DNA of 64,000 nucleotides from a virus. The notes beneath the pieces are model-generated. The model was not told the DNA's origin and ran no database searches. It worked only from the letters and a program-made list of their open reading frames with translations. This document shows, one piece after another, positions 1 to 64,000 of the stretch. Made by a program: the position numbers and the translations under genes. Location of the stretch: the IMG/VR virus record IMGVR_UViG_3300022885_000003, positions 1 to 64,000 of that record. One strand, 5' to 3'. Within the stretch, counting starts at the first letter, position 1, and each line of letters starts with the position of its first letter.

Positions 1-651
1 AAGCAAGCCGATAAAAAGGCAGACCGGGACACAAACCAAGGCCTTGTTGGGTATGCATTTTGGCCCGGAGGCATTGGCGTCTCTATTGCTGAAGTAAATT
101 GCGAAACTGACTTTGTAGCACGCAATGAAAAATTCCATGAATTGGTTGACATTATTGCTAATGATTGCCAGAAGGGAATTGAAGTCGATTTAGCAAGATA
201 TATCGGAACCCTTGGGGAAAATCTAAGCATCGGCGGACGAGCAATCATGGAAGGATCAAAGGACAATATTGCCATTTATGTTCATGGTAAGGTTAATGAA
301 ACAATGGGTAGTATGGTTGTTGCTGTTAAGTATGTTGGTGGAAATTCCGAAGCCGCTTACAATGTTGCCATGCATATTGCGGCAACTGCACCCAAAGCGG
401 TATCAGTTAGCGATCTAGACCAAAAGTGGGTTGCCAAGGAAAAAGCATTCCAGATTGAGCAAGCCGTTGAATCCGGTAAGCCACAGGACATCGCTGAAAA
501 GATGGTTGCTGGTCGTATGCAGAAAACATTGAAGGAAGTTGTTCTTATGTCCCAACCATTTGTTATGGATGCTACTAAAACCATCGAGGACGTTGCAAAC
601 GAAGCAGGGATTACAATCACAGCGTTTGTTCGTATTAAGGTTGGTGAATAA
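1..651 (+). CDS. tsf: Translation elongation factor Ts, 5'-truncated by the window edge
   Basis: Frame 1 is open from base 1: KQADKKADR...AEVNCETDFVARNEKF, then GENL, MHIAA, GKPQDIAEKMVAGR and QPFVMD (EF-Ts signatures). Confidence 0.95.
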   Translation, partial: KQADKKADRDTNQGLVGYAFWPGGIGVSIAEVNCETDFVARNEKFHELVDIIANDCQKGIEVDLARYIGTLGENLSIGGRAIMEGSKDNIAIYVHGKVNETMGSMVVAVKYVGGNSEAAYNVAMHIAATAPKAVSVSDLDQKWVAKEKAFQIEQAVESGKPQDIAEKMVAGRMQKTLKEVVLMSQPFVMDATKTIEDVANEAGITITAFVRIKVGE

Positions 652-682
652 CATACCTGTTAATTCCAAATCAACCCAATAG

Positions 683-690
683 TATAAATA
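683..690 (+). promoter_or_regulatory. T4-like late promoter TATAAATA
   Basis: Exact TATAAATA about 40 nt upstream of GGAG and the ATG at 733. Confidence 0.7.
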
Positions 691-732
691 CTCTGGTAAG
701 GTAATTGTTAATTCAAACAATGGAGTATTTTT

Positions 733-1540
733 ATGGGAACAAGTATTACTAATAAAGTCCGAATTGATTCGGGAAGAACACGATTTATAGATAGAGCCGG
801 CTTCCGGGATTCATCTATCTATCTATCCAGTAGAAGCAGAAGCTGGTCCTTGGCATATCGCTAATCCTTCGGTTTTGCCTGATCCAAATTTTGCGAATGT
901 AACGTTTTTAACACATTTTAATGATAATGCAGTGGATGTCACAGGAAATTTCACATTAGCCGAAACTGGTACAGTTACGTATAATCCAGGGCAATTTGGT
1001 AATGCAGCAACATTTAATGGTTCGTCAAATCACTTTGAAGCACCATTTTCAACTTTCATTGAATTCCCAGGGGATTTTACAATTGAGGCTTGGTTTAATG
1101 CAGATACCGTTAATGGCTCCAGTCTGGGTGCAATTGTGGGAGCATGGGAACCATTTTCAACACGCCGCGGATTTTTGATCAGCCAGAATTCTTCTAATAA
1201 GATTTCATTTCTTATGGGAAATGGTGGTGGCACGACTGTTGGTCCAATTCTTACCACAACAAGCATAACAACCGGAACATGGTATCATGTGGCAGCAACC
1301 CGAGAAGGATCCACTGTTAGGTTGTTCTTGGATGGAAATCTTGAAAATTCAACAACTACTGCAATTACAGTGAACTCTGATGCAGCCGGTGGAGCAAAAC
1401 TATCTTTTGGTAAACACATTAATGGTGGAGATGATCCCGACTTCTTTAATGGTTTAGTCGATGATGTTCGTATTACAAAGGGTGTTGCAAGATATACGGC
1501 AAACTTTGCAGTTCCAACAGCCGCACATCCAGATAGCTAA
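733..1540 (+). pseudogene. LamG/concanavalin-like domain virion protein, frameshifted by one extra ATCT unit
   Basis: ATG733 gives MGTSITNKVRIDSGRTRFIDRAGFRDSSIY, matching paralogs starting at 49750 and 52272. Removing 4 nt at 813-827 restores PVEAEAGPWHIANP and joins the LamG ORF 875-1540 (FTIEAW, WYHVAATR, DDVRITKGVARY). Confidence 0.85.
813..827 (+). repeat. (ATCT)3ATC tetranucleotide tract at the frameshift
   Basis: Sequence tcATCTATCTATCTATCcag; two units would keep the frame. Confidence 0.85.
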
Positions 1541-1558
1541 GATATTATTTAAAATATG

Positions 1559-1583
1559 AAAAAGCGGGCAATGCCCGCTTTTT
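1559..1583. terminator. Bidirectional intrinsic terminator
   Basis: AAAAAGCGGGCA-A-TGCCCGCTTTTT between convergent genes. Confidence 0.85.
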
Positions 1584-1606
1584 CTGTAATTGAAACCTAT
1601 CTATCT

Positions 1607-2020
1607 TTATATTAAGCCGTGCCCAGGATTTACAAGAGATTTGATCTCCAAAACATTCCCGGCTGGGTCAGCAACAAAGAATGTTTCTTGTTCATGTTCA
1701 AGTCCAGCAAAACGGACAAAAGGTCTTTTAACCCACGGATGTTTAGCATCAATGATACGTTGTTTTACTTCTGCAAAAACTTCTTTTTCTAAATGGACAC
1801 CAAAATGAGGAACTGGGACTGCGCCCATTTCTACATTATGATATTCGCATTGTGTTCTGGTGACGCTTTGATGCAATGTAAGTTCATTACCCCAAAAATT
1901 TACATCTGCCCAAAATCCCTCTTCAGCATTATCCAATTTGCATCCAAGAATATCAGTATAAAATGGTAAGGTTTTTGTAAGGTCACCGCCGCAAACAGCA
2001 CAATGAAAAATGTTGCTCAT
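1607..2020 (-). CDS. VOC/glyoxalase family protein
   Basis: FH.A, FYTDILGC, VPVPHFG, EQETFFVADPAGNVLEIK. Confidence 0.9.
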   Translation of the reverse strand: MSNIFHCAVCGGDLTKTLPFYTDILGCKLDNAEEGFWADVNFWGNELTLHQSVTRTQCEYHNVEMGAVPVPHFGVHLEKEVFAEVKQRIIDAKHPWVKRPFVRFAGLEHEQETFFVADPAGNVLEIKSLVNPGHGLI

Positions 2021-2313
2021 TTCCTCTTCCCCTTTTCTACTAAATGTCGAGTTGCCTTCTCTAGCAATGTTTTTTCAACTTCTTCGATAATATCGACCTT
2101 TTTTTCACGAGCTTCCAGGATAGTCTCTAATTTCATTTCAGCTTTAAATCCTGATTCTTCACCATCAACTAAACAATGAATCGCTATTCCACCATCGATG
2201 GCTTCTCTATTAAACGTAATTTCATTCTCAACCATTTTTTGTAAATCTAAATTTGAATCTGTATTCTTTATTGTTATTTCGCCTTCCATTTTCTTATCCT
2301 TTATAAAATTCAT
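2017..2313 (-). CDS. Hypothetical protein
   Basis: ORF overlaps both neighbours in an operon. Confidence 0.6.
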   Translation of the reverse strand: MNFIKDKKMEGEITIKNTDSNLDLQKMVENEITFNREAIDGGIAIHCLVDGEESGFKAEMKLETILEAREKKVDIIEEVEKTLLEKATRHLVEKGKRK

Positions 2314-2560
2314 TTACTAGATTAGCCAATACATCACCGTGACATGCTTTTGGAGAGCACCAACAAGCAAGTGTTTTACCTTTAAGTTCTTCTAGACTGT
2401 TAATTAAGTCTATGTTTAATGCCAACCATTCTGCGTATTTGTCAATTACTTCTTCGCGGGTACCATCTTTACCAACAGTAAAAGGATTCCCCCACTTGCT
2501 GGGACGACCAATATACACATCGTATGGTTCTCGCTTGCAATGCACAACTGTACATGTCAC
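2294..2560 (-). CDS. DUF4326 family protein
   Basis: DVYIGRPSKWGNPF...LKGKTLACWCSPKACHGDVL. Confidence 0.9.
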   Translation of the reverse strand: MTCTVVHCKREPYDVYIGRPSKWGNPFTVGKDGTREEVIDKYAEWLALNIDLINSLEELKGKTLACWCSPKACHGDVLANLVNEFYKG

Positions 2561-2564
2561 GACA

Positions 2565-3584
2565 TTATCCTTTCATTAATTTATGGACCATCTCCTGGCC
2601 TGTTTTAATTTGTTCTCTTGTTTGTTCTACTTTTGCAATAGCGTTTGATGTCTTGGCTTTATCAAATTTAGAAGCATTCATTGCTTTATTCATTTTGCTA
2701 TCAAAGATTTTTATAAATGCATTGAGTAAATCCTGGGAAGATGAATAATTCTTGAGATTGAATTTGCCATACATATCATTTAATTCAAAGCTTTTAGAAA
2801 GACCCTTAATCATATGAACGAGATCTGCTATTCTTACATCTGTTTTGTTTATACCTGGATATTGTTGTAATTCATTATCAATTTTGGGTTGATTCGTATA
2901 GCCCATTCTTGCATACATCCATAATAGCATATCAATACCAAAATTTTCAATATTTAAACTTATTTGTGCTAATTCATCAAATTTCCTTGTTTTTGCATAA
3001 GAAGCAGGTTCATTACCAACAATCTTCATTTGTGCGCCTGATGTAGAAATGCTTATATCGAGCGAATCACCAAGTGACGAAAACACTGAACCATGTACTA
3101 GCCCTTTAACTCCTTGCTCAGGAGTGTTTCTCCATCTAGCCCAATCAGCTACTTTTTCAGTTGCCCACATAAAATCAACTTGAACAAAAGTATTTTCTAA
3201 AATTTGAAAAATGATATGACCTGATGCTGGCTTGTCAGTTTGAAAAACCGTATTGGGTGATTTCGCAGCAATAAAGTCATCAGCCAATTTATTGTAATGA
3301 GTTGCGATCTGGCTTTCAGTTTTGCCTTCAATAGCTGGCGCAATAATTTGGAGATCGATGTCACCATATTCTTTACCTTCATCATCTACTTGAAAATAAA
3401 CAGTTGATCCAAGTGGTTCACCCATCTTAACTGCATCTTCATCCTGACCAACGAGCCATTTATTGAAATCATCAATAAACATTTTTACAACATTCAATGT
3501 TTCTCGAACGGTATTAGGTGTAATTTTAGTTCCTTGTGTAACTGTATCAGTCCATCCACCTTCAAATAATTCATATGATCTCAT
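2565..3584 (-). CDS. Leader-tagged (MRSYELFE) Pol-beta-superfamily nucleotidyltransferase-like protein
   Basis: LGST...GDIDL...VQVDFM gives GS, DxD and a third Asp. Confidence 0.65.
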   Translation of the reverse strand: MRSYELFEGGWTDTVTQGTKITPNTVRETLNVVKMFIDDFNKWLVGQDEDAVKMGEPLGSTVYFQVDDEGKEYGDIDLQIIAPAIEGKTESQIATHYNKLADDFIAAKSPNTVFQTDKPASGHIIFQILENTFVQVDFMWATEKVADWARWRNTPEQGVKGLVHGSVFSSLGDSLDISISTSGAQMKIVGNEPASYAKTRKFDELAQISLNIENFGIDMLLWMYARMGYTNQPKIDNELQQYPGINKTDVRIADLVHMIKGLSKSFELNDMYGKFNLKNYSSSQDLLNAFIKIFDSKMNKAMNASKFDKAKTSNAIAKVEQTREQIKTGQEMVHKLMKG

Positions 3585-4927
3585 TATGTGCGCTCTCTAT
3601 TAATTTGGACTTCATCGTAATCATCGTCGTATGTATCTGGATCGTGCTTCTTTGATTTTCCTGTTTCGTACACGGAAACATTCTTCAATGGTATTACGCC
3701 TGTATAACCAAATGATAAATTAACCATAGATTTAATTGCATAGAATTTAACATAATTTAACAATTTTTGCTGTTTATCATTGAGTTTGCTTTCGTCTGCA
3801 AAATATGGTTTTAAATCATGAGACATATATCCTTCATGGAAATTAAATTCTTCTTGGATTGCAGCATTGATTTTTTGATTGACTTTTTTATTACTTCTTT
3901 GAATACTACTAACCGCCTTAAATAATGAATCTTCATCAAACGCCAATTTTGTTAAATCATCAATTTTAACTTTTAGAATTACATTAGCTCGCTGTTTTGA
4001 TGCACGAACAGCATATTTTTGTGCAGTTTCTGGCTCCAACGTTAGGTATATTAAGTTCTCACTATGACCTTTAATCTTATCTGAATACTCCTCACCCATG
4101 CCAGGAACCATTCCACCAGATTTTTTAATCTTATTGAAAATGGCATTTGATGTTCCGTGATATGCATAAATTGTGCCTTTACCATTAAGTATTTGTTGAA
4201 TTGTGTTTTTGATATCTTCGTTTTCTTTTTGTTGTCCGATATGATACCCTGGAAGATTTGAAGATACTTGTTTGGCTATTTTAAGAAAATCCATTCGATC
4301 AATTGAGAATTCAACATCAACTAGAATATAAGCTGCATTTCCTGTATAGCCACCCATTCTTGTTTGGTAATCCCGTGTTTTGTTAGCTCGATATATTGAT
4401 TTCTTTATATGGTCAATCACAACATAATGAATCGGACAACTAATAGCCATAGTCAACTCTTTATCAGAGAATATATTATCAATATTATCCATAGTTTTTA
4501 TATTAAAACCATAAACTAAACTAGAAGATAAGCTGCTGGAAAATTGTATAGGATCTTGGTCAGCTAATACATTCATAAAGAATTTTTCCACATCAGGTGA
4601 ATTGAGTTGATGTTTCCCAGGATGAATTGTGCAGTTTCTAATTACTATATCCTTAATTTTATCAGCATGTTCACCAAAAGCTTTAGGAAACGAATTATAA
4701 TCCTCCGTAAAATTAAGTGATTTTAAAATTTCATATAATTGCTTTTTACCATTATCATTAATAAGAAAACCAAAACCATTACCGAAACCTATGTCTTTAA
4801 TAGAGTTTGCATTCATAAGAAGTAGATATTTTTTCTCGTATAGAAAGGCAAATGTCTTATCAAAGTTATCATCACTATTACCTTTGATAATATATTCTTT
4901 CAATATTTGTAATTCGTTAAATCTCAT
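3584..4927 (-). CDS. Leader-tagged (MRFNELQILKE) protein with C-terminal His-type ART/Tpt1-like domain
   Basis: AYHGTS...IYLTLEPETAQKYA...VILKVKI...GVIP. Confidence 0.6.
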   Translation of the reverse strand: MRFNELQILKEYIIKGNSDDNFDKTFAFLYEKKYLLLMNANSIKDIGFGNGFGFLINDNGKKQLYEILKSLNFTEDYNSFPKAFGEHADKIKDIVIRNCTIHPGKHQLNSPDVEKFFMNVLADQDPIQFSSSLSSSLVYGFNIKTMDNIDNIFSDKELTMAISCPIHYVVIDHIKKSIYRANKTRDYQTRMGGYTGNAAYILVDVEFSIDRMDFLKIAKQVSSNLPGYHIGQQKENEDIKNTIQQILNGKGTIYAYHGTSNAIFNKIKKSGGMVPGMGEEYSDKIKGHSENLIYLTLEPETAQKYAVRASKQRANVILKVKIDDLTKLAFDEDSLFKAVSSIQRSNKKVNQKINAAIQEEFNFHEGYMSHDLKPYFADESKLNDKQQKLLNYVKFYAIKSMVNLSFGYTGVIPLKNVSVYETGKSKKHDPDTYDDDYDEVQINRERT

Positions 4928-4959
4928 TCTGTGTGATCCCGTCTATAATAGTATAAGTA

Positions 4960-4967
4960 TATTTATA
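4960..4967 (-). promoter_or_regulatory. Late promoter TATAAATA
   Basis: tatttata on the + strand, about 30 nt upstream of the start at 4927. Confidence 0.7.
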
Positions 4968-4989
4968 GTTTTCATTAAAAGGATTGGTA

Positions 4990-5967
4990 ATGTTAAAAGC
5001 ATTTTATGGCAGTAAAGAATGGTTTATTTGGGCATGGGGCGGCGCTATACTTTTGGGATTGTCTTTATGGTTCCAAGTCTGGCTAACTGTACAGATTAAT
5101 AACTGGTACGGTGAGTTTTATAATATTATGCAAAAGCCGGCAGATCATACAGTGGTAGAGTTCTGGGAGAAGATATGGATGTTTTTCTATATCGCTATGC
5201 CTTATGTCTTTACCGCTGCGGTAACTAACTGGTTCACTCGGATGTATGGTTTTGCCTGGCGAGAAGCATTAACCTTTAATTATCTTCCACGGTGGAAAAA
5301 TGTAAAGGTGGAGATCGAGGGTGCAAGTCAACGTATTCAAGAGGATACTTACAAGTTTGCTAAAATTGTTGAGTCATTAGGATTATCCGCTGTTAGAGCT
5401 ATTATGACTTTGATTGCTTTCTTGCCAATGCTTTGGGGAATGTCAATAAAGCATCATATATTAATTCCCACAACAGACATATACATTGAGGGCTCGCTTG
5501 TTTACCTAGCGTTGTTTGTCAGTTTGGGTGGCATTTTTATTAGTTGGTTTGTTGGCTGGTTCTTGCCAGGATTGGAATACAATAATCAGGTTAAAGAAGC
5601 AGCATATAGAAAGGAACTAGTCTTTATCGAAGACGATAAAAGCAGATACCAAGATGAAACAATGTTTAGCTTGTTTACTGGTGTAAAATTTAACTACAGA
5701 AAATTGTTTAATCACTATTCATATTTTGATATATGGATGAACTGGTATGATCAAGCAATGGTACTGGTTCCTTATATGATTATGGGCCCAGCAGTTATGT
5801 CTAGTACAATAATGTTAGGCGTTTTGGTGCAAGTATCCAATGCTTTCCAGAAAGTACATGGATCATTTGCATTGGTTTTACATAGATGGGTTGATATCAC
5901 AGAATTACGTTCAATTTGGAAACGTTTGCATGAGTTTGAAAATAATCTTAAAAATCATGAACGATAA
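4990..5967 (+). CDS. SbmA/BacA-like peptide transporter
   Basis: Multiple TM segments; VQINNWYGEFYN, WREALT, IEGASQRIQEDT, EAAYRKELV, ELRSIWKRLHEFE. Confidence 0.9.
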   Translation: MLKAFYGSKEWFIWAWGGAILLGLSLWFQVWLTVQINNWYGEFYNIMQKPADHTVVEFWEKIWMFFYIAMPYVFTAAVTNWFTRMYGFAWREALTFNYLPRWKNVKVEIEGASQRIQEDTYKFAKIVESLGLSAVRAIMTLIAFLPMLWGMSIKHHILIPTTDIYIEGSLVYLALFVSLGGIFISWFVGWFLPGLEYNNQVKEAAYRKELVFIEDDKSRYQDETMFSLFTGVKFNYRKLFNHYSYFDIWMNWYDQAMVLVPYMIMGPAVMSSTIMLGVLVQVSNAFQKVHGSFALVLHRWVDITELRSIWKRLHEFENNLKNHER

Positions 5968-5980
5968 ATAATAGCAGTTA

Positions 5981-6724
5981 ATGAAAAGGTACAAAATGAT
6001 TCAACAAAACACAATGAATAGGTATGCTAATGTATATACTATTTCAAATAACGACATCGTTAAAAAATTACAAGGATTACTCACTCGGTTTGTAGACGGC
6101 AATTTTAGGAAACATACAATCAGTAAAGATACTATGTTGCTCCTTGCAGATAGTTTAGAACAGCGTTTCACCACTTTCTTTAGTAAGTTGGACAATTTTG
6201 AAAATATCAAAAACATAGAAGTATTGCTTGTACGAACCCGCAACGAGGAGATGATTGATTTTATCAAAGAGAATGAAGATTCCCCTGTGATATTACAATT
6301 TTCAATAGCCCAAGAACGGTTTATTAATATGTGCATGGGGGATTCAACCAAAGAAATGGTTCTCGATGGTTTCCAATATGAATATTCTCCATATGTTATG
6401 CAATTAATTCTTACTATTTCAAAGAATGATGCTTATTCTGGAAAATATCTACAAAACGCAAGTGATGATGTTATTGAAAAATTAAAAGAACAAATCAATA
6501 ATGTTTTGATAACAGAAATAAAGAAAAAAGCCAAAAACTTTGTTAAAAATGAATTGACAGACGAAGTATATACAATGCATAATATAGCTGAATTGTTTAA
6601 TCAGTATCCATACGCAATGTATATCCAAAATAGGTTACTAAACAATAATGATGAATGGTTGACTGTTTTTATCCAAGAGGTTAAGCATGTTCTTAAAACA
6701 GCTGGCAAATATCAAGAAGATTAA
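5981..6724 (+). CDS. Hypothetical protein
   Basis: 247-aa ORF preceded by TAAATA at 5965-5970. Confidence 0.7.
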   Translation: MKRYKMIQQNTMNRYANVYTISNNDIVKKLQGLLTRFVDGNFRKHTISKDTMLLLADSLEQRFTTFFSKLDNFENIKNIEVLLVRTRNEEMIDFIKENEDSPVILQFSIAQERFINMCMGDSTKEMVLDGFQYEYSPYVMQLILTISKNDAYSGKYLQNASDDVIEKLKEQINNVLITEIKKKAKNFVKNELTDEVYTMHNIAELFNQYPYAMYIQNRLLNNNDEWLTVFIQEVKHVLKTAGKYQED

Positions 6725-6812
6725 AATTACTACAAGAATAGCCTTTTGGATTGGAATTCCAGTTGGTTTTTTTGGAACGGCTATTTTTATATTTTTTCAC
6801 TAAGGAACAAAA

Positions 6813-8000
6813 ATGAAAGATCATCGTGAGTTGGGAAACATCATGGATTTATTCCATGTTCAGGAAGAAGCTGCTGGGTCAGTATTCTGGCATCCACAAG
6901 GATGGAAGCTATTCAAGACTATTGAGCATTATATTACCGCCAAACTTGAAGCTAACGGTTATGAAGAAATCCGAACACCCCAATTGTTCCGTAATGATCT
7001 ATGGAAAACATCTGGACATTGGGATAAATTCCGTGACAATATGTTCGTTATCCAATCAGACGAGGATGATCAATATGAATACGGCATTAAGCCAATGTCA
7101 TGCCCTGGGCACGTCCAAGTTTTTAACCAAAGAATTCGATCATATAAGGATTTACCGCTACGTTTAGCTGAGTATGGTCTTTGTCATCGAAATGAACCTT
7201 CAGGTGCTTTGAACGGATTAATGCGTGTTCGCCAGTTTACTCAAGATGACGCGCATATCTTTTGCTCCGAAGAGCAAATAAATGAAGAAAGCGTAAAATT
7301 TTGCCAGTTATTACAACAGGTTTACGATGACTTTGGGTTTTCACAAGTAAAGGTAGCATTTTCCACTAGACCTGAAATAAGGGCCGGAACGGATGAGCAA
7401 TGGGATAAAGCCGAAGCAGCATTAAGAGAAGCTGCCGCAATGGCTGGATTGACAGATATCGTTGAGCAACCAGGTGAAGGTGCGTTTTATGGACCAAAGC
7501 TTGAATACATTCTTACAGATAGTTTGGGACGTGAATGGCAATGTGGAACCCTTCAATGCGACTTTGTTTTACCTGACCGTTTGGGTGCTGGATTTATAAG
7601 CGAAGATGGTTCTAAGAAAATTCCAGTAATGCTACATCGGGCTATACTTGGCAGCTTTGAGCGGTTTATAGCCATATTACTTGAGCATCATCAAGGAGTA
7701 TTACCTATTCCGTTTGCACCAACACAGATGGTTGTGTGTACTGTCGCTGATTCGTTTTTAGAATATGCCACAAACACTGTTGACTTCCTCAACAGTTCAT
7801 TGTATAATGGTAGAATTGCACTAGATTCATCATCTGGTACCGTTAGTTCAAAGGTGAAGAAATATTTGGATAAAAAGGTCCCATTGATTGGTGTAGTTGG
7901 TCAGCGTGAAGAAGAAAACGGAACTATTGCCATTAGAGAACATGGTACCAAAGGTCAGAAAGTATATTCATGGAACGAGGCTTTAACACTGCTAACATAA
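6813..8000 (+). CDS. thrS: Threonyl-tRNA synthetase, catalytic and anticodon domains only
   Basis: Starts at DHRELG; WKTSGHW, KPMSCPGH, HRNEPSG, RVRQFTQDDAH, GAFYGPK, WQCGTLQ, HRAILGSFERF. Confidence 0.97.
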   Translation: MKDHRELGNIMDLFHVQEEAAGSVFWHPQGWKLFKTIEHYITAKLEANGYEEIRTPQLFRNDLWKTSGHWDKFRDNMFVIQSDEDDQYEYGIKPMSCPGHVQVFNQRIRSYKDLPLRLAEYGLCHRNEPSGALNGLMRVRQFTQDDAHIFCSEEQINEESVKFCQLLQQVYDDFGFSQVKVAFSTRPEIRAGTDEQWDKAEAALREAAAMAGLTDIVEQPGEGAFYGPKLEYILTDSLGREWQCGTLQCDFVLPDRLGAGFISEDGSKKIPVMLHRAILGSFERFIAILLEHHQGVLPIPFAPTQMVVCTVADSFLEYATNTVDFLNSSLYNGRIALDSSSGTVSSKVKKYLDKKVPLIGVVGQREEENGTIAIREHGTKGQKVYSWNEALTLLT

Positions 8001-8521
8001 AACATTGGTTTAAATATGCTAATTGGTTTCTTCCATCTAGTGTTATTTTCTCTTTGATTTTTTTATGCACAATTATTTATCATTGTTTTGTTATATATAA
8101 TTTATATCAGGGACCAAATGATAATTTTTGGAATTATTTTCATTCTATAATTATAATTATAGTGTATAGTGTTATAATTTGGTGGTATATGAAAATAATA
8201 AAAGGATACTGTCAATATAGGCAGTTGTTCTGGGCCATCTTTTCTCCATATATTATATCAATTAACGATTTCACGGTAGATCAAAGTAATCCAGAATTTT
8301 TTATTAATGGAATGATGTTTGAATATAATATAAAGGACGATATTAAACGTTGGCTTGATGAAAATGATATTGAATATATTGAGCGAGTCAAAATAACACC
8401 AGGACCATTGAATATATTTAGGCTCTTTAAACCAAAAACCAAGAAGAAATATTTTTTAGGTTTTGCTTTTAAGAATTACGACGACATGGTTTATGCAAAA
8501 ATTGGATATCATTCAGAATGA
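7970..8521 (+). CDS. Membrane protein with C-terminal F.F...D...K motif
   Basis: Two TM segments; WLDENDIE...FAFKNYDDMVYAKIGY; paralog of 8518. Confidence 0.7.
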   Translation: MERGFNTANIKHWFKYANWFLPSSVIFSLIFLCTIIYHCFVIYNLYQGPNDNFWNYFHSIIIIIVYSVIIWWYMKIIKGYCQYRQLFWAIFSPYIISINDFTVDQSNPEFFINGMMFEYNIKDDIKRWLDENDIEYIERVKITPGPLNIFRLFKPKTKKKYFLGFAFKNYDDMVYAKIGYHSE

Positions 8522-8976
8522 GAGAACGATTAAGATACGCTGATTGGGGTAATATATTCCATATGTGTTTGGGTTTAACACAATTATTTTTTTTAATATT
8601 ATGGTCAATTTTCACATATTATAACTATAGCTTTTATCAATTAATATTTATTCTAACATCCCTTTCGTTTATGACTTATTGCATTAGTCAATTACTATTT
8701 TCAGTAACCAATCCTAGACAACTATTGTGGTCCACATTTCCCAAATACAAACTAAGATTTAACGATTTAGCCGATGAGAATGATATGATCAGTTCTGGTA
8801 GAATGGGACAAATTGAAGGATGGTTAATCGATAATGATATCGAACATAAAATTAGAACAATCGACGATCGTAAATTTTGGCTCCCGATAAATGAATATTG
8901 GTATGGAATACTTTTTAAGAATTTGGAAGATGCAACTTATACCAAATTAGTTTGGTTTGGAAACAACCAACCATAA
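8518..8976 (+). CDS. Membrane protein with C-terminal F...DA..KL.W motif
   Basis: Two TM segments; WLIDNDIE...FKNLEDATYTKLVW. Confidence 0.75.
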   Translation: MRERLRYADWGNIFHMCLGLTQLFFLILWSIFTYYNYSFYQLIFILTSLSFMTYCISQLLFSVTNPRQLLWSTFPKYKLRFNDLADENDMISSGRMGQIEGWLIDNDIEHKIRTIDDRKFWLPINEYWYGILFKNLEDATYTKLVWFGNNQP

Positions 8977-8977
8977 T

Positions 8978-9343
8978 CTATCGAATCGGAATACCACGTT
9001 GTTGTGGTGTATAAAATTGTCTATTTTTTTGCAAAGCAAATTCATTTGCCTTATTAATATACAAGTTTAACATTTCAAAGAAAAGGGAACGTTGATCAAC
9101 ATTATTTGGATGTATGTTATATATTTCTACTATTGCTCGCGCTACTAGAAAATTTCTACGCTGAAGCAGGACGATATTTGGCTCCATCCCTTGCATTGTT
9201 TGATCCAGAAGAATATCAGTCAATTCAACAGCGGCAATATAGCTTGGGTTGTTGAGAATAGGATCTCCAATAGATTCATTGTTTGCTGATAAATTAGTGG
9301 AAAGGGCCAACATTAAAATAACAAGTGATATTAAAAATTTCAT
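8978..9343 (-). CDS. Secreted/periplasmic hypothetical protein
   Basis: MKFLISLVILMLALSTNLSA signal peptide. Confidence 0.7.
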   Translation of the reverse strand: MKFLISLVILMLALSTNLSANNESIGDPILNNPSYIAAVELTDILLDQTMQGMEPNIVLLQRRNFLVARAIVEIYNIHPNNVDQRSLFFEMLNLYINKANEFALQKNRQFYTPQQRGIPIR

Positions 9344-9846
9344 TTATCCTCGTCCTTTAAAGATTTCAACAAGCTATCCATATCAAATAGTGATCCTTTG
9401 TTTTTCAGTTGTATAATGTGTGTTTCCGATTTGGTACATGCATCAATTACCTGAGGATTATAATTCCTTTCCTGTTTTAGAATAAAATTTAAACTTTTTG
9501 TATTTTCAATAATTACTCTATTCCATTCTTGGGTCCACACCGCTTTTCTATCATCTGACATTCCAATATTGTCAAACATTTGCAAAATAGTTTCCCCAAT
9601 AGAAATTATCGTTTCATGGTGGGCAGCTTGCATATCTGTTTTGGTATCTAGATCGATTGCTTGACGAATACAATTATTGCGTATAAGCTCATGCTCTTTA
9701 GCAAAATGATTATAAACGCCAAAAAATGCGCCGGAAAGTGTTACTATTGCAGTAATAATAGTTACAAGAATAGCCATTCGTTTTCTTACTATTCTCCATA
9801 ACAACATAAGATCTTGCCCAGTTGATGATTCTTTTTCGTTTGGCAT
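9340..9846 (-). CDS. Single-TM membrane protein under a late promoter
   Basis: Basic N-terminus, one TM helix, two Cys in the C-terminal domain; CTAAATA on the - strand at 9871-9877. Confidence 0.7.
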   Translation of the reverse strand: MPNEKESSTGQDLMLLWRIVRKRMAILVTIITAIVTLSGAFFGVYNHFAKEHELIRNNCIRQAIDLDTKTDMQAAHHETIISIGETILQMFDNIGMSDDRKAVWTQEWNRVIIENTKSLNFILKQERNYNPQVIDACTKSETHIIQLKNKGSLFDMDSLLKSLKDEDK

Positions 9847-9880
9847 AATAATTCCTATTAAATATAGCTATATTTAGCCG

Positions 9881-9909
9881 TTGACTTTGATTTTTAAGTA
9901 TGCTACTAT
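9881..9909 (+). promoter_or_regulatory. Sigma70-like early promoter
   Basis: TTGACT-N17-TACTAT with TG extension; GGAG before the ATG at 9931. Confidence 0.65.
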
Positions 9910-9930
9910 AAATTATATTGGAGAATATTT

Positions 9931-10152
9931 ATGAATCCTTACCTTGATAAAAAAATTGATTTAGAAGTCAAATTGGCAATCGAGAAAAAATTACGAAGAA
10001 ACGACACATGGTTCCTAATTATTATGATTAGGTTAATCGCAGCGTTGATGTGGCTTCCTATTGAATATGTTGGTGAAATTGAAACATGGGTTAAAATAAT
10101 TGTTTCAGGGATTGCTTTGTCGGCTATGATATCAAAAGTATGTGGTAATTAA
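9931..10152 (+). CDS. Small two-TM membrane protein
   Basis: RBS present; two hydrophobic segments. Confidence 0.7.
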   Translation: MNPYLDKKIDLEVKLAIEKKLRRNDTWFLIIMIRLIAALMWLPIEYVGEIETWVKIIVSGIALSAMISKVCGN

Positions 10153-10155
10153 GAA

Positions 10156-10734
10156 ATGACATTAACTGAAATACAAAAAGATTTAATACGTGACATTTTG
10201 GATGGAGAAGGGATGTCAGTAACATTTTCAAATTACAGGTATGGTATTAAACTTGAAATTAGTAAAAAAAATATGAGTGGAGTGCTTTATCTATCAGATC
10301 AACGTAATCGTGCTTATTATATTCTAAATAACTTAAAAAAGAACGGTGATATAGATTATATAAAAATGACCATCACTTGGAATGCGATGAATAGTGTTCA
10401 AGTTGATCTTAAAATGAAAGAATTTACACCAAAGAAGCTTGAAGATCGAATTGATACGGAACGGTTTAAAGCCAAACCAAATAAATTTGGTCAGATTCCT
10501 GAAATCGGTGATTACGTCGTTGGTAATAAATCGGGTAATATCTCTTCATTATTCATTGCCAAAGTTGTTGGATGGGATAGTAAAGCCTTAATTGTAAAAA
10601 GTATTATGGGTTATGATCCAGCAGGAGAACTCATGGCCATGCGTTGGGCTGAGAACATGATTTTCCCAAAGGATTTGTTTAAAGAAGACTTGGATTCGTT
10701 TTTAATTATGATGAAATTGTCAATGGAGATATGA
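10156..10734 (+). CDS. Hypothetical protein with SH3/KOW-like C-terminus ending MMKLS
   Basis: KFGQIPEIGDYVV motif, also seen in 44283 and 45061. Confidence 0.7.
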   Translation: MTLTEIQKDLIRDILDGEGMSVTFSNYRYGIKLEISKKNMSGVLYLSDQRNRAYYILNNLKKNGDIDYIKMTITWNAMNSVQVDLKMKEFTPKKLEDRIDTERFKAKPNKFGQIPEIGDYVVGNKSGNISSLFIAKVVGWDSKALIVKSIMGYDPAGELMAMRWAENMIFPKDLFKEDLDSFLIMMKLSMEI

Positions 10735-10735
10735 T

Positions 10736-11191
10736 ATGCCTTGCAGAGATTATGATGATTTTGGTAGTAGTGGTCGGCAGGAACAAGAACGCCAAATTCG
10801 GACATTGAAAAACCGAAACGATGAACTCGCTCGACTGTTGTGTGAAGCAACCGGATTGCTTGTTAGTTGTGGATTTGAAGCGGGCATGAGTGATAAACTA
10901 AGAGAACATTTTTCAGCTCATCGAAAAGCAGATATAATTGATAAAATTACGGAAACGTTGTTGGAGATTTCTGATATACTTTCTAGTGACGATAACCGTA
11001 ATAAAAACATATCTGAAATTGAAAAGATTATTGACGGTTATGATATAAATCTTAATCAATTATTTGTAATCAGTGCTGTTGTTTCGGGCGCCAATCTAGA
11101 AATAGAAAAGGCGGCAGAAGAATTATATAATCAAAATGAGGATTATTACAACAAGAAATATATTAAAGATGGTGAGTTTAATGAAATATAA
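10736..11191 (+). CDS. Hypothetical protein, paralog of 11181
   Basis: MPCRDY...LARLLCEA...LREHF. Confidence 0.75.
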   Translation: MPCRDYDDFGSSGRQEQERQIRTLKNRNDELARLLCEATGLLVSCGFEAGMSDKLREHFSAHRKADIIDKITETLLEISDILSSDDNRNKNISEIEKIIDGYDINLNQLFVISAVVSGANLEIEKAAEELYNQNEDYYNKKYIKDGEFNEI

Positions 11192-11795
11192 AGACATTTC
11201 AGATGCAATGGATGAATTAATAACCTATGAGGAATTATCTAGAATGAGTATCTATGACCGAGACAAAGACAACGGAAGTTTCGATAGATTTAGGGACCAG
11301 TTTGATCACACTCAAACAGCAACTGAACGAAGACTGTCGGAAATGACAAGTGAAGCTCAATCCCTTCGACAAGAACGAAATATAGCTGAACGGGAAATTG
11401 GGCGATTGAGAGCTTTACTCATTGAATCAAGTGTTATCAATGTTGACAATGGTTTCCAAGCATTGATGGGAAGCGATCTACGTGAATGGTTTGTAGAGTT
11501 CAGGAAGGGTATTATTATACAGAAACTCAGCAACAAAATTTCAGGATTGGGTGAAATGTTGCGGGAAAGATCTGAAGGAGGTAACATTCACCTCACTGTA
11601 GAAGACATGGCCGAAGACATCAAAAATATTGATCCAGACTTCACCTTGTATTATGTCATCGTAGCCTCACTTAGTGAGGACGGTTATAAGATTGAAGAGA
11701 CAGCGGGGACGTTCTATAGCCAGTTCGAAGACAGACTTAATAAAGAATTCCTCAAAGACGCTGATGCCAATACAGAGGAAAACGACATTTTTTAA
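11181..11795 (+). CDS. Hypothetical coiled-coil protein, paralog of 10736
   Basis: LRALLIES...LREWF...IIQKL...IEETAGTFY aligns with 10736. Confidence 0.75.
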   Translation: MKYKDISDAMDELITYEELSRMSIYDRDKDNGSFDRFRDQFDHTQTATERRLSEMTSEAQSLRQERNIAEREIGRLRALLIESSVINVDNGFQALMGSDLREWFVEFRKGIIIQKLSNKISGLGEMLRERSEGGNIHLTVEDMAEDIKNIDPDFTLYYVIVASLSEDGYKIEETAGTFYSQFEDRLNKEFLKDADANTEENDIF

Positions 11796-11808
11796 TAAAA
11801 GGTAGGTT

Positions 11809-12084
11809 ATGGTATTAATTGGTAGGTTGTTATGGAAACGTTCTTCAAATAAGCGCAATAATTGGAAAAAATCTAGATTCAAACAGCAAAAAGGTATTTG
11901 TCCAATATGTTCGAAGAAAATGTCGTTTGATACAAATATTGATGACTTAAAACCGACCGTCGATCATATAATTCCTCTATCAAAGGGCGGTGATGATCAT
12001 TACGAGAATGTCCAAACAGTTCACCAAAAATGCAATTTTGAAAAAGGTAACAAACTTGAACAAGAAACATCAGGGAGAAAATAA
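11809..12084 (+). CDS. HNH endonuclease
   Basis: CPIC...TVDHIIPLSKGG...N...HQKCN.EKG. Confidence 0.9.
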   Translation: MVLIGRLLWKRSSNKRNNWKKSRFKQQKGICPICSKKMSFDTNIDDLKPTVDHIIPLSKGGDDHYENVQTVHQKCNFEKGNKLEQETSGRK

Positions 12085-12353
12085 TGTGGCCATTTAAAGA
12101 AAAATTACCTTACACTGCAACAATTGAGTTGTATGGCAACCATCCATATCGAAACGAGCCTGAATTTCCAGATGCTAGTCGAACAATCAAAATTGACGTA
12201 ATGGCTAAGGATTGGAATGATGCGTCATATAAAGCACTAGATAAAATTGTGCGTGATCCGAAAACAGTTACTGAACTAGCTAAAACTGGTCCATTTTCGT
12301 CGGCCCAGGTTATAAGTGTAAATCATCCACCAAATTTTAAAGTATCTGTTTAA
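12084..12353 (+). CDS. Hypothetical protein
   Basis: TAATG coupling to the HNH gene; GGAG RBS. Confidence 0.7.
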   Translation: MWPFKEKLPYTATIELYGNHPYRNEPEFPDASRTIKIDVMAKDWNDASYKALDKIVRDPKTVTELAKTGPFSSAQVISVNHPPNFKVSV

Positions 12354-12363
12354 ATACCAAAGG

Positions 12364-12420
12364 TTGACATCTCCTAGTTCCGTGTTATAATAAAGCATAA
12401 CGCAAACAAGGAGATCGAAG
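12364..12420 (+). promoter_or_regulatory. Early promoter plus AGGAGATCGAA leader cassette
   Basis: TTGACA-N16-TATAAT, then CAAGGAGATCGAAG-ATG. Confidence 0.75.
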
Positions 12421-12711
12421 ATGAAAATCACAGTCGACAATTACAAGAATTTTGCAATTAACAAGGATGACAGTAACAATTATTCACACAACTGTACTCT
12501 GCATTTTCCGAACGGCAACATGCTTGGTGGTGTTGATCACTATATGAAGAAAAGCGTTAAGACGCTTATTGACTATTATGTCCGCCGTGCCTACAAAGAA
12601 GGTCTTCGGTGGTTTCCGGCTGGTCAATATACTGTAGAAGTTGAAACCAGTACAAACATTTGTTTTCCTGAGGGATTGAAGACGCACAAATTTACTTTTA
12701 CAATTGACTAA
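12421..12711 (+). CDS. Early hypothetical protein
   Basis: Strong promoter and RBS. Confidence 0.8.
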   Translation: MKITVDNYKNFAINKDDSNNYSHNCTLHFPNGNMLGGVDHYMKKSVKTLIDYYVRRAYKEGLRWFPAGQYTVEVETSTNICFPEGLKTHKFTFTID

Positions 12712-13211
12712 GATAATATCTTAGCTAAGATTCCTTTTTTCTTAATATTCTTTTTAGTACCAGAATTTTTGACTTTCTTGCAAAATGTATCTAAACTCTT
12801 GGCGAGAGTATCAAGACTGTTAAGACTGTTAAGAACAAGCTTTGCTATTTTAATTACCTTTTCATCTTCTTGGTCCAGACGATGGATATTATCCCTTAAC
12901 GTATTGGCTTGGTTCTTGACCTTTTCACTATAGTCTTGTAATGCAACAAATGCTTGCGACGAGGCAGTACCAGTTGATTCACTCAAAAGATGTTTTTCAA
13001 CTTTCTTTAATAGCTGTGCAAGTTCTCTTGCTGTACGAAAGATACTCATTATACCAATTGGTGCCGAACTGGGTTTAACCTCATTGAAGGTACTCATAGC
13101 ACGTAGACCAACAAGAAGTTGTGCTTGGACATTAGAAACAAACTTTGCTAATTGTTTGTTACTCATTGTGCTTTTCATCAATTGGCGTTCATGCAATTCT
13201 AAATATTTCAT
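12708..13211 (-). CDS. Leader-tagged (MKYLELHE) helical protein
   Basis: N-terminal leader; downstream of the late promoter at 13797. Confidence 0.75.
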   Translation of the reverse strand: MKYLELHERQLMKSTMSNKQLAKFVSNVQAQLLVGLRAMSTFNEVKPSSAPIGIMSIFRTARELAQLLKKVEKHLLSESTGTASSQAFVALQDYSEKVKNQANTLRDNIHRLDQEDEKVIKIAKLVLNSLNSLDTLAKSLDTFCKKVKNSGTKKNIKKKGILAKILS

Positions 13212-13215
13212 ATCA

Positions 13216-13791
13216 CTAGCCGTCGAACTTGGGGTTCTTTTTCAAGACATCATTTAACCAATCAATATGCTCGGAAGCTGATACCTTAGTATATTTCTTT
13301 GCTTTCTTCTTAGCAAGTTCTTCGGTTTTCATACGATTTGCGGAGGTGTTAGGCATTTTCTTAACTTGTGGTGTTTGTTTGTATCTACCCCAGAATTGGT
13401 AAATGCTATCACCCTTTACTCCCCAACCCCAAACTTTGTTAGTTCCGCGTTCACCAGCATCAGGATCAACCTGGCGGCCGATGAATACAACTTGGAACTG
13501 ACCAGAAGACGGGCTGATCGACTTGGGTTTCTCTTTCTTTGGCTCATCGCGTGTTGTACGTTCACGACGTGGTTGCTCTTGTTTAGGTGCGTCTGCACCC
13601 ATCTCAGCCATAATCTTATCTAACAAGCGTTGAGCATTGTCTGCTTCGCCCTTAGTAGAAGGATTTCCTCCAAGATCGCTAACAATACGCTTTAAGCGAG
13701 CAATCATCACGTTGATCTGGGACGTGGTTTTACCCTTTACGGACCATTCTCGGATTAATTGTTGTTCTGTAAGTAATTCTAAATATCTCAT
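13216..13791 (-). CDS. Leader-tagged (MRYLELLTE) protein with WGR-like domain
   Basis: Start reassigned to 13791; NKVWGWG...YQFWGR...KKKAKKY. Confidence 0.7.
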   Translation of the reverse strand: MRYLELLTEQQLIREWSVKGKTTSQINVMIARLKRIVSDLGGNPSTKGEADNAQRLLDKIMAEMGADAPKQEQPRRERTTRDEPKKEKPKSISPSSGQFQVVFIGRQVDPDAGERGTNKVWGWGVKGDSIYQFWGRYKQTPQVKKMPNTSANRMKTEELAKKKAKKYTKVSASEHIDWLNDVLKKNPKFDG

Positions 13792-13796
13792 ATAAT

Positions 13797-13804
13797 TATT
13801 TATA
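13797..13804 (-). promoter_or_regulatory. Late promoter TATAAATA, 5 nt from the start codon
   Basis: TATAAATA-ATTAT-ATG on the - strand. Confidence 0.7.
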
Positions 13805-13808
13805 CATC

Positions 13809-13837
13809 TTGACATTTTAATATTCCGCCCATATAAT
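13809..13837 (+). promoter_or_regulatory. Sigma70-like early promoter
   Basis: TTGACA-N17-TATAAT. Confidence 0.8.
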
Positions 13838-13865
13838 ATATTTGAAATATAGGAAAGAAGAAATT

Positions 13866-14054
13866 ATGCCCGCAGAACATAGACGCCCAAATGGATTATC
13901 ACACGGATATTTCTGCCACAATTGCGGAATGCCGTGTAACATGTACGGATCAGGCCATTCGTCAAATCATGGACAAGTGTGTGAAGCCAATCCGAAATTG
14001 GTTGCAGAGCTAATAAAGCTTAACAGTAGAGAAGAGGACGGAAAAGTTGAATGA
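13866..14054 (+). CDS. Small Cys/His-rich protein
   Basis: CHNCG..C...H....C; start placed at MPAEH after the promoter. Confidence 0.6.
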   Translation: MPAEHRRPNGLSHGYFCHNCGMPCNMYGSGHSSNHGQVCEANPKLVAELIKLNSREEDGKVE

Positions 14055-14703
14055 TGTTACAGTATGGCGTTTGAAGGAGAACATTAAAAACGCCAATCAA
14101 ATGCGCGATGGATTAACTGCTATGTGTTCGGATGGTGAATATCTCGGTAGCAGAACGTTCTGGCATGGGATTACACCAATAGCATCTGGGTTTGTTTATC
14201 GTTTCAACGATGACAGCAAAGCTGACCGTTTTCTTCTGGATGCAAAAAGCGACGAACTCCCGCCTGAGCCAGTGGTTGAAACCAATGTTGAAACTATCGT
14301 TGAAGACAAAATTGATCCAATAATTGACAAGCCAAAGAAAAAGAAGAAAGTTAAAGAAAAATCCCCATCCAGGATGGATCTTGTTAATCCAAATGGCGAT
14401 ACAATTTCAGTTAAGAAGAAAGATAAAGATAACCTTTTATCAAAGGGTTGGTCTCTACCCGAATCAGATAAGAAAGAAGATGTTATCCCAGCAATTTCTA
14501 CAATGGTGATGTGGACAGGTGATGGCTTTGTACGGGTCAACCGTTCAAGAATTACACATTTTGAATCTTTGGGATGGAAAAATGCATGGGACTATTATCG
14601 AGAAAAGTACCATGAACACGAACGTATTAAAAGAGAAATGGCTATTGAATTAGATATCATACGTAAGGATATCGAAAATGCCAAATCAGAGGAAACAGCA
14701 TGA
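14047..14703 (+). CDS. Hypothetical protein
   Basis: 218 aa; two short G...V.......L.GW repeats. Confidence 0.7.
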   Translation: MNDVTVWRLKENIKNANQMRDGLTAMCSDGEYLGSRTFWHGITPIASGFVYRFNDDSKADRFLLDAKSDELPPEPVVETNVETIVEDKIDPIIDKPKKKKKVKEKSPSRMDLVNPNGDTISVKKKDKDNLLSKGWSLPESDKKEDVIPAISTMVMWTGDGFVRVNRSRITHFESLGWKNAWDYYREKYHEHERIKREMAIELDIIRKDIENAKSEETA

Positions 14704-15020
14704 CTAACAAAATGGATGAAATACTGGGTTGGTCTGTTCCAATACCAGCTAATGTTCGGCGGGGAAAATATTACGACTTTAATCATGTCCAATTTTTTGT
14801 GGAAGAAAACTGGGGACCGAATACGCCAACAAAAGCCCATCGATGGGTTATGAATAACCAAGACAAAGTTTTGGAAAAACTCAATAAGTTAAAAACCAAT
14901 TACGATGGTACTGGTAAGCGTATAGTCGGTCATCCGATTAGTAAGAATGTATTCTTTGATAATATCAACCCAAAGATTATTAAACCAATGACTGTTATGC
15001 GGAAGCGAGTTTGTGCATAA
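14700..15020 (+). CDS. Hypothetical protein
   Basis: ATGA overlap in the operon. Confidence 0.7.
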   Translation: MTNKMDEILGWSVPIPANVRRGKYYDFNHVQFFVEENWGPNTPTKAHRWVMNNQDKVLEKLNKLKTNYDGTGKRIVGHPISKNVFFDNINPKIIKPMTVMRKRVCA

Positions 15021-15021
15021 T

Positions 15022-15615
15022 ATGGAGAAAATCAAAGTAGGCATTTTATTATCTGGTACCGGTTCAAATTTCCAGGCATTATTGAATGCATGTCAAGAAC
15101 CAAACTTCCCAGCCGAAATCGTTAGCGTAGGATCCAATAAACTCAATACCGGCGGAATTGCGAAGGCACGAGCAGCAGGCTTAGATACATTTGTTGCCAA
15201 TTACCGTGAATCCCATAAAGTCGAACGCTTTGCTGATATGTTTTTCAAAGAGAAAGGCGTTGACTTAATTTGCCTAGCTGGATACATGAAGATACTAACG
15301 AAAGAGTTCATCAAAGAGTGGAATGGAAAAATACTAAACATTCACCCATCGTTGCTTCCATCTTTCAAGGGATTACATGCCCAGCGCCAAGCATTTGAGT
15401 ATGGTGTAAAATATAGTGGTTGTACGGTTCATTGGGTAGTACCTGAAATGGACGCTGGACCCATTATCGGTCAACGCATTGTTTCTGTTGTCGATGATGA
15501 TACTGAAGAATCTCTTTCCAAGCGTATTCTAGTTCAAGAACATATTTTATATCCTGAAGCATTGAATATTATAGCGTCAACAATGCTTGGGGGAAAATGT
15601 AGACAAGGAAGATAA
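15022..15615 (+). CDS. purN: Phosphoribosylglycinamide formyltransferase
   Basis: SGTGSNFQA, LAGYMKIL, NIHPSLLP, GCTVH, DAGPII, EH.LYP. Confidence 0.95.
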   Translation: MEKIKVGILLSGTGSNFQALLNACQEPNFPAEIVSVGSNKLNTGGIAKARAAGLDTFVANYRESHKVERFADMFFKEKGVDLICLAGYMKILTKEFIKEWNGKILNIHPSLLPSFKGLHAQRQAFEYGVKYSGCTVHWVVPEMDAGPIIGQRIVSVVDDDTEESLSKRILVQEHILYPEALNIIASTMLGGKCRQGR

Positions 15616-15616
15616 A

Positions 15617-16147
15617 ATGGAAAATTATGATATCAGCAATCTCGAAAAAACTATTAAAGACACTTGTTTAATCGAAGGTGATTTCCTTTTAGCATCAGGG
15701 GTTCGGTCAACATACTATTTCGACAAATACCAATTCCAAGCAGATCCAGAACTGCTAAACGAAATTGCGCATGAGCTAACTGAAATTGACGTTGATTATT
15801 GGCGTGACATTGATTATGTAGCAGGTCTAGAGATGGGCGGCATATCAATTGCTACAATGATATCGTCGATTATGGATATTCCGATGCTTCAAGTTCGTAA
15901 GAAAGCTAAGGAATACGGTACAGCCAAGGGCATCGAAGGTCCAAATTGCATTGGTAAGCGTGTATCGATTATTGAAGATGTTGTTACCTCCGGTGGTGCA
16001 GTTCTGCAAGCTACGAGTGATTTGCGGGCTGCTGGAGCGACGGTAGTGGGTGCGCATTGTGTTATCTTGCGTGATAACAACGGGAAAGAAAATCTTATCA
16101 ATGTTGGCGTTCCATTGTATGCTTTGTTTGACTTTACACCCAAATAG
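15617..16147 (+). CDS. pyrE: Orotate phosphoribosyltransferase
   Basis: LASGVRS.YYFDK, RKKAKEYG, IIEDVVTSGG. Confidence 0.93.
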   Translation: MENYDISNLEKTIKDTCLIEGDFLLASGVRSTYYFDKYQFQADPELLNEIAHELTEIDVDYWRDIDYVAGLEMGGISIATMISSIMDIPMLQVRKKAKEYGTAKGIEGPNCIGKRVSIIEDVVTSGGAVLQATSDLRAAGATVVGAHCVILRDNNGKENLINVGVPLYALFDFTPK

Positions 16148-16175
16148 GAATAATAAATTTAATTTGTTTTAAAGG

Positions 16176-16203
16176 TTGACAAAAACATTAGTAATGCTAT
16201 ACT
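16176..16203 (+). promoter_or_regulatory. Sigma70-like early promoter
   Basis: TTGACA-N16-TATACT with TG extension. Confidence 0.7.
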
Positions 16204-16259
16204 CATAATGTAAGCAGACGAGTAAACATTTTTAAACAGGAAAACAGGAGTATTTCCAA

Positions 16260-16745
16260 ATGGTTAAGATGATCGAGTTTCGGACGTTTAGTGTTATGGG
16301 TTTGGTTGCTGCGGTTTTGGTAGTGGCTCTCATGTCTTCGCCGGCAACGGCAACAACCAACTACAACGACGGCGCGCCGGCGTTTTGCAAACAGAAAGCC
16401 TATGGTGCTGACCCGTGTGCCTGGTACAACAAGGAAGCTAAGGAAAAGGACAAGAAAGCGAAGGAAGCGAAGAAAGACGACAAGGACAAGGACAAGGACA
16501 CCGGGCATGACAAGAAGAAGGGCAAGGGTCATGATGAACATGGTAACGGGAACGGTTACGGCCACGATGATGATCATGCCTGCTATGGTGACACTTGTGG
16601 TGGAGGTGCGCCGACTGGTGGCGGCGATAGTATCCCAACTACCACAGTTTCCGAACCGGCATCCGCAGCATTGCTCGGGATTGGTTTGATGGGTCTCTTC
16701 TTTGCTGGTCAGGCACGGCATAAGCGGAAGAATAAGACCTCGTAA
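16260..16745 (+). CDS. PEP-CTERM-like surface-sorted protein
   Basis: N-terminal signal peptide, K/D/H/G low-complexity middle, C-terminal VSEPASAALLGIGLMGLFF plus basic tail. Confidence 0.85.
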   Translation: MVKMIEFRTFSVMGLVAAVLVVALMSSPATATTNYNDGAPAFCKQKAYGADPCAWYNKEAKEKDKKAKEAKKDDKDKDKDTGHDKKKGKGHDEHGNGNGYGHDDDHACYGDTCGGGAPTGGGDSIPTTTVSEPASAALLGIGLMGLFFAGQARHKRKNKTS

Positions 16746-16787
16746 GAAACCAAACTATATAATATAGAGTTAGTAATAGAGAAAAAC

Positions 16788-16814
16788 GATGGCCGGACAA
16801 ATTGTCCGGCCATC
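16788..16814. other. Near-perfect 13-bp inverted repeat (hairpin or operator)
   Basis: GATGGCCGGACAA-A-TTGTCCGGCCATC; no clear U-tract. Confidence 0.6.
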
Positions 16815-16829
16815 TATTGAGGTAAGGAA

Positions 16830-17222
16830 ATGGATACAACAGTTATTGGTGGAAAAGTGCAAGCTACTATGACGGAACGCGATGTTAATTTATTGTGGCA
16901 GGCGTTAAAATCCCTAGAAAAATTTGGGTTGCCAAGCGGGTGTGTTGGAACTCACTCAAAAGAAGAACTGGTAGATCTTTTAGCTACTGTTACAAAAACA
17001 TGCAATCAGCGTTTCACCAAGTCTGGTGCCCTTAATGCCACAGTAGCAAAGGATCGAGCCGAACGACAGAGTTTTTATGGTACCATTCACAACCAGAAAA
17101 TTACTAAACAGCGCGAATTCGAGAGAATTGCAGAAGAGCGTTGGGTAAAGCTTGAAAGCGAAGCACGCAAGCGCAGAACATATGAATATGGTTTAACATA
17201 CGGAGATAACAATGCCACGTAA
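16830..17222 (+). CDS. Hypothetical protein
   Basis: RBS GAGG/AGGA upstream. Confidence 0.7.
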   Translation: MDTTVIGGKVQATMTERDVNLLWQALKSLEKFGLPSGCVGTHSKEELVDLLATVTKTCNQRFTKSGALNATVAKDRAERQSFYGTIHNQKITKQREFERIAEERWVKLESEARKRRTYEYGLTYGDNNAT

Positions 17223-17460
17223 ATTCCAAGGACCGATTAAGAAAGTCGGTGAGGTAAACTTTGTTGACCATTTCCTAAAAGGTACAGAGTTTGAGGTCGC
17301 TGGATCTAAAGATAAAACTTACAGCGTGGAAATTTCTGATAAAGGTATAATGTGTTCCTGCCAGGGATTCATGTTTCATGCTAAGTGTAAACATACGACC
17401 GCTATTGCTGATATGATGTCGGGTATCCATACAAACGTGAAGGCATTTATTGTAGCTTAA
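17212..17460 (+). CDS. SWIM zinc-finger protein
   Basis: GSK..Y.V......CSC.GF.F...CKH. Confidence 0.85.
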   Translation: MPRKFQGPIKKVGEVNFVDHFLKGTEFEVAGSKDKTYSVEISDKGIMCSCQGFMFHAKCKHTTAIADMMSGIHTNVKAFIVA

Positions 17461-17914
17461 TATCATATGGATTAATGTATTCGATATGATAACGGTCTGC
17501 CCCTGGTTTAACAATCGGTGTGGCATCATCAATAATGAGTGTTATTCCTAATCGTTTACAAACATAACCTTTCCAATACACGAAATTTAATTCATTTTTA
17601 GACATTTCATCTGTAGAAACGTTATCAGTATAAATCGAGGGTAACTTATTCTTCTCTCTATCGTTTCTATCCAATCTAAACCGTATCCGCATCAATTCTG
17701 TTGTTGGCATAAGTTTTTCAAACTGATTAATATTTAATCCAATATTTTTTAATTCCATTGGTACTGATCGAGATTCTGCCGGGGTTCGATGAGTAACAAT
17801 GAAAAATTCTTTTTCAGGATGATCATTTACGTAATCAACTAGGAATTTTGACGCTGGCCCATTAAGCAACGTGTCATCCAAATCTATTGCTATTCGTTGA
17901 TGATTTTCAAACAT
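17447..17914 (-). CDS. HAD-superfamily hydrolase-like protein
   Basis: IAIDLDDTL, IVT.R, K, IIDD motifs. Confidence 0.8.
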   Translation of the reverse strand: MFENHQRIAIDLDDTLLNGPASKFLVDYVNDHPEKEFFIVTHRTPAESRSVPMELKNIGLNINQFEKLMPTTELMRIRFRLDRNDREKNKLPSIYTDNVSTDEMSKNELNFVYWKGYVCKRLGITLIIDDATPIVKPGADRYHIEYINPYDIKLQ

Positions 17915-17916
17915 GG

Positions 17917-18486
17917 CTATTTCCTAAATGGTGGCTCGCCCAGGTGGGTATGTGGTAAATCATACACGTGAACTCCATCAGGCGTGACTTTGGCACGGGC
18001 TTTAGTTTTAAATTTTCGAACAATAGCCGGTATTGAATCCAACACTTCGAATTCTTCTCGTTCACCAAACATATCAATAAAATCGGATATTATGCATGGA
18101 ATATCCATATTATGTTTTTGTGCTACCCACAATCTTGATCCACCTAAACGATCACAAGCAAGTATGGTATTGGAATCTTGTTTCATTGATTCTGGTAACC
18201 AGGATTTGTAACTTTCAACACACTGCCCTGCACAAACCAAAATAGGATTTAAAAAACCCATAGATAAAATGTTTTCTTCGAGTTTCGTATAAAAACCATT
18301 TTCATTATTTTTCATTTTGATATAAGCATCTTGAATCGATTCTCGACCTTCGATATGGATTGGTGCTGTTATACTTGGCCCCGCTCCTGGACCTACAACA
18401 TTCGCAATATCGTTTGACGGTATTAAACCATATCTAACAATAAAACCATTCTTCTCTTTACTTAACATATCATTCGGATGTACCAT
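17917..18486 (-). CDS. ParB/Srx-like fold protein (tentative)
   Basis: LEENILSMGFLNPILV...GGSRLWVA. Confidence 0.5.
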   Translation of the reverse strand: MVHPNDMLSKEKNGFIVRYGLIPSNDIANVVGPGAGPSITAPIHIEGRESIQDAYIKMKNNENGFYTKLEENILSMGFLNPILVCAGQCVESYKSWLPESMKQDSNTILACDRLGGSRLWVAQKHNMDIPCIISDFIDMFGEREEFEVLDSIPAIVRKFKTKARAKVTPDGVHVYDLPHTHLGEPPFRK

Positions 18487-18843
18487 TTAGTTGTCCTCTA
18501 CAATTCCACCAACTGTTTCTCTTACAATATCTTGCATGATTGGATTTAGGTAATAAATTTCCAAAGCTTGAACATGATTATCTTTTGATACGAACTTATG
18601 GAACTCGTTTGGTGCAACAGTTGTCCATTCACCGGATTTTATTGTAGTGATATCAACTAGTTCGTAATCGTTTTTACGAGTATGTATCTCTAGCGTACCT
18701 TTAATACAATAAAACATATTCCATTTATATTCGTGTTTGTGCATTGAGCATTGCATATTAGGATTGATATTAATTCTATGCACTTCGATCATTGGGGTAA
18801 TGAGCAAACTTTCAGTGTCTCCCCAGATTTTGCCGGATTTCAT
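18487..18843 (-). CDS. Cupin domain protein
   Basis: KIWG, CSMHKH..KWN.FY..G, PNEFH.F, EIY. Confidence 0.85.
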   Translation of the reverse strand: MKSGKIWGDTESLLITPMIEVHRININPNMQCSMHKHEYKWNMFYCIKGTLEIHTRKNDYELVDITTIKSGEWTTVAPNEFHKFVSKDNHVQALEIYYLNPIMQDIVRETVGGIVEDN

Positions 18844-18866
18844 CTATTTCTCCCAATGTTATTGCG

Positions 18867-18879
18867 CTAAATATTTATA
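18867..18879. promoter_or_regulatory. Overlapping divergent late promoters
   Basis: CTAAATA (+, towards the array) overlaps TATAAATA (-, towards the cupin operon). Confidence 0.65.
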
Positions 18880-18904
18880 ACATTTGTTATTAAAGGTCCC
18901 CGGT

Positions 18905-20521
18905 ATGAGAGCATATGAATTAATAGAAGGCGTATATGACCCACATATTTTCAAAGCCATTATTATGGCTGGTCCCCCAGGATCAGGTAAATCAACGGTT
19001 GCAAAGAAATTAACCGGTGGTTCCGGTCTTAAAATGGTTGATTCGGATTCCTTCTTAAAACTAGGCGTTAATGATCACACACAACGAGCTAAACTATCTT
19101 CCACGCAATTAGACAACTATATTGAAGGACGTTTAGGCGTCGTTATTGACGGTACTGGTCACAATGTTAATCGGATCCTAGAAACAAAACGTCTATTAGA
19201 CTTTCACGGTTATGATACAATTTTAGTTTTTGTTGATGTTGATCTTGAAAATGCACTATCAAGAAATACAAGAAGATCTAGAACTGAGAACCCACAATAC
19301 GTTTCCAAAATGTGGAATGAAATGGAAGCTAGGAAAGAGCAGCTACGCTCTGTTTTTGGTGGCAACATGGTAGTCGTTGATAATCGTCCAGGTGTTCAAA
19401 ACGATTGGAATCGAGGTTGGAAAGTTATAAAGAAATGGTTAGACCGAGACGTTAATACACCATATGCTCAAGATTGGAAACGAGAGCAACAGCAAAAAAA
19501 GTCGTTAGGCGAAGATTATAAAAGGTTAAAAAGGAAATCTACAGAAAAGTTTAGAGAATTGTATGAATTGTCATTAATGGATGGTAATGATATAGACATA
19601 GATGGTTTTTATAGGGATGCATATCCGTCTATTTTCTTTACTGAAGACTTTGACGATGAATCATTACACGATGCCATAAGCCCATGGATTATTGATGTTG
19701 ATAAACCAACGTTTGTGGTTGATATTTTCTACATGGGAGCATTAAATCGCCTGCAAATCGACATAGATAATTATAAATCTTCACCCTATAATATGCAACC
19801 AACAATCGAGAGCAAAAACATTGCTCATTTACATTTTGATAATGTTAAAGAATTACGATCATTTATAGTGTTAATGAAAACACAATTTGATGGCGATTAT
19901 AATCTAACGATCGACGATAGACGAAACAAATTAAATGAAGATTTGGATTCATCCCTGAACCCAATTGCTATGAATCAAGCAGATGCTGGTAAAGTTGTTG
20001 AGAAAATTAAAAAAGAATGCGGGCAGTATTTAGGAATGATTGATCCCAAAAAACACCACTTGTTTAGAGGGTTAAAATTACGAAATTATTTCGATGCTAT
20101 GGAAATACCTGGAACCAGGGAAAATAGAAAAGCATTAGATACATCAAATGATGTTAATAACGTCGTTATTAAAGCTATCAACGAAAATGGTTTAGTGGCC
20201 AATCGGAATAATAGTTGGTTCAGTACCGGTGATATAGATAGAGCAGATTTTTACGGGACCGTTTATGTTGCATTTCCAACAGATGGTTTCCACTATACTT
20301 GGTCATCGGATATCGACGATTTGTATAGTTTTTCATTGCAGAATGCCGAAGATGGATTACCAATTAATAAAATATACGAACTAGCTAAAAGAAGTTACCA
20401 AGGTGATGATGGTAGTTTATCCAAAGCAATCGAATTTGGTCATGAAATTATGTTTACTTCTCCTAAAGTTATCCTTGTCGACGAAAAATTTCATTACGAT
20501 TATATCAAGGATCAATTATGA
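18905..20521 (+). CDS. Leader-tagged (MRAYELIE) multidomain protein: zeta-toxin-like P-loop kinase, unknown domain, R-S-E-type ART-like domain
   Basis: GPPGSGKS and VVIDGT; C-terminal LFRG...WFSTG...FYGTVYVAFP...EIMF. Confidence 0.8.
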   Translation: MRAYELIEGVYDPHIFKAIIMAGPPGSGKSTVAKKLTGGSGLKMVDSDSFLKLGVNDHTQRAKLSSTQLDNYIEGRLGVVIDGTGHNVNRILETKRLLDFHGYDTILVFVDVDLENALSRNTRRSRTENPQYVSKMWNEMEARKEQLRSVFGGNMVVVDNRPGVQNDWNRGWKVIKKWLDRDVNTPYAQDWKREQQQKKSLGEDYKRLKRKSTEKFRELYELSLMDGNDIDIDGFYRDAYPSIFFTEDFDDESLHDAISPWIIDVDKPTFVVDIFYMGALNRLQIDIDNYKSSPYNMQPTIESKNIAHLHFDNVKELRSFIVLMKTQFDGDYNLTIDDRRNKLNEDLDSSLNPIAMNQADAGKVVEKIKKECGQYLGMIDPKKHHLFRGLKLRNYFDAMEIPGTRENRKALDTSNDVNNVVIKAINENGLVANRNNSWFSTGDIDRADFYGTVYVAFPTDGFHYTWSSDIDDLYSFSLQNAEDGLPINKIYELAKRSYQGDDGSLSKAIEFGHEIMFTSPKVILVDEKFHYDYIKDQL

Positions 20522-21123
20522 GATTTAATGAAATAATTTCAGAAGACAGTTTCGAATCATCGATAATTATTATCGATGATAATAGTAAAGATGTACAGAA
20601 AGTATCTGATTATATTAGACATAAGTGCCAGCAGTATCTATCTATGATTAATCCAAAAACTGATATCTTATATAGAGGTATTGAAAATCGTAGTCATTAC
20701 CATGCTATCGATATTACCGGTGAACGGAAAAATAGAAGTCCAATAGATTCATCTACTGAATTGCATAACAAAATCGATGATATGTTGTATGAACAAGGAT
20801 TCGTAGCTAGAAGAAGCAATAGTTGGTTTGGAACAGGGAATTTTATGACTGCTGGAGTTTATGGAAAAGTGTATGTAGCATTTCCTACTGATGGGTTTCA
20901 TTATACATGGTCTGATACAGTATCCGATCTTTTTACCTATTATCAAGAACATCGAACCAAAGGTATTGATTGGGTTGTTAATAGCATTAAAGACTCTTAT
21001 GAAAGCGACAATAATTCAATAAAAAATGCAATTCAATCGAAAAACGAAATTATGTTTACTTCACCAAGAGTAATACTGGTCGAGGACACTTTTTATCAAG
21101 ACGAGGTTAAATCTAGGTTATGA
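20518..21123 (+). CDS. Leader-tagged (MRFNEIISE) R-type ART-like protein
   Basis: LYRG...WFGTG...YGKVYVAFP...EIMF. Confidence 0.7.
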   Translation: MRFNEIISEDSFESSIIIIDDNSKDVQKVSDYIRHKCQQYLSMINPKTDILYRGIENRSHYHAIDITGERKNRSPIDSSTELHNKIDDMLYEQGFVARRSNSWFGTGNFMTAGVYGKVYVAFPTDGFHYTWSDTVSDLFTYYQEHRTKGIDWVVNSIKDSYESDNNSIKNAIQSKNEIMFTSPRVILVEDTFYQDEVKSRL

Positions 21124-21758
21124 AAGCAATTGAATTATACGAACATACGCCTTCAGTCTCTTCATTGATTATGCCGATTGTTCATTCGAATATCGATGAA
21201 TCTAGTATTTCTAAAGTTGTAGACGCTATTAATGAAAAATGTAGTCAATTTTTAGGAATGGTAGATCCAGTTAATGATGTTTTGTATAGAGGGTTTGATC
21301 GAAAGTCGACGCATTCTTCGCCGTTGGCATTTTATTTTGATGGTAAGCGAGAGAATAGAAAACCACTCAGCACACCTAATGCGTTCCATCAGAAAGTAAT
21401 TAAAATGATTAATTCCGCTGGCTTGGTTGCAAATCGTGATAACGGATGGTTTGCAACCGGAGATAGGAATGAGGCATATGGATATGGTGAAGTTTATGTA
21501 GTGTTCCCGAAAAATGGGTTCCATTATACATGGTCACGGTATATTGGCGATTTATATGCAGATTATGATGAAGCATCCATGACAGATGAAAGGATGGATG
21601 CATTTATGGAAAAAATAAAAGCTTCCTATGAGGGAGATAACGGGACATTGAAAGAAGCAATTCATTCAGGTAATGAAATTATGTTTACATCAGATACAGT
21701 TATAATGGTTAATCCCGATTTTTACCATAAATATATTGCTGCGAATCTAAATAAATAG
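21120..21758 (+). CDS. Leader-tagged (MKAIELYE) R-type ART-like protein
   Basis: LYRG...WFATG...YGEVYVVFP...EIMF. Confidence 0.7.
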   Translation: MKAIELYEHTPSVSSLIMPIVHSNIDESSISKVVDAINEKCSQFLGMVDPVNDVLYRGFDRKSTHSSPLAFYFDGKRENRKPLSTPNAFHQKVIKMINSAGLVANRDNGWFATGDRNEAYGYGEVYVVFPKNGFHYTWSRYIGDLYADYDEASMTDERMDAFMEKIKASYEGDNGTLKEAIHSGNEIMFTSDTVIMVNPDFYHKYIAANLNK

Positions 21759-21782
21759 TAAAATACAGTTTAGGGGATTATT

Positions 21783-22352
21783 ATGTTTTTGGTAGAGTTA
21801 TTTGAAGATCAACAGAAAAGCGCAGTCTTTTCATTCGGTCGCATGAATCCCCCTACTGTGGGTCACCAAAAACTTATGCAGAGAGTTATGGACCTTGCAT
21901 CTGAAAAAAATGCTGATGTATTTATTGTCCCATCTAAGACGCAAGATAAAAAGAAAAATCCCTTATCATTTGAACAAAAGAAATATTTTATTGAAAAGAT
22001 CTATGGGTTTCCGGTTTACGACAACCCAACTATGAAATCCCCATTTCAAATGGCTGGTTGGCTCGGAGAGCAAGGTTATAAGGACGTAACCTTTGTTGTT
22101 GGTTCTGATCGAGTAGAGGCTTTCAAAGGGATCGAAGAGCATTATGCAAAAGACTTTGGTGGAATATTCAAAGTAGTTTCTGCTGGAGAGCGTGATCCCG
22201 ATGCCGATGGAGTAGAAGGTATGAGTGCTTCGGTAATGCGTGAGTTCGCCAAAGAAGGCAATATGGCAAGCTTTATGAAGGGCCTTCCACCCGAAACTAA
22301 AATTGGTATTGCTAAAGAATTGATGATAGCAGTAAGGGATGGTTTGAAATGA
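21783..22352 (+). CDS. Leader-tagged (MFLVELFE) HxGH nucleotidylyltransferase (cytidyltransferase/NadD-like)
   Basis: FGRMNPPTVGH, NPL, VVGSDR, MSASVMR. Confidence 0.85.
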   Translation: MFLVELFEDQQKSAVFSFGRMNPPTVGHQKLMQRVMDLASEKNADVFIVPSKTQDKKKNPLSFEQKKYFIEKIYGFPVYDNPTMKSPFQMAGWLGEQGYKDVTFVVGSDRVEAFKGIEEHYAKDFGGIFKVVSAGERDPDADGVEGMSASVMREFAKEGNMASFMKGLPPETKIGIAKELMIAVRDGLK

Positions 22353-23212
22353 GATATATAGAATTATCTGAATCAATAACAGCATATCATGGTTCAAGCA
22401 ATGAACACCAAGGATTTGATACAAAGCATACAGGTGATAATAGTCATACATTTGGTAGTTACAATACTGATCGACATGGCATATTCTTTAGTTTAAATCC
22501 GAAATTTGCTGCCATGTATGGAGACGTTATTCAATATGAACTGAATATTAATAACACTACCAATCTTGATAAGAGTCTTGATATAGTTGCTGCCTTTGCA
22601 GATCAAACAACTGACCGAGGAATAAGGATGGATGCTCAAAATGTTTTATATAAACATTGGAGCGTTTGGCAATTATTCGAAGATGATCTGGGTAAAGAAT
22701 TTGTAACATTTTTAAAAGATCAAGGGTACGATTCAGCCACATTTACCGAATATAACGAAAATGATGATGGGAAGGAAATTGACGGAAAGACAATTGTTGT
22801 TTTCAATCCAAGCAAAGTTATAAAGCATGGACAGCTTGAATTGGATTTATATGAGAACACTGATGAATTTAGTTCGTTAACCATTGAAGAGTTTATGTTG
22901 TATATTGAAAATAAATATGATGTAAAACAGTTCTTTGTTTCTAATTATAAAACAAACATTATCAAACTTGATAATATTATTGTTGGTGATAAGAAGCGGG
23001 GCACTGGTACAGAAATTATGAATGATCTTATTACTTATGCCGATGATAATCATAAAATGATTATATTAACCCCAGCAGTAGCAGATGATCGACATGGTAC
23101 AACTTCTAGATCTAGGCTTGTAAAATTTTACAAGAGATTTGGATTTTATGAGAATAAGGGTCGGAAGAAAGATTTTAGTCTTCCTTCCGGAATGATAAGG
23201 GATCCACAATGA
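22349..23212 (+). CDS. Leader-tagged (MRYIELSE) His-type ART domain plus GNAT acetyltransferase
   Basis: AYHGS...GIFFS...AAMYG...GYDS...IVVF; then KKRGTGT.IM...LVKFYKRFGF. Confidence 0.8.
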   Translation: MRYIELSESITAYHGSSNEHQGFDTKHTGDNSHTFGSYNTDRHGIFFSLNPKFAAMYGDVIQYELNINNTTNLDKSLDIVAAFADQTTDRGIRMDAQNVLYKHWSVWQLFEDDLGKEFVTFLKDQGYDSATFTEYNENDDGKEIDGKTIVVFNPSKVIKHGQLELDLYENTDEFSSLTIEEFMLYIENKYDVKQFFVSNYKTNIIKLDNIIVGDKKRGTGTEIMNDLITYADDNHKMIILTPAVADDRHGTTSRSRLVKFYKRFGFYENKGRKKDFSLPSGMIRDPQ

Positions 23213-23883
23213 GATATCAAGAATTATATGATTGGGAACAGTTATCGGCGTCTAATTTCGTTATGCCAAAAATGTCTGGATCTTATATCGACAAAGCATC
23301 ATGTGGGAGGGGGACATACCATATATATGTGGATATTAATATACCCCAAAAATATTATTGGGCTATAGATCCCAATACCAATATACCTATATGCTTTATT
23401 GGTTTATTACAATTTGGTAAATATTATATGATAAAGAATGCATTTTCTAGTATTCAAGGAAAAGGTCTAGCTACATCTTTGATTGACTATGTTATTGATG
23501 CAGAAAACACAATGTTTTTCTCTGATACACAAATGAGTTTAGCTGGAGAAGCGTTAACACGAAAGTTGGAACAGCGTTCATTAACTAGAATAGTAAACCT
23601 GAATACTCTGGAAATATTTGATAAAACTGATGTTAATCAAAAACAATCTAACGATGGTGAAATGGTTACGCATCCAAAAAACGATACGCGCACGACACCG
23701 CAAGACTTTGGTAATATTCAACATAATGAACAACGTTGGGTATTTGTATTTGAAAATATAATAACAGAAACTAAAAAATATTCAAGCAACCAACCCAAAT
23801 TATTAAAATTTGACGTTCCTGAAAAAGGATATTCTAAAGATAGTTTATTGATACCACTTGTTAGATATACAGAGGGCCCATAA
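23209..23883 (+). CDS. Leader-tagged (MRYQELYD) GNAT-like protein
   Basis: IQGKGLATSL acetyl-CoA loop; FSDTQMS.AG. Confidence 0.6.
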   Translation: MRYQELYDWEQLSASNFVMPKMSGSYIDKASCGRGTYHIYVDINIPQKYYWAIDPNTNIPICFIGLLQFGKYYMIKNAFSSIQGKGLATSLIDYVIDAENTMFFSDTQMSLAGEALTRKLEQRSLTRIVNLNTLEIFDKTDVNQKQSNDGEMVTHPKNDTRTTPQDFGNIQHNEQRWVFVFENIITETKKYSSNQPKLLKFDVPEKGYSKDSLLIPLVRYTEGP

Positions 23884-24500
23884 TGAGATACGAAGAATTA
23901 ACTGAAGGTAAAAATACTCCTTGCATTGTTGTTGATGTGCAACCAGAGTATACTGGATTAAATGACGGTAACGAACTTCCGTGGATCGACGAGATGATGG
24001 CGTTTCTTAATAAACAAACAGGCCCCATATTAATGTTTGTTAATGCTGAAGACCAAATGATGTCAGGTGATACTATTGACGATGTTAACGTATACTGGGA
24101 AGATTCCGGATTTGATCCTAGCAATTGGGATAGAGTCCAAGTTGTCGATAAGGGATATGGTTATTTTAGAGCATGGATGGATTCAGGTGTTCCTGAATCG
24201 GGTATCATTAAAACAATACGAGCAATGTATCAACAGAAAATTACAGACTCTAGAGAATTATTTAATGGGGAAGATGACGAAAACTATATTGAAAACATGA
24301 ACCAATTATTAGGGAATGATGATTGGGTTTCATTATATGATGATGGATTAAGTGTTGAATGGACATCAGTTGGACAATTAAAACGATTCTCTGGTGCTTA
24401 TATTATGGGTGGTGGTAGAGATGAATGCCTTCGAGAAGTTGAGTTATTGATGAATGCATTTAACATTAAATACAAACGTATAGAGGACTTTGTTTACTAA
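23883..24500 (+). CDS. Leader-tagged (MRYEELTE) isochorismatase/nicotinamidase-like cysteine hydrolase
   Basis: IVVDVQ (Asp), VDKG (Lys), GGGRDECL (Cys) triad pattern. Confidence 0.65.
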   Translation: MRYEELTEGKNTPCIVVDVQPEYTGLNDGNELPWIDEMMAFLNKQTGPILMFVNAEDQMMSGDTIDDVNVYWEDSGFDPSNWDRVQVVDKGYGYFRAWMDSGVPESGIIKTIRAMYQQKITDSRELFNGEDDENYIENMNQLLGNDDWVSLYDDGLSVEWTSVGQLKRFSGAYIMGGGRDECLREVELLMNAFNIKYKRIEDFVY

Positions 24501-24868
24501 TGAGAGCAATAGAGTTATATGAAAATAATATAGATATCGATTATTATATGGAGGAAGGATGTGGTATCTGGGCGGTAGCTCATGCTTTAAAAAACAATGG
24601 AAAGGTTTTAACTCTATACAACCCCGAAGGAGAAGCCTGGGATAATCAAACACATGAAATTACGCATGTGGTATCAATTGTTGATGGTAAAGCACATGAT
24701 GTCCTGGGAAGTTATAATCATATATCGGAAATTGATAAAAGATTCGGTAACTTGCAAATGGGAGATTCTTATAAACCCAAAGAATTTTTAAAGAAATTTA
24801 TGGGCGATAGTGATGACAAACCATTATATGGTGATATGAATGATGTTAAAGAAGTAATAGGTGTATAA
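24500..24868 (+). CDS. Leader-tagged (MRAIELYE) Cys-His-Asp (papain/transglutaminase-like) protein
   Basis: GCGIWAVA...THVV...HDVLG. Confidence 0.55.
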   Translation: MRAIELYENNIDIDYYMEEGCGIWAVAHALKNNGKVLTLYNPEGEAWDNQTHEITHVVSIVDGKAHDVLGSYNHISEIDKRFGNLQMGDSYKPKEFLKKFMGDSDDKPLYGDMNDVKEVIGV

Positions 24869-24871
24869 AAA

Positions 24872-25423
24872 ATGAGATACGAAGAATTAACTGAAAGCCG
24901 ATAGAAAACAGTTTACCACGGTGATAATTTTGGTACTACTTCATTGGAGCCTTCGTTAATGAATAACGGAAATAACCAAGAAGGTATAGGAATTTATTTT
25001 ACTGACAAATTAGAAACAACAGATACTTATGGTTTAAATGTAATTTCAGCTATAATAAATCAAGATAGATTTCTTAATAGCCGAGATACAGTAGATATAA
25101 TTGGAGTTCAACAAATAACCAAATTATTAAAAGCATTATGGCCATCTGATGAAGAAGCAATGTTTTATTGGATATCTGATTATATACCGTTGTCTGTACC
25201 AGAAGAAGTTGAAGAACATCATTTAGAAGAATTCGCTGGAAAGGTAGGATCTAGCGAAATTAGAAATTTTCAAATCGAATTAGCAAGTAATTTTGGTGTA
25301 GAAAATATGGTTAAAGCATGGAATGATATCTTAAATATTGATGGTACTTATTATCCATACATAGAAGGTGAAATATGGTACGCAATTATAAACCCCGAAA
25401 TTCAAGTAACGGTGATAAAATGA
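24872..25423 (+). pseudogene. Leader-tagged (MRYEELTE) His-type ART-like gene interrupted by in-frame TAG at 24902-24904
   Basis: MRYEELTESR*KTVYHGDNF continues in frame into ORF 24944 (EGIGIYFT...TYG). Confidence 0.8.
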
Positions 25424-25815
25424 GAGCAATAGAATTAACAGAAAATAAATTTTATCATGGAACATCGTCTTGTCTCTTAGAAACTATTAAAGAGGATGGG
25501 TTTTCTTCTCCATCATATTTTGTTAAGGATTTTGATGTAGCGTCTGAGTATGCAGCAATGGGTGGAGAATGGGATTTGCAGGATCGAGAAGAAAAATATG
25601 AAGAAAAATATGGCACCCCACCTAGAGAAATATTTGATGTTTGGGAAATGTATGAGAAATTGTATCCCGTTGGATGCTATCCCATCGTAATTGAAGTTCT
25701 AATACCAAATAATGTAATGCAATTTGCTGATGCTGGTGGCCATGGTTCAGAAGCAATATCATTAAATAATTGCAGTGGTGTTAAAATAAATTCAATACAT
25801 AAGGTTAAATGGTGA
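25420..25815 (+). CDS. Leader-tagged (MRAIELTE) His-type ART-like protein
   Basis: FYHGTS...I..DG...YF.....ASEYA...IVIEV. Confidence 0.7.
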   Translation: MRAIELTENKFYHGTSSCLLETIKEDGFSSPSYFVKDFDVASEYAAMGGEWDLQDREEKYEEKYGTPPREIFDVWEMYEKLYPVGCYPIVIEVLIPNNVMQFADAGGHGSEAISLNNCSGVKINSIHKVKW

Positions 25816-25821
25816 TTCAAA

Positions 25822-26478
25822 ATGAGAGCAATAGATTTATATGAAAACAATCACAAGGAAGAAATAGTCAGGGCATGGAGTCTCATACAACGAGACTGTC
25901 AACCTTTCCTTCTGGAATCTAATAATAAACCATTATATCGTGGCATAAATGATCTAAATACGGTTGAGTCTAGAGTTTCTTTTACCAAACTAACTGTTCA
26001 TCAAGAACGTATACCACGAGACACTAATCCATTTGAACATGAATATGTTATTAAAGCTATGAAAGATGCTGGGTTTAATGCACATCGCGGCAATTCAATA
26101 TTTTGTCAAGCTAGTACAGTTGGACTATATGACTATGGTGAAGTTTATGTCATATTTCCAATTGGTGATTTTAATGTTACATGGTCTAATGTGATAGTAG
26201 ACTGGACCGAAGATGGAAATATATACTAATTTGTTACGAATCACAAAGAGCATCCTGGATTTGTGTCAAAAGAATCCATCGTTGATATGCCAGGATTTAC
26301 AAGATGGATCGATGCAAATTACATTGATGGTCATTTGGCGGAAGCAATAGAAGCCAAACATTACGAGATAATGATCAATTGTAAGGAATATTATGCAGTT
26401 CTATATAAATCTCATAATAGCCAACAAATGTGGGATTATCAAGATATGAAGGAGGTGGTCAATCATGAGAGCAATTGA
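25822..26478 (+). pseudogene. Leader-tagged (MRAIDLYE) R-type ART-like gene interrupted by in-frame TAA at 26227-26229
   Basis: ORFs 25822 and 26263 are in the same frame and together align with paralog 29763 (EIMINCKEYYAVL...HESN). Confidence 0.8.
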
Positions 26479-27241
26479 ACTATACGAATACCATGAAACT
26501 TCACCTGTAATTATTTCGCCCGATATAATTAAGAAAATCAAATCCGAGTGTTCAATTGCTTTATCCAAGGATCCAATATATCGAGGGTTAAATCAGTCAA
26601 ACGATATATTATATGGAAATCCAATAAAACCGAGATCGTCTGCAAACACATATAACTATTACACAACGATATTAGATGAGTTACCATCGTGGCAAAAATT
26701 CCCAAAGAGATCATTGTCATGGATTTGCTCTACTTCAGAAAATACAGCATCGGGATATGGGACCGTCTATCGTGTTTTACCGGTCAATAACCCTTTGATA
26801 TCTATTGCATCAAGTGATGATTTATGGTTTTCTTTCTCTGAGGGATTACATCGAACCCTGTCTGATATTCATGTGTATGACCTATTCGATTTTAGTAGAT
26901 TATTACATGATATATTCGCAATTGGTAGACGTAACGGTGTTTCAGTTAATGTTAAATCTTTAGGTGATATGAATAATACCATTGAACTGATTATCAAGCA
27001 GAATGAAATCGAATCAATTACCCGTTATGAGAGATATCAAGAGTTTTTCACTTATGTACAAAAAGCCGGTAGCTTCATAAACTTAGTAAGCACACTTTTC
27101 GACCCAAAAATTAACCATATAGAGTTGGTCGACTTGAATAAATTTATCGCTGCACCATCTCGAGAGGTATGGTTTACTGGTCCAGCATATTTCATTCAAA
27201 ATACCCATTGGGGGAAGATGTTTAAGAATAAATATCAGTAA
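26465..27241 (+). CDS. Leader-tagged (MRAIELYE) R-STS-E ART-like protein
   Basis: IYRG...WICSTS...YG.VYRVLP...REVWF. Confidence 0.75.
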   Translation: MRAIELYEYHETSPVIISPDIIKKIKSECSIALSKDPIYRGLNQSNDILYGNPIKPRSSANTYNYYTTILDELPSWQKFPKRSLSWICSTSENTASGYGTVYRVLPVNNPLISIASSDDLWFSFSEGLHRTLSDIHVYDLFDFSRLLHDIFAIGRRNGVSVNVKSLGDMNNTIELIIKQNEIESITRYERYQEFFTYVQKAGSFINLVSTLFDPKINHIELVDLNKFIAAPSREVWFTGPAYFIQNTHWGKMFKNKYQ

Positions 27242-27255
27242 TATTGGAGTTTAAA

Positions 27256-28023
27256 ATGCGCGCCATCGAATTATATGAATATCATGAAACAAAAGAAGTT
27301 ACGCCTTCTCCTGAAATTATTCAGAAAATTAAGAAAGATTGCGCATTTGCATTGAAAGGCAGTAGACCAATATATCGTGGTATGGAAACACACTTAGATT
27401 TTATGTATAGTAATACACCAGAAATTCCCAGAGAGTCTGCTAATACACATAACTATTATACTATACTTATGGATGAATTACCAAGCTGGTCATCATTTCC
27501 AAAACGTTCTCTATCATGGATTTGCTCAACTAGTCGATTTACGGCTTCTGATTATGGTAATCTTTTCCGAGTATTACCTGTCGGAAATCCTGATATTGTT
27601 ATTGCAGATAAAGAAGATTTATGGTTTAGTTTTATTAAAGGGTTATCGTTAATAAGCGTAGAACTCGAAGATATGGACGAGTTCAATCAAACTATTTCGA
27701 TAATTATCAATAAAACCGATAATCAACCCCCAAAGACATTAAAGTCTCTTGCTTCGATAATTGATCAAGCTGCTCATAATCAACAAAATGGTTCAAAAAT
27801 CGTCGATGAATGGAGTAGCGCGGAAGTAGCCGCGCACGAATTACTCAATGAAGTTAATCAAAAGGGTGGGTTTGTTTCACTTATGAACAATGTATTAGAT
27901 CCAGAACTAAATGATTTCTATATTACCAAATTAAATAATCTTTATGATAAAACTAGTGAAGTATGGTTCAGTGGTCCGGCTTATTTCTTATCACTTGATA
28001 TTTGGAATAATTATTTTGAATAA
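27256..28023 (+). CDS. Leader-tagged (MRAIELYE) R-STS-E ART-like protein, paralog of 26465
   Basis: IYRG...WICSTS...YG.LFRVLP...SEVWF; has its own TAAATA and GGAG. Confidence 0.75.
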   Translation: MRAIELYEYHETKEVTPSPEIIQKIKKDCAFALKGSRPIYRGMETHLDFMYSNTPEIPRESANTHNYYTILMDELPSWSSFPKRSLSWICSTSRFTASDYGNLFRVLPVGNPDIVIADKEDLWFSFIKGLSLISVELEDMDEFNQTISIIINKTDNQPPKTLKSLASIIDQAAHNQQNGSKIVDEWSSAEVAAHELLNEVNQKGGFVSLMNNVLDPELNDFYITKLNNLYDKTSEVWFSGPAYFLSLDIWNNYFE

Positions 28024-28057
28024 CTTCATTAATTATAATGTAATAAATAGTATTACT

Positions 28058-28471
28058 ATGAAACTAGATGATATTGATAAAGATAAAATTATAAAATTTC
28101 CTGGGAGAACATCCAGGGACGTAAAGGAAGAACGCGCAAAATTTAATTTAATCATTAAGGAATTGGTCACATTACAACTTGAAAAGGAAAAGCAACCTGA
28201 ACGTTCACAAGCGATAATACGTGGACTCAAGACGGAATACTCAGGATTAATGGCTCGGTTTGTTTCACAAATGTTATATCTCTTGGAAATAAAAGGTGAT
28301 GAAGAACAGTTCCTAGATATGGTTATGAGTGCTAAATGGGACGATATACGTAAAGAGTTTTTAGAACATAAAATTGATATATTTAAGAAGATATATGGAA
28401 TTCTTCGTAACCATACAACTGCAAGAGCAGCGGAATTAGGGATAAGGATTGTAAGAAATGAGAGCATATGA
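28058..28471 (+). CDS. Helical hypothetical protein with weak or no leader (MKLDDID)
   Basis: Start placed just after TAAATA at 28044-28049. Confidence 0.6.
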   Translation: MKLDDIDKDKIIKFPGRTSRDVKEERAKFNLIIKELVTLQLEKEKQPERSQAIIRGLKTEYSGLMARFVSQMLYLLEIKGDEEQFLDMVMSAKWDDIRKEFLEHKIDIFKKIYGILRNHTTARAAELGIRIVRNESI

Positions 28472-29168
28472 ATTATTTGAAAAGGTTGTACAAACAGATC
28501 GATATAATTATCGTGGTTATAAAATTGTTTTCCAATTGGAGCCTGATTCCCAAGGAAAATATATTGGTCAGATTTTCGGAGACAATGCCCCAAAAGAGCA
28601 ATTTGAAAATACAGACTTAGAAGATCTTAAACGGGATATGGAAAATACTGTTAATCAATTAGAAGTTGATGCCAAAAGAAACATGTTAGTTCGTCGAGAT
28701 GTAGTAGATTCAAATGCCATACGACGGGTTGCATTAAATTATAATACACAATTTACAAGACAAATACTCGATAATGAAATACCAACAGCAACTAGATTAA
28801 TGTTTGTAAATGGTCAAGCATACTTAGATGTGATGACAAGAGAAGCGTTTGAAGTGTTTGGTGAAGAACTCAAATCAGTTGGATTTACTAAAATTTCCGA
28901 TCGGCAATGGTCAAAGAGTGAAGGTGCCACAAAAATATTCGGGGTTTCTAATGTTAATCCAAAGTTAATAGATCAAATGAATTTAGAATTCCACGGCGTT
29001 TATGAATTAAAAGTAGGACAATCACCTGATCCCGAAATGTTTACACGTTATGAATTGGATCAATTGGGTTACAGTGATAAGGATATGTCATATCCGGTTC
29101 CTGCCGTAACAATTGCATTCTGGTACAAAGACGGAAAGTATTCAGAGGAATCAAATGCGAGCAATTGA
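28458..29168 (+). CDS. Leader-tagged (MRAYELFE) protein of unknown function
   Basis: Leader present; 236 aa. Confidence 0.75.
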   Translation: MRAYELFEKVVQTDRYNYRGYKIVFQLEPDSQGKYIGQIFGDNAPKEQFENTDLEDLKRDMENTVNQLEVDAKRNMLVRRDVVDSNAIRRVALNYNTQFTRQILDNEIPTATRLMFVNGQAYLDVMTREAFEVFGEELKSVGFTKISDRQWSKSEGATKIFGVSNVNPKLIDQMNLEFHGVYELKVGQSPDPEMFTRYELDQLGYSDKDMSYPVPAVTIAFWYKDGKYSEESNASN

Positions 29169-29766
29169 ATTATATGAAACTCGACTCGAAATAGGATTTG
29201 AGCTACTACAGAAATTCAAAAGCATGGATGAGATTGGTGAGTTCGCTGGAAAAATTCAAGAAGATTGTTCCGATTTTCTATCCATACGAGGAACCGGCTG
29301 GCTTTATCGAGCAACCGACGATATCGGTAATCAAATTGGAATTGCATCACCTACTCCGGATCGCCCACCTCTTCATACTCCAAGAGAGGAGCATAATAAT
29401 GCGGTTCATTGGATGAAAAAGAATGGGGCTATTGCAAGGCGAGATAATTCTTTTTTCTGCTATAATAATCCATATGACACTGAAAATTTCGACCATGTAT
29501 ATGGCAATCGAATCTATTCAGTTGTGCCTATAAATGGATTTCATTATACTTGGTTTGATGGGGTTAATGATTTTACAATGCAGGGTCCCAAGGCAGGAAG
29601 ATACGATACTATGGATGAATTCGCAAAAGATCACCCAATACATGTCGATGAGGGATTGTCTCATGCGTTGAGTAATCCTGATAATTCTCCCGAAATTTTA
29701 ATACAAGGTCGTTGTTATTTTATACAAGAAAGCATTTTTGAAGATATGTTTAAGGATAAATTATGA
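29155..29766 (+). CDS. Leader-tagged (MRAIELYE) divergent R-type ART-like protein
   Basis: LYRA...ARRDNSFFC...YG..IY.VVP..FHYTW...EILI. Confidence 0.65.
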   Translation: MRAIELYETRLEIGFELLQKFKSMDEIGEFAGKIQEDCSDFLSIRGTGWLYRATDDIGNQIGIASPTPDRPPLHTPREEHNNAVHWMKKNGAIARRDNSFFCYNNPYDTENFDHVYGNRIYSVVPINGFHYTWFDGVNDFTMQGPKAGRYDTMDEFAKDHPIHVDEGLSHALSNPDNSPEILIQGRCYFIQESIFEDMFKDKL

Positions 29767-30446
29767 GAGCAATTGAATTATTTGAATCAGACGATATATC
29801 AATGAAAGAAGCTTGGAAGTTAATTCAACGCGATTGCCAACCATATCTCAGTCTTAAAGCCGATGATTTATATTTGTATCGAGGTATCGCGGAAATACAA
29901 TTTAATCCAAGAACATCTTTTCGTAAACTTCCAGTTAGACAAGATCGCCGACCCCTTGATTCAAACATAGATGACCATAATATTACTAATGCGGCAATGC
30001 AGGCGGCTGGATTTAAAGCATATAGAGGAAATTCGATTTTTTGCAGAACAACCCATGAAGGACTTGGTAACTATGGTTTACTTCATATGATTTTCCCAAT
30101 CGGAAACTTTAATATATCTTGGTCCCCTTCAGTTGGTGATTGGAACAACAATGGGCCAAATATTATCAATGATAATATTGAAGTCGATGAAGATACAACC
30201 ACAAACAAAAAAAACTCAATAACATTAAGTGATGGTGAAAAGGTAGTTTATGACAATTTAGTTGATTGGTTCGAAGATCATTATAAGGATAATGATTTAC
30301 AATACGCAATGGAAGACAGCCCCAATTCAGAAATCATGATTAATTGTAAAGAATACTATGCGGTTTTATTTGATAGTAGTAAATTGAAAAATAATATATG
30401 GGACTCATTTGAGTTAACGGAGATAATAGAACATGAAAGCAATTGA
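29763..30446 (+). CDS. Leader-tagged (MRAIELFE) R-type ART-like protein
   Basis: LYRG...RGNSIFC...YG....IFP...EIMI. Confidence 0.7.
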   Translation: MRAIELFESDDISMKEAWKLIQRDCQPYLSLKADDLYLYRGIAEIQFNPRTSFRKLPVRQDRRPLDSNIDDHNITNAAMQAAGFKAYRGNSIFCRTTHEGLGNYGLLHMIFPIGNFNISWSPSVGDWNNNGPNIINDNIEVDEDTTTNKKNSITLSDGEKVVYDNLVDWFEDHYKDNDLQYAMEDSPNSEIMINCKEYYAVLFDSSKLKNNIWDSFELTEIIEHESN

Positions 30447-30963
30447 ATTATTTGAAAATACCGAACTACAATGGAATAAGAATCCCCAGATTGGATGGTG
30501 GCTTGATAATGATCCGGTAACTTTTTATCACGGAACTCATATGCGCAATATTGAAGGTATTCTAAAGCATGGTATTTTTGCTCCTTCTGAAGGACCGACT
30601 GCTGGAAAGGTGAGCCTTGCCTTAGATCCCTATACCGCCTTTGGATACGCTGCAATGGGCGGAGATGGCGGCGAATCAAGTTTTCGTGGTGCAGGTCAGA
30701 AAGCTAAAACTACACCACCGAGTGATCGGGTTGTTTTTGTATTAGAAATCCCACAAAATTATTTCCTTCCGAGAATGGTTGATGCTCGAAGTTCTATGAC
30801 GGATCAAGCTGGAAAATTAGATGATCGAAGGGAATATGAAAATTTCAAACGGACAGCAATTGCACCAAATAATACAGATCATCTTTATTACGCATTAACC
30901 GAAATACGTTTACCAGAACATGTTCCTGCAGAGTTTATTAAAGGATATATGTTCAAGAAATAA
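30433..30963 (+). CDS. Leader-tagged (MKAIELFE) His-type ART/Tpt1-like protein
   Basis: FYHGT..NI.GIL..GI...SLA.D...A.GYA...TEIR....VP. Confidence 0.7.
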   Translation: MKAIELFENTELQWNKNPQIGWWLDNDPVTFYHGTHMRNIEGILKHGIFAPSEGPTAGKVSLALDPYTAFGYAAMGGDGGESSFRGAGQKAKTTPPSDRVVFVLEIPQNYFLPRMVDARSSMTDQAGKLDDRREYENFKRTAIAPNNTDHLYYALTEIRLPEHVPAEFIKGYMFKK

Positions 30964-31024
30964 GTATTGAATTGAGCAATTAACTAATGTTATATTATTA
31001 ACTTAAAAGATCAAGGGAGATAAT

Positions 31025-31540
31025 ATGAAAATAATTAACCTATTTGCGGGTCCGGGTTCCGGCAAATCGACAACTGCGGCTGGTCTATTTCATAAAATGA
31101 AAATTGAAGGCTGTAATGTAGAAATGGTGACAGAGTACGCCAAAGATATGACCTGGGAGAATCGACATAACGTATTGTCAGATCAGTTATATCTTCTCGC
31201 AAAACAGAATCGCCGCATTCATCGTTTAGAAGGAAAGGTTGATTATGTCGTTACTGACTCACCAATAATTATGGGTGTAGTTTATACAGATCCAAAATAT
31301 TATCCATCGTTCTTTAAAATGATCGGTGAAATATTTCATTCATACAATAATTGTAACTTTTTTCTACATCGACCCGAGACTTATTCAGAAGTGGGGAGAA
31401 ATCAAACGTTAACTGATGCAAAAATACTTGATACAAAAATCATTAAACTACTAGAAGAATACGAAATCAATTATAAAGAAATTAATGTAACTGATAAAAA
31501 TCTATTCGATAAAATTATGAAATGGTCAATTGATAATTAA
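31025..31540 (+). CDS. NadR-like P-loop kinase/ATPase
   Basis: GPGSGKST, EYAK, VVTDSP, GRNQ. Confidence 0.8.
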   Translation: MKIINLFAGPGSGKSTTAAGLFHKMKIEGCNVEMVTEYAKDMTWENRHNVLSDQLYLLAKQNRRIHRLEGKVDYVVTDSPIIMGVVYTDPKYYPSFFKMIGEIFHSYNNCNFFLHRPETYSEVGRNQTLTDAKILDTKIIKLLEEYEINYKEINVTDKNLFDKIMKWSIDN

Positions 31541-31595
31541 CTTATAAAATCTCCAGCTAAATATATGCGTATATAACTTAACTAGGAGATTTATA

Positions 31596-31991
31596 ATGTT
31601 TGATCAACTTTATACATATAAGATTACAGACGTAGTAAAGAATTATGATGGTGACACGGTTACGGTAGTTATTGATGTGGGTTTCCATATTACTCGTCAA
31701 GAAAGAATCCGTCTACTTAACATTGATACCGAAGAATTACGTGGCGGGACAGTTCAATCAAAGGCTCGTGGCTATGCCGGTAAAGACCGTTTAGCTGAAC
31801 TTCTTGCAATGGGGCAAGTATACGTTATCACGGAAAAGGACCACACCGGAAAATATGGTCGTTTGTTGGGATGGCTTTATGTTAAGCAAGATGATGGAAA
31901 AATCATCGACGTTAACAAAACTCTTGTGGCTGAAGGTTATGAAAAGGGTGTAACAACACCACTTATTGAGTCTGTACAATATACATCTTAA
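31596..31991 (+). CDS. Thermonuclease (SNase) family protein
   Basis: DGDT, RIRL..IDT.E, GKYGRLL, N..LVAEG; CTAAATA at 31557. Confidence 0.9.
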   Translation: MFDQLYTYKITDVVKNYDGDTVTVVIDVGFHITRQERIRLLNIDTEELRGGTVQSKARGYAGKDRLAELLAMGQVYVITEKDHTGKYGRLLGWLYVKQDDGKIIDVNKTLVAEGYEKGVTTPLIESVQYTS

Positions 31992-32053
31992 TTAGTATTT
32001 TAACCCAACTTGTGTTATTATAATTATGATTATAGAAGCTAGGAAAGCTAACA

Positions 32054-32338
32054 ATGAGTAATGACTTCGAAGTCCCAGGTGAGCTAGAAACACTGCAAGG
32101 AGAAATATCTCAATTGATACATGAGACTATCTCAGCAATTCCTACTGATGTAGAGGATGATGAATATACTAACATTCTTAGCACGTTGTCAGATAATATT
32201 ATCGCTCATATTGTTCTTGTGGACCCAATAAGAATAGGTGCATCTGTACAAGTCCCTGCTAATGTTATCCATGCCCGGACAATGCACCTAGTTGCTGATG
32301 CTTATTTGAAAGATAATGACTCTGAATATAAGGGTTGA
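32054..32338 (+). CDS. Acidic hypothetical protein
   Basis: ORF with AGGA RBS. Confidence 0.65.
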   Translation: MSNDFEVPGELETLQGEISQLIHETISAIPTDVEDDEYTNILSTLSDNIIAHIVLVDPIRIGASVQVPANVIHARTMHLVADAYLKDNDSEYKG

Positions 32339-32385
32339 CAATCAATCTAAAATTTAGTATACTTTACCAAATTATGGAGAATGAT

Positions 32386-32553
32386 ATGAGTACGTATTGG
32401 TTCCCGATTGGTTTAGCAATTTTTGGAATTGTGATGCTTTCATTTATTTGGTGGCTGCACCAAATGAGAAAAAGGCTTCATCAACAAGGCATTGTTGGTT
32501 ATAATGAAGAAATAACCTGGTCGGAATTTTGGAAAAGAATCAAAAGACTTTAA
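32386..32553 (+). CDS. Small single-TM protein
   Basis: Follows promoter TTGACA(32335)-N17-TATACT; GGAG RBS. Confidence 0.65.
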   Translation: MSTYWFPIGLAIFGIVMLSFIWWLHQMRKRLHQQGIVGYNEEITWSEFWKRIKRL

Positions 32554-32596
32554 TTAGTTTTTAATTGTATATAATAGATCTAAGGAAGGAAAAATA

Positions 32597-32890
32597 ATGT
32601 TACCTAAAGGCGGAAATCCATTTGCGGGTCCAGAGCGTTTTCAGAAACCTGAAAAGGGCAAGGAAAACAGGACTGTACATTTTGTCTTCGACGAAGTAAC
32701 GCTTGAAAAGGCCAAGGATTGGCTCAACGAGGAAGACATGCCATTTAAAACCATGCCTAAGACTCCCAAGAAACCGAAAGATGGCACTCTTTTTATCTTC
32801 GATGAGCAGTCCGACGCATTGCTGTTTAGGATGCAATGGGAAGATGAAGATAAGCGTTATTCGAAAAGGACTGGAGGAAAGACTGGATGA
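32597..32890 (+). CDS. Hypothetical protein, DA.LF(K/R).W family
   Basis: WLNEED...FIFDEQSDALLFRMQW. Confidence 0.75.
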   Translation: MLPKGGNPFAGPERFQKPEKGKENRTVHFVFDEVTLEKAKDWLNEEDMPFKTMPKTPKKPKDGTLFIFDEQSDALLFRMQWEDEDKRYSKRTGGKTG

Positions 32891-33234
32891 CATTTGAACC
32901 TAATCAGAAAGTGATGGTTCGTCGACTTGGTGATGGGAAAGAATATCGAGGACGGGTTGTTGGTCTTCATTCCGAACACGACACTTGTTCATTTTATATT
33001 ATCGAAATGATAGATAGAATTGCTAATTCCAAGTGGAGTCATGCAGTGCATATAACCTCGTGCCTTGATGCTGAAGAGTGGGCATTTGATAATCGAAGGG
33101 ATATCGAAAGTCATGTCCAAGAAGAAATGGATAGGGTGTATGGAAAAGATGTTGTAGAAGAAGAGGCAATCTTAGATCACAATGATCGTCCAGAAAACCA
33201 GCCCGGACAGCCGTTTGCGGTCCGTCAACATTAA
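32887..33234 (+). CDS. Hypothetical protein with SH3-like N-terminus
   Basis: GGAGG RBS; ATGA overlap. Confidence 0.7.
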   Translation: MTFEPNQKVMVRRLGDGKEYRGRVVGLHSEHDTCSFYIIEMIDRIANSKWSHAVHITSCLDAEEWAFDNRRDIESHVQEEMDRVYGKDVVEEEAILDHNDRPENQPGQPFAVRQH

Positions 33235-33241
33235 AAAATTG

Positions 33242-33272
33242 TTGACAATTCTATTTTAATCAAGTATAAATA
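33242..33272 (+). promoter_or_regulatory. Composite early/late promoter of the tRNA
   Basis: TTGACA-N17-TATAAA, where the -10 is part of TATAAATA. Confidence 0.65.
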
Positions 33273-33285
33273 TGTTTGTTATTTT

Positions 33286-33358
33286 GCCGCTATAGCTCAG
33301 TTGGTAGAGCGGGTGATTTGTAATCACCAGGCCCGTGGTTCGAATCCTCGTGGCGGCA
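33286..33358 (+). tRNA. tRNA-Thr(UGU), CCA not encoded
   Basis: Acceptor GCCGCTA/TGGCGGC, D arm GCTCAGTTGGTAGAGC, anticodon arm GGTGA-TTTGTAA-TCACC, T loop TTCGAAT. Confidence 0.95.
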
Positions 33359-33441
33359 CTCATTTCGCTGGCGGCGTTTCTCCTTGACATGTTATAATAT
33401 CTTTTATACTATATACCGGAACAGATATAGAAAGATTCAAA

Positions 33442-33777
33442 ATGACAAAGAAAACATCTTTTAGGAAAATCGTTGAAGATCAACAGACAAAAATCCTAAA
33501 TTTTTTACAGAATAATAATTCCTTTAGTGATTCGCAGCTAGAATTTCTACAAGCGAAACATAACCCAAAGGGAATTATTTTTAGAAACTTTTACCAAAGT
33601 TATGGGAAAGGAAATGACCAGCAATCCTTTGAGATAATACGCCTTTCCAATAAACATGGTGTATCCAAAGAACATATATTAGAAGCAGATATAAGTTTTC
33701 GATACAACATGGATTCATGTTTTCATTTAGCTGAAAATATGGGTATTAGCATTCGAGAATCTGGAAAATATTATTAA
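33442..33777 (+). CDS. Hypothetical protein
   Basis: Downstream of TTGACA at 33384. Confidence 0.6.
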   Translation: MTKKTSFRKIVEDQQTKILNFLQNNNSFSDSQLEFLQAKHNPKGIIFRNFYQSYGKGNDQQSFEIIRLSNKHGVSKEHILEADISFRYNMDSCFHLAENMGISIRESGKYY

Positions 33778-33787
33778 GAATCAAATA

Positions 33788-34084
33788 ATGAATTGTTACA
33801 CAACAGTTATGAATTATGAAGAATTCTTAGCCCTATCAACCCCCGAGGATCGATCTAGATTTCTCTTCAAAGTAGCTAAAATAGACAACGAAAAACGTTT
33901 TAAAGAACAGCCAACCGCCACTCACGATGATCTTATGACAAAGTCATACCAAGAAATATTAAGTTGGTGTGAAGAAAATTGTGAAGAAAATGCACTAGTT
34001 CATCTATCGCGGGGATATGTAATCACAGTATATTTCTCCTCCACTGAAGATTTGGTTAAATTTAAACTAACAATGCAAAAATAA
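33788..34084 (+). CDS. Hypothetical protein, DA.LFKL family
   Basis: WCEENC...VYFSSTEDLVKFKLT. Confidence 0.75.
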   Translation: MNCYTTVMNYEEFLALSTPEDRSRFLFKVAKIDNEKRFKEQPTATHDDLMTKSYQEILSWCEENCEENALVHLSRGYVITVYFSSTEDLVKFKLTMQK

Positions 34085-34199
34085 TAAAAATTATATTGTA
34101 TTCCGATATACCAATCCCATATAATACTACTTTAATGATGCTATGATGGTCATAGCATTTATACAAAACTTTGAAATCTAATTGAAAGAGGGTTTAGTT

Positions 34200-34445
34200 A
34201 TGAATACAGCAAAAGTTCGCCTACCAAACGGTCGTCGTCTAACAGCCGTTGTTGGTGGTATCAACGACACGGGTTATCGCACCGCCAAGGTAAAGATGGT
34301 CCGTTCTGACGGTGAGCAGGTTACTATTGCTGGCCGTATCACTACGCGCCATGGTTTTGACCGCACACTTCCTTTTGAAGTCAACATGCTCGGCACAAAT
34401 GCCATTCATGCTTTCGAAGGAGATGACACAGTTTACTCAAAGTAA
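34200..34445 (+). CDS. Small basic beta-rich protein
   Basis: GAGGG RBS; CGT/GGT-rich codons; hairpin upstream at about 34138-34158; terminator downstream. Confidence 0.75.
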   Translation: MNTAKVRLPNGRRLTAVVGGINDTGYRTAKVKMVRSDGEQVTIAGRITTRHGFDRTLPFEVNMLGTNAIHAFEGDDTVYSK

Positions 34446-34465
34446 ATTGTCGACGATTGTACAGT

Positions 34466-34508
34466 GAAAAAGCGTCGATCGGTGTTAGGGTGCTGACGGC
34501 GTTTTTTC
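34466..34508 (+). terminator. Probable intrinsic terminator
   Basis: AAAAAGCGTCG...CGGCGTTTTTT. Confidence 0.55.
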
Positions 34509-34548
34509 ATTTGTAATACATTGACATCATTAATGAAAATATCGCTTT

Positions 34549-34824
34549 ATGCTATATAAATATACGAAATACAATCCCTGTACGTACAGATTAATCGATC
34601 ATTATGAACATCACATAATAATTGAAAAGCATGAACATCAAATTGTATTCCCAAATAACCATATGGATGATAAAATATTTGAATGGTGCAATGAAATAAT
34701 TGGAAACTTTTGTACTCCATTCAATAAAACACGTTCATTCGCTTGTTCAAGTCGGCACTCGGATCCATTTTATGTGTTTACTTCTTACGACGATGCGTTA
34801 TTGTTTAAGGTGACGTGGGAATAG
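34549..34824 (+). CDS. Hypothetical protein, DA.LFKL.W family
   Basis: EWCNE.IG...FTSYDDALLFKVTW. Confidence 0.75.
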   Translation: MLYKYTKYNPCTYRLIDHYEHHIIIEKHEHQIVFPNNHMDDKIFEWCNEIIGNFCTPFNKTRSFACSSRHSDPFYVFTSYDDALLFKVTWE

Positions 34825-34888
34825 AAATTGACATAATCTTAAATAATGTTATACTCTATCTATACAGAGATAATTGCAGGATTAAAAT

Positions 34889-35068
34889 ATGTCATTTGAA
34901 ATTCAGAATAAACCGGCATTAATTTGTGGCGTTGTGTTCATGTGTCTATCCTTGATACCTGGATATGACACGATAGTATTAGATGCTGGGCCGATACCAT
35001 TTCTTTTATTTCCAATTTTCATAGCCGTATCACTAGGATCTCTTGCTGCGGCATTTACAAAAATTTAA
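34889..35068 (+). CDS. 59-aa two-TM membrane protein, not in the ORF track
   Basis: MSFEIQNKPALICGVVFMCLSLIPG...LLFPIFIAVSLGSLAAAFTKI; promoter TTGACA(34828)-N16-TATACT and AGGA RBS. Confidence 0.65.
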   Translation: MSFEIQNKPALICGVVFMCLSLIPGYDTIVLDAGPIPFLLFPIFIAVSLGSLAAAFTKI

Positions 35069-35171
35069 ATCGAGACGGGAATGATAGAAAGATATTTTTA
35101 CAAATATCACGCAATGTTATCATTTTTAAGGTATTGTAACTTTCTCAAAAATTGCTATAATAACAGATATT

Positions 35172-35396
35172 ATGACATCATATATTGTTAGATACCAACA
35201 TTATCACGACCCTTTTGAAAGCCACGAAAGCGAAGTCGTTGATTGGTTAAAGTATAATACCGACAATGGCTATATTAAGGAGTCTAATTGGGATATGACG
35301 ATAAACAGCAATCTCGAGGCCATATATAGCAGGATATTAAGAGTTCGCTTCATGAACAAAGACGACGCCATAATATTTAAATTGAGATGGGTATGA
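35172..35396 (+). CDS. Hypothetical protein, DA.LFKL.W family
   Basis: DWLKYN...RFMNKDDAIIFKLRW. Confidence 0.75.
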   Translation: MTSYIVRYQHYHDPFESHESEVVDWLKYNTDNGYIKESNWDMTINSNLEAIYSRILRVRFMNKDDAIIFKLRWV

Positions 35397-35776
35397 TAGC
35401 AGGATTTACAGGAACACAAAGCACAATGTCAACGGATCAATTTGATCGATTAGTTAAATTATGCAAAGATTATAAAATAACCGAATTGCATCACGGTGAC
35501 TGTGTTGGAGCCGATGCAGTTGCACACGATATTGCGGAATCACTTAACATTCGAACCGTAATTCACCCACCAATTAAACCATTCAAACGGGCGTTTAAGA
35601 AGGGTGATATGATATTGCCGATGAAAGATTATTTGGTCAGAAACCGAGACATTGTTAATGCCTCGGAAATTCTGTTTGCTTGCCCCAAAGGACCAGAAGA
35701 ATTACGTTCAGGAACTTGGTCAACGGTTAGATATGCTCGGCGAGTTAAGAAACCAATTGAAATTGTTATGCCTTAA
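35393..35776 (+). CDS. SLOG/DprA-like Rossmann-fold protein
   Basis: GFTG, HHGDCVGAD, RNRDIV, SGTWSTVRYA. Confidence 0.8.
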   Translation: MIAGFTGTQSTMSTDQFDRLVKLCKDYKITELHHGDCVGADAVAHDIAESLNIRTVIHPPIKPFKRAFKKGDMILPMKDYLVRNRDIVNASEILFACPKGPEELRSGTWSTVRYARRVKKPIEIVMP

Positions 35777-38700
35777 CTATTGTCTTTCTGTTCAGACTTC
35801 AAGCAACCATATGTTTCAACCGTTTCACCAGTATTTGCATTTTTAGATTCAAGAATAACATCAAATCCCCATAACGTATGAACATGTTTTAACATTTCAT
35901 CGGTATTATTATTCAATGGTATTTCATTTCTCATATAATGTGTTAGATACAATGTACGGTCTCCAAGTATATCGAAATCCGTAATCTGAATATCTGGAAG
36001 AATGCGATTAAGCTGATATTGCTTAGATAGAATTGATCGAACACGTTTGAAACCATAATCATCGTGAATGTTACTTACATCATATACTGGTCTTTTATTA
36101 TTATCATGAAGACTAAACAAATGCATCTTACGAATCAAGTGCGGTGATAGATATTGCAAAATAAATGATTCATCTTTGAAGTTTTCCATTGCATAATTTA
36201 ATGTAGGGAGCCAGGGCTGACCAACAATACTTGGAAACCATTCTTCATCTTCTTTAGTTGGCTTTTCACACATTCTTTTGATATCATGGAAGATATTGAA
36301 TCCAAGATAATACGGATTAAAACCACCTTGATAATATGGTGAATCAAAATCTGGCTGGAATACAACACCAGAGTGACTCTTTAGAAATTCAAGCATATTT
36401 CCATCCGAAATTCTATCCTGTTCCCATAAATCATACATCAAATGGTGATGCCAAAAACTTGCCCACCCTTCGTTCATAACTTTTGTATTATGGGATATTA
36501 ATCCATCAGTCCAAAATAAATGATTTTCTGGAACAGTTACATCATATACCCATTCTATATTTCCCTTTTCTATACTTACTATTTCATCATAATAATTATT
36601 AGATGCATTGCTTATTAATTCTAATGCTTCTTTTATTTTCGGATGACAATCTTTAATTTTTTCTAAACGTTTAATTAAGCAATATGATATTTGCTCAATC
36701 GCTACGTTATTTAGAGATAGATTAGGGAAGGCATCTAAACAATCTAATCCGGTATCTTTTAATAACAAATTATTTTTTACCTTATATGCGTAATTACTCT
36801 TTTGGTAGTTATCAGTAGCTGTATGGGCAATCTGTAATTTTTTAATAGCAGCCTTGGCTTCGATTAATACTTCTTTTCCGTTAGGAATAACTCTATTACC
36901 TTTTAGTAGTTTGATTTTAGACCGCTTAGTTCCTATTTCATCATAGAACTTGTTAGTAAAATCTGAATATATTTTTAAAGAATAATCAACGGCTTTAATA
37001 TCTTCACAATCCGGAATATTTAAAGCAAATGCAATAGACTCGAATGATTCTCTTTCTTTTATGTTGACTTTTGGTATTATACCGAAACCAGTCAGTATTA
37101 CTGATAACGTTTGTAAGTCATCATAATCGTCAGAATAACCGGCGATGGCAATGTTACCACGTTCATACGATTTTTTTGAAATTCTGGTATCAAAGAAACC
37201 ACTTAGATATTCTTTCATGTATTCTTTTTTCAAACTAAGAACAAACTTTGGTAATTCATGTCTTCTAGTTATAGATATATTTTTAAACCATATGTCTTTT
37301 AACATCATAGAAGCAAATTCGACTTTATACGACGAATAATATTCTTTAGATTTAACAACAATGCCAAACACTTTGTTGAGTAAATGAACAACGTCATCTG
37401 CTATTTCTTTTGTATCTGTAACGAATTTAAATAAAGATGCCGTTCGTCTATAGTCTGTAATAGTAGCACCCGATAAATAACCAAATAACCTGGCCGAATC
37501 ATTATTAAAATGTGTAGGCATTTTCGTTATTTTGTTTTTTGACATAGTTAATTTATATTCGTCTGAAATACAACTACCATATTCTTTTTTGTAAAAATCT
37601 ATATCGATACTATGCCGTTGTACAATATGACTTGCAATCGAGGAAGATTGTAAACCACATATCTTACATTCGATAACATCTAAATTATATTTAGGATATT
37701 TTATTTCTACTTCTTTATGCCCGAATATATCATAATCTAATTTATAAACAAGATATTCACCAGGACTCATATCCTCTAAACGCGTCATACATACTAAACC
37801 ATTATTAGATAATACTTGTAATGGGTGTTCAGGAGTGGCTGTAAAGGTTCTACCAGATTTAGTAGTTATTTTAAATGTGTCAGCTTGTTTTTTATATGTA
37901 TGAGAAATAGCTGTCGTTTTATTGCCTTCGGTTAATAAATTAAACCCAGGATGTTCTGCGATTCCTTCTGTTACGATTAGGTCTTGTAATCTAATTAAAC
38001 CATTTTCATTACTAACAAAATGATTACCAGTAAGACACTGCATTTGTGGATAAAAATACTGAGCCATTTTGCGGACGATGCGGACAATTTCACGCTGCCA
38101 CTGTTCAAGTACAGGACTATTTTTCTCAATGAAATATAAAAGGTTTTCTTGTGGTTCGCTCAAGAATTTTTTCTTTCTGGCGTCTTGATCTTCCTTCTTC
38201 GTTGGTGGAAGCGTTTTCCATAAGTCATCAACTTGGCTTTGTCGATAAGTTTCTCTATCTTGTTGCCTTAATAATTCTTTAGACTTGGAAAGCTTACGTG
38301 GCTTTTTATAGCGGTCGACACCATGATTCATAAGTGCGTGACATGAATCAAGTGTCTCTTCGACCTTTTCCTGGCCATAACGTTCTTCACATTGTTTGAT
38401 ATAACGGCGGGCGAAAACTACATAATCAATGATTGCATCAGCATCAGTCCATTCTTTAAACAGGAAATTGTTCTTAAAGAAATTATTGTGGCCATAGCCG
38501 GCATGAGCAATAACCAATGTTTGCATAGTCATGCTGTTCTCTTCCATAAGATAATTGATGGTTGGGTTAGAGTTAATAACAATCTCATATGCCAATCCCA
38601 TTGCGCCTCTTTTATAATTTTGTTCATCATGGAGGAACCTTTTTCCATAACTCCAGTGGTGATACATATTTGGCATACCAACGGAAGTATATGCATCCAA

Positions 38701-38844
38701 CATTTCAGCTGAGCCGATAATTTCGTACTGATTAGGATAACAGTCCATGCCATATGTTCCTATAGCGATATCGGCAATCGCTTTGTCAACTTCAGCAATC
38801 TTTTCAAATGTCCAATCATTGTTTGTATATAATAACTTACTCAT
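35773..38844 (-). CDS. ycgB: SpoVR/YcgB family protein containing an intein
   Basis: GMP.MY.HWS.GK, GLAYEIVINS.P, HAGYGHN.FFKNN, YFYPQ.Q|TKVMNEGWASFWH; exteins total 506 aa. Confidence 0.93.
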   Translation of the reverse strand: MSKLLYTNNDWTFEKIAEVDKAIADIAIGTYGMDCYPNQYEIIGSAEMLDAYTSVGMPNMYHHWSYGKRFLHDEQNYKRGAMGLAYEIVINSNPTINYLMEENSMTMQTLVIAHAGYGHNNFFKNNFLFKEWTDADAIIDYVVFARRYIKQCEERYGQEKVEETLDSCHALMNHGVDRYKKPRKLSKSKELLRQQDRETYRQSQVDDLWKTLPPTKKEDQDARKKKFLSEPQENLLYFIEKNSPVLEQWQREIVRIVRKMAQYFYPQMQCLTGNHFVSNENGLIRLQDLIVTEGIAEHPGFNLLTEGNKTTAISHTYKKQADTFKITTKSGRTFTATPEHPLQVLSNNGLVCMTRLEDMSPGEYLVYKLDYDIFGHKEVEIKYPKYNLDVIECKICGLQSSSIASHIVQRHSIDIDFYKKEYGSCISDEYKLTMSKNKITKMPTHFNNDSARLFGYLSGATITDYRRTASLFKFVTDTKEIADDVVHLLNKVFGIVVKSKEYYSSYKVEFASMMLKDIWFKNISITRRHELPKFVLSLKKEYMKEYLSGFFDTRISKKSYERGNIAIAGYSDDYDDLQTLSVILTGFGIIPKVNIKERESFESIAFALNIPDCEDIKAVDYSLKIYSDFTNKFYDEIGTKRSKIKLLKGNRVIPNGKEVLIEAKAAIKKLQIAHTATDNYQKSNYAYKVKNNLLLKDTGLDCLDAFPNLSLNNVAIEQISYCLIKRLEKIKDCHPKIKEALELISNASNNYYDEIVSIEKGNIEWVYDVTVPENHLFWTDGLISHNTKVMNEGWASFWHHHLMYDLWEQDRISDGNMLEFLKSHSGVVFQPDFDSPYYQGGFNPYYLGFNIFHDIKRMCEKPTKEDEEWFPSIVGQPWLPTLNYAMENFKDESFILQYLSPHLIRKMHLFSLHDNNKRPVYDVSNIHDDYGFKRVRSILSKQYQLNRILPDIQITDFDILGDRTLYLTHYMRNEIPLNNNTDEMLKHVHTLWGFDVILESKNANTGETVETYGCLKSEQKDNS
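36487..38037 (-). mobile_element. Intein (517 aa) with degenerate LAGLIDADG-type endonuclease and C2H2 finger
   Basis: Starts CLTGN; block B TATPEHP; ends VYDVTVPENHLFWTDGLISHN with +1 Thr; internal LFGYLSG and YLSGFFD; CKIC...H....H. Confidence 0.92.
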
Positions 38845-40120
38845 CTAGTCCACCTTTCTTAAAGAGGTCACGGAAAATTGGGTATATTTCGTTTGGTGTA
38901 TCAACCTTCCTCATATGGAATCGTTCTTCCTGAATTTTCTCATAATTCTTCCAAAGTTCGGAGTCTACACCACCATTATCATAAAAGTGGGACCAATGCC
39001 CCTGGTCATGCCCTACCTCAACATATGCATAATATTGAACCTTGGGGAAAATATCATTAACCAGCATATCAATTACCTTAGTGGTATCTCCACCATAATT
39101 ATCACCATCAGATGCTTGTGCAAAATAAATGTTATAATCAGAAGTTGGATAACGATCAGTTATAATCTTATTCGCCAATTCAATAGCAGATGATACAACT
39201 GTTCCACCAGATTCCTTTGAGTAAAAGAATTCTTGTTCATCTACTTCAGCAGCAACATGATGATGTCGTATAAAGATAATATCAACTTTTTCATACTTTC
39301 TTTCAAGAAACAAATAAAGCAACATAAAGAATCTTTTTGCTAAGTCCTTTTCATATTCACCCATTGAACCCGAGACGTCCATCATACATATCATTACTGC
39401 TTGGGTAGAAGGTTCTGGCCTTTTTTCAAAATTGTTATAACGTAAATCGACATCATCAATAAAGGGTACCAGGTCCCTTTCTTTAAGTGCTAATGCAATT
39501 TCGTCATCGAATATGTCTCTTTCTTTTTTAGTTTTAGCTTTCTTTTTGTCTTCTTCAATTTTATCAATATCTTTATCGTATATAGATTGCATTGCAATTT
39601 GTCGACCAAGAGCCGCTTGCATTGATCTGACAATATTTAAATTTGCTGGATTACCAACAGCCGAATACCCTGATCGTTTTAATTTAAAGACGTCTTGATC
39701 TTTAAGTTGGGTTTTAATAAGGTCAGGGAGTTCTAGGTCTTCAAAGAAGAAATCCAAAAATTCTTCTCTAGTTAAATTAAAGGAGAATTCGTCTTCTCCA
39801 TCACCGTCAGCTGAGCCTTCGCTCCCGCCCCCACCAGAACCACCTTCTGGTTTCTTAATGGAGTCACCAACAAGTTTATCTTTGTTGCCTGGAAGAATGA
39901 AATCTCTGTTACCACCCTTGCCGTTACCAAAGGTCGGTTCCCCTATTCCTTTCTGTGGAATAGTAATTTTCTCTCCGCTGTCGATATCTTTGATATTCCG
40001 TTTCTGAACTATTTCATCTACTTGTTTTTTAATAGTTTTTCTAGCACGCTTTATAAAGCGGCGGCGGTTATCAAGGCTCTTCTTATTACTACTTTTTCTC
40101 CGGTCTACAATAGTGCTCAC
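38837..40120 (-). CDS. yeaH: YeaH/YhbH family vWA protein
   Basis: GTG start at 40120 after GGAGG; IVDRR, NRRRF, PFIDD.DLRY, MDVSGSM, ESGGT, QASDGDN. Confidence 0.93.
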   Translation of the reverse strand: MSTIVDRRKSSNKKSLDNRRRFIKRARKTIKKQVDEIVQKRNIKDIDSGEKITIPQKGIGEPTFGNGKGGNRDFILPGNKDKLVGDSIKKPEGGSGGGGSEGSADGDGEDEFSFNLTREEFLDFFFEDLELPDLIKTQLKDQDVFKLKRSGYSAVGNPANLNIVRSMQAALGRQIAMQSIYDKDIDKIEEDKKKAKTKKERDIFDDEIALALKERDLVPFIDDVDLRYNNFEKRPEPSTQAVMICMMDVSGSMGEYEKDLAKRFFMLLYLFLERKYEKVDIIFIRHHHVAAEVDEQEFFYSKESGGTVVSSAIELANKIITDRYPTSDYNIYFAQASDGDNYGGDTTKVIDMLVNDIFPKVQYYAYVEVGHDQGHWSHFYDNGGVDSELWKNYEKIQEERFHMRKVDTPNEIYPIFRDLFKKGGLDE

Positions 40121-40284
40121 TGGAAGCCTCCTTACCATTGGGGGAATAGTTATTACAATACTATTTATTATTTTGGAAAATAGTTCATTCGATTTCATGC
40201 AATTTTATTTTAATAACGCTATGTTTTTTAATAATAAATAAAAGATAACATTAAAATTATGTTATATAATACCCATTAACTCCA

Positions 40285-40316
40285 CCCCGGGCTTACTTTT
40301 GCCCGGGGTCTTTTTT
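40285..40316 (+). terminator. Intrinsic terminator on the + strand with no obvious upstream gene
   Basis: CCCCGGGC-TTACTTTT-GCCCGGGG-TCTTTTTT. Confidence 0.7.
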
Positions 40317-40339
40317 GACTTAAATTCTAATCAAATTAC

Positions 40340-40372
40340 AAAAAAGCCCCAGGATTATGTCCCAGGGCTTTT
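40340..40372 (-). terminator. Terminator downstream of prkA
   Basis: AAAAAAGCCC...GGGCTTTT. Confidence 0.7.
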
Positions 40373-40400
40373 AAGTTGTAATGTACGTATTTTATTACTT

Positions 40401-42335
40401 TTATTGCGTCTTTTGAACCCTATGGTACCAATCAACTAAAATACGTGTCTGGCGCTCGGTGTAGCCCTTTTCACCCATGCGCTTGACAAAATCGTTATGC
40501 TTCTTCTGATCATCTTCTGACCTCTTAGCTGTGAAGCTAATAACTGGTAGAATCTCTTCAGTGTTAGCAAACATCTTTTCCTCAATAACGACGCGAAGCT
40601 TCTCGTAAGAAGTCCATTTTGGATTTTCGCCTTCGTGTTTGGAACGGTGACGTAGAGCAAAATTGACAACCTCATTACGGAAATCCTTAGGATTCGCAAT
40701 GCCCGCAGGCTTTTCAATCTTCTCTAGTTCATCATTTAATGCTTCACGATTAAACATTTCCCCGGTGTCTTCGTCCTTGTAGTCTTTATCCTCAACCCAA
40801 TGATCAGCATAATCAATATACCGGTCGAATAGATTCTGTCCATATTCGGAATATGACTCCAAGTATGCAACCTGCAACTCTTTTCCGATATGTTCTGCAA
40901 ATTTTGGCTTAATGTATTCATTAAGGAAAGTGAGGTACTTTTCTTCTCGCTCCTTACCCATCTGTTCTTTGATAATGGCTTCTTCTAGGACACGAAGTAG
41001 ATGAACTGGATTAGCACCAACCTCTTCTGGGTCATAGTTGAATACCTTTGAAAGAACTTTATAAGCAAAACGAGTACTTAGGCCGTGCATACCTTCATCA
41101 ACACCCGCATAGTCCTTATATTCATGCAAGCTTTTTGCACTTGGATCGTCGTCTTTGAGGTTTACACCATCATAAATACGCATCTTTGACCAAATGTTTG
41201 AGTTTTCTGGGTCAACGAGACGACTTAACACTGCAACCTGGGCCATCATTTCAAATGTTTGTGGAGTACATGGCGCCGCCGATAGACTTGATCCTGCAAC
41301 CAACTTCCTATAAATGTCAATTTCTTCTGTGACACGTAAGCAATATGGTACCTTAACAATGTAAATTCTGTCTAGGAATGCTTCATTGTTCTTGTTACCA
41401 CGGAATGTTGACCATTCGCTTTCGTTGGAGTGGGCTAGAATACCACCATTGAATGGTATTGCACCAATATTTTCTGTACCCACATAGTTTCCTTCCTGCG
41501 TAGCAGTTAGTAATGGGTGAAGAACCTTAATTGGCGCCTTGAACATTTCAACGAATTCCATAATACCCTGGTTGGCACGACATAGTGAACCATCCCATGA
41601 ATAACAATCTGGATCGTTTTGGCTATGATCACGTAGCTTACGAATGTCGACCTTACCAACTAGTGCCGAAATATCCTGGTTATTTTCATCGCCTGGTTCT
41701 GTCTTTGCAATAGCAACCTGGTTCAAACGGTTTGGTTTTACTCGAACAACACTAAACTGTTCAATATCACCATCAAATTCCTTTAGACGCTTTGATGCCC
41801 ATGGGCTCATTACCATATTTAGATAACGACGGGGAATTTTATATTCCTTTTCAAGGTCATCTGCATATTCATCTACGTCGAATAATCCAAGTGGTGATTC
41901 AAAACATGGGCTAATGTCATCGCCTGCTTTAAGAACGTAAATTGGATATTGTTCCATCAACTTCTTCAAATGCTCAGCGAGACTGGATTTACCACCACCA
42001 ACTGGTCCTAGAAGGTACAATACCTGTTTCTTTTCTTCCAAGCCCTGTGCAGAATGCTTATAATAACCAACAATCTGCTCAATTGTATCTTCCATACCAT
42101 AAAAGCCTTCAAATGACTTATATCGTTTGATTGTTCGGTTTGAGAAAATACGGCTAAGTCGATTATCAGATGACGTATCAACATATTCTGGTTCACCAAT
42201 TGCTGCCAACATGCGTTCAGCAGATGTAGCATATGTTGTTGGATCTTTTTTACAAAGAGCCAAATATTCACCTATTGACAATTCTTCGGCCGCGTTATTA
42301 TCATGATGTGATTTGTATTTTTTGAATATACTCAT
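40401..42335 (-). CDS. yeaG: PrkA/YeaG serine protein kinase (AAA+)
   Basis: LLGPVGGGKSS, EPGDENNQDIS.LVG, EFVEMFKAPIKVLHPLL, NEAFLDR; 644 aa; TATAAATA at 42388-42395 (-). Confidence 0.96.
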   Translation of the reverse strand: MSIFKKYKSHHDNNAAEELSIGEYLALCKKDPTTYATSAERMLAAIGEPEYVDTSSDNRLSRIFSNRTIKRYKSFEGFYGMEDTIEQIVGYYKHSAQGLEEKKQVLYLLGPVGGGKSSLAEHLKKLMEQYPIYVLKAGDDISPCFESPLGLFDVDEYADDLEKEYKIPRRYLNMVMSPWASKRLKEFDGDIEQFSVVRVKPNRLNQVAIAKTEPGDENNQDISALVGKVDIRKLRDHSQNDPDCYSWDGSLCRANQGIMEFVEMFKAPIKVLHPLLTATQEGNYVGTENIGAIPFNGGILAHSNESEWSTFRGNKNNEAFLDRIYIVKVPYCLRVTEEIDIYRKLVAGSSLSAAPCTPQTFEMMAQVAVLSRLVDPENSNIWSKMRIYDGVNLKDDDPSAKSLHEYKDYAGVDEGMHGLSTRFAYKVLSKVFNYDPEEVGANPVHLLRVLEEAIIKEQMGKEREEKYLTFLNEYIKPKFAEHIGKELQVAYLESYSEYGQNLFDRYIDYADHWVEDKDYKDEDTGEMFNREALNDELEKIEKPAGIANPKDFRNEVVNFALRHRSKHEGENPKWTSYEKLRVVIEEKMFANTEEILPVISFTAKRSEDDQKKHNDFVKRMGEKGYTERQTRILVDWYHRVQKTQ

Positions 42336-42493
42336 TTTTGTTCCTTTGCGGGTTTCTTATTGACTAACTAATTAACTTGTATGTTTATATTTATACTGCA
42401 AATTTTGGTAAACCGCCCAAAACCCACGGAAATATATTATTTTTTTAAAATTTTAAGGTTGATAATGTGTTAATTGTATAATATAATGCATGT

Positions 42494-42952
42494 ATGATAG
42501 AAAAACACCTTTTGTTATCAAGCATGAATCACAAAGATCGACGGTTTATGAAGTTTATAGACAATGAAGCTCGCAACGTTGAGCCGATGTTTAGAACTCG
42601 ACTAACTGCTTTGGTGGTGATAAAGAATCAAATAATCAGTGTTGGTTATAATCAAGAAAAAACCGACCCATTTGTTCTCGATTACCAAAAACATGAACAG
42701 ATGGAGTTTTTGCACGCAGAAACGCACGCTATCAAGAAAGCGTTAAGGGTTTTGAAAGATGAAAAGGATCTCCGAAAATCTACACTATATGTTTGTCGTA
42801 TTAAATGCAACCATGATAACCATGATCAATTAGTTCGGGGATTGGCTAAACCATGTACGGGTTGTCAAATGGCTATTGATAATTATGGGATTCGCCGTGT
42901 TGTGTATACTATGAATGACACATATAATTGTGGTGAAATGTTGAGAGCATAA
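42494..42952 (+). CDS. Cytidine/dCMP deaminase-like Zn protein
   Basis: GYN, LHAE, AKPCTGC, GIRRVVY. Confidence 0.85.
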   Translation: MIEKHLLLSSMNHKDRRFMKFIDNEARNVEPMFRTRLTALVVIKNQIISVGYNQEKTDPFVLDYQKHEQMEFLHAETHAIKKALRVLKDEKDLRKSTLYVCRIKCNHDNHDQLVRGLAKPCTGCQMAIDNYGIRRVVYTMNDTYNCGEMLRA

Positions 42953-43497
42953 TGTCTGGACAAGTTATGAGTGGATCAAATATAGAACTAGTTGAAAATT
43001 CGTTAATGCATGAATTAATACAAGAATTACGAAAAAATACCAGTGTTATCCCTAAAGAACAAAGGTGGTCTATCCCACGAAACGAATTCAGTGTTTTCAA
43101 AGATGGCAACTTTGTTATAAATCCAAACAATAAAGAAGAAGTTAAGGGGTATTTTCAAAATTCAGAGGGTATTTTTGTCCCCGATCATGATTGGGATTAT
43201 CCCTTAATAATCAAACCAGCTGATACTGTTAGTAGAATTTTATCAACATATAAGATTGTTTTAATATCTCATGAGTGCAATCGTTGGTTCCTTAATCGAC
43301 AGATAGGAATATACCAGAGACGTATTGAATGGAGTTACCCATTTCAAGTAACTCTCCAAGAATGCCCGATTGAAGTATATAAATGGTGTGATGAAAACTG
43401 CACAAAGGCATGGAACGGTCATCACCAGGACGACCCAATTATTTTTTCTTTTAACAATGAAGATGACGCAATATTATTCAAATTGACATGGGTATAA
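42952..43497 (+). CDS. Hypothetical protein, DA.LFKL.W family
   Basis: KWCDENC...W...FSFNNEDDAILFKLTW. Confidence 0.75.
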   Translation: MSGQVMSGSNIELVENSLMHELIQELRKNTSVIPKEQRWSIPRNEFSVFKDGNFVINPNNKEEVKGYFQNSEGIFVPDHDWDYPLIIKPADTVSRILSTYKIVLISHECNRWFLNRQIGIYQRRIEWSYPFQVTLQECPIEVYKWCDENCTKAWNGHHQDDPIIFSFNNEDDAILFKLTWV

Positions 43498-43550
43498 GAG
43501 TTGACTTTTCCTACAAAATGTTATAATATTTTAGTAACTGGAGAATAGTT

Positions 43551-43907
43551 ATGGAACGTGAAGAATTTGATAAGATTGTCGATGAATTTACCTGCCGGGG
43601 AGAGTTTGAACTTGAATGGTGTATTGGTGGACAAGAAGGCGGTAGTTGCTGGAATGATGGCGGCGATGACGAGTCAAGACATTATCCCGTTTCAGCTGAC
43701 CCTGAGCCCGAATTTTCTGATCTCGATTCGGCATTGCTCGAAATTGTACCAAACCTCAGTTTCTTGATGTATAAGAAGCTAATGTCGAAGGTTGATGTGA
43801 GTGAACGTACCAGCAATGATTATTACGACAACTACACGAGATATGCTGTTAAAAAAATAGCCGCCGATGAACTTTGGTTATTTCTTGTGGAGCATAACCT
43901 TGTATAA
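43551..43907 (+). CDS. Hypothetical phage protein
   Basis: W..GG..GGSCW motif; promoter at 43501; GGAG RBS. Confidence 0.75.
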   Translation: MEREEFDKIVDEFTCRGEFELEWCIGGQEGGSCWNDGGDDESRHYPVSADPEPEFSDLDSALLEIVPNLSFLMYKKLMSKVDVSERTSNDYYDNYTRYAVKKIAADELWLFLVEHNLV

Positions 43908-44280
43908 AATTACTTTAATTACGGGTCTTCCTGGATCAGGTAAGACGTTTCTTGCAACAAAAATGGCTATCGAGAACGACGCAATCGTCATTGACGACAT
44001 ACGTGAAACCGGAGAACTTCCGAAAACAAATTGCGATTGCAATATCGTCATCACTGACATCAATTTATGTGATAGTCGCATTTTGGATATGTGTATTGAT
44101 CAACTAACGATTCGTTATCCCATGCATGTTCTTAACGTAATCTATTTCGAAAACGATCCCGATGCTTGCCGAGCCAACGTCGTACGAAGGAATGATGGCC
44201 GGGACGTTGAAGGATCAATTCGACGGTTTACTGCGGTTTATAACCCACCAGTTGATGCCTTATCGGTATACAAGAGATAA
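43900..44280 (+). CDS. Small P-loop kinase-like protein
   Basis: TTG start after GGAG; GLPGSGKT, IDD, C..N..RR. Confidence 0.75.
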   Translation: MYKITLITGLPGSGKTFLATKMAIENDAIVIDDIRETGELPKTNCDCNIVITDINLCDSRILDMCIDQLTIRYPMHVLNVIYFENDPDACRANVVRRNDGRDVEGSIRRFTAVYNPPVDALSVYKR

Positions 44281-44282
44281 TT

Positions 44283-45053
44283 ATGTCAAAAGACATTACA
44301 ACAATACCATTGATGGCACCCGTTATTGATTGCAGTAATTTAGTAATATATCCACGTAGACGAAAAAATAAAGATACACCATTTTGCCCGGATTCGGAAA
44401 AATTAATCAAAGTTGTACGAAGAATTAATTATGGTGTTAATTATGCCCGCGGCGGGAAACGAATTTACTTAAAATTCCTTCGAGGAAAATATCAGGGTTC
44501 GATTGTTTATATTTCAGATATAATTAAATATGATAACCGTAATGTTTCAAAATCATACATCAAATCGCCAAGATATTTCTTTTCATTAACAGTTCGTTAC
44601 GCATGGGATGATAAGAAAGGAAAGAAAGTAGAATTACTCAAAGGTATAAACACACCATTAGTTGAATGGTTAGTTAATTATGATGGTCCAACAGTATATA
44701 AGGAATTTGATACCAAATCCTCTGTGGATGAAATTTTAGCTAAAAATCCATTGTTTGACGTAAGAGGCAAACCAATTGAAATTGGTAATAAGGTTATGTT
44801 TATCAATTCGAGATTCAACAAAGCCGCTTCATTGGATTACGGTGTGATCAAAGAGATTAAGGTTAAAATAGATATCAATGATTTCCATGTTGATAGCGAT
44901 AAAAATGAAATAATTGTGATTATTGAAAGCGTAAGAACAGATAAAAATAACAAGCCATTTCTTTCCAATATTAAAGCATATTCGTCGATGATAATTTGTA
45001 TCGACGATACTGATTTAGTAAACGATATGTTAATGGCGAAATTGGAAGGATGA
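44283..45053 (+). CDS. Hypothetical protein, paralog of 45061
   Basis: YPR.......P, IY..F..G...GSI, YDGPT, D.RG..I...KV.FINSR, ends MLMAKLEG. Confidence 0.8.
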   Translation: MSKDITTIPLMAPVIDCSNLVIYPRRRKNKDTPFCPDSEKLIKVVRRINYGVNYARGGKRIYLKFLRGKYQGSIVYISDIIKYDNRNVSKSYIKSPRYFFSLTVRYAWDDKKGKKVELLKGINTPLVEWLVNYDGPTVYKEFDTKSSVDEILAKNPLFDVRGKPIEIGNKVMFINSRFNKAASLDYGVIKEIKVKIDINDFHVDSDKNEIIVIIESVRTDKNNKPFLSNIKAYSSMIICIDDTDLVNDMLMAKLEG

Positions 45054-45060
45054 TAATATA

Positions 45061-45828
45061 ATGGAAGAATTTGAAGGAACACAATTATTAAAGCCAGCAG
45101 ATCCCGGATCAAAATTTGTTTATCCCAGAAAAGACGGATCGGCATATTATCAACCCTGTGAAGATTTATCTAACACGATTAAACGAATCGTTGCGGATGT
45201 TGATTTGAAGAAGAAAATATATGTCCGATTTATTGCCGGTGAGCGTGAAGGATCAATCGCCTTCATTAAGAAAATACTTGACCATGGGTGCAGAAAGTCA
45301 ATGCGATCTGGTTTATTTTCAACTGATCGAGAAATCTGGCCAGAATATTCATTTACGCTTGATGCCCAACTCGGATGGGATGATAGGAAGAACGTTGCAA
45401 AGGTTAAATTCTTCGATCATTATGCATCCTATCAATTGGAATTATTATTAGATTATAATGGACCAACAGTTTGGAAGAATAGTGATCTAAAAAACGAAGC
45501 AGCAATAGCTCTAAAAAATGATCCCCCCGCTGATATGCGTGGAAGAATTATCAAAGAAAATGACAAAGTTGTTTTCATTAATTCTCGCTATGGTTCCGGT
45601 GCTGAATTAGATTATGGTGTTGTTAATGAAATCAAATCTAAAGCGTCATTTAATTACAAACGCGAATGTCAAATTGATATAACTGTTATTGTCCATAGTT
45701 TACAGCACACCGATCGAAGCGGTGATAATGACATGGTTTCAAAACTTAAACATCCTTCTCGATCCGTTTTAGTTGTTAACGATAACGATATCGTTGAAGA
45801 TATGCTATTGGCAAAGCTTGGCAATTAA
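45061..45828 (+). CDS. Hypothetical protein, paralog of 44283
   Basis: Same motifs; ends MLLAKLGN. Confidence 0.8.
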   Translation: MEEFEGTQLLKPADPGSKFVYPRKDGSAYYQPCEDLSNTIKRIVADVDLKKKIYVRFIAGEREGSIAFIKKILDHGCRKSMRSGLFSTDREIWPEYSFTLDAQLGWDDRKNVAKVKFFDHYASYQLELLLDYNGPTVWKNSDLKNEAAIALKNDPPADMRGRIIKENDKVVFINSRYGSGAELDYGVVNEIKSKASFNYKRECQIDITVIVHSLQHTDRSGDNDMVSKLKHPSRSVLVVNDNDIVEDMLLAKLGN

Positions 45829-45860
45829 TTAATTTAATTAAACAATTGTGGTGAGACAGA

Positions 45861-46721
45861 ATGACCAGATCATATCGCATTTATACGAAAGAGGGTGTTT
45901 TTCATTTAACTGCAATTGAATTCGATTGTTTTGACAAGAATAAATTCCATAGAGATGACGGCCCAGCTCTTATAGTTCCAGAAGGAACCAAGTATTGGTT
46001 TTTGCATGGAAAACGGCATCGAATTGATGGACCAGCGATTGAATATACGGATGGGACAAATGAGTGGTTTTTGCATGGAAAACGGCATCGAATTGATGGA
46101 CCAGCAATCGAATCATATGGCGACAAGTATTGGTATCTACATGGCTTACGTCATAGAACAGACGGACCAGCGATTGAATATACGGATGGGACAAATGAGT
46201 GGTATTTGAATGGAAAACAGCATCGAATTGATGGACCAGCGATTGAATATACGGATGGGACAAATGAGTGGTATTTGAATGGAAAACAGCATCGAATTGA
46301 TGGTCCAGCGATTGAATATACGGATGGGTCAAATGAGTGGTTGTTGCATGGAAAACGGCATCGAATTGATGGACCAGCGATTGAATATACGGATGGGTCA
46401 AATGAGTGGTATTTGAATGGAAAACAGCATCGAATTGATGGACCAGCGATTGAATATACGGATGGGTCAAATGAGTGGTTTTTGCATGGAAAACGGCATC
46501 GAATTGATGGACCAGCGATTGAATATACGGATGGAACTAAGGCATGGTATATAAATGGAAAACGGCATCGAATTGATGGACCAGCGATTGAATATACGGA
46601 TGGAACTAAGGCATGGTATATAAATGGGAATGATATACCTACGAGCTGGTTTAAAGAAAATGATATCGACCCATATAATACGACAAAACAGGATTTGGTT
46701 TTAATTAGATTGGTTTGGTGA
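45861..46721 (+). CDS. HRxDGPA beta-hairpin (MORN/YwqK-like) repeat protein
   Basis: 10 copies of an about 23-aa HRIDGPAIEYTDGxxEWxLxGKx unit; ends DLVLIRLVW. Confidence 0.85.
   Translation: MTRSYRIYTKEGVFHLTAIEFDCFDKNKFHRDDGPALIVPEGTKYWFLHGKRHRIDGPAIEYTDGTNEWFLHGKRHRIDGPAIESYGDKYWYLHGLRHRTDGPAIEYTDGTNEWYLNGKQHRIDGPAIEYTDGTNEWYLNGKQHRIDGPAIEYTDGSNEWLLHGKRHRIDGPAIEYTDGSNEWYLNGKQHRIDGPAIEYTDGSNEWFLHGKRHRIDGPAIEYTDGTKAWYINGKRHRIDGPAIEYTDGTKAWYINGNDIPTSWFKENDIDPYNTTKQDLVLIRLVW
45948..46630 (+). repeat. 69-bp coding tandem repeat, about 10 copies
   Basis: CATCGAATTGATGGACCAGCGATTGAATATACGGATGG recurs at 69-nt spacing (one unit is 66 nt). Confidence 0.9.
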
Positions 46722-46747
46722 GACAGTTTATAATTATAATGGAAAGA

Positions 46748-46806
46748 TTGACAATCTCTAATTTAATGCTATAATTATGACATAAGTAAACAACAGGAGA
46801 TCGAAC
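46748..46806 (+). promoter_or_regulatory. Early promoter plus AGGAGATCGAA leader cassette
   Basis: TTGACAATCTCTAATTTAATGCTATAAT...CAGGAGATCGAAC-ATG. Confidence 0.8.
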
Positions 46807-47043
46807 ATGAGTAACGATTATGTAAGTTTCGGTGATATTGCTCGAATTCGCCTCGGTCAACAGTGTCAGTATGCATCCCGGTATATCGATGGCGAGATTG
46901 AAGGCTATCCCAATCTCGGTGAAGGTCTTCGGTTTACGGGCTTTGACCACCTCGGCCGTATCAACAATTATCACGCTATGGAAATTCATAAGGATGATGT
47001 TGAAGAATTTGTTCGTCGTCACACTGAATATGTTAATCGATAA
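46807..47043 (+). CDS. Early hypothetical protein
   Basis: Strong promoter and RBS. Confidence 0.8.
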   Translation: MSNDYVSFGDIARIRLGQQCQYASRYIDGEIEGYPNLGEGLRFTGFDHLGRINNYHAMEIHKDDVEEFVRRHTEYVNR

Positions 47044-47045
47044 GG

Positions 47046-47102
47046 TTGACAATCTCCAATTTCATGCTATAATATAGCATGACAACGAAGAAGGAGATCG
47101 AA
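47046..47102 (+). promoter_or_regulatory. Early promoter plus AGGAGATCGAA leader cassette
   Basis: TTGACAATCTCCAATTTCATGCTATAAT...AAGGAGATCGAA-ATG. Confidence 0.8.
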
Positions 47103-48341
47103 ATGACTGTAGAGAACGAAATCAACGAAATCTACAATATCCACGAAAACAACTGGGATTCGTTTAAGGACAAGGTCGAGAAGCTAAATCGCAAGATTAA
47201 GCGCCTGGGTCTGGATTTCGAAGAGTTCTCCATCATTGCCGATCCCGTTGGTTACGAATTTTTCGAGGACGAAAACAAGCCGGGACAAGGCCATAAGGTT
47301 TACGAAGTCCTCGTTGCTGGTAAGATCGTTCGGGTTGAAGGTTGGGAATTCGTTGCGCGTTTGCGGCATGATAAGGAAGCTGGTGTGATGGTTGATACCC
47401 AGCCCGGCAAAGAATGCCCTGTCCAGTATCGAGAAGCAGACCACCGCAATTGTGACCATTGTCACACGAAGCGTTATCGCAAGGATACGTTCGTTCTCCG
47501 TAACGTGGAGACGGATGAATACATGCAGGTTGGTCGTCAGTGTCTTCGGGACTTTTATGGTCACGACATCGACAAGATCGCGAAGCTGGCAGAGTTTTGG
47601 TTCGAATGTCACCGCGCGGCGCTTGAACCAGTAGACAACACACCACGTGACCCCAACTCCATCAACTTGGAAAGCTACCTTGCTTTTACCGTTCGAGCAA
47701 TCGCAGAATCGGGTTGGATTAGCCGTGGTACTGCTTATGGTATGGAGGATATCACCTCAACCGCAGACCAGGCATTGAATATTATGGCTTCGGCTTTTCG
47801 TTGGACTGGTTTGGGGTACGTGACGCCGGAGCCGGGACCGACAGTACAGGAAAGGGAAACGGTACGGGATGCAATTTCTTACTGGCTTGATATCGTTGAA
47901 AACAAGACGAACTTGAATGATTTTGAACACAACATTGGCATTATCGCCAAGAGCACGTATGTTAGTTACAAGGATGTGGGTAGAGCCGCCGCAATGATCA
48001 TGTCCTACCAGAAGGCAATGGATCGCTTGAAGGCTGCCGAACTCCGTAAGACCCTAGTCGGAAAGAGTGAGCATGTTGGCGCAGTGGGTGATGTCCTGGA
48101 GAATATGGAATTCACCGTTGAAATGCGCCGGATGGTTGAGGGTGCCTGGGGTTCATCGCCGATGACCAAGATGCGCGATAAGGACGGTAACACTTTTACG
48201 GTATTTGGTGGTAAGTGGACCACAGAAATTGAGGCAGGACAGAAGATTGTTATGAAGCGTGGACGCATTAAGAAGCACGATGAATTCCGTGATGAGAAGC
48301 AGACGGTTCTTACCCATGTGAAACAAGCAAACGAGGAGTAA
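47103..48341 (+). CDS. Early protein with Zn-binding motif and C-terminal OB-fold-like domain
   Basis: CDHC...R.R......QVG..CL.DF.G; C-terminal SEHVGAVG...IKKH.EFR.EKQT.L. Confidence 0.8.
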   Translation: MTVENEINEIYNIHENNWDSFKDKVEKLNRKIKRLGLDFEEFSIIADPVGYEFFEDENKPGQGHKVYEVLVAGKIVRVEGWEFVARLRHDKEAGVMVDTQPGKECPVQYREADHRNCDHCHTKRYRKDTFVLRNVETDEYMQVGRQCLRDFYGHDIDKIAKLAEFWFECHRAALEPVDNTPRDPNSINLESYLAFTVRAIAESGWISRGTAYGMEDITSTADQALNIMASAFRWTGLGYVTPEPGPTVQERETVRDAISYWLDIVENKTNLNDFEHNIGIIAKSTYVSYKDVGRAAAMIMSYQKAMDRLKAAELRKTLVGKSEHVGAVGDVLENMEFTVEMRRMVEGAWGSSPMTKMRDKDGNTFTVFGGKWTTEIEAGQKIVMKRGRIKKHDEFRDEKQTVLTHVKQANEE

Positions 48342-48347
48342 TAAACA

Positions 48348-48575
48348 ATGGATGGAAAAATTTGTGCGGTTTATATGGAACAAATTGCGCCGGAGAAGAT
48401 TGGCATAGCGGCCAGCAAATGGGTTGTTTGGTGTCAGGATCTAATAGTCGCAACTGATGAAGTTGATGCTACGGTTGTTGACGGCGCACCCAAGGCAGCT
48501 CAAGTCTTGCAGAGCCTAATTGATATGCAAAAAGCTCGGGGATACCGTGTGTTTTTTTCATCAAAGGAGATGTAA
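48348..48575 (+). CDS. Hypothetical protein
   Basis: GGAG RBS. Confidence 0.65.
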   Translation: MDGKICAVYMEQIAPEKIGIAASKWVVWCQDLIVATDEVDATVVDGAPKAAQVLQSLIDMQKARGYRVFFSSKEM

Positions 48576-48576
48576 A

Positions 48577-48933
48577 GTGTCATATACCCTCCAAAAGTTG
48601 TTATGGAACAACGAAGGAAAATCGGACAAGATCTGGGGATGGGTTGAAGCCGGAGACAATTGGTTCTGTTTTTGGGGAAAACGCCAGGTTGTAGATGTAG
48701 ATGGTCTAGTTGGCGGTAAGAGACCAAGCCTCCAGTTTAAGATGTACATCGGGAAAAAGGGTTTATCGGAATTGGAAAAACTTTCCCGGAACAAGCAAAA
48801 AAAGGGTTACACAAATCAGGATATAACTGATGTTGATGCTGTTGTGCCAGGATTTACGTCGTTTTTCGAGAACGCCCTAGTCACTGCCCGACTTATGGGT
48901 AAAGTACGGACAGATGACTGGGCTGATTGTTAA
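48577..48933 (+). CDS. WGR-like domain protein
   Basis: GTG start after AAGGAG; SDKIWG...FWGKR...KQKKGY. Confidence 0.7.
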   Translation: MSYTLQKLLWNNEGKSDKIWGWVEAGDNWFCFWGKRQVVDVDGLVGGKRPSLQFKMYIGKKGLSELEKLSRNKQKKGYTNQDITDVDAVVPGFTSFFENALVTARLMGKVRTDDWADC

Positions 48934-48937
48934 TGTG

Positions 48938-49750
48938 TTATGATGTTGGGAATGCGGCTGTTGGAACTGAAAAACCGGAAGTATAACGAGCAACACCATT
49001 AGTGATTCTAAGATCGTCAATGAAACCATCAAAGTATAGAGATGATCCACTCTGTCCTCTAGCACCAACTTTTAATGGTGAAGAAGTATCAGCCATTGCT
49101 GTTGCACTAGTTGTTGAGTCGACCTGTACACCATCAATAAACATTCTAAAGTTGCTTCCATCGCGTGTGACTGCAAAATGGCTCCAAGTCTGGACTGGCA
49201 ATGGCCCACCAAATCCTAGATGATGCGTAAATTCGAATCCAGGAGGGGAGGTATCTAGTGAAACACCTAAGCCATCAGGACCAACATTAATCCAAAATGG
49301 TCCTGCGCCAGCGCCGCCGCCGTCACCTTTGTCAAGAATGGTAGAAAATTGCGTAGCGCCTGTATTCATATATGACCACCATTCAATTGTCCAATCATTT
49401 GATCCAAAGTTCAAATCTGCGGTATGAGCAAATTGCAAATACTGTGAACTGGCTTTTAAGAATTTACCAGATCCAGCCCCGAATTGTTTTTCAGTAGCAT
49501 CGATTGTTGGTGCATTCAATAGAGTTGGTGTTCTTGCTGAATTTGAAACATCGTTAAAGTCTGAATCCATTGGTAGCAATAATGTTACACTCGCAAAATC
49601 TGGATCCGTAGATCCGCCTGGATTAGCAATATGCCATGGGCCTGTTTCTGCTTCAAGTGAATATATGGATGAATCCCTGAAGCCTGCTCGATCAATGAAC
49701 GTAGTTCGTCCCGAGTTAATGTTAACTCTGTTATTTATTGATGTCCCCAT
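48938..49750 (-). CDS. LamG-domain virion protein with MGTSI...GPWHIANP anchor
   Basis: WTIEWW, WSHFAVTR, IDDLRITNGVARY; TAAATA on the - strand at about 49798. Confidence 0.85.
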   Translation of the reverse strand: MGTSINNRVNINSGRTTFIDRAGFRDSSIYSLEAETGPWHIANPGGSTDPDFASVTLLLPMDSDFNDVSNSARTPTLLNAPTIDATEKQFGAGSGKFLKASSQYLQFAHTADLNFGSNDWTIEWWSYMNTGATQFSTILDKGDGGGAGAGPFWINVGPDGLGVSLDTSPPGFEFTHHLGFGGPLPVQTWSHFAVTRDGSNFRMFIDGVQVDSTTSATAMADTSSPLKVGARGQSGSSLYFDGFIDDLRITNGVARYTSGFSVPTAAFPTS

Positions 49751-49851
49751 AATGTGTATTCCTTTTAGTTAATGTGTCTTAAGATTGATGTGCTTATTAT
49801 TTATCCAAAATGGTTTATTATTTTTCATTGTTGATAATTGTTGTCTTATAA

Positions 49852-52272
49852 TTATGCTCCTGGAATTGGTGGTAAGTTTCCACCACCCGCCACGTCTGCA
49901 ATTGCCATATAAATGTGTGTTGATGCACTATTTATAACAGAAGCATTCCGGATTTTGAAACCATCACTAAGAAGGTCAACTGAATATGCATTATCAGGTG
50001 ATGCAGAATTTGAAAGGTTTGCCCATAATGGGTTAGTTGATGGGTTAATTGTATTGCGTTGCGTGTCAAAAATCCACCAATCGCTTGCTGCGGTGTCTTT
50101 AATAAGTAGCCAACGAGGCTTAAACCCTGTTCTAATATATGGTCCGTTAGCACTACTGTTACCTTCAAATGATCCAACATCACAAACACCAGGAACCGAC
50201 CTAAATGCATATGAAATATAATTTCCCGCATTAACATTAATATTGCTGCTAACAGTCATTGATGAACTAGTTGGTGGTGTATTAGCATGAACATTGTTAC
50301 CATCGGTGAATAACCCGTTAGTCAAATTCAGTAACAGATATGAATTATTTGTGGACAAATCCATACCAATGTTATTTGTCCAAAAATACCATGCATTTGA
50401 TGTACCTCTAGATTTTGCAATGATTGCATCTGGAGCGCCAGGCAAACCATGCCCGATAGTTGCAACCGATCCATCACCAGTATATGTCATTATACTAAAA
50501 TGCCCAGGAGTGGCAACAGATACGTTCGATGTTATCGACCCAGTTGTGTTTGTTACACTAGCACCACCCGCTAAGTAATTCCATGAAACATAATTTTCTG
50601 AATTCGTATTGACTTGAACATCATTACCAACAGTGAATCCATCAGCATTGAAAGACGCTAAGGCTTCGGCGGCTGTTACTTCAGCGTCTAAGCCATCGCT
50701 TGAGAGGTATTTGGTTGTACCTCTAACAACGTCAGTAAGAATATGTTGGTCAGCTGCCGATGTGTTCTTAATCCAAGTAAAATCAGGCTGGAATCCTGCG
50801 CCAGTTACAGCGTTACCACCCGATCCGATTGCTGTTCCGTTTCCTGTATAAAGAACTGTTTCAAAGAAGTCAACGCCTTGGAATGTTGGTGTTGGCAAGT
50901 TTGCTGAGTTGATCGGCAAGAAACCAGCTGTTGGTGTGTCTTGGAAATCAACTAAATCAAATATAAAATCAAAAGTTGGTGAAAGATAACGGACCGCTAT
51001 TGGGAACCATGTTTCATTGCTGTTTATTGCAATTGTTCCTTGGCTTACATTATCCTTGAAAAATTCAATTTCATCCGCGTCAGCATCTAATTCAACACGG
51101 ATCCGATTGGAAGATGTGTATGAGTCCCCGTATGCGGAGTTTGACCCCCCATCAATTGATTTAGTTCCAGAATTTGTGTAAACTATCGCGTGTTGGCTTG
51201 CTATTGCACCATCCAAGCGGGTATCGCCGCCGTATGAATTGGCAATTCCAAACGCCACGTTTGATCCGTTCGTTAACTGAGCTTCCCAGGTATATTTTCC
51301 AGTAGAAATTCCCATCGTGGTCCATACCGCTTCTGTACCACCCGAATTGGATATTGAACCGGATAAGTTTCCATTGCTTAATGTTGCGCGAACTGTTTTA
51401 TGTAGTGTATTAATCACTGGATAAACAAGTGATGGTGTATTGTTAGAACCATTTGTAGCATGAGTCATATTTGATGGTGTAAAGTCGTTTCCATTTGAAC
51501 TTGCGTCAGTTCCATCACCAATGCCATCAGTTAAACAGAATGAATTGCCACCAGCAGCGTCTGCGAGTGCTATTATTTGGTCGTTTGAGGCTGGCGCCCA
51601 CGTGAAGCCATTCGTGCCAACATTAACGAATTCACCAAAATCAAGTTCAGTTAATCCCGTATCTTCAATGAATGCTGGTTGTGCAATATATCCACTAAAA
51701 TGATTGCTTCCTCCTTGCGATCCGATTGTCCATGTAGAGGAACCTAATGGAATAGATGATGGGAATGACACACGGTCATCAATTGAGAAACTGGTTACTT
51801 CTTCACCATTGATGAATAATTCTGAATCTGTTCCTTTAAAATGATAAAGTATATGACACCAACCAATATCCCTAAATTGATGATTAGTTGTTATGGTGGA
51901 AGCGGGGCCTCCGTAAATTTGAAGGAAATCACCACCGTTGGGGATATTAACAAATAGTTGTGTGTTATTTAGGCTAAGTATACCCCACGTCGTTCCGGCA
52001 TCGAATTCGGTTCTAAGAACCCATAAAGAAATCCAACATTCAGTTGTATTCGAAGCAGCATTTGATGTTCGTGTTAAGCGTTGTGAAGAGCTTCTATCAA
52101 ACCAAGCAGATCCACCGATTGATGTCGTATCAAAAGTTATTGGGTTAGCTACATGCCAAGGCCCAGTTTGTGCTTCGGCAGGATATATAGAAGAGTTTCG
52201 AAAAGCATTTCTATCAATAAATGCGGTACGGCCTGAATTAACTTTTACTCTACTATTAATACTTGTTCCCAT
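49852..52272 (-). CDS. LamG plus SPRY-like multidomain virion protein with the same anchor
   Basis: WCHILY; SNGNL...TGKYTWE...LDAD..IEFFKD; YTGNG...GFQPD..WIK repeats; TAAATA on the - strand at about 52313. Confidence 0.85.
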   Translation of the reverse strand: MGTSINSRVKVNSGRTAFIDRNAFRNSSIYPAEAQTGPWHVANPITFDTTSIGGSAWFDRSSSQRLTRTSNAASNTTECWISLWVLRTEFDAGTTWGILSLNNTQLFVNIPNGGDFLQIYGGPASTITTNHQFRDIGWCHILYHFKGTDSELFINGEEVTSFSIDDRVSFPSSIPLGSSTWTIGSQGGSNHFSGYIAQPAFIEDTGLTELDFGEFVNVGTNGFTWAPASNDQIIALADAAGGNSFCLTDGIGDGTDASSNGNDFTPSNMTHATNGSNNTPSLVYPVINTLHKTVRATLSNGNLSGSISNSGGTEAVWTTMGISTGKYTWEAQLTNGSNVAFGIANSYGGDTRLDGAIASQHAIVYTNSGTKSIDGGSNSAYGDSYTSSNRIRVELDADADEIEFFKDNVSQGTIAINSNETWFPIAVRYLSPTFDFIFDLVDFQDTPTAGFLPINSANLPTPTFQGVDFFETVLYTGNGTAIGSGGNAVTGAGFQPDFTWIKNTSAADQHILTDVVRGTTKYLSSDGLDAEVTAAEALASFNADGFTVGNDVQVNTNSENYVSWNYLAGGASVTNTTGSITSNVSVATPGHFSIMTYTGDGSVATIGHGLPGAPDAIIAKSRGTSNAWYFWTNNIGMDLSTNNSYLLLNLTNGLFTDGNNVHANTPPTSSSMTVSSNINVNAGNYISYAFRSVPGVCDVGSFEGNSSANGPYIRTGFKPRWLLIKDTAASDWWIFDTQRNTINPSTNPLWANLSNSASPDNAYSVDLLSDGFKIRNASVINSASTHIYMAIADVAGGGNLPPIPGA

Positions 52273-52326
52273 AAGTAAAATTTCCTCTTGACATTAATTA
52301 AAATTTCATATATATTTATTTATGCT

Positions 52327-52578
52327 ATGGGTAAAACTATAATACACAAAGAATTGACTGAAAAATATCTAGAATGGGTCGGTACCATTTCATTGATAAC
52401 AGGGGCAATTTTAAGTAGTTTGAACATTTTCCCCTGGAATGTGGTAGCCTTTCTTATGGGTGGAGTTTTTTGGGTTATTCTTGGTAAACTATGGAAGAAA
52501 AATAGTGTCGTTATTCTAAACGCTTCAATGATGTCAATATATATATTTGGAGTAATCAAAGGATTTAATTGGTGGTAA
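52327..52578 (+). CDS. Small three-TM membrane protein
   Basis: EWVGT...GA.L.S.NI.PWN. Confidence 0.75.
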   Translation: MGKTIIHKELTEKYLEWVGTISLITGAILSSLNIFPWNVVAFLMGGVFWVILGKLWKKNSVVILNASMMSIYIFGVIKGFNWW

Positions 52579-52581
52579 CGC

Positions 52582-52854
52582 ATGTCAAAAAAGAAATTTG
52601 CTATTGAATGCACAACATATGGTCTCGTTACTGACCACCGTCGACAAAAAGGGTGGATGACAGGAGAAACTAGCTGCCGATGGGTTCTACGAAAACGTCC
52701 AGGAGAATCTGGTCCTGGGTGTATGTCTATTGTTATATTTAAGACCAAGGAAGAAGCAAAAGAATATATCAATACAGAAGTAAAACCCAAAGAGAATAAA
52801 AGTTACCGGATTAGAAAACTTCCTAAGGATATAACAAATACCATGGAGTGGTAA
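52582..52854 (+). CDS. Hypothetical protein
   Basis: Operonic ORF. Confidence 0.65.
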   Translation: MSKKKFAIECTTYGLVTDHRRQKGWMTGETSCRWVLRKRPGESGPGCMSIVIFKTKEEAKEYINTEVKPKENKSYRIRKLPKDITNTMEW

Positions 52855-52875
52855 ATAATAAAAAGGAGAACTATT

Positions 52876-53244
52876 ATGCCTACTGATCCATTTGCATTAC
52901 CTGTACAGAAACCAACAGGACCAACTATTATTAATATCACTGACAGTGCTAAAGAGCATTTTGAAAATCTGCTCAAACAACACAATAAAAAAGCTATTCG
53001 ATTCGGGGTTAAATCTGGAGGTTGCTCAGGTTTTACATATGATATTGATTTTACTGATGAAATTGAAAAGGGTGATGATATCATTCCATTAGAAAATGGA
53101 GATTTTGTTGTAGATGCAGCAAGTATCATGTTTGTAATGGGTGTTGAGGTTGACTGGGTAACCGATATGATGGGATCTAGCTTTAGATTTACCAATCCAA
53201 ATGCAACTGCTTCGTGTGGATGTCAAACAAGCTTTTCAGTATAA
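52876..53244 (+). CDS. iscA: A-type Fe-S cluster carrier (IscA/ErpA/HesB)
   Basis: GGCSGF.Y, NPNA..SCGC.TSF; TAAATA at 52852. Confidence 0.92.
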   Translation: MPTDPFALPVQKPTGPTIINITDSAKEHFENLLKQHNKKAIRFGVKSGGCSGFTYDIDFTDEIEKGDDIIPLENGDFVVDAASIMFVMGVEVDWVTDMMGSSFRFTNPNATASCGCQTSFSV

Positions 53245-53534
53245 TGACAACTAGCGAATATTTTGGTAAATATTTTCAAGGACAGAATTGGAAAAAACCT
53301 ACCTTACCCACAATTGATGTTTATTTGTATGGTCATGAAGGCATAGTATTATCATCAATAGATTGGTGCATCAACAATTGCAAGCATAGATGGGGTTGGT
53401 GTTTCGATAATTTTCCACCAAACATAGACGAGATAATAGAAAAACTATCCGCAGATGAGTTTGTACACCGAACACCAATTATGAAATTCGAATCCAAGCA
53501 AGAAGCCATAGAATTTAAACTTTATTGTTTATAG
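53244..53534 (+). CDS. Hypothetical protein, DA.LFKL family
   Basis: DWCINNC..RWGW...FESKQEAIEFKL. Confidence 0.75.
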   Translation: MTTSEYFGKYFQGQNWKKPTLPTIDVYLYGHEGIVLSSIDWCINNCKHRWGWCFDNFPPNIDEIIEKLSADEFVHRTPIMKFESKQEAIEFKLYCL

Positions 53535-53586
53535 CGAACTTCTCCTGTAATAAATACTTAGTAGAGTATTCTTACAAGGATTGCGC

Positions 53587-56500
53587 ATGTCTGACATAAA
53601 AAAATATATTGCAGTTACGAAGCCAGGAACAAATGACCAATTTGGTTATTATCTTGCATCAAACCGCATTGAACACACAAATATCACCCCAATGAATAGT
53701 CATTGGATTATAAACTGTACACATAAACAATATATCAGCATTCTCGGACGAAGCGAGATTGTTATCATTGAGGAAGATGTTGAATTTTCAACTTGTGCTG
53801 TTCAAAACTTGAATGGTGTGGTCGATGATAACTGGGGATTGGATCGAATTGATCAACGCTCTACACAATTAAATAATGTTTATAAATTTAATCGGAATGG
53901 TTCAACTGTTGATATTTATGTAATTGATACAGGAATTAAGATTGACCACGAAGAGTTTGGAGGGAGAGCTTCGGTTCTATCCGACTTTGTTAATGAAACT
54001 GGTGTTGCCACAGGTCAAGATGGCAATGGTCACGGAACTCATGTAGCAGCGACAGCGTGTGGTGCAACATACGGTGTCGCAAAAGCGGCGAAAGTCTTTT
54101 CCGCAAAAGCTCTAAATTCAGCAGGAAGTGGTTCAGGTTCAGCTATTATACAAGCTATGAACTCAGTCCTGTCACACCATGTATCCAAAACAAATAATCG
54201 CCCGTCAGTTGCCAATATGAGTATTGGATTTAATGGTCGGGTAACTTCTGTTGATCTAGCAGTTGCAAACTTGGTTAATGCTGGTATAGTTACAATAGTC
54301 GCTGCGGGCAATTCGAATCGACCAGCAATTGAAGTGTCGCCAGCTGGTGCCCCCGAAGCTTTTACGGTTGGTGCTATCGGCTTCGGCGATGCAAGAGCCA
54401 GTTTTTCTAATTTTTCTAGCGGGGATGGGCCAGGAGACGGTGATAGGGGATTCGGAGAAGCTGGTATTTCAAACCTCGGATCAGCGGTTGATGTTTTTGC
54501 ACCTGGTGTTGCTATTCGTAGTGCTGCACCATTTGAAGTACCATCATTCTTCTTGCGCGTTGATGCACCATTTGAAACAATTGTTGGTAGAGTTCCTGCA
54601 GGTGAAACAATTCTATCGACAAGATTTAGAGTATTCTTCCCATATGATGGTACAAGCCGTGTTAGGATTGGGACACGTTCTAACCCTACATTATTATTTG
54701 ATGGTTCCCCTACATTCCTATCAAGAGTCCGAGATCTAAGACTAAATCCAAATATTATCTTACCAACAGATGAGGAAATCATTTTACAATATGAACAAAA
54801 TGATTCTACACAAGGTTCTTTCCAGTCAAACATTACATTATCAACCAAGGATGGAAGTCAAAGATTAAATGGTACGTCAATGGCTTGTCCTCATGCGGTT
54901 GGCGTTGCAGCATTATTCTTAGAAGATAAGCCAAGACCAACAAATTCAACTGGAGTACAAGAAGTTAAAGACTTTATGATCAACAATGCAACGGTTAATT
55001 CAATCCCCGATTTACCGATTGGAACCCCAAATCGGGTATTGTTTAGCTTCTTTGTTGAAGAAGCATCATTCGAGTGGATTACTCTACCAGGAATTATCAG
55101 AAGCCAAGAAGAAAATACCGCTTTTAGCCAAACAGTGGTTGCTAGGTTTGTAGATGAACTCGGAAATGAACAACCGGTTACATACCAAACTAATCCAGAT
55201 TTCCCAGTGTTCTTATCACTAAATCCAATAACAGGTTTACTTACAGGTACCCTCCCTGAAGTCACCGAAGATACCGAATTTGAATTTACATTAACTGCTA
55301 TTGCTCCTGATCTTAGTACAATCGACCAAGTATTTTCTATTAATGTTCTCGATATACCAAACCGACCACCTATATGGGTTACACAACCGAACCAGATAAA
55401 AGTTGGTGTTACGCCACATGACCCAGTAGAAGGCGAAGTGGTTAGTTTCCAATTAGAAGCAACCGACCCTGAAGGATTGCCTATAACTTATTCCCTGCAA
55501 GTTGGTGAAAATCCAAGCAACCCTGGTGAAATTAGAACTTCCGGATTGTTCTTAGATTCTAGCGGATTAATTTCTGGTACTGTATCAAATTTATTGGTAA
55601 ATCAAACAATTTCATTTACCGTTAGAGCAAGTGACGGTGAACTAATTACTGATAGATCATTCTTTATTGACTTGATCGCAGTTAATTCATCTCCTTTATG
55701 GTTCCCATTGGTTGTTAGTGAACCAGTCGAAATATTAACCGCTAGTCAAGGTGATACAATACTTTATGATTTTGCATTATTGACCAATGTTGATCATGCG
55801 GCGGATCCAGACAATGATCCATTGACATTTACTTTAGTTGGTGGCGCTCTTCCGAATGGTACAACACTTTCATCAGATGGTAAATTATCAGGTTCTCTCA
55901 TTGGGAACGGTAATTTTGTCTTCACAATTGAAGTTACTGACACAGTGTTAAGTGCAACACGAGAGTTTTCTGTTGATGTTGCTGAAATTGTAACAAATCA
56001 ACCGCCGGTATGGAATACACCAACCGGAAACATTGTAACAGCAAATGAATTATCATTATTTATTTTCCAACTTAATGCAATTGACCCAGAAGCTGGATTG
56101 GTTACTTATGCGCCCAACCTGCAATTTGGTGAAGAATTCCCCGCTACGCTTAATATATCATCATCCGGATTAATTACCGGTACGTTGCCAAGCATTAATG
56201 AATCAACAAAGGTGTTTACCTTTACAGTAAATGCAAGTGATGGCGTTCTTGTTACACCCAGAGTTTTCGAAATCACCGTAAGTAATGTATCAGGTGATGT
56301 TCCACCCATTTGGATTACTCCGGAAGGTTCATTAGGAACAACCGATGAATGCATTGATGCGATTTTCAAAGTTGAAGCAACTACTGCCGCAGTTTTAATT
56401 GATAGTGATAGTGAAGTAGATTTTGAATTAATCATTCAAGCGTTAACAGTGATTACTGAACTAGATGATCCACTAAATGATTTACCAAATGAAATCATTG

Positions 56501-57819
56501 AGGTACTAGCTGATGCTGGATTTGTATTTGATCCACTTGATCCTGATATTTTATTCCAACCAAAGATCACTTATAGTTTTGATTTACAACCAGGAGAGCA
56601 ATTCCCACCTGGATTAATCCTAAATACAAATACCGGTGAAATTTCAGGAACCCCGTTTGATGTATCAAGTGATACAACCTTTACATTTACAATAGTAGCT
56701 GATAATACTTTCTTCCAAGAGTCAAGAACTTTTTCTATTACTGTACTCGATATAACTGAACCAGAAACGATTAGTGTCGTCGTCCCAATTATGGGAGAAG
56801 ACCGAAGAATATTGCATGATGCGGCCTTGCATTTGTTCATACGTGAAGAAGTTAAGAGTATCAAAGATAGTGAAGAAATATTTGTCCCATTAGCCTTTGA
56901 TTTTGGTTTCACTCCTGAGATCATCCTCAATGAAGAAGATTTGGATGATGAAGATATTGAAAATCTACCGTTTGAAACAACATCAAACTTCGATGATGCG
57001 GGATTTATTACCGCCGAGATCGAAGGAAACACAATCTTTGTTCCAATACAACCACCTGAAAGAGACTCAGACTTTTTTGCTGAGTTTGATATCTTTGGTG
57101 ATACTGTTCCCAGCTTCGGTATTGTGCGAGATCCACACATTTATATGGTCGGTGGTTTGCAGCGTTCATTAAACGTTGGTCAAGAATTGGAAGATTTTTA
57201 TCTAAGCTTAGATGAACATCATAGAAAAGATACGGTTGTGTTTGGTGATTTCAAATCCGTGGTTGTTCGAAACAATGAAGGTGAATATATATACGATGCA
57301 ATTTATGTTGAAGTGCGTGATAGACAAGCAGGGGCGGCATTTGTTCGAACCTATCCACAAGCGCCTGGTCCTGTAAACGCGGTTACACCAATTAACAATT
57401 TGTTCCCACCTTCGTTACTCAATATGCGGGATGGTTTAATTGCAGAAAATGGCTTACCAGGCCAAGAACTCGCGCCAAGATGGCAGAAATCAGAACAAGT
57501 TGAAGGTGAACCTTCTTCGGTACTTGGGTGGACGGCAGCAATTGTTATTGCTTATGCTAAACCAGGGACGGGAGAACGTGTAGTTGATAACGTTTCTCCA
57601 GAAATTAGAAAATTGGTAAGTAATCGACCATTTACTATTGATCGATATAGTGTGTCAACGAAAGCTACACTCACAACTACCACTTTTGATGGTAATACAC
57701 CCACAACGTTTGATGGTAATTTTAATGTTTTTGACGTATTTCAATCACAAATTATTGAAGAGACGTTGGTTAAATTCCCGCCAGGTGATGTGCCAGGAAT
57801 TGCAGCAATTGGTCCATAA
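53587..57819 (+). CDS. Subtilisin (proteinase K-like S8) protease fused to Ig/He_PIG repeats; probable virion protein
   Basis: WGLDRIDQR, IDTG, HGTHVA, AAGN, GTSMACPH; repeated P.W.T...G.ISGT...FT...D units; TAAATA at 53551. Confidence 0.9.
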   Translation: MSDIKKYIAVTKPGTNDQFGYYLASNRIEHTNITPMNSHWIINCTHKQYISILGRSEIVIIEEDVEFSTCAVQNLNGVVDDNWGLDRIDQRSTQLNNVYKFNRNGSTVDIYVIDTGIKIDHEEFGGRASVLSDFVNETGVATGQDGNGHGTHVAATACGATYGVAKAAKVFSAKALNSAGSGSGSAIIQAMNSVLSHHVSKTNNRPSVANMSIGFNGRVTSVDLAVANLVNAGIVTIVAAGNSNRPAIEVSPAGAPEAFTVGAIGFGDARASFSNFSSGDGPGDGDRGFGEAGISNLGSAVDVFAPGVAIRSAAPFEVPSFFLRVDAPFETIVGRVPAGETILSTRFRVFFPYDGTSRVRIGTRSNPTLLFDGSPTFLSRVRDLRLNPNIILPTDEEIILQYEQNDSTQGSFQSNITLSTKDGSQRLNGTSMACPHAVGVAALFLEDKPRPTNSTGVQEVKDFMINNATVNSIPDLPIGTPNRVLFSFFVEEASFEWITLPGIIRSQEENTAFSQTVVARFVDELGNEQPVTYQTNPDFPVFLSLNPITGLLTGTLPEVTEDTEFEFTLTAIAPDLSTIDQVFSINVLDIPNRPPIWVTQPNQIKVGVTPHDPVEGEVVSFQLEATDPEGLPITYSLQVGENPSNPGEIRTSGLFLDSSGLISGTVSNLLVNQTISFTVRASDGELITDRSFFIDLIAVNSSPLWFPLVVSEPVEILTASQGDTILYDFALLTNVDHAADPDNDPLTFTLVGGALPNGTTLSSDGKLSGSLIGNGNFVFTIEVTDTVLSATREFSVDVAEIVTNQPPVWNTPTGNIVTANELSLFIFQLNAIDPEAGLVTYAPNLQFGEEFPATLNISSSGLITGTLPSINESTKVFTFTVNASDGVLVTPRVFEITVSNVSGDVPPIWITPEGSLGTTDECIDAIFKVEATTAAVLIDSDSEVDFELIIQALTVITELDDPLNDLPNEIIEVLADAGFVFDPLDPDILFQPKITYSFDLQPGEQFPPGLILNTNTGEISGTPFDVSSDTTFTFTIVADNTFFQESRTFSITVLDITEPETISVVVPIMGEDRRILHDAALHLFIREEVKSIKDSEEIFVPLAFDFGFTPEIILNEEDLDDEDIENLPFETTSNFDDAGFITAEIEGNTIFVPIQPPERDSDFFAEFDIFGDTVPSFGIVRDPHIYMVGGLQRSLNVGQELEDFYLSLDEHHRKDTVVFGDFKSVVVRNNEGEYIYDAIYVEVRDRQAGAAFVRTYPQAPGPVNAVTPINNLFPPSLLNMRDGLIAENGLPGQELAPRWQKSEQVEGEPSSVLGWTAAIVIAYAKPGTGERVVDNVSPEIRKLVSNRPFTIDRYSVSTKATLTTTTFDGNTPTTFDGNFNVFDVFQSQIIEETLVKFPPGDVPGIAAIGP

Positions 57820-57875
57820 ATGTTAATTAGGATTAATATAATAAATAATAGAGAATAAATTAAGGAGGCTATTTA

Positions 57876-60056
57876 ATGGCTGTTGGTATTAATAATGGAA
57901 TTTCAGGCACTGATGCCGATGGATTCACTTGGAATAGTGAATATCCAGTTGTTGGGCAAAATAACGATACATTCCAATTTAGATGGAATTGGTGGATTGC
58001 AAAAGTAGCCATTGAAAATCTTCAATCAAAGGTTCTTAGCGTTGCTGGCGACGTAGTTGGTGATTCAAGTATTTTTGATTCCGGTGATGGTGAAGTACCA
58101 TTAATTCTAAATCTTATTGATACTGGGGTTGGTGCAGGTAGTTACTCTTTGGCCTCATTAACCGTTGATTCTAAAGGCAGAATTACCGCAATAAGTGATG
58201 TTTCAAGTGATTACGTCCCAGTTACTGGCGGCAACTTTACGGGCATTGTAACGGTCCCAATGGTCACTGGTGCTAGTCCAGGGTTAGCAGCGGCTACTAA
58301 AGACTATGTTGACCTGGTTGCTGGTGGTGGGGCAGGAACGTTTGTTCTAACCGATGGTTCAGTAACAATGTCATCTGCTCTTGAATATGATGCTCTAGTT
58401 GTTACTTCAAACGATGATCAAGTACCAAATATGGCTGAAGTAAAGAATTATGTTACGCCTATTACAAACGGTTTAATTGCAAACAAGCTCAATATTTCCG
58501 GCGGGACGATGACTGGCAATTTGATTCTCAATGCAGATCCCACACTTGCATTACAGGCGGCTACAAAGGATTATGTTGATACCTTCTTACCTCTTGTTGG
58601 TGGGACATTAACTGGTGATCTAGTTCTTAATGCAGATCCCACACTTCCATTGGGTACGGCTACTAAGCAATATGTCGATAATACAACAATGACATTAGAT
58701 GGCATAAATTCAATGGTTGCAGATCTTGATGCTGGAACAAATAAAGTTATTAATGTGGTTGATCCAACCAATCCTCAAGACGTAGCAACTAAGGCTTATG
58801 TAGATTTTGTTGGGACTGCTTGTGTTGCAATACTTGCCGATGGAACAGTTGCAATGACAGCGGATTTGGACTTAGGAACAAACAAAATTGTTAATGTAGT
58901 TGACCCAGTTTTACCACAGGATTCAGCTACGAAGAATTATGTTGATACCATAACGATGACATTAGATGGCGCCAATTTTATGGCCGCAGATCTTAATGTC
59001 GGGACAAATAAAGTTGTTAACGTAGTAGATCCAATTGACCCACAAGATGCGGCTACTAAGGCTTATGTTGATGCTATTATGTCACCGGATATTTCCGATT
59101 TAATCAAACAAGATGGTACCGTTGCAATGACAGCGGATTTGGACTTAGGAACAAACAAAATTGTTAATGTAGTTGACCCAGTTTTACCACAGGATTCAGC
59201 TACGAAGAATTATGTTGATACCATAACGATGACATTAGATGGCGCCAATTTTATGGCCGCAGATCTTAATGTCGGGACAAATAAAGTTGTTAACGTAGTA
59301 GATCCAATTGACCCACAAGATGCGGCTACTAAGGCTTATGTTGATGCTATTATGTCACCGGATATTTCCGATTTAATCAAACAAGATGGTACCGTTGCAA
59401 TGACAGCGGATTTGGACTTAGGAACAAACAAAATTGTTAATGTAGTTGACCCAGTTTCAGCACAAGATGCAGCCACTAAGAACTACGTTGATACATTTGC
59501 TCCACTAAGTGGTGCCACATTTACAGGTGATATCACACTAAATGCAGATCCTACGGTTGCACTTGGTGCGGCCACTAAGCAATATGTTGATAACACAATA
59601 CCAACTGATCATATAAAGCAAGACGGCACTGTTGCAATGACAGCGGATTTGGACTTGGGAACAAACAAAATTGTTAATGTAGTTGATCCAGTTTCAGCAC
59701 AAGATGCAGCCACTAAGAACTATGTTGATACAAGCATACCAGGAACATTTGAAAGCACACAACAAACGATTACATCAGCTGGACAATTGATTCTATCTCA
59801 TGGCTTATCATCGACCCCATTGTTTATGACTGAGTATTTAATTTGTACAACCGCTGAGCATGGATATACTATCGGTGATAAGGTGTTATTTGGACAGCAA
59901 GGTTCAGGTAGCACATCAGTTGTATTTGATTCAACAAATTTAACGATTAGGTTTGCCAATATTGCTGCGGTTTTCCAAGCGTTAGATAAAACTATTGGGA
60001 ATATTGTTAGCCTCACAAATACTTCATGGAATTATTTGATCGTAGCTCGGACATAA
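57876..60056 (+). CDS. Fibre protein with (D/G)AATKxYVD repeats
   Basis: More than 12 ATK.YVD units; VDSKGRIT; TAAATA at 57842; GGAGG RBS. Confidence 0.85.
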   Translation: MAVGINNGISGTDADGFTWNSEYPVVGQNNDTFQFRWNWWIAKVAIENLQSKVLSVAGDVVGDSSIFDSGDGEVPLILNLIDTGVGAGSYSLASLTVDSKGRITAISDVSSDYVPVTGGNFTGIVTVPMVTGASPGLAAATKDYVDLVAGGGAGTFVLTDGSVTMSSALEYDALVVTSNDDQVPNMAEVKNYVTPITNGLIANKLNISGGTMTGNLILNADPTLALQAATKDYVDTFLPLVGGTLTGDLVLNADPTLPLGTATKQYVDNTTMTLDGINSMVADLDAGTNKVINVVDPTNPQDVATKAYVDFVGTACVAILADGTVAMTADLDLGTNKIVNVVDPVLPQDSATKNYVDTITMTLDGANFMAADLNVGTNKVVNVVDPIDPQDAATKAYVDAIMSPDISDLIKQDGTVAMTADLDLGTNKIVNVVDPVLPQDSATKNYVDTITMTLDGANFMAADLNVGTNKVVNVVDPIDPQDAATKAYVDAIMSPDISDLIKQDGTVAMTADLDLGTNKIVNVVDPVSAQDAATKNYVDTFAPLSGATFTGDITLNADPTVALGAATKQYVDNTIPTDHIKQDGTVAMTADLDLGTNKIVNVVDPVSAQDAATKNYVDTSIPGTFESTQQTITSAGQLILSHGLSSTPLFMTEYLICTTAEHGYTIGDKVLFGQQGSGSTSVVFDSTNLTIRFANIAAVFQALDKTIGNIVSLTNTSWNYLIVART
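58848..59456 (+). repeat. 273-bp exact tandem duplication (about 2.2 copies)
   Basis: GTTGCAATGACAGCGGATTTGGACTTAGG at 58848, 59121 and 59394; partial copy at 59631. Confidence 0.9.
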
Positions 60057-60112
60057 TTTCTAAAATTTATCTTTAACGATAAATAATTATAGCAAGATTA
60101 TGGAGTATAATT

Positions 60113-63100
60113 ATGGCCAACAAAAATACATTACGCAAAATCGATAGTATTGAATCAAACGACCAAGGTGGTCTACTGATCGACAACCCTTATTTCTTAA
60201 GATTACCAACGGGGTCTAGTTCAAATCGTCCAGGTTTGCTCAGCACCAATATACCGGAATCTACGAATGGTATGATTAGGTATAATGAAGAAACTGGTAA
60301 TATCGAAATTTTCCTTCCTGAAGTTGACTCTGGCGGCGTTCCAACAACGGCACAAGTATGGACTAGTTTAGGTTTAGGGTCGGATCCAGAATCACCAGGA
60401 CAAGGTGACTTCTTACAACGATTCGGTGGCGTTATGTATGGTGACTTACGTATGTCAACCGGAGATGATTTCCACGATGGCTTAGGATCATTGCTTGGTG
60501 TGTCAGCTCAGGGAACTGGTTTACGGGCTGGTATTCAATCCGATAGTACCAATAGTAGAATATTAAACTCTGCAGGATCTATTGCTAATCCATCTTATAG
60601 TTTTGATGTGGAAAGAAATACAGGTATTGCTCTAACAGCACCTAATGAAATGTCATTTATTGTTGACGGTATACCACAATTAACGATTGACAGTGGCGGT
60701 GCCACTATTCCAGCCCCAACATCAATGAATAACGGTTTTGAAAATGCGCCAGGATTAGCGTTTGCTTCTGATCTTGATACTGGGTTTTATCACTCAGCTG
60801 CCAATACAATGGGATTAACCTCCGGCGGATTTGAAGCATTAGAGATTACGATTACTGGTGGCGCTTCATCAAGATTAGATACACAAGTGACAATTCGAGG
60901 AGACCTAATTGTTGAAGGAACAACAACAACAATTGATACAGCAAACCTTGTTGTTGCAGATAACACTATTACACTAAATGATGGGGAAGTTGGTGCCGGT
61001 ATTACGGCCGGAGCAGCAGGAATTGTGGTTGACCGTGGTAGTGAGACGGATGCCGGCTGGTTTTATGACGAAACGAATGATTGGTGGGGGCCAACTGGAC
61101 CAAGTGGTATTGCAGGAGAGGGTGGCGCCACAAATGTTATTGGTAACGTACAAGAGATTGATTCTCGAACAGCACCAACCGCAGGAGTTTTATTTACCAA
61201 CACTGATGCTATTCGTATAAAGAATTCTGGTGGCGGCGGAACAAGTCACGGAACTATTGCTGCGCCGGCATACTCGTTCGAAGCAGATGAAAATACAGGA
61301 ATATACCATCCAGCACTTGAACAGCTTGGGTTGGTTACAGATGGCGTTGAAATGGTTCTCGTTGATGGTTCAGTTACAACTGACCAACACACATTATTCT
61401 CCCGGCAAAGTCGAGCAGTTAAACAACCAATACTTCCAATTATTAGCGTAACTTCTATACCATCATGGTCGTTCGATGGAGATAGTGATACCGGTATTGG
61501 TAGCACAAATACAAATGAATTAGAACTAATTGCCGGTGGTGAAGTTGCAATGACACTAGTTTCTGATGGTGTTCTTGGACAATTGTTGATCGATGACGGA
61601 ACAGTTGGCGCGCCATCCATAGCATTTAGATCAGATACCGATTCAGGTGTATTCAAAAATGGTACAAGCGTTGGTATTGCTTCTGATGGTGTATTGTCAG
61701 GAAACTTTAATGCTAATCAGGTCAATTTATTACCAGGTACAGAAGCATTGCCAGGTATTTCGTTTATTTCCGATGAAGATACCGGAATATGGAATCCGTC
61801 TGCAAATAATATGGCAATGTCGACCGGTGGTGCCGAAAGACTGCGCATAGATGATGTAGGTAATGTTGGGGTTGGTACGACCACTCCTGCCACGTTATTG
61901 GATGTGCAAGGTAATATTACCCAAGGTGTTGTTGGATCCAATGCAGGTCGATTGCTTATCGATAATACAACCGATGATGTTCAAAGGATTAAAGTTAGTC
62001 GTACGGGAATAACTGGTCAATTAGCTTTCCATACAGGTGACGATACCGAACATATGAGGATCGACGATAACGGTAATATCGGTATTGGTACAGATGATCC
62101 ACTTGGTACCGTGCATATTAAAAAATCAACAATTATAGCTGACCCAGTTGATACATTAGTTGACGAATTGGTTATTGAAAATGCAACGACAAATGCTGGT
62201 ATTTCAATTATAACAAATTCAGTAAGTGCCGGCACCATTGCGTTCGGAGATGATAGTAACTCAAATGACGGTTCTCTTTCTTATAATAACACTGATCGTT
62301 CGATGCAGATTAGAACGAATGATACGAATAGATTCTTAATTGACGCTTCGGGTAATGTTGGCATAGGCACAATCCAGCCAGAAGCTGGACTTGATCTATT
62401 TACAGGATTAAACGGTTCGTTTAGTAGATTTAGAATTGAACATTCAGATTCAGCAGGTGGCTCTGCAGGTGGCGCAAAAATTGCAGGGTATGGTAGCAAT
62501 GGTGCTATTGTTGAAATTGCTAATATTGATTTCGCCTTAACTAATGGTTCAGTAGGTAACGAGACCGGTGATATCATATTTAGAACAGCTTTGAATGGTG
62601 CAGCCCCGGTTGAACATATGCGTCTAACCAGTGCAGGATTATTGACAATAACAGATTTAGAAGTTGCTGGGGACTTAACAATCCCATCAATCAATGATAC
62701 TAATGGTCAAATCGCAGGATTTAGAAATAAAATCGTTAATGGTAATTTTGATATTTGGCAACGTGGAACATCCGGATTTGGATCTGGCTTTAATGCTGAT
62801 TTATGGAGAGTTGATACTAATACAGATGATATCATTGTTATATCTCAACAACCTTTCGATCTAGGACAAACAGACGTTCCAGGAGAACCGCAATATTTTA
62901 TGCGTGCAACATTAACATCTGGTACATCTGGTTTCCTTAATGATTTCCGTCAAAGAATCGAAGGTGTCCGTACATTTGCCGGTCAAACCGTTACTCTCTC
63001 TTATTACACTAGAGCAAGTGTTGGTGCTACAACTCAAAATAGGAGAGTCGCGCAACAGTTCGGAACCGGTGGTTCCCCGTCGACCGCAGCCACACAAGCA

Positions 63101-63637
63101 TTGCCTGATGTAGTGCTTACAACACTGTGGACGAAAGTAACGAATACTTTTACCTTCCCATCGTTAACAGGAAAAACGATAGGAACAAATGATGATGATT
63201 TCATAAATATCGTATTAGGACTTCCAGTAAATACAACTATTGATGTTGATATTGCTTGCGTTCAACTTGAATTGGGGTCAATTGCTACACCATTTGAAAA
63301 ACGTGATCCGACAGTTGAATTAACCATGTGTCAGAGACATTATTATGAAACTGCGAAGTCTGGTAGCGCATGGGCGGTAGCTGCAACTGACATTGTTGCA
63401 TCGATCATCTTCCCAACGACAATGCGTAGAATTCCAGATGTATCGTTAATAGATACAACACCAACATTTAACGATTACAATGTATCATTGACTTCGTCGG
63501 GTTCAAGTTTGTCCACTAATGCATTTACAGAAGATGGTGGTAATGTCAGAATGGACGGTTTCTCTGGAGCAATCGTTAGTAGACCTGGATTTTGGAATCA
63601 AACAAATTCAATTTGGGCGTTTGATGCTGGATTCTAA
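60113..63637 (+). CDS. Long tail fibre-like protein
   Basis: G.IRYN, P..SF..D.DTG repeats, ERLRI...GNVGIGT repeats, C-terminal RNKIVNGNFDIWQRG...VQLE.G..ATPFE...CQRHY module; TAAATA at 60080. Confidence 0.85.
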   Translation: MANKNTLRKIDSIESNDQGGLLIDNPYFLRLPTGSSSNRPGLLSTNIPESTNGMIRYNEETGNIEIFLPEVDSGGVPTTAQVWTSLGLGSDPESPGQGDFLQRFGGVMYGDLRMSTGDDFHDGLGSLLGVSAQGTGLRAGIQSDSTNSRILNSAGSIANPSYSFDVERNTGIALTAPNEMSFIVDGIPQLTIDSGGATIPAPTSMNNGFENAPGLAFASDLDTGFYHSAANTMGLTSGGFEALEITITGGASSRLDTQVTIRGDLIVEGTTTTIDTANLVVADNTITLNDGEVGAGITAGAAGIVVDRGSETDAGWFYDETNDWWGPTGPSGIAGEGGATNVIGNVQEIDSRTAPTAGVLFTNTDAIRIKNSGGGGTSHGTIAAPAYSFEADENTGIYHPALEQLGLVTDGVEMVLVDGSVTTDQHTLFSRQSRAVKQPILPIISVTSIPSWSFDGDSDTGIGSTNTNELELIAGGEVAMTLVSDGVLGQLLIDDGTVGAPSIAFRSDTDSGVFKNGTSVGIASDGVLSGNFNANQVNLLPGTEALPGISFISDEDTGIWNPSANNMAMSTGGAERLRIDDVGNVGVGTTTPATLLDVQGNITQGVVGSNAGRLLIDNTTDDVQRIKVSRTGITGQLAFHTGDDTEHMRIDDNGNIGIGTDDPLGTVHIKKSTIIADPVDTLVDELVIENATTNAGISIITNSVSAGTIAFGDDSNSNDGSLSYNNTDRSMQIRTNDTNRFLIDASGNVGIGTIQPEAGLDLFTGLNGSFSRFRIEHSDSAGGSAGGAKIAGYGSNGAIVEIANIDFALTNGSVGNETGDIIFRTALNGAAPVEHMRLTSAGLLTITDLEVAGDLTIPSINDTNGQIAGFRNKIVNGNFDIWQRGTSGFGSGFNADLWRVDTNTDDIIVISQQPFDLGQTDVPGEPQYFMRATLTSGTSGFLNDFRQRIEGVRTFAGQTVTLSYYTRASVGATTQNRRVAQQFGTGGSPSTAATQALPDVVLTTLWTKVTNTFTFPSLTGKTIGTNDDDFINIVLGLPVNTTIDVDIACVQLELGSIATPFEKRDPTVELTMCQRHYYETAKSGSAWAVAATDIVASIIFPTTMRRIPDVSLIDTTPTFNDYNVSLTSSGSSLSTNAFTEDGGNVRMDGFSGAIVSRPGFWNQTNSIWAFDAGF

Positions 63638-63649
63638 AAGGAATTAATA

Positions 63650-64000
63650 ATGAAAACAAATAATTTACGTCAATGGATGAATATACTTGAAAGCAAAGAT
63701 GATTTGAAATTAGATAAACTTTCCTTTTCAAAAGATTCGTTATCTCCAATCATGAGTAAAGAAACTATTGATATACATTATGATATTCTTACAAAAAATT
63801 ATCACAAAAATGCCAAGGACGGCGATCCTTTTCAGATTGCGGGGGCATTCTTACATGATTTGTTCTGGGAGAATTTACAACCACCAACGGACAACAACAA
63901 ACCATTAAATGATTTCTTAGAATTAATCAATGATAAATTTGGATCATTGGCTAAGTTCAAATCTGAGTTTGAGGAAACAGCAACCACAATACAAGGTAAT
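63650..64000 (+). CDS. Fe/Mn superoxide dismutase-like protein, 3'-truncated by the window edge
   Basis: MKTNNLRQWMNILE-SKDDLKL..L.F....L.P.MSKETIDIHY...AFLHDLFW...KFGS...FK.EF...IQG. Confidence 0.85.
   Translation, partial: MKTNNLRQWMNILESKDDLKLDKLSFSKDSLSPIMSKETIDIHYDILTKNYHKNAKDGDPFQIAGAFLHDLFWENLQPPTDNNKPLNDFLELINDKFGSLAKFKSEFEETATTIQGN

Follow-up and report, generated by a model that had tools for sequence, protein, structure and literature searches.

Results

A common eight-residue leader

About 28 proteins encoded on a 114.7-kb contig of an uncultured giant T4-related phage begin with a common eight-residue tag, which is probably a T4-type capsid-targeting propeptide scaled up about tenfold. 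The tag was counted using a six-frame motif scan, the ORF list and start-codon contexts. The contig is 31% complete by CheckV, and its positions 1–64,000 make up the window, the whole 64,000-nt stretch of DNA under description.

The leader pattern M-[RKF]-x-x-[ED]-[LI]-x-[ED] opens 17 of 18 consecutive plus-strand genes between positions 18905 and 30963. A preliminary description of this DNA had reported the same figure, and its counts and coordinates hold in the motif scan, the ORF list and the start contexts. The genes of this array, many of them ADP-ribosyltransferase (ART)-like, and the site ahead of them are:

18867..18873, plus strand: CTAAATA, which precedes tagged gene 1 by 38 nt
18905..20521, plus strand: tagged gene 1, 538 aa in three modules: AAA_33/zeta-toxin-like P-loop kinase (Pfam AAA_33 7e-12, Zeta_toxin 3e-7), middle module and C-terminal family-A ART-like domain
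20518..21123, plus strand: tagged gene 2, family-A ART-like domain, its start overlapping the end of gene 1 in ATGA; leader variant with one additional residue ahead of the final Glu
21120..21758, plus strand: tagged gene 3, family-A ART-like domain; protein used for the AF2 model
21783..22352, plus strand: tagged gene 4, cytidylyltransferase-like nucleotidyltransferase (Pfam CTP_transf_like 5e-5, 23.9 bits against a cut-off of 21); CTAAATA 36 nt upstream
22349..23212, plus strand: tagged gene 5, ART-PolyVal domain and a C-terminal module homologous to the N terminus of Atu_ph07 gp63
23209..23883, plus strand: tagged gene 6, 224 aa; Pfam and PHROGs gave no family
23883..24500, plus strand: tagged gene 7, 205 aa; its clusters hold viral sequences only, and an isochorismatase/cysteine-hydrolase lead is weak (score 0.86, TM 0.46)
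24500..24868, plus strand: tagged gene 8, 122 aa; Pfam and PHROGs gave no family
24872..25423, plus strand: tagged gene 9, in-frame TAG at codon 11 (24902–24904), the frame running on into a Y-H-G type domain
25420..25815, plus strand: tagged gene 10, 131 aa; Y-H-G-T motif directly behind the leader, His-type ART-like, without Pfam confirmation
25822..26478, plus strand: tagged gene 11, family-A ART-like domain split by an in-frame TAA (26227–26229)
26465..27241, plus strand: tagged gene 12, family-B domain (sister of family A)
27256..28023, plus strand: tagged gene 13, family B
28058..28471, plus strand: untagged exception, the sole array gene without the full leader (final Glu missing)
28458..29168, plus strand: tagged gene 14, 236 aa; Pfam and PHROGs gave no family
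29155..29766, plus strand: tagged gene 15, family-A ART-like domain
29763..30446, plus strand: tagged gene 16, family-A ART-like domain
30433..30963, plus strand: tagged gene 17, 176 aa; carries a Y-H-G-T motif and weakly resembles PARP (Pfam PARP E 0.0016, under the cut-off)

Stop codons lie inside the frame of two of the 17 tagged array genes (24872 and 25822); in the latter, the halves on both sides of the TAA match the 29763 protein.

Outside the array, the contig holds about 11 further tagged genes, where the strict motif expects 0.05 by chance. The four that had been described before (starts at 3584, 4927, 13211 and 13791) all exist with the leader, those at 4927 and 13791 in looser variants:

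2565..3584, minus strand: tagged gene, 339 aa (motif scan); no family found in Pfam or PHROGs
3584..4927, minus strand: loosely tagged gene, 447 aa; TATAAATA 40 nt upstream
12708..13211, minus strand: tagged gene, 167 aa
13216..13791, minus strand: leader variant with one additional residue ahead of Glu
starts 86933, 87691, 88815, 90121, 92790 and 95033, all minus strand: tagged genes past the window

A relaxed form of the motif opens 23 of the 166 called genes, against 0.67 expected. Among 24 leaders, M1, L6 and E/D8 are present in all 24, R/K2 in 21 and E5 in 22, so that on this contig the C-terminal end of the leader is the gp21 cleavage motif (L/I)-x-E. Conservation ends at residue 8 and positions 9–12 are unconstrained, which bears out the earlier statement that similarity stops right after the leader Glu. 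What follows the leader differs in fold, comprising a kinase, a nucleotidyltransferase, ART-PolyVal and ART-like families by Pfam and BLASTP. In the AF2 model of the 21120 product (mean pLDDT 90.4), leader residues 1–7 score below 50, and the modelled leader is thus separate from the folded domain. The notion of a portable N-terminal tag, common to different folds and ending in the T4 prohead-protease motif, is therefore supported; its novelty had been overstated, as the T-even internal proteins were already known to be diverse and to have only the capsid-targeting sequence in common (PMC3012670).

The cargo is dominated by one large superfamily

BLASTP comparisons made after removal of the first ten residues define a family A (18905 in its C-terminal part, 20518, 21120, 25822, 29155 and 29763) and a sister family B (26465 and 27256). 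The array can no longer be called one of 17 unrelated genes, since nine of them, more than half, form one large superfamily, and others carry the His-type ART-like motif. Likewise, the term 'enzymes' that had been applied to the whole set is backed by a Pfam-level assignment for four of the proteins and those four only.

The superfamily probably has the ART fold, as judged from the 21120 model. VIA-align placed BC2332 as its best match (Z 6.3, rmsd 3.4, 129 aligned), followed by about 20 ART-fold chains at low Z of 2.3–4.3, including Arr, cholix toxin, diphtheria toxin, exotoxin A, DarT, PARPs and ParT. A Foldseek search with the same model gave no match at E ≤ 0.001, a PDB sequence search with the family gave none, and for families A and B there was no Pfam match to a curated ART family and PHROGs returned families of unknown function only. 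Across 90 homologues, R80, R106 and E186 never vary and R57 and N108 hardly do, a layout that resembles R-S-E. Taken together, the weak fold match and the R / N-S / E pattern suggest that families A and B may have ART activity. Homologues of gene 21120 fall into 6405 representative clusters whose function is unnamed, and among non-self metagenome representatives of the family, 107 of 145 start with M-[RK]-x-x-[EDQ]-hydrophobic, compared with 7 of 939 internal Met.

Two tagged genes retain leader-like sequences at internal module joints. Gene 18905 has L-x-E relics at both of its joints, after residues 221 and 345, and gene 22349 has an L-Y-E relic after residue 169, between its ART-PolyVal domain (PF18760, residues 11–156; 33.3 bits, above the gathering threshold of 31.2) and a C-terminal module with 53% identity by BLASTP to residues 38–104 of Atu_ph07 gp63.

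Operon layout, promoters and leader codons

The array genes are packed closely into one operon in which starts and stops overlap by 1, 4 or 14 nt, and most of the genes overlap the preceding stop with the leader's own bases. The tagged genes had all been placed downstream of TAAATA late promoters. TAAATA-type sites do occur at operon heads, but within the array they stand just ahead of 18905 and 21783 alone, and the bare 6-mer shows no enrichment (145 occurrences on both strands against about 220 expected). The longer nATAAATA precedes each of the five large tail-fibre-like genes by 28–53 nt and lies at 20 of 67 operon heads overall, including those of tagged operons and of other genes. CTAAATA and nATAAATA are late-promoter-like and may serve as late promoters.

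The codons of the leader are far more uniform than those of the genome, with AGA used in 15 of 18 cases against 27% and TTA in 20 of 24 against 33%; because of this uniformity, some constraint at the DNA or RNA level appears also to act. The first 12 residues of 26465 and 27256 are identical and yet differ at several codons silently.

The tag in a cultured relative

The only cultured relative is the Agrobacterium jumbo phage Atu_ph07, in which gp53–63, annotated as hypothetical and reported as virion proteins in the tables of Attai et al. 2018, form a homologous tandem array. The two phages have in common families A and B, the kinase, the gp63 N-terminal module, the tandem arrangement and the logic of the leader; 26465, for example, is homologous by BLASTP to gp55, gp56, gp58 and gp59 (phrog_12810, 5e-41). 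They differ in their order of domains, which is shuffled, and in leader residues 3 and 5, which are W and Q there as opposed to A/Y and E here. All of gp53–63 start with M-[RK]-W-x-[QED]-L-x-E, so that Met and the basic residue are kept, and across the Atu_ph07 leaders L/I6 and E8 are present in 19 of 19. The available text and supplementary tables of Attai et al. 2018 make no mention of a common leader or of L-x-E joints.

In the virion ESI-MS/MS table of that study, 19 of the 20 strict-tag ORFs in the complete Atu_ph07 genome are present as against 140 of 714 overall (Fisher test, p ~2e-13), for virions that were PEG-purified only and a table in which terminase, RNR and a RecA-like protein indicate that some rows are contaminants. 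Coverage of gp53–63 is 12–47%, spanning that of the portal and capsid proteins, in tabulated data that hold no N-terminal peptides and do not distinguish head from tail or 'hair'. The same tables give the gel band of peak abundance. For gp63 (41.4 kDa) this is the ~29 kDa band, where the predicted L-x-E fragment is 28 kDa; for gp483 (33.7 kDa) the ~15 kDa band, with predicted halves of 16.3 and 16.9 kDa; and for gp53 (87 kDa) the ~22 kDa band. These positions are compatible with cuts at internal L-x-E joints, while the tabulated position of gp482 finds no explanation in its L-x-E sites. Loss of the leader itself amounts to 1 kDa, below gel resolution.

A gp21-like prohead protease had been proposed as a check on the reading. 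Neither an S77 protease nor a gp23 capsid gene was found on the 114.7-kb contig, so the link to a protease runs through relatives only. Atu_ph07 encodes an S77 protease of the T4 gp21 type (a gp21 match is also given in Table S3 of its paper), and two of five relative records tested do so, the other three being incomplete (33%, 60% and 74% by CheckV). In one uncultured relative, G004, tagged family genes lie directly behind the S77 protease and a gp23-type capsid gene.

Discussion

Since 19 of 20 tagged Atu_ph07 proteins are listed in the virion proteome, the tag most likely loads enzymes into the head. For the present phage we infer head location, cleavage, timing, injection and biochemical activities as follows. 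The tagged proteins would be made alongside the structural proteins and carried by the leader into the assembling prohead core, where a gp21-type (Peptidase S77) prohead protease would cleave behind the Glu of L-x-E. The mature proteins would remain in the head with the DNA and probably be delivered to the next host cell. The multi-module products of 18905 and 22349 would be fusions with leader-like L-x-E sequences retained at their joints, and cutting would probably separate them into modules. Such a cargo would consist mainly of the very large unnamed superfamily, probably of ADP-ribosyltransferase fold, together with a P-loop kinase, a nucleotidyltransferase and ART-PolyVal.

The closest precedent is the T4 capsid-targeting sequence, a tag of about 10 residues that is cleaved once beside the tag and carries foreign proteins into the head (PMC8442874, PMC3012670). 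Both tags are short (eight residues here), begin with Met and a basic residue, end in hydrophobic-x-Glu and are common to diverse proteins; the T4 cargo stays in the head after the cut (PMC8442874, PMC3012670), and tag-bearing relatives of this phage have the T4-type S77 protease. The leader sequences themselves are not alike. T4 has three internal proteins and a few others, whereas about 28 tagged genes lie on one third of a genome here, and the small basic cargo of T4 contrasts with mostly 120–540 aa, enzyme-like and multi-module proteins. T4 also packages the ADP-ribosyltransferase Alt in its head and injects it with the DNA. Alt is an ART-type enzyme carried in a T4-type head, as the tagged ART-PolyVal and large ART-like family may be, but has no detectable sequence similarity to them and is one protein as opposed to many paralogues.

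In phiKZ and SPN3US, which belong to another jumbo-phage group, each propeptide is long and specific to its protein, as opposed to the single short tag shared here, and cleavage takes place at small-residue-x-Glu. Many head-internal proteins of these phages are reported to be processed behind Glu by a related prohead protease (gp175 / gp245) and then to enter the cell by ejection (PMC5694885, PMC10052503). Iyer, Burroughs, Anantharaman and Aravind (2022, PMC9503650) propose that myovirus heads commonly carry ARTs and other NAD/ADP-ribose enzymes for delivery at infection; ART-PolyVal is among the domains found here, but packaging of those polyvalent and MuF-fused effectors was deduced from MuF/portal fusion or gene neighbourhood, whereas the present genes are separate and carry a probably detachable 8-aa tag.

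We considered whether the tag might serve virion assembly at a site other than the head interior, such as hair-like fibres (whiskers) or the tail, whether cleaved or not. Virion mass spectrometry has no localising power, Atu_ph07 bears unusual hair-like appendages (PMC7824862), and the array shares its contig with several tail-fibre-like genes. Such a destination is nonetheless unlikely, given that the tag ends in a prohead-protease motif, that the tagged genes of G004 directly follow protease and capsid genes, that the cargo looks enzymatic and not fibrous, and that the T4 precedent is one of internal head proteins.

The uniform leader codons and the 1-, 4- or 14-nt overlaps with preceding stops would also suit a common start that is mainly a nucleic-acid feature and whose peptide has no sorting role, such as a cassette for translational coupling or initiation, with A/T-rich first codons and ATGA overlaps, or a linker through which recombination swaps gene cassettes. 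We regard this as quite improbable: the tag is also found on operon heads without overlap (18905, 21783 and 4927), identical leaders differ silently, Atu_ph07 keeps M, the basic residue, L6 and E8 while residues 3 and 5 change, and the tag's prediction of presence in the published virion table is unexpected for a pure nucleic-acid element. That the tag is instead recognized by some other partner, be it a modifying enzyme, a chaperone or a degradation system, with no capsid address, is very improbable: no candidate enzyme consistently adjoins the tagged genes in the window, Atu_ph07 or the IMG/VR loci, and the virion enrichment and L-x-E ending point to a head protease.

Beyond this phage, chances are roughly even that T4-derived jumbo phages, namely the Atu_ph07 group along with numerous uncultured relatives, use a detachable eight-residue tag ending in L-x-E as a general head-loading label, that the full packaged and probably injected set can be read from sequence, that the main cargo is the unnamed ART-like superfamily of thousands of clusters, and that new cargo arises by fusing and splitting modules at protease-cuttable joints. 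The arsenal's make-up suggests evolution by cassettes that share one tag, are joined and divided at protease sites and turn over fast; two of the 17 array copies carry fresh stop codons.

As Atu_ph07 is in culture, the capsid-targeting reading is directly testable. A tag of this kind could also load foreign proteins into jumbo-phage heads, as the T4 sequence already does in T4. The association gives a context to a very large, probably ART-fold family of unnamed function (6405 representative clusters). Should the tag prove to address proteins to the capsid, sequence alone would suffice to list the proteins that uncultured giant phages package. If packaged, the tagged proteins would be at work in a freshly infected cell before any other phage protein and would be, for that reason, prime candidates for host takeover and counter-defence.

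A common leader opens the genes of the array

The array (18905-30963, + strand) is an operon, with overlaps of 1, 4 and 14 nt between genes. The shared leader reported there by the preliminary description is confirmed: the motif M-[RKF]-x-x-[ED]-[LI]-x-[ED], hereafter the tag, opens 17 of 18 tightly packed plus-strand genes. Four additional tagged genes listed in that description all exist, two of them only as looser variants, and a further six map between 86.9 and 95.0 kb on the contig. In the 24 tagged genes compared across the contig, M1 and L6 never vary, position 8 is always Glu or Asp (24/24), E5 is kept in 22 and position 2 is basic in 21, with no residue preference at positions 9-12. 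Roughly 0.05 matches to the strict tag would be expected by chance over 166 gene starts.

The tag leaves traces at both the peptide and the DNA level. At 26465 and 27256, two genes open with an identical 12-residue stretch that differs silently at several codons, and the DNA upstream of them is not conserved. In the tag of Atu_ph07, a cultured Agrobacterium jumbo phage, residues 3 and 5 are changed, with M1, L6, E8 and the basic residue retained. At the DNA level, codon choice over the first eight codons of the tagged array genes varies far less than genome-wide usage (AGA 15/18 vs 27%; TTA 20/24 vs 33%; GCA 11/12 vs 38%), partly because ATGA overlaps require an A after ATG; in the 4- and 14-nt overlaps, the stop of the previous gene is built from leader bases.

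According to the preliminary description, all tagged genes follow TAAATA late promoters. This did not hold, since within the array a TAAATA-type site occurs only at the operon head and at 21783. The 6-mer showed no enrichment across the genome, which is AT-rich and makes it uninformative. All five big tail-fibre-like genes and several tagged operon heads are preceded, at a distance of 28-53 nt, by the longer form nATAAATA; these sites, found at other genes as well, are compatible in sequence with T4-type late promoters. Large tail-fibre-like genes occur in the window itself. Two adjacent tail-fibre-like genes (48938-52272, - strand; 270 and 806 aa) share near-identical N-termini and the same nATAAATA upstream, and look like candidate alternative receptor-binding proteins on a common anchor.

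Two array genes carry one in-frame stop apiece and are otherwise intact:

In-frame stops in tagged genes (+ strand)
24902-24904: TAG, directly after the leader of 24872-25423
26227-26229: TAA, mid-gene in 25822-26478

Recoding of these stops is unlikely because the two codons differ; moreover, the sole tRNA of the window is a tRNA-Thr (anticodon TGT, 33286-33359, + strand). We therefore set it aside; the stops are probably nonsense mutations of recent origin, or variants within the population, in a gene family with rapid turnover.

Several folds, dominated by an ART-like domain, follow the tag

The array had been described as a set of unrelated genes. Comparison of the proteins by BLASTP without their first ten residues, together with Pfam, corrects this: several folds follow the tag, but six proteins share one domain (family A) and two share its sister (family B).

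Domains behind the leader (array genes named by start position, + strand)
18905 N-terminus: P-loop kinase (Pfam)
18905 C-terminus, 20518, 21120, 25822, 29155, 29763: family A (BLASTP)
26465, 27256: family B, sister domain (BLASTP)
21783: cytidylyltransferase-like nucleotidyltransferase (Pfam)
22349: ART-PolyVal (Pfam)
30433: PARP-like match, sub-threshold (Pfam)

Pfam and PHROGs assigned no family to 23209, 23883, 24500, 25420, 28458 or 2565-3584; 23883 gave a weak cysteine-hydrolase lead. A family-A model built on a deep alignment has BC2332 as its best match (Z 6.3, rmsd 3.4 Å over 129 residues), followed by about 20 ADP-ribosyltransferase (ART)-fold chains at Z 2.3-4.3, including Arr, cholix and diphtheria toxins, exotoxin A, DarT, several PARPs and ParT. 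Foldseek against the PDB returned nothing significant with either model, and a profile search of PDB sequences gave no match. Arg57, Asn108 and Glu186 are invariant or near-invariant among 90 homologues. Together, the fold match and the conserved residues suggest that family A may be a divergent ART-superfamily domain.

The idea that the tag is a piece of the ART-like domain was rejected: unrelated folds carry it too, and in structure prediction it comes out disordered. In AlphaFold's model for 21120 (alignment of 90 sequences; mean pLDDT 90.4), pLDDT drops below 50 only over residues 1-7, and the tag is thus predicted to lie outside the fold.

The array probably belongs to a jumbo phage lineage

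The window makes up the first 64 kb of an IMG/VR virus record of 114,738 bases. CheckV puts the completeness of this record at 31%, a figure that points to a jumbo phage genome of several hundred kilobases. A word-index search with an array protein returned only the self-match, a protein also recorded on a second contig of 407,795 bases. Megablast of the array region against phage records gave no matches, nor did exact-match scans in which a 40-mer of the window was sought in viral and in metagenome contigs. Among cultured phages, homologues of the array proteins occur in Atu_ph07 (490 kb) alone; the jumbo-phage survey of Iyer et al. includes it in the T4-derived group 2.2 (PMC7824862).

Elsewhere in the window, a three-gene operon of large genes (35773-42335, - strand) encodes three proteins: a 644-aa PrkA/YeaG-like serine kinase, which shares 68% identity with a protein that a phage record annotates as YeaG; one of 453 aa whose PHROG match is SpoVR-like ('sporulation protein'); and one of 1023 aa. 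This PrkA/YeaG-YeaH-SpoVR-like operon has counterparts in jumbo phages and mega-phages, with homologues in Ralstonia jumbo phage RsoM2USA and uncultured phages of ~640 kb. Beyond the window, at 98.2-100.0 kb of the contig, a run of small (~100 aa) minus-strand genes forms a separate expanded small-protein family, most members starting M-D-C or M-N-C with a second Cys within a few residues.

A profile of six window paralogues matched 6405 of 1.84 billion representative proteins at E <= 1e-3, and 4901 at <= 1e-10. Among the top non-self hits, 107/145 start M-[RK]-x-x-[EDQ]-hydrophobic, compared with 7/939 internal Met residues. Further arrays occur in IMG/VR loci, one of which (L003) has leader-like starts on 13 consecutive genes. 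In another uncultured relative (G004), a large gene in portal position is followed by an S77 protease (the T4 gp21 type), a gp23-type capsid gene and tagged family genes; three other records, which are incomplete, showed neither protease nor capsid gene and are uninformative.

Tagged proteins are listed in the Atu_ph07 virion proteome

Atu_ph07 has a tandem array, gp53-gp63, whose 11 members share the start M-[RK]-W-x-[QED]-L-x-E, apart from gp63 with its Leu at position 3. It contains families A and B, the kinase module and the small module of 22349, in an order different from that of the window. The phage also encodes a Peptidase S77 protease (gp204), given as a T4 gp21 match in Table S3 of Attai et al. 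2018 (PMC6102473).

We took advantage of the ESI-MS/MS table of virion proteins in the same paper (PMC6102473). ORFs with the strict tag were called over the whole genome and paired with table entries by genome order and by a predicted mass agreeing to 0.01 kDa, two locus tags being confirmed from the annotation. The table holds 19 of the 20 tagged ORFs (gp43, gp53-63, gp381, gp408, gp482, gp487, gp548, gp561 and gp672) against a background of 140/714 (Fisher p ~2e-13). The virions had been purified with PEG only, and some clearly non-structural proteins also appear in the table, with low coverage. Coverage of gp53-63 is 12-47%, a range spanning the portal and capsid protein. Papers on RsoM2USA and XacN1 report only a few excised virion bands, too few to repeat this comparison.

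Leader-like joints separate protein modules

Leader-like relics also occur inside proteins. In 18905 they come after residues 221 and 345 and coincide exactly with the boundaries of its three modules; in 22349 a single one, after residue 169, marks the boundary of its two. Joints of the form N-L-[TN]-E then L-F-D-T repeat at module boundaries of two Atu_ph07 proteins:

Jointed Atu_ph07 genes (NC_042013.1)
39484-41820: gp53
350504-351388: gp483

The Atu_ph07 table names, for each protein, its gel slice of greatest abundance; we calibrated slices by median protein mass. The peak slice of gp63 (41.4 kDa) lies at ~29 kDa, and a cut at I-T-E between its two domains predicts 28 kDa. For gp483 (33.7 kDa), which carries two repeated joints, each L-x-E then L-F-D-T, the peak is at ~15 kDa with predicted halves of 16.3 and 16.9 kDa; gp53 (87 kDa) peaks at ~22 kDa, and its like joints predict pieces of 14-26 kDa. 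L-x-E sites give no explanation for the gel position of gp482. Long metagenomic relatives have hydrophobic-x-E-S joints, and one (P0002, 2645 aa), with five family-A copies split by such joints, amounts on its sequence to the array in an extreme, polyprotein form. The jointed multi-module proteins would fit polyproteins cut by the head protease.

Discussion

In T4, internal proteins undergo a single cut beside a ~10-residue tag that also brings foreign proteins into the head (PMC8442874), and the internal proteins of T-even phages are described as diverse and defence-countering, with only the capsid targeting sequence conserved (PMC3012670). For ARTs, Iyer et al. 2022 make the case that packaging in the head is frequent, on the basis of fusions to MuF or portal domains or of gene neighbourhood (PMC9503650). 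With these precedents the principle is already known. Term searches of that paper, of their 2021 survey (PMC7824862) and of the Atu_ph07 paper (PMC6102473) gave no mention of the leader.

The preliminary description proposed that the phage makes these proteins late, loads them into the head through the common tag and delivers them at infection. The portability of the tag and the virion presence of the Atu_ph07 homologues support this interpretation in part; its 'unrelated' cargo and universal TAAATA are overstated. We think it reasonably likely that the tag marks a capsid-targeting propeptide system of the T4 style, enlarged about tenfold. That the tag instead serves another enzyme, such as a radical-SAM enzyme, is an unlikely alternative. 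We infer packaging for the window's own phage, along with cleavage, timing, injection and enzymatic activities. Novelty appears to lie in the scale of the system, the lineage that carries it and the sequence of its tag, as well as in the predominance of ART-like cargo, the fusions with protease joints and the tie to a virion proteome that already exists.

Follow-up and report, generated by a model that had tools for sequence, protein, structure and literature searches.

An eight-residue N-terminal leader on an array of enzyme-like genes in a giant salt-lake phage: a probable head-loading tag at overlapping gene junctions

Introduction

[quoted passage not shown] T-even internal-protein loci and PeSL cassettes are a precedent for modular shuffling (PMC2839356; for the T4-type IP loci see Repoila 1994 and Comeau 2007, as cited there), and T4 recombination uses patches <50 bp (PMC2839356). 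Polyvalent proteins have been described in phages and conjugative elements, with a predicted entry into the host alongside the DNA (PMC5512222).

Here we analyzed a window of 64,000 nt from an uncultured giant salt-lake phage (positions 1 to 64,000 of IMG/VR record IMGVR_UViG_3300022885_000003), in which 17 neighbouring genes share at their start a leader of 24 nt encoding the eight-residue N-terminal tag M-R/K-x-x-E-L-x-E. As in T4, a short N-terminal peptide ending in hydrophobic-x-Glu is common to unrelated proteins, ADP-ribosyltransferase-like cargo is present and the promoter motif looks late. Unlike in T4, the tag has another sequence and comprises 8 instead of 10-19 residues, and whereas T4 has a handful of tagged genes, there are 17 in this single array and 23 or more on the 115 kb. 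The kinds of domains found in polyvalent proteins recur here (ART-PolyVal, zeta-type kinase), but they are mostly separate genes with their own leader each, whereas a polyvalent protein is one giant polypeptide. In common with IP loci and PeSL cassettes, for which recombinase-free exchange has been proposed, variable genes are flanked by a short conserved repeat with expression signals. In contrast to PeSL, with their intergenic promoter and stem-loop of ~100 bp, the repeat in question lies within the coding sequence (SD, ATG and 24 nt), and the present array showed neither mini-circles nor indel breakpoints or variants.

Results and Discussion

The leader is not restricted to the array, as at least six further tagged genes are dispersed over the same contig. 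A motif search allowing up to three mismatches yielded 14 leader matches compared with 4.5 expected, and 0 of 100 shuffles reached 14. The motif is confined to N-termini and absent within long frames, the six dispersed minus-strand genes included, which start on the other strand at 3584(-), 13211(-), 86933, 87691, 92790 and 95033(-). Two of them, 2565..3584 (-) with the leader MRSYELFE and 12708..13211 (-) with the leader-like start MKYLELHE, lie in the window.

All array genes are located on the plus strand. The first one, 18905..20521 (leader MRAYELIE, TAAATA at 18867), encodes a P-loop kinase of the AAA_33/Zeta_toxin type (Pfam, PHROGs) and, according to the alignment, a family-A domain at the C-terminus that is preceded by a decayed internal leader (NKLNE). 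It is followed by two family-A genes with ATGA overlaps, 20518..21123 (MRFNEIIS), for which an AF2 model predicts an ART-like fold, and 21120..21758 (MKAIELYE). The product of 21783..22352 is cytidylyltransferase-like (Pfam), and this gene has a variant leader (MFLVELFE) after a spacer of 24 nt, with TAAATA at 21747 and 21751. With another ATGA overlap, 22349..23212 (MRYIELSE) encodes an ART-PolyVal domain (PF18760) that passes the Pfam gathering cut-off (33.3 bits vs 31.2, E 9.9e-8), and the C-terminal part of the product matches the PHROG of a 3925-position polyvalent protein. Three genes not assigned to a family come next, 23209..23883 (MRYQELYD, ATGA overlap), 23883..24500 (MRYEELTE) and 24500..24868 (MRAIELYE), the latter two with 1-nt TAATG overlaps. 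The leader of 24872..25423 (MRYEELTE) precedes an in-frame TAG at codon 11 (24902-24904), which is covered by a contig from another run with zero differences. Beyond the TAG, the frame is open and encodes a YHG motif; judging from the sequence, this is probably a nonsense-inactivated cargo gene. A small YHG-motif gene, 25420..25815 (MRAIELTE, ATGA overlap), is followed by 25822..26478, a family-A paralog of 29763 that is split by one in-frame TAA (26227-26229) and whose piece 26263-26478 ends within the leader of the long family-A gene 26465..27241 (MRAIELYE, 14-nt overlap). The tandem paralog of the latter, 27256..28023, has 45% identity to it. The gene 28058..28471 has no canonical leader (MKLDDIDK, TAAATA at 28043) and ends in the leader of 28458..29168 (MRAYELFE, 14-nt overlap, family not assigned), and this gene in turn ends in the leader of the family-A gene 29155..29766 (MRAIELYE with Arg as CGA, 14-nt overlap). 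A further family-A gene, 29763..30446 (MRAIELFE, ATGA overlap), ends in the leader of the last array gene, 30433..30963 (MKAIELFE, 14-nt overlap), which has a weak PARP/Tpt1-like YHG motif.

The leader acts at the protein level as an N-terminal tag, which is acidic and hydrophobic and mostly has L-x-E at residues 6-8. In the predicted model of the 20518 product, residues 1-7 are disordered, while the remainder is confident. The tandem paralogs 26465 and 27256 have 12 identical N-terminal residues, yet 7 of 11 degenerate codons differ, and this retention of the peptide despite codon divergence indicates that the constraint acts on the peptide. As the bodies belong to six or more groups that are unrelated to each other, joins between leader and body have arisen repeatedly.

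The most frequent cargo is family A, for which the search yielded 8,942 cluster representatives (E <= 1e-3). Among the best 150 of these matches, residue 2 is R/K in 127, residue 5 is E in 96 and residue 6 is L/I in 111. Family A has zero Pfam matches and a Foldseek search with its model gave no clear match, but structural comparison of the 20518-type model (pLDDT 92.5) using VIA-align returned BC2332 (Z 6.3), Arr (4.7), PE-like and cholix toxins (3.9-4.5) and then PARPs and DarT. With Z values of 3-6.3, these scores for the ART fold are modest, and the predicted structure suggests an ART-like fold for family A. Conserved residues are R53, R73, R99, N101, F104, Y115-G116 and E177. Several copies of the family can also be fused in one protein, which may be as long as 2,645 aa, and the linkers of the fused polyprotein forms contain LNE|S, VNE|S, VIE|S and LKE|S. 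Together with the Pfam domains in the array (ART-PolyVal, Zeta_toxin/AAA_33 and CTP_transf_like), the cargo includes about nine family-A proteins with the predicted ART-like fold, four ART-like proteins of the YHG type, one zeta/AAA_33-type kinase and one nucleotidyltransferase. On the basis of these similarities and models, the cargo appears to resemble packaged effectors with the corresponding putative enzyme activities.

A parallel comes from the relative Atu_ph07, which has a homologous 13-gene array with six ATGA and two TAATG junctions, and 11 of its genes start M-R/K-W-x-Q/D-L-x-E. By exact molecular-weight match this array corresponds to gp53-gp65, with the leader genes being gp53-gp63. 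All of gp53-gp65, together with gp407 and gp408, have been detected in purified virions by ESI-MS/MS (PMC6102473 Table S5), a proteome that reports presence in the virion and has head location and leader removal outside its reach. Atu_ph07 encodes a Peptidase_S77 (gp21) homolog (E 2.4e-22), and its head-module proteins have N-terminal hydrophobic-x-E sites. On the 115-kb fragment of the present phage (~31% of the genome) there are no head genes and no Peptidase_S77 (gp21-family) match, and the protease link for this phage rests on relatives.

Taken together, we consider it likely that the leader is a T4-style signal that loads enzymes into the phage head. [quoted passage not shown] This propeptide would direct otherwise unrelated enzymes into the assembling prohead, the prohead protease would probably remove it after the final L-x-E, an end that matches the gp21 motif L/I-x-E, and the cargo would then enter the host together with the DNA. 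The array would act as a set of dense late transcription units, with the SD of each gene inside the 3' end of the preceding gene. Packaging, cleavage and ejection in the present phage are thus proposed by analogy. If the tag does load the head, the phage ships about twenty enzymes into its host with the DNA, an injected arsenal that far exceeds that of T4 and would contain many ADP-ribosyltransferase-like folds in addition to a zeta-type kinase and a nucleotidyltransferase. Family A, with ~9,000 sequence clusters, has no Pfam model and no described function, and its members are already contained, unrecognised as such, in the published virion proteome of the relative. The tag could also be of use in giant-phage engineering, as a handle for packaging.

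In phage and bacterial operons, translation is coupled by stop codons that overlap start codons (ATGA, TAATG). The original prediction regarded the leader DNA as self-punctuating, i.e., as supplying the stop codon of the upstream gene in either shifted frame, and the junction geometry behind this idea was confirmed. The first TGA is used in 4-nt ATGA overlaps at six junctions (20518, 21120, 22349, 23209, 25420 and 29763) and the second one (leader nt 12-14) in 14-nt overlaps at four (26465, 28458, 29155 and 30433), so that the stop lies within the first 14 bases of the next gene at 10 of 17 junctions. The products upstream of the 14-nt overlaps terminate with HESN, NESI, NASN and HESN, four residues each that result from translating the leader DNA in the +2 frame. 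The leader at 27256 (ATGCGCGCCATCGAA) has neither stop in its first 15 nt but GGAG in its own 14-nt spacer and TAAATA at 27228, as predicted, and it does hold a +2 TGA at nt 21-23. The endings of the upstream proteins were as predicted, but these proteins are not all unrelated, since the two HESN proteins are paralogs (26263-26478, the C-terminal piece of the nonsense-split gene, vs 29763-30446: 46% identity over 59 aa, E 8e-13). At three of the six ATGA junctions (20518, 21120 and 29763), the preceding C-termini are paralogous family-A sequences that end L-stop (TTATGA). Due to these paralogous C-termini the ten junctions are not ten independent events, and the five that follow such C-termini may, judged from the alignments, have been inherited via tandem duplication.

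Two more junctions are the 1-nt overlaps at 23883 and 24500. The whole array spans 12 kb with every gap <=34 nt and overlap at 12 of 18 junctions, an SD-like tetramer precedes 17 of 18 starts (background 20%), and TAAATA, a late-promoter-like motif, is found 5' of four spaced starts. As its stop and start codons overlap or abut and the SD lies in the upstream gene, the array is a translationally coupled operon. The proposed role of the leader as coupling signal therefore holds insofar as coupling is present, but it is of the ordinary kind, with the same ATGA and TAATG junctions in the Atu_ph07 array. The 4-nt and 1-nt overlaps and the SD inside the upstream gene correspond to general stop-start coupling, whereas the 14-nt overlaps exceed the usual length because the conserved leader fixes the position of the +2-frame stop. 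ATGA overlaps also occur at eight non-leader genes. Overlap with the upstream gene was found for 15 of 23 leader genes and 20 of 138 other genes, an excess which needs either a history of tandem duplication or selection for tight coupling.

Codon usage does not bear out that the DNA was selected for its stops. ATT, the Ile codon that makes the second TGA, follows the genome (5 of 10 leaders vs 0.55 genome-wide), and a +2-frame stop within the first 15 nt was found in 12 of 23 leaders, while the peptides combined with genome-wide codon usage would give 13.6 (P 0.85). The first stop, in contrast, is enriched (ATGA in 20 of 23 leaders vs 11.7 expected), which arises through AGA. However, the preference for AGA (0.80 in leaders vs 0.27 in the genome) is paralleled by an equal enrichment of GCA (0.91 vs 0.38) and TTA (0.76 vs 0.33), which yield no stop, and of the 16 leaders that do not use ATGA, 13 contain it. 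At codon 2, AGA accounts for 0.80 in leaders and for 0.40 at the 5' ends of other genes, and this excess over 5'-end usage indicates that there may be some nucleotide-level pressure on the leader. The third position is A in 0.65 of leader codons 2-8, compared with 0.43 for codons 2-8 of other genes and 0.32 in gene bodies. The peptide itself forces A/T-rich codons (Arg/Lys as second residue, and Ile/Tyr/Phe preceding Glu) and thereby stops in both other frames, so that any upstream frame entering the leader ends within 14 nt. The lent stop codons are thus largely a by-product of the leader amino acids and of ordinary overlapping junctions, which spares follow-up on a codon-composition effect.

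Against this background, it seems rather unlikely that the leader DNA was selected as punctuation and microhomology, with cassettes being gained, lost and shuffled by crossover between leaders without a dedicated recombinase. Besides the ten terminating junctions and the ATGA excess, this explanation is favored by the leaders of 23883 and 24872, whose predicted identity over all 24 nt was confirmed and which sit on unrelated bodies, by the number of body families that carry the leader and by the published precedent of IP loci, PeSL and short T4 recombination patches. Leaders up to 2-3 genes apart are also more alike in DNA than under shuffled order, although the effect is weak (P ~0.01), and neighbouring leaders have synonymous variants in common across body families, e.g., ATA at 24500, 25420 and 25822. 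Crossover at leaders is therefore possible, but the codon data discussed above speak against selection of the stops, half of the junctions were possibly inherited by duplication, the leader codons of tandem paralogs diverge freely and 24 nt of imperfect repeat offer little length for efficient homologous exchange. Four other metagenome runs contained no leader joints or structural variants at a very low depth of ~1-5, which gives this comparison low power. An integron-like system with attC-type sites and an integrase was considered and rejected, as no integrase was detected by Pfam and PHROGs among the array genes and ten large window genes scanned, and the sole repeat at the cassette boundaries is the coding leader.

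We regard a sorting or regulatory tag with a destination other than the capsid interior, e.g., another virion part, a host compartment or a degron, as improbable. The Atu_ph07 proteome would agree with such a tag, since it leaves the location within the virion unspecified and virions of this type bear many hair-like appendage proteins (PMC6102473), but the resemblance to the T4 Alt and gp24 propeptides with the L-x-E end, the enzyme-like cargo and an acidic, hydrophobic tag without signal-peptide character argue against it. Similarly improbable is a mainly mRNA-level element, an A-rich unstructured start that aids initiation or re-initiation in the coupled operon with the peptide being secondary, because, despite the third-position A and the tightly coupled junctions, the peptide is conserved in distant homologs, thousands in number, whose codons differ (CGT, TGG and CAR in Atu_ph07), 27256 retains it using G/C-ending codons and isolated genes with their own promoter-like motif and spacer bear it as well.

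Returning to the leader as a head-loading tag, we tentatively suggest that it could also be a nearly neutral joint for fission, fusion and crossover. Such arrays would then be evolvable systems of cargo cassettes that need no recombinase. Since a protease site closes the leader and its two other frames contain stops, one indel or leader-to-leader crossover could turn separate cargo genes into polyvalent polyproteins or vice versa, and a new body could join an existing tag, with the mature packaged products remaining unchanged. Several observations fit such a joint without showing it: the decayed internal leader of 18905, polyproteins with five family-A copies and h-x-E|S linkers, and identical or neighbour-like leaders on unrelated bodies.

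Layout of the leader array

The array at 18905-30963 on the plus strand consists of 18 genes plus one gene fragment, its longest spacer being 34 nt, and 17 of these genes (named by start coordinate) start with variants of the leader M-R/K-x-x-E-L-x-E (consensus MRAIELYE). The leader is also found at the dispersed opposite-strand genes 3584 and 13211 and, farther along the contig, at 86933, 87691, 92790 and 95033; inside long frames no leader was found on the contig. No match to the array was obtained by megablast among 50,697 phage records. Using 18905, the queries A1 and A2 and the proteins P0014 and P0022 in viral contigs, and A2 in metagenome contigs, we found no close array, only the contigs L064 and L067. 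L064 is a 3-kb distant relative with the leaders MRINEI and MRLNEF, and L067 (IMGVR_UViG_3300045825_000531) carries at 886-6590 a distant array, 29% identical, of family A, the recurrent body family of the array, with a different shared N-terminus (KFxxFLxE type). In addition, the same protein as 20518 is encoded on a 407,795-bp contig and a 68%-identical homolog on a 7.3-kb contig.

A search with the exact leader DNA led to 38 contigs, all with one orthologous MRAIELYE gene and not with arrays. This HExxH metallopeptidase-like gene of large phages, for example in L011 at 9249(-), L013 at 2048(+), L042 at 5621(-) and L045 at 4226(+), stands behind the cATAAATActaat motif and comes in forms of 191, 317, 357 and 379 aa. 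By eye, the longer forms have an inserted segment resembling the helix-turn-helix of sigma-70 region 4. In a complete 348.7-kb phage of this group, leader-like genes number only about three and family A has no match.

The leader as a putative head-loading propeptide

We favour the reading that the leader is a T4-type propeptide which would load the products of a large cargo array into the head. In T4, capsid targeting sequences are N-terminal propeptides of 10-19 residues which bring internal proteins into the prohead core and are cleaved off by the protease gp21 after L/I-x-E (PMC9026906). The N-termini of T4 Alt (MELITELFDE) and gp24 (MAKINELLRE) resemble the array leader, which likewise ends in L-x-E. 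The strongest support for the head-loading reading comes from published virion data of Agrobacterium phage Atu_ph07, to which one array protein connects the contig, as it does to Ralstonia phage RsoM2USA. In Atu_ph07 the family-A profile had 13 hits, and twelve of these fall in a single block at 41.5-50.2 kb. We could assign the block genes AUZ94865-AUZ94877 to gp53-gp65 of the virion proteome with an agreement to 0.01 kDa, and the second pair gp407 and gp408 was matched likewise (PMC6102473 Table S5). Eleven of the block genes begin with M-R/K-W-x-Q/D-L-x-E or M-R-L-F-Q-L-L-E. All of gp53-gp65 were found by ESI-MS/MS of purified virions, each with 3-31 unique peptides (PMC6102473 Table S5), and the authors entered them, together with gp407 and gp408, as hypothetical proteins (PMC6102473). 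Furthermore, Atu_ph07 encodes a gp21-family protease, and hydrophobic-x-Glu sites are present at the N-termini of its head-module proteins. Pfam searches for gp21 and gp23 in our own contig gave no match, and the named control genomes gave none either.

Putative cargo proteins

The leader tag is shared by at least six unrelated body families. Pfam matches were obtained for 18905 (AAA_33/Zeta_toxin), 21783 (CTP_transf_like), 22349 (ART-PolyVal) and, as a weak PARP motif, 30433. Family A, which is without a Pfam model, includes the C-terminus of 18905 as well as 20518, 21120, 25822, 26465, 27256, 29155, 29763 and 86933. It matched 8,942 cluster representatives at E <= 1e-3, and among the best 150 of these many have the same leader type at the N-terminus. 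Fused forms also exist, with family A repeated up to five times in a protein of 2,645 aa, and the linkers of fused proteins contain LNE|S, VNE|S, VIE|S and LKE|S. The AlphaFold model of 20518 is of high confidence (pLDDT 92.5), with disordered residues 1-7. The structures closest to it are BC2332 (Z 6.3), Arr, the PE-like, cholix and exotoxin A toxins, PARPs and DarT, which, at modest scores, indicates a probable ART-like fold for family A. Sequence searches of PDB chains with 30433, 23883 and the A1 profile gave no significant match, and a Foldseek search of the PDB produced none that was clear. The gene at 18905-20521 joins a P-loop kinase to a family-A domain, an arrangement shared by the JGI homolog P0003, and its joint contains a decayed leader, NKLNE, which can be aligned with MRFNE of the gene that follows.

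Junction geometry and punctuation

The original prediction was that the leader DNA is self-punctuating, supplying the stop codon of the upstream gene in either shifted frame. The geometry behind it was confirmed: six junctions are ATGA overlaps (20518, 21120, 22349, 23209, 25420, 29763), and four are 14-nt overlaps with the stop at leader nt 12-14 (26465, 28458, 29155, 30433), where the upstream C-termini HESN, NESI, NASN and HESN are leader DNA read in the +2 frame. The leader at 27256 is stop-free over its first 15 nt and has its own GGAG and TAAATA. The description of the upstream proteins as unrelated has to be corrected: the two HESN proteins are paralogs, 25822-26478 being a copy of 29763-30446 interrupted by one in-frame TAA. 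Three ATGA junctions lie after paralogous family-A C-termini ending in L-stop. Because of these paralogous upstream C-termini, around half of the ten junctions may have been inherited via tandem duplication and may not be independent. At several junctions (20507-20521, 29752-29766 and similar) AAGGAT is a dual-use sequence, as it encodes the conserved family-A C-terminal Lys-Asp while serving as Shine-Dalgarno of the next gene.

To judge the punctuation we compared the leaders with genome codon usage, computed on 130 long ORFs, and redrew the codons of the real leader peptides from this usage. In the proposed comparison of AGA and ATT-GAA only the first half held: AGA is enriched and ATT is not preferred. 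The Ile codon giving the second TGA is ATT in five of ten leaders versus 0.55 genome-wide, and a +2-frame stop within the first 15 nt is present in 12 of 23 leaders versus 13.6 expected (P 0.85). Since observation matches expectation, the second stop simply follows from Ile, Tyr, Phe or Asn preceding Glu. The first stop is enriched (20/23 leaders versus 11.7 expected), and this ATGA excess is due wholly to AGA at codon 2 (0.80; gene bodies have 0.27 and other genes, in their codons 2-8, have 0.40). GCA (0.91 versus 0.38) and TTA (0.76 versus 0.33) are equally enriched in leaders and neither makes a stop; of 16 leaders with a TGA unused by upstream genes, 13 still carry ATGA. The first 12 residues are identical in the tandem paralogs 26465 and 27256 while 7 of 11 degenerate codons differ, which is direct evidence for selection on the peptide. 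The leftover bias towards A-ending codons may stem from common descent, from local conversion or from A-rich starts being preferred. We therefore regard the self-punctuating trait as mostly a by-product of the leader peptide and standard overlapping junctions.

The predicted coupling is ordinary translational coupling. Leader genes overlap the preceding gene in 15 of 23 cases versus 20 of 138 for other genes, and an SD-like tetramer lies 4-20 nt upstream, within the upstream CDS, at 17 of 18 starts (background 20%). The Atu_ph07 array is built in the same way: six of its junctions are ATGA overlaps, two are TAATG overlaps and two have 1-nt gaps. The distant L067 array shares this architecture behind another leader, with overlaps again of 4 and 8 nt. 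TAAATA is found upstream of all four spaced starts (18905, 21783, 27256, 28058), which suggests about four late transcription units. Programmed frameshifting over the overlaps, which would yield fusion proteins, was considered; by eye, the ATGA junctions showed no canonical slippery heptamer.

Possible turnover and cassette exchange

It was also proposed that the leader acts as microhomology for cassette shuffling, and leader-mediated exchange is a possibility. The 24-nt leaders of 23883 and 24872 are indeed identical, in front of bodies without detectable similarity; leader DNA identity is slightly higher two to three genes apart than in shuffled order (P ~0.01, three tests); and synonymous leader variants are common to different body families. 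The variety of tagged families and the decayed leader inside 18905 point in the same direction. On the other hand, the leaders are short (24 nt) and imperfect, and reads of four other salt-lake runs, with a depth of ~1-5 and uninformative in uncovered parts, contained no joints or indels in the array. Short contigs from these runs were at least 99% identical in 103 of 111 cases; some start or stop a few bases from a leader (24497-24516, 26459, 28469), possibly by chance at this depth. A precedent for shuffling at repeated elements exists in the literature, for the internal-protein loci of T-even phages and for PeSL cassettes (PMC2839356).

Two in-frame stops suggest that array genes undergo birth-and-death turnover. 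One is a TAG at codon 11 of 24872 (24902-24904), directly after the leader and covered without differences by a contig from another sample; the other is the TAA at codon 136 of 25822 (26227-26229), after which the frame is open to 26478. Compared with stop-codon recoding, nonsense mutations are the simpler reading, as each stop occurs only once and TAA, TGA and TAG are all used as stops genome-wide.

Genomic context

The source contig (IMG/VR, 114,738 bp, completeness estimate 31%), whose first 64 kb form the window, occurs in salt-lake metagenomes. A YeaG/PrkA-like kinase at 40401-42335 on the minus strand (644 aa, 68% identity to a gene of phage LAU1 annotated as YeaG) connects it to RsoM2USA and to metagenomic phages of ~635-640 kb. 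Adjoining the kinase is a 453-aa protein matching a PHROG named 'sporulation protein', followed by a 1,023-aa protein of unknown function, and this minus-strand row (35773-42335) may be a phage version of the bacterial yeaG-yeaH-ycgB stress module. The sole tRNA in the window is a tRNA-Thr (TGT) at 33286-33359.
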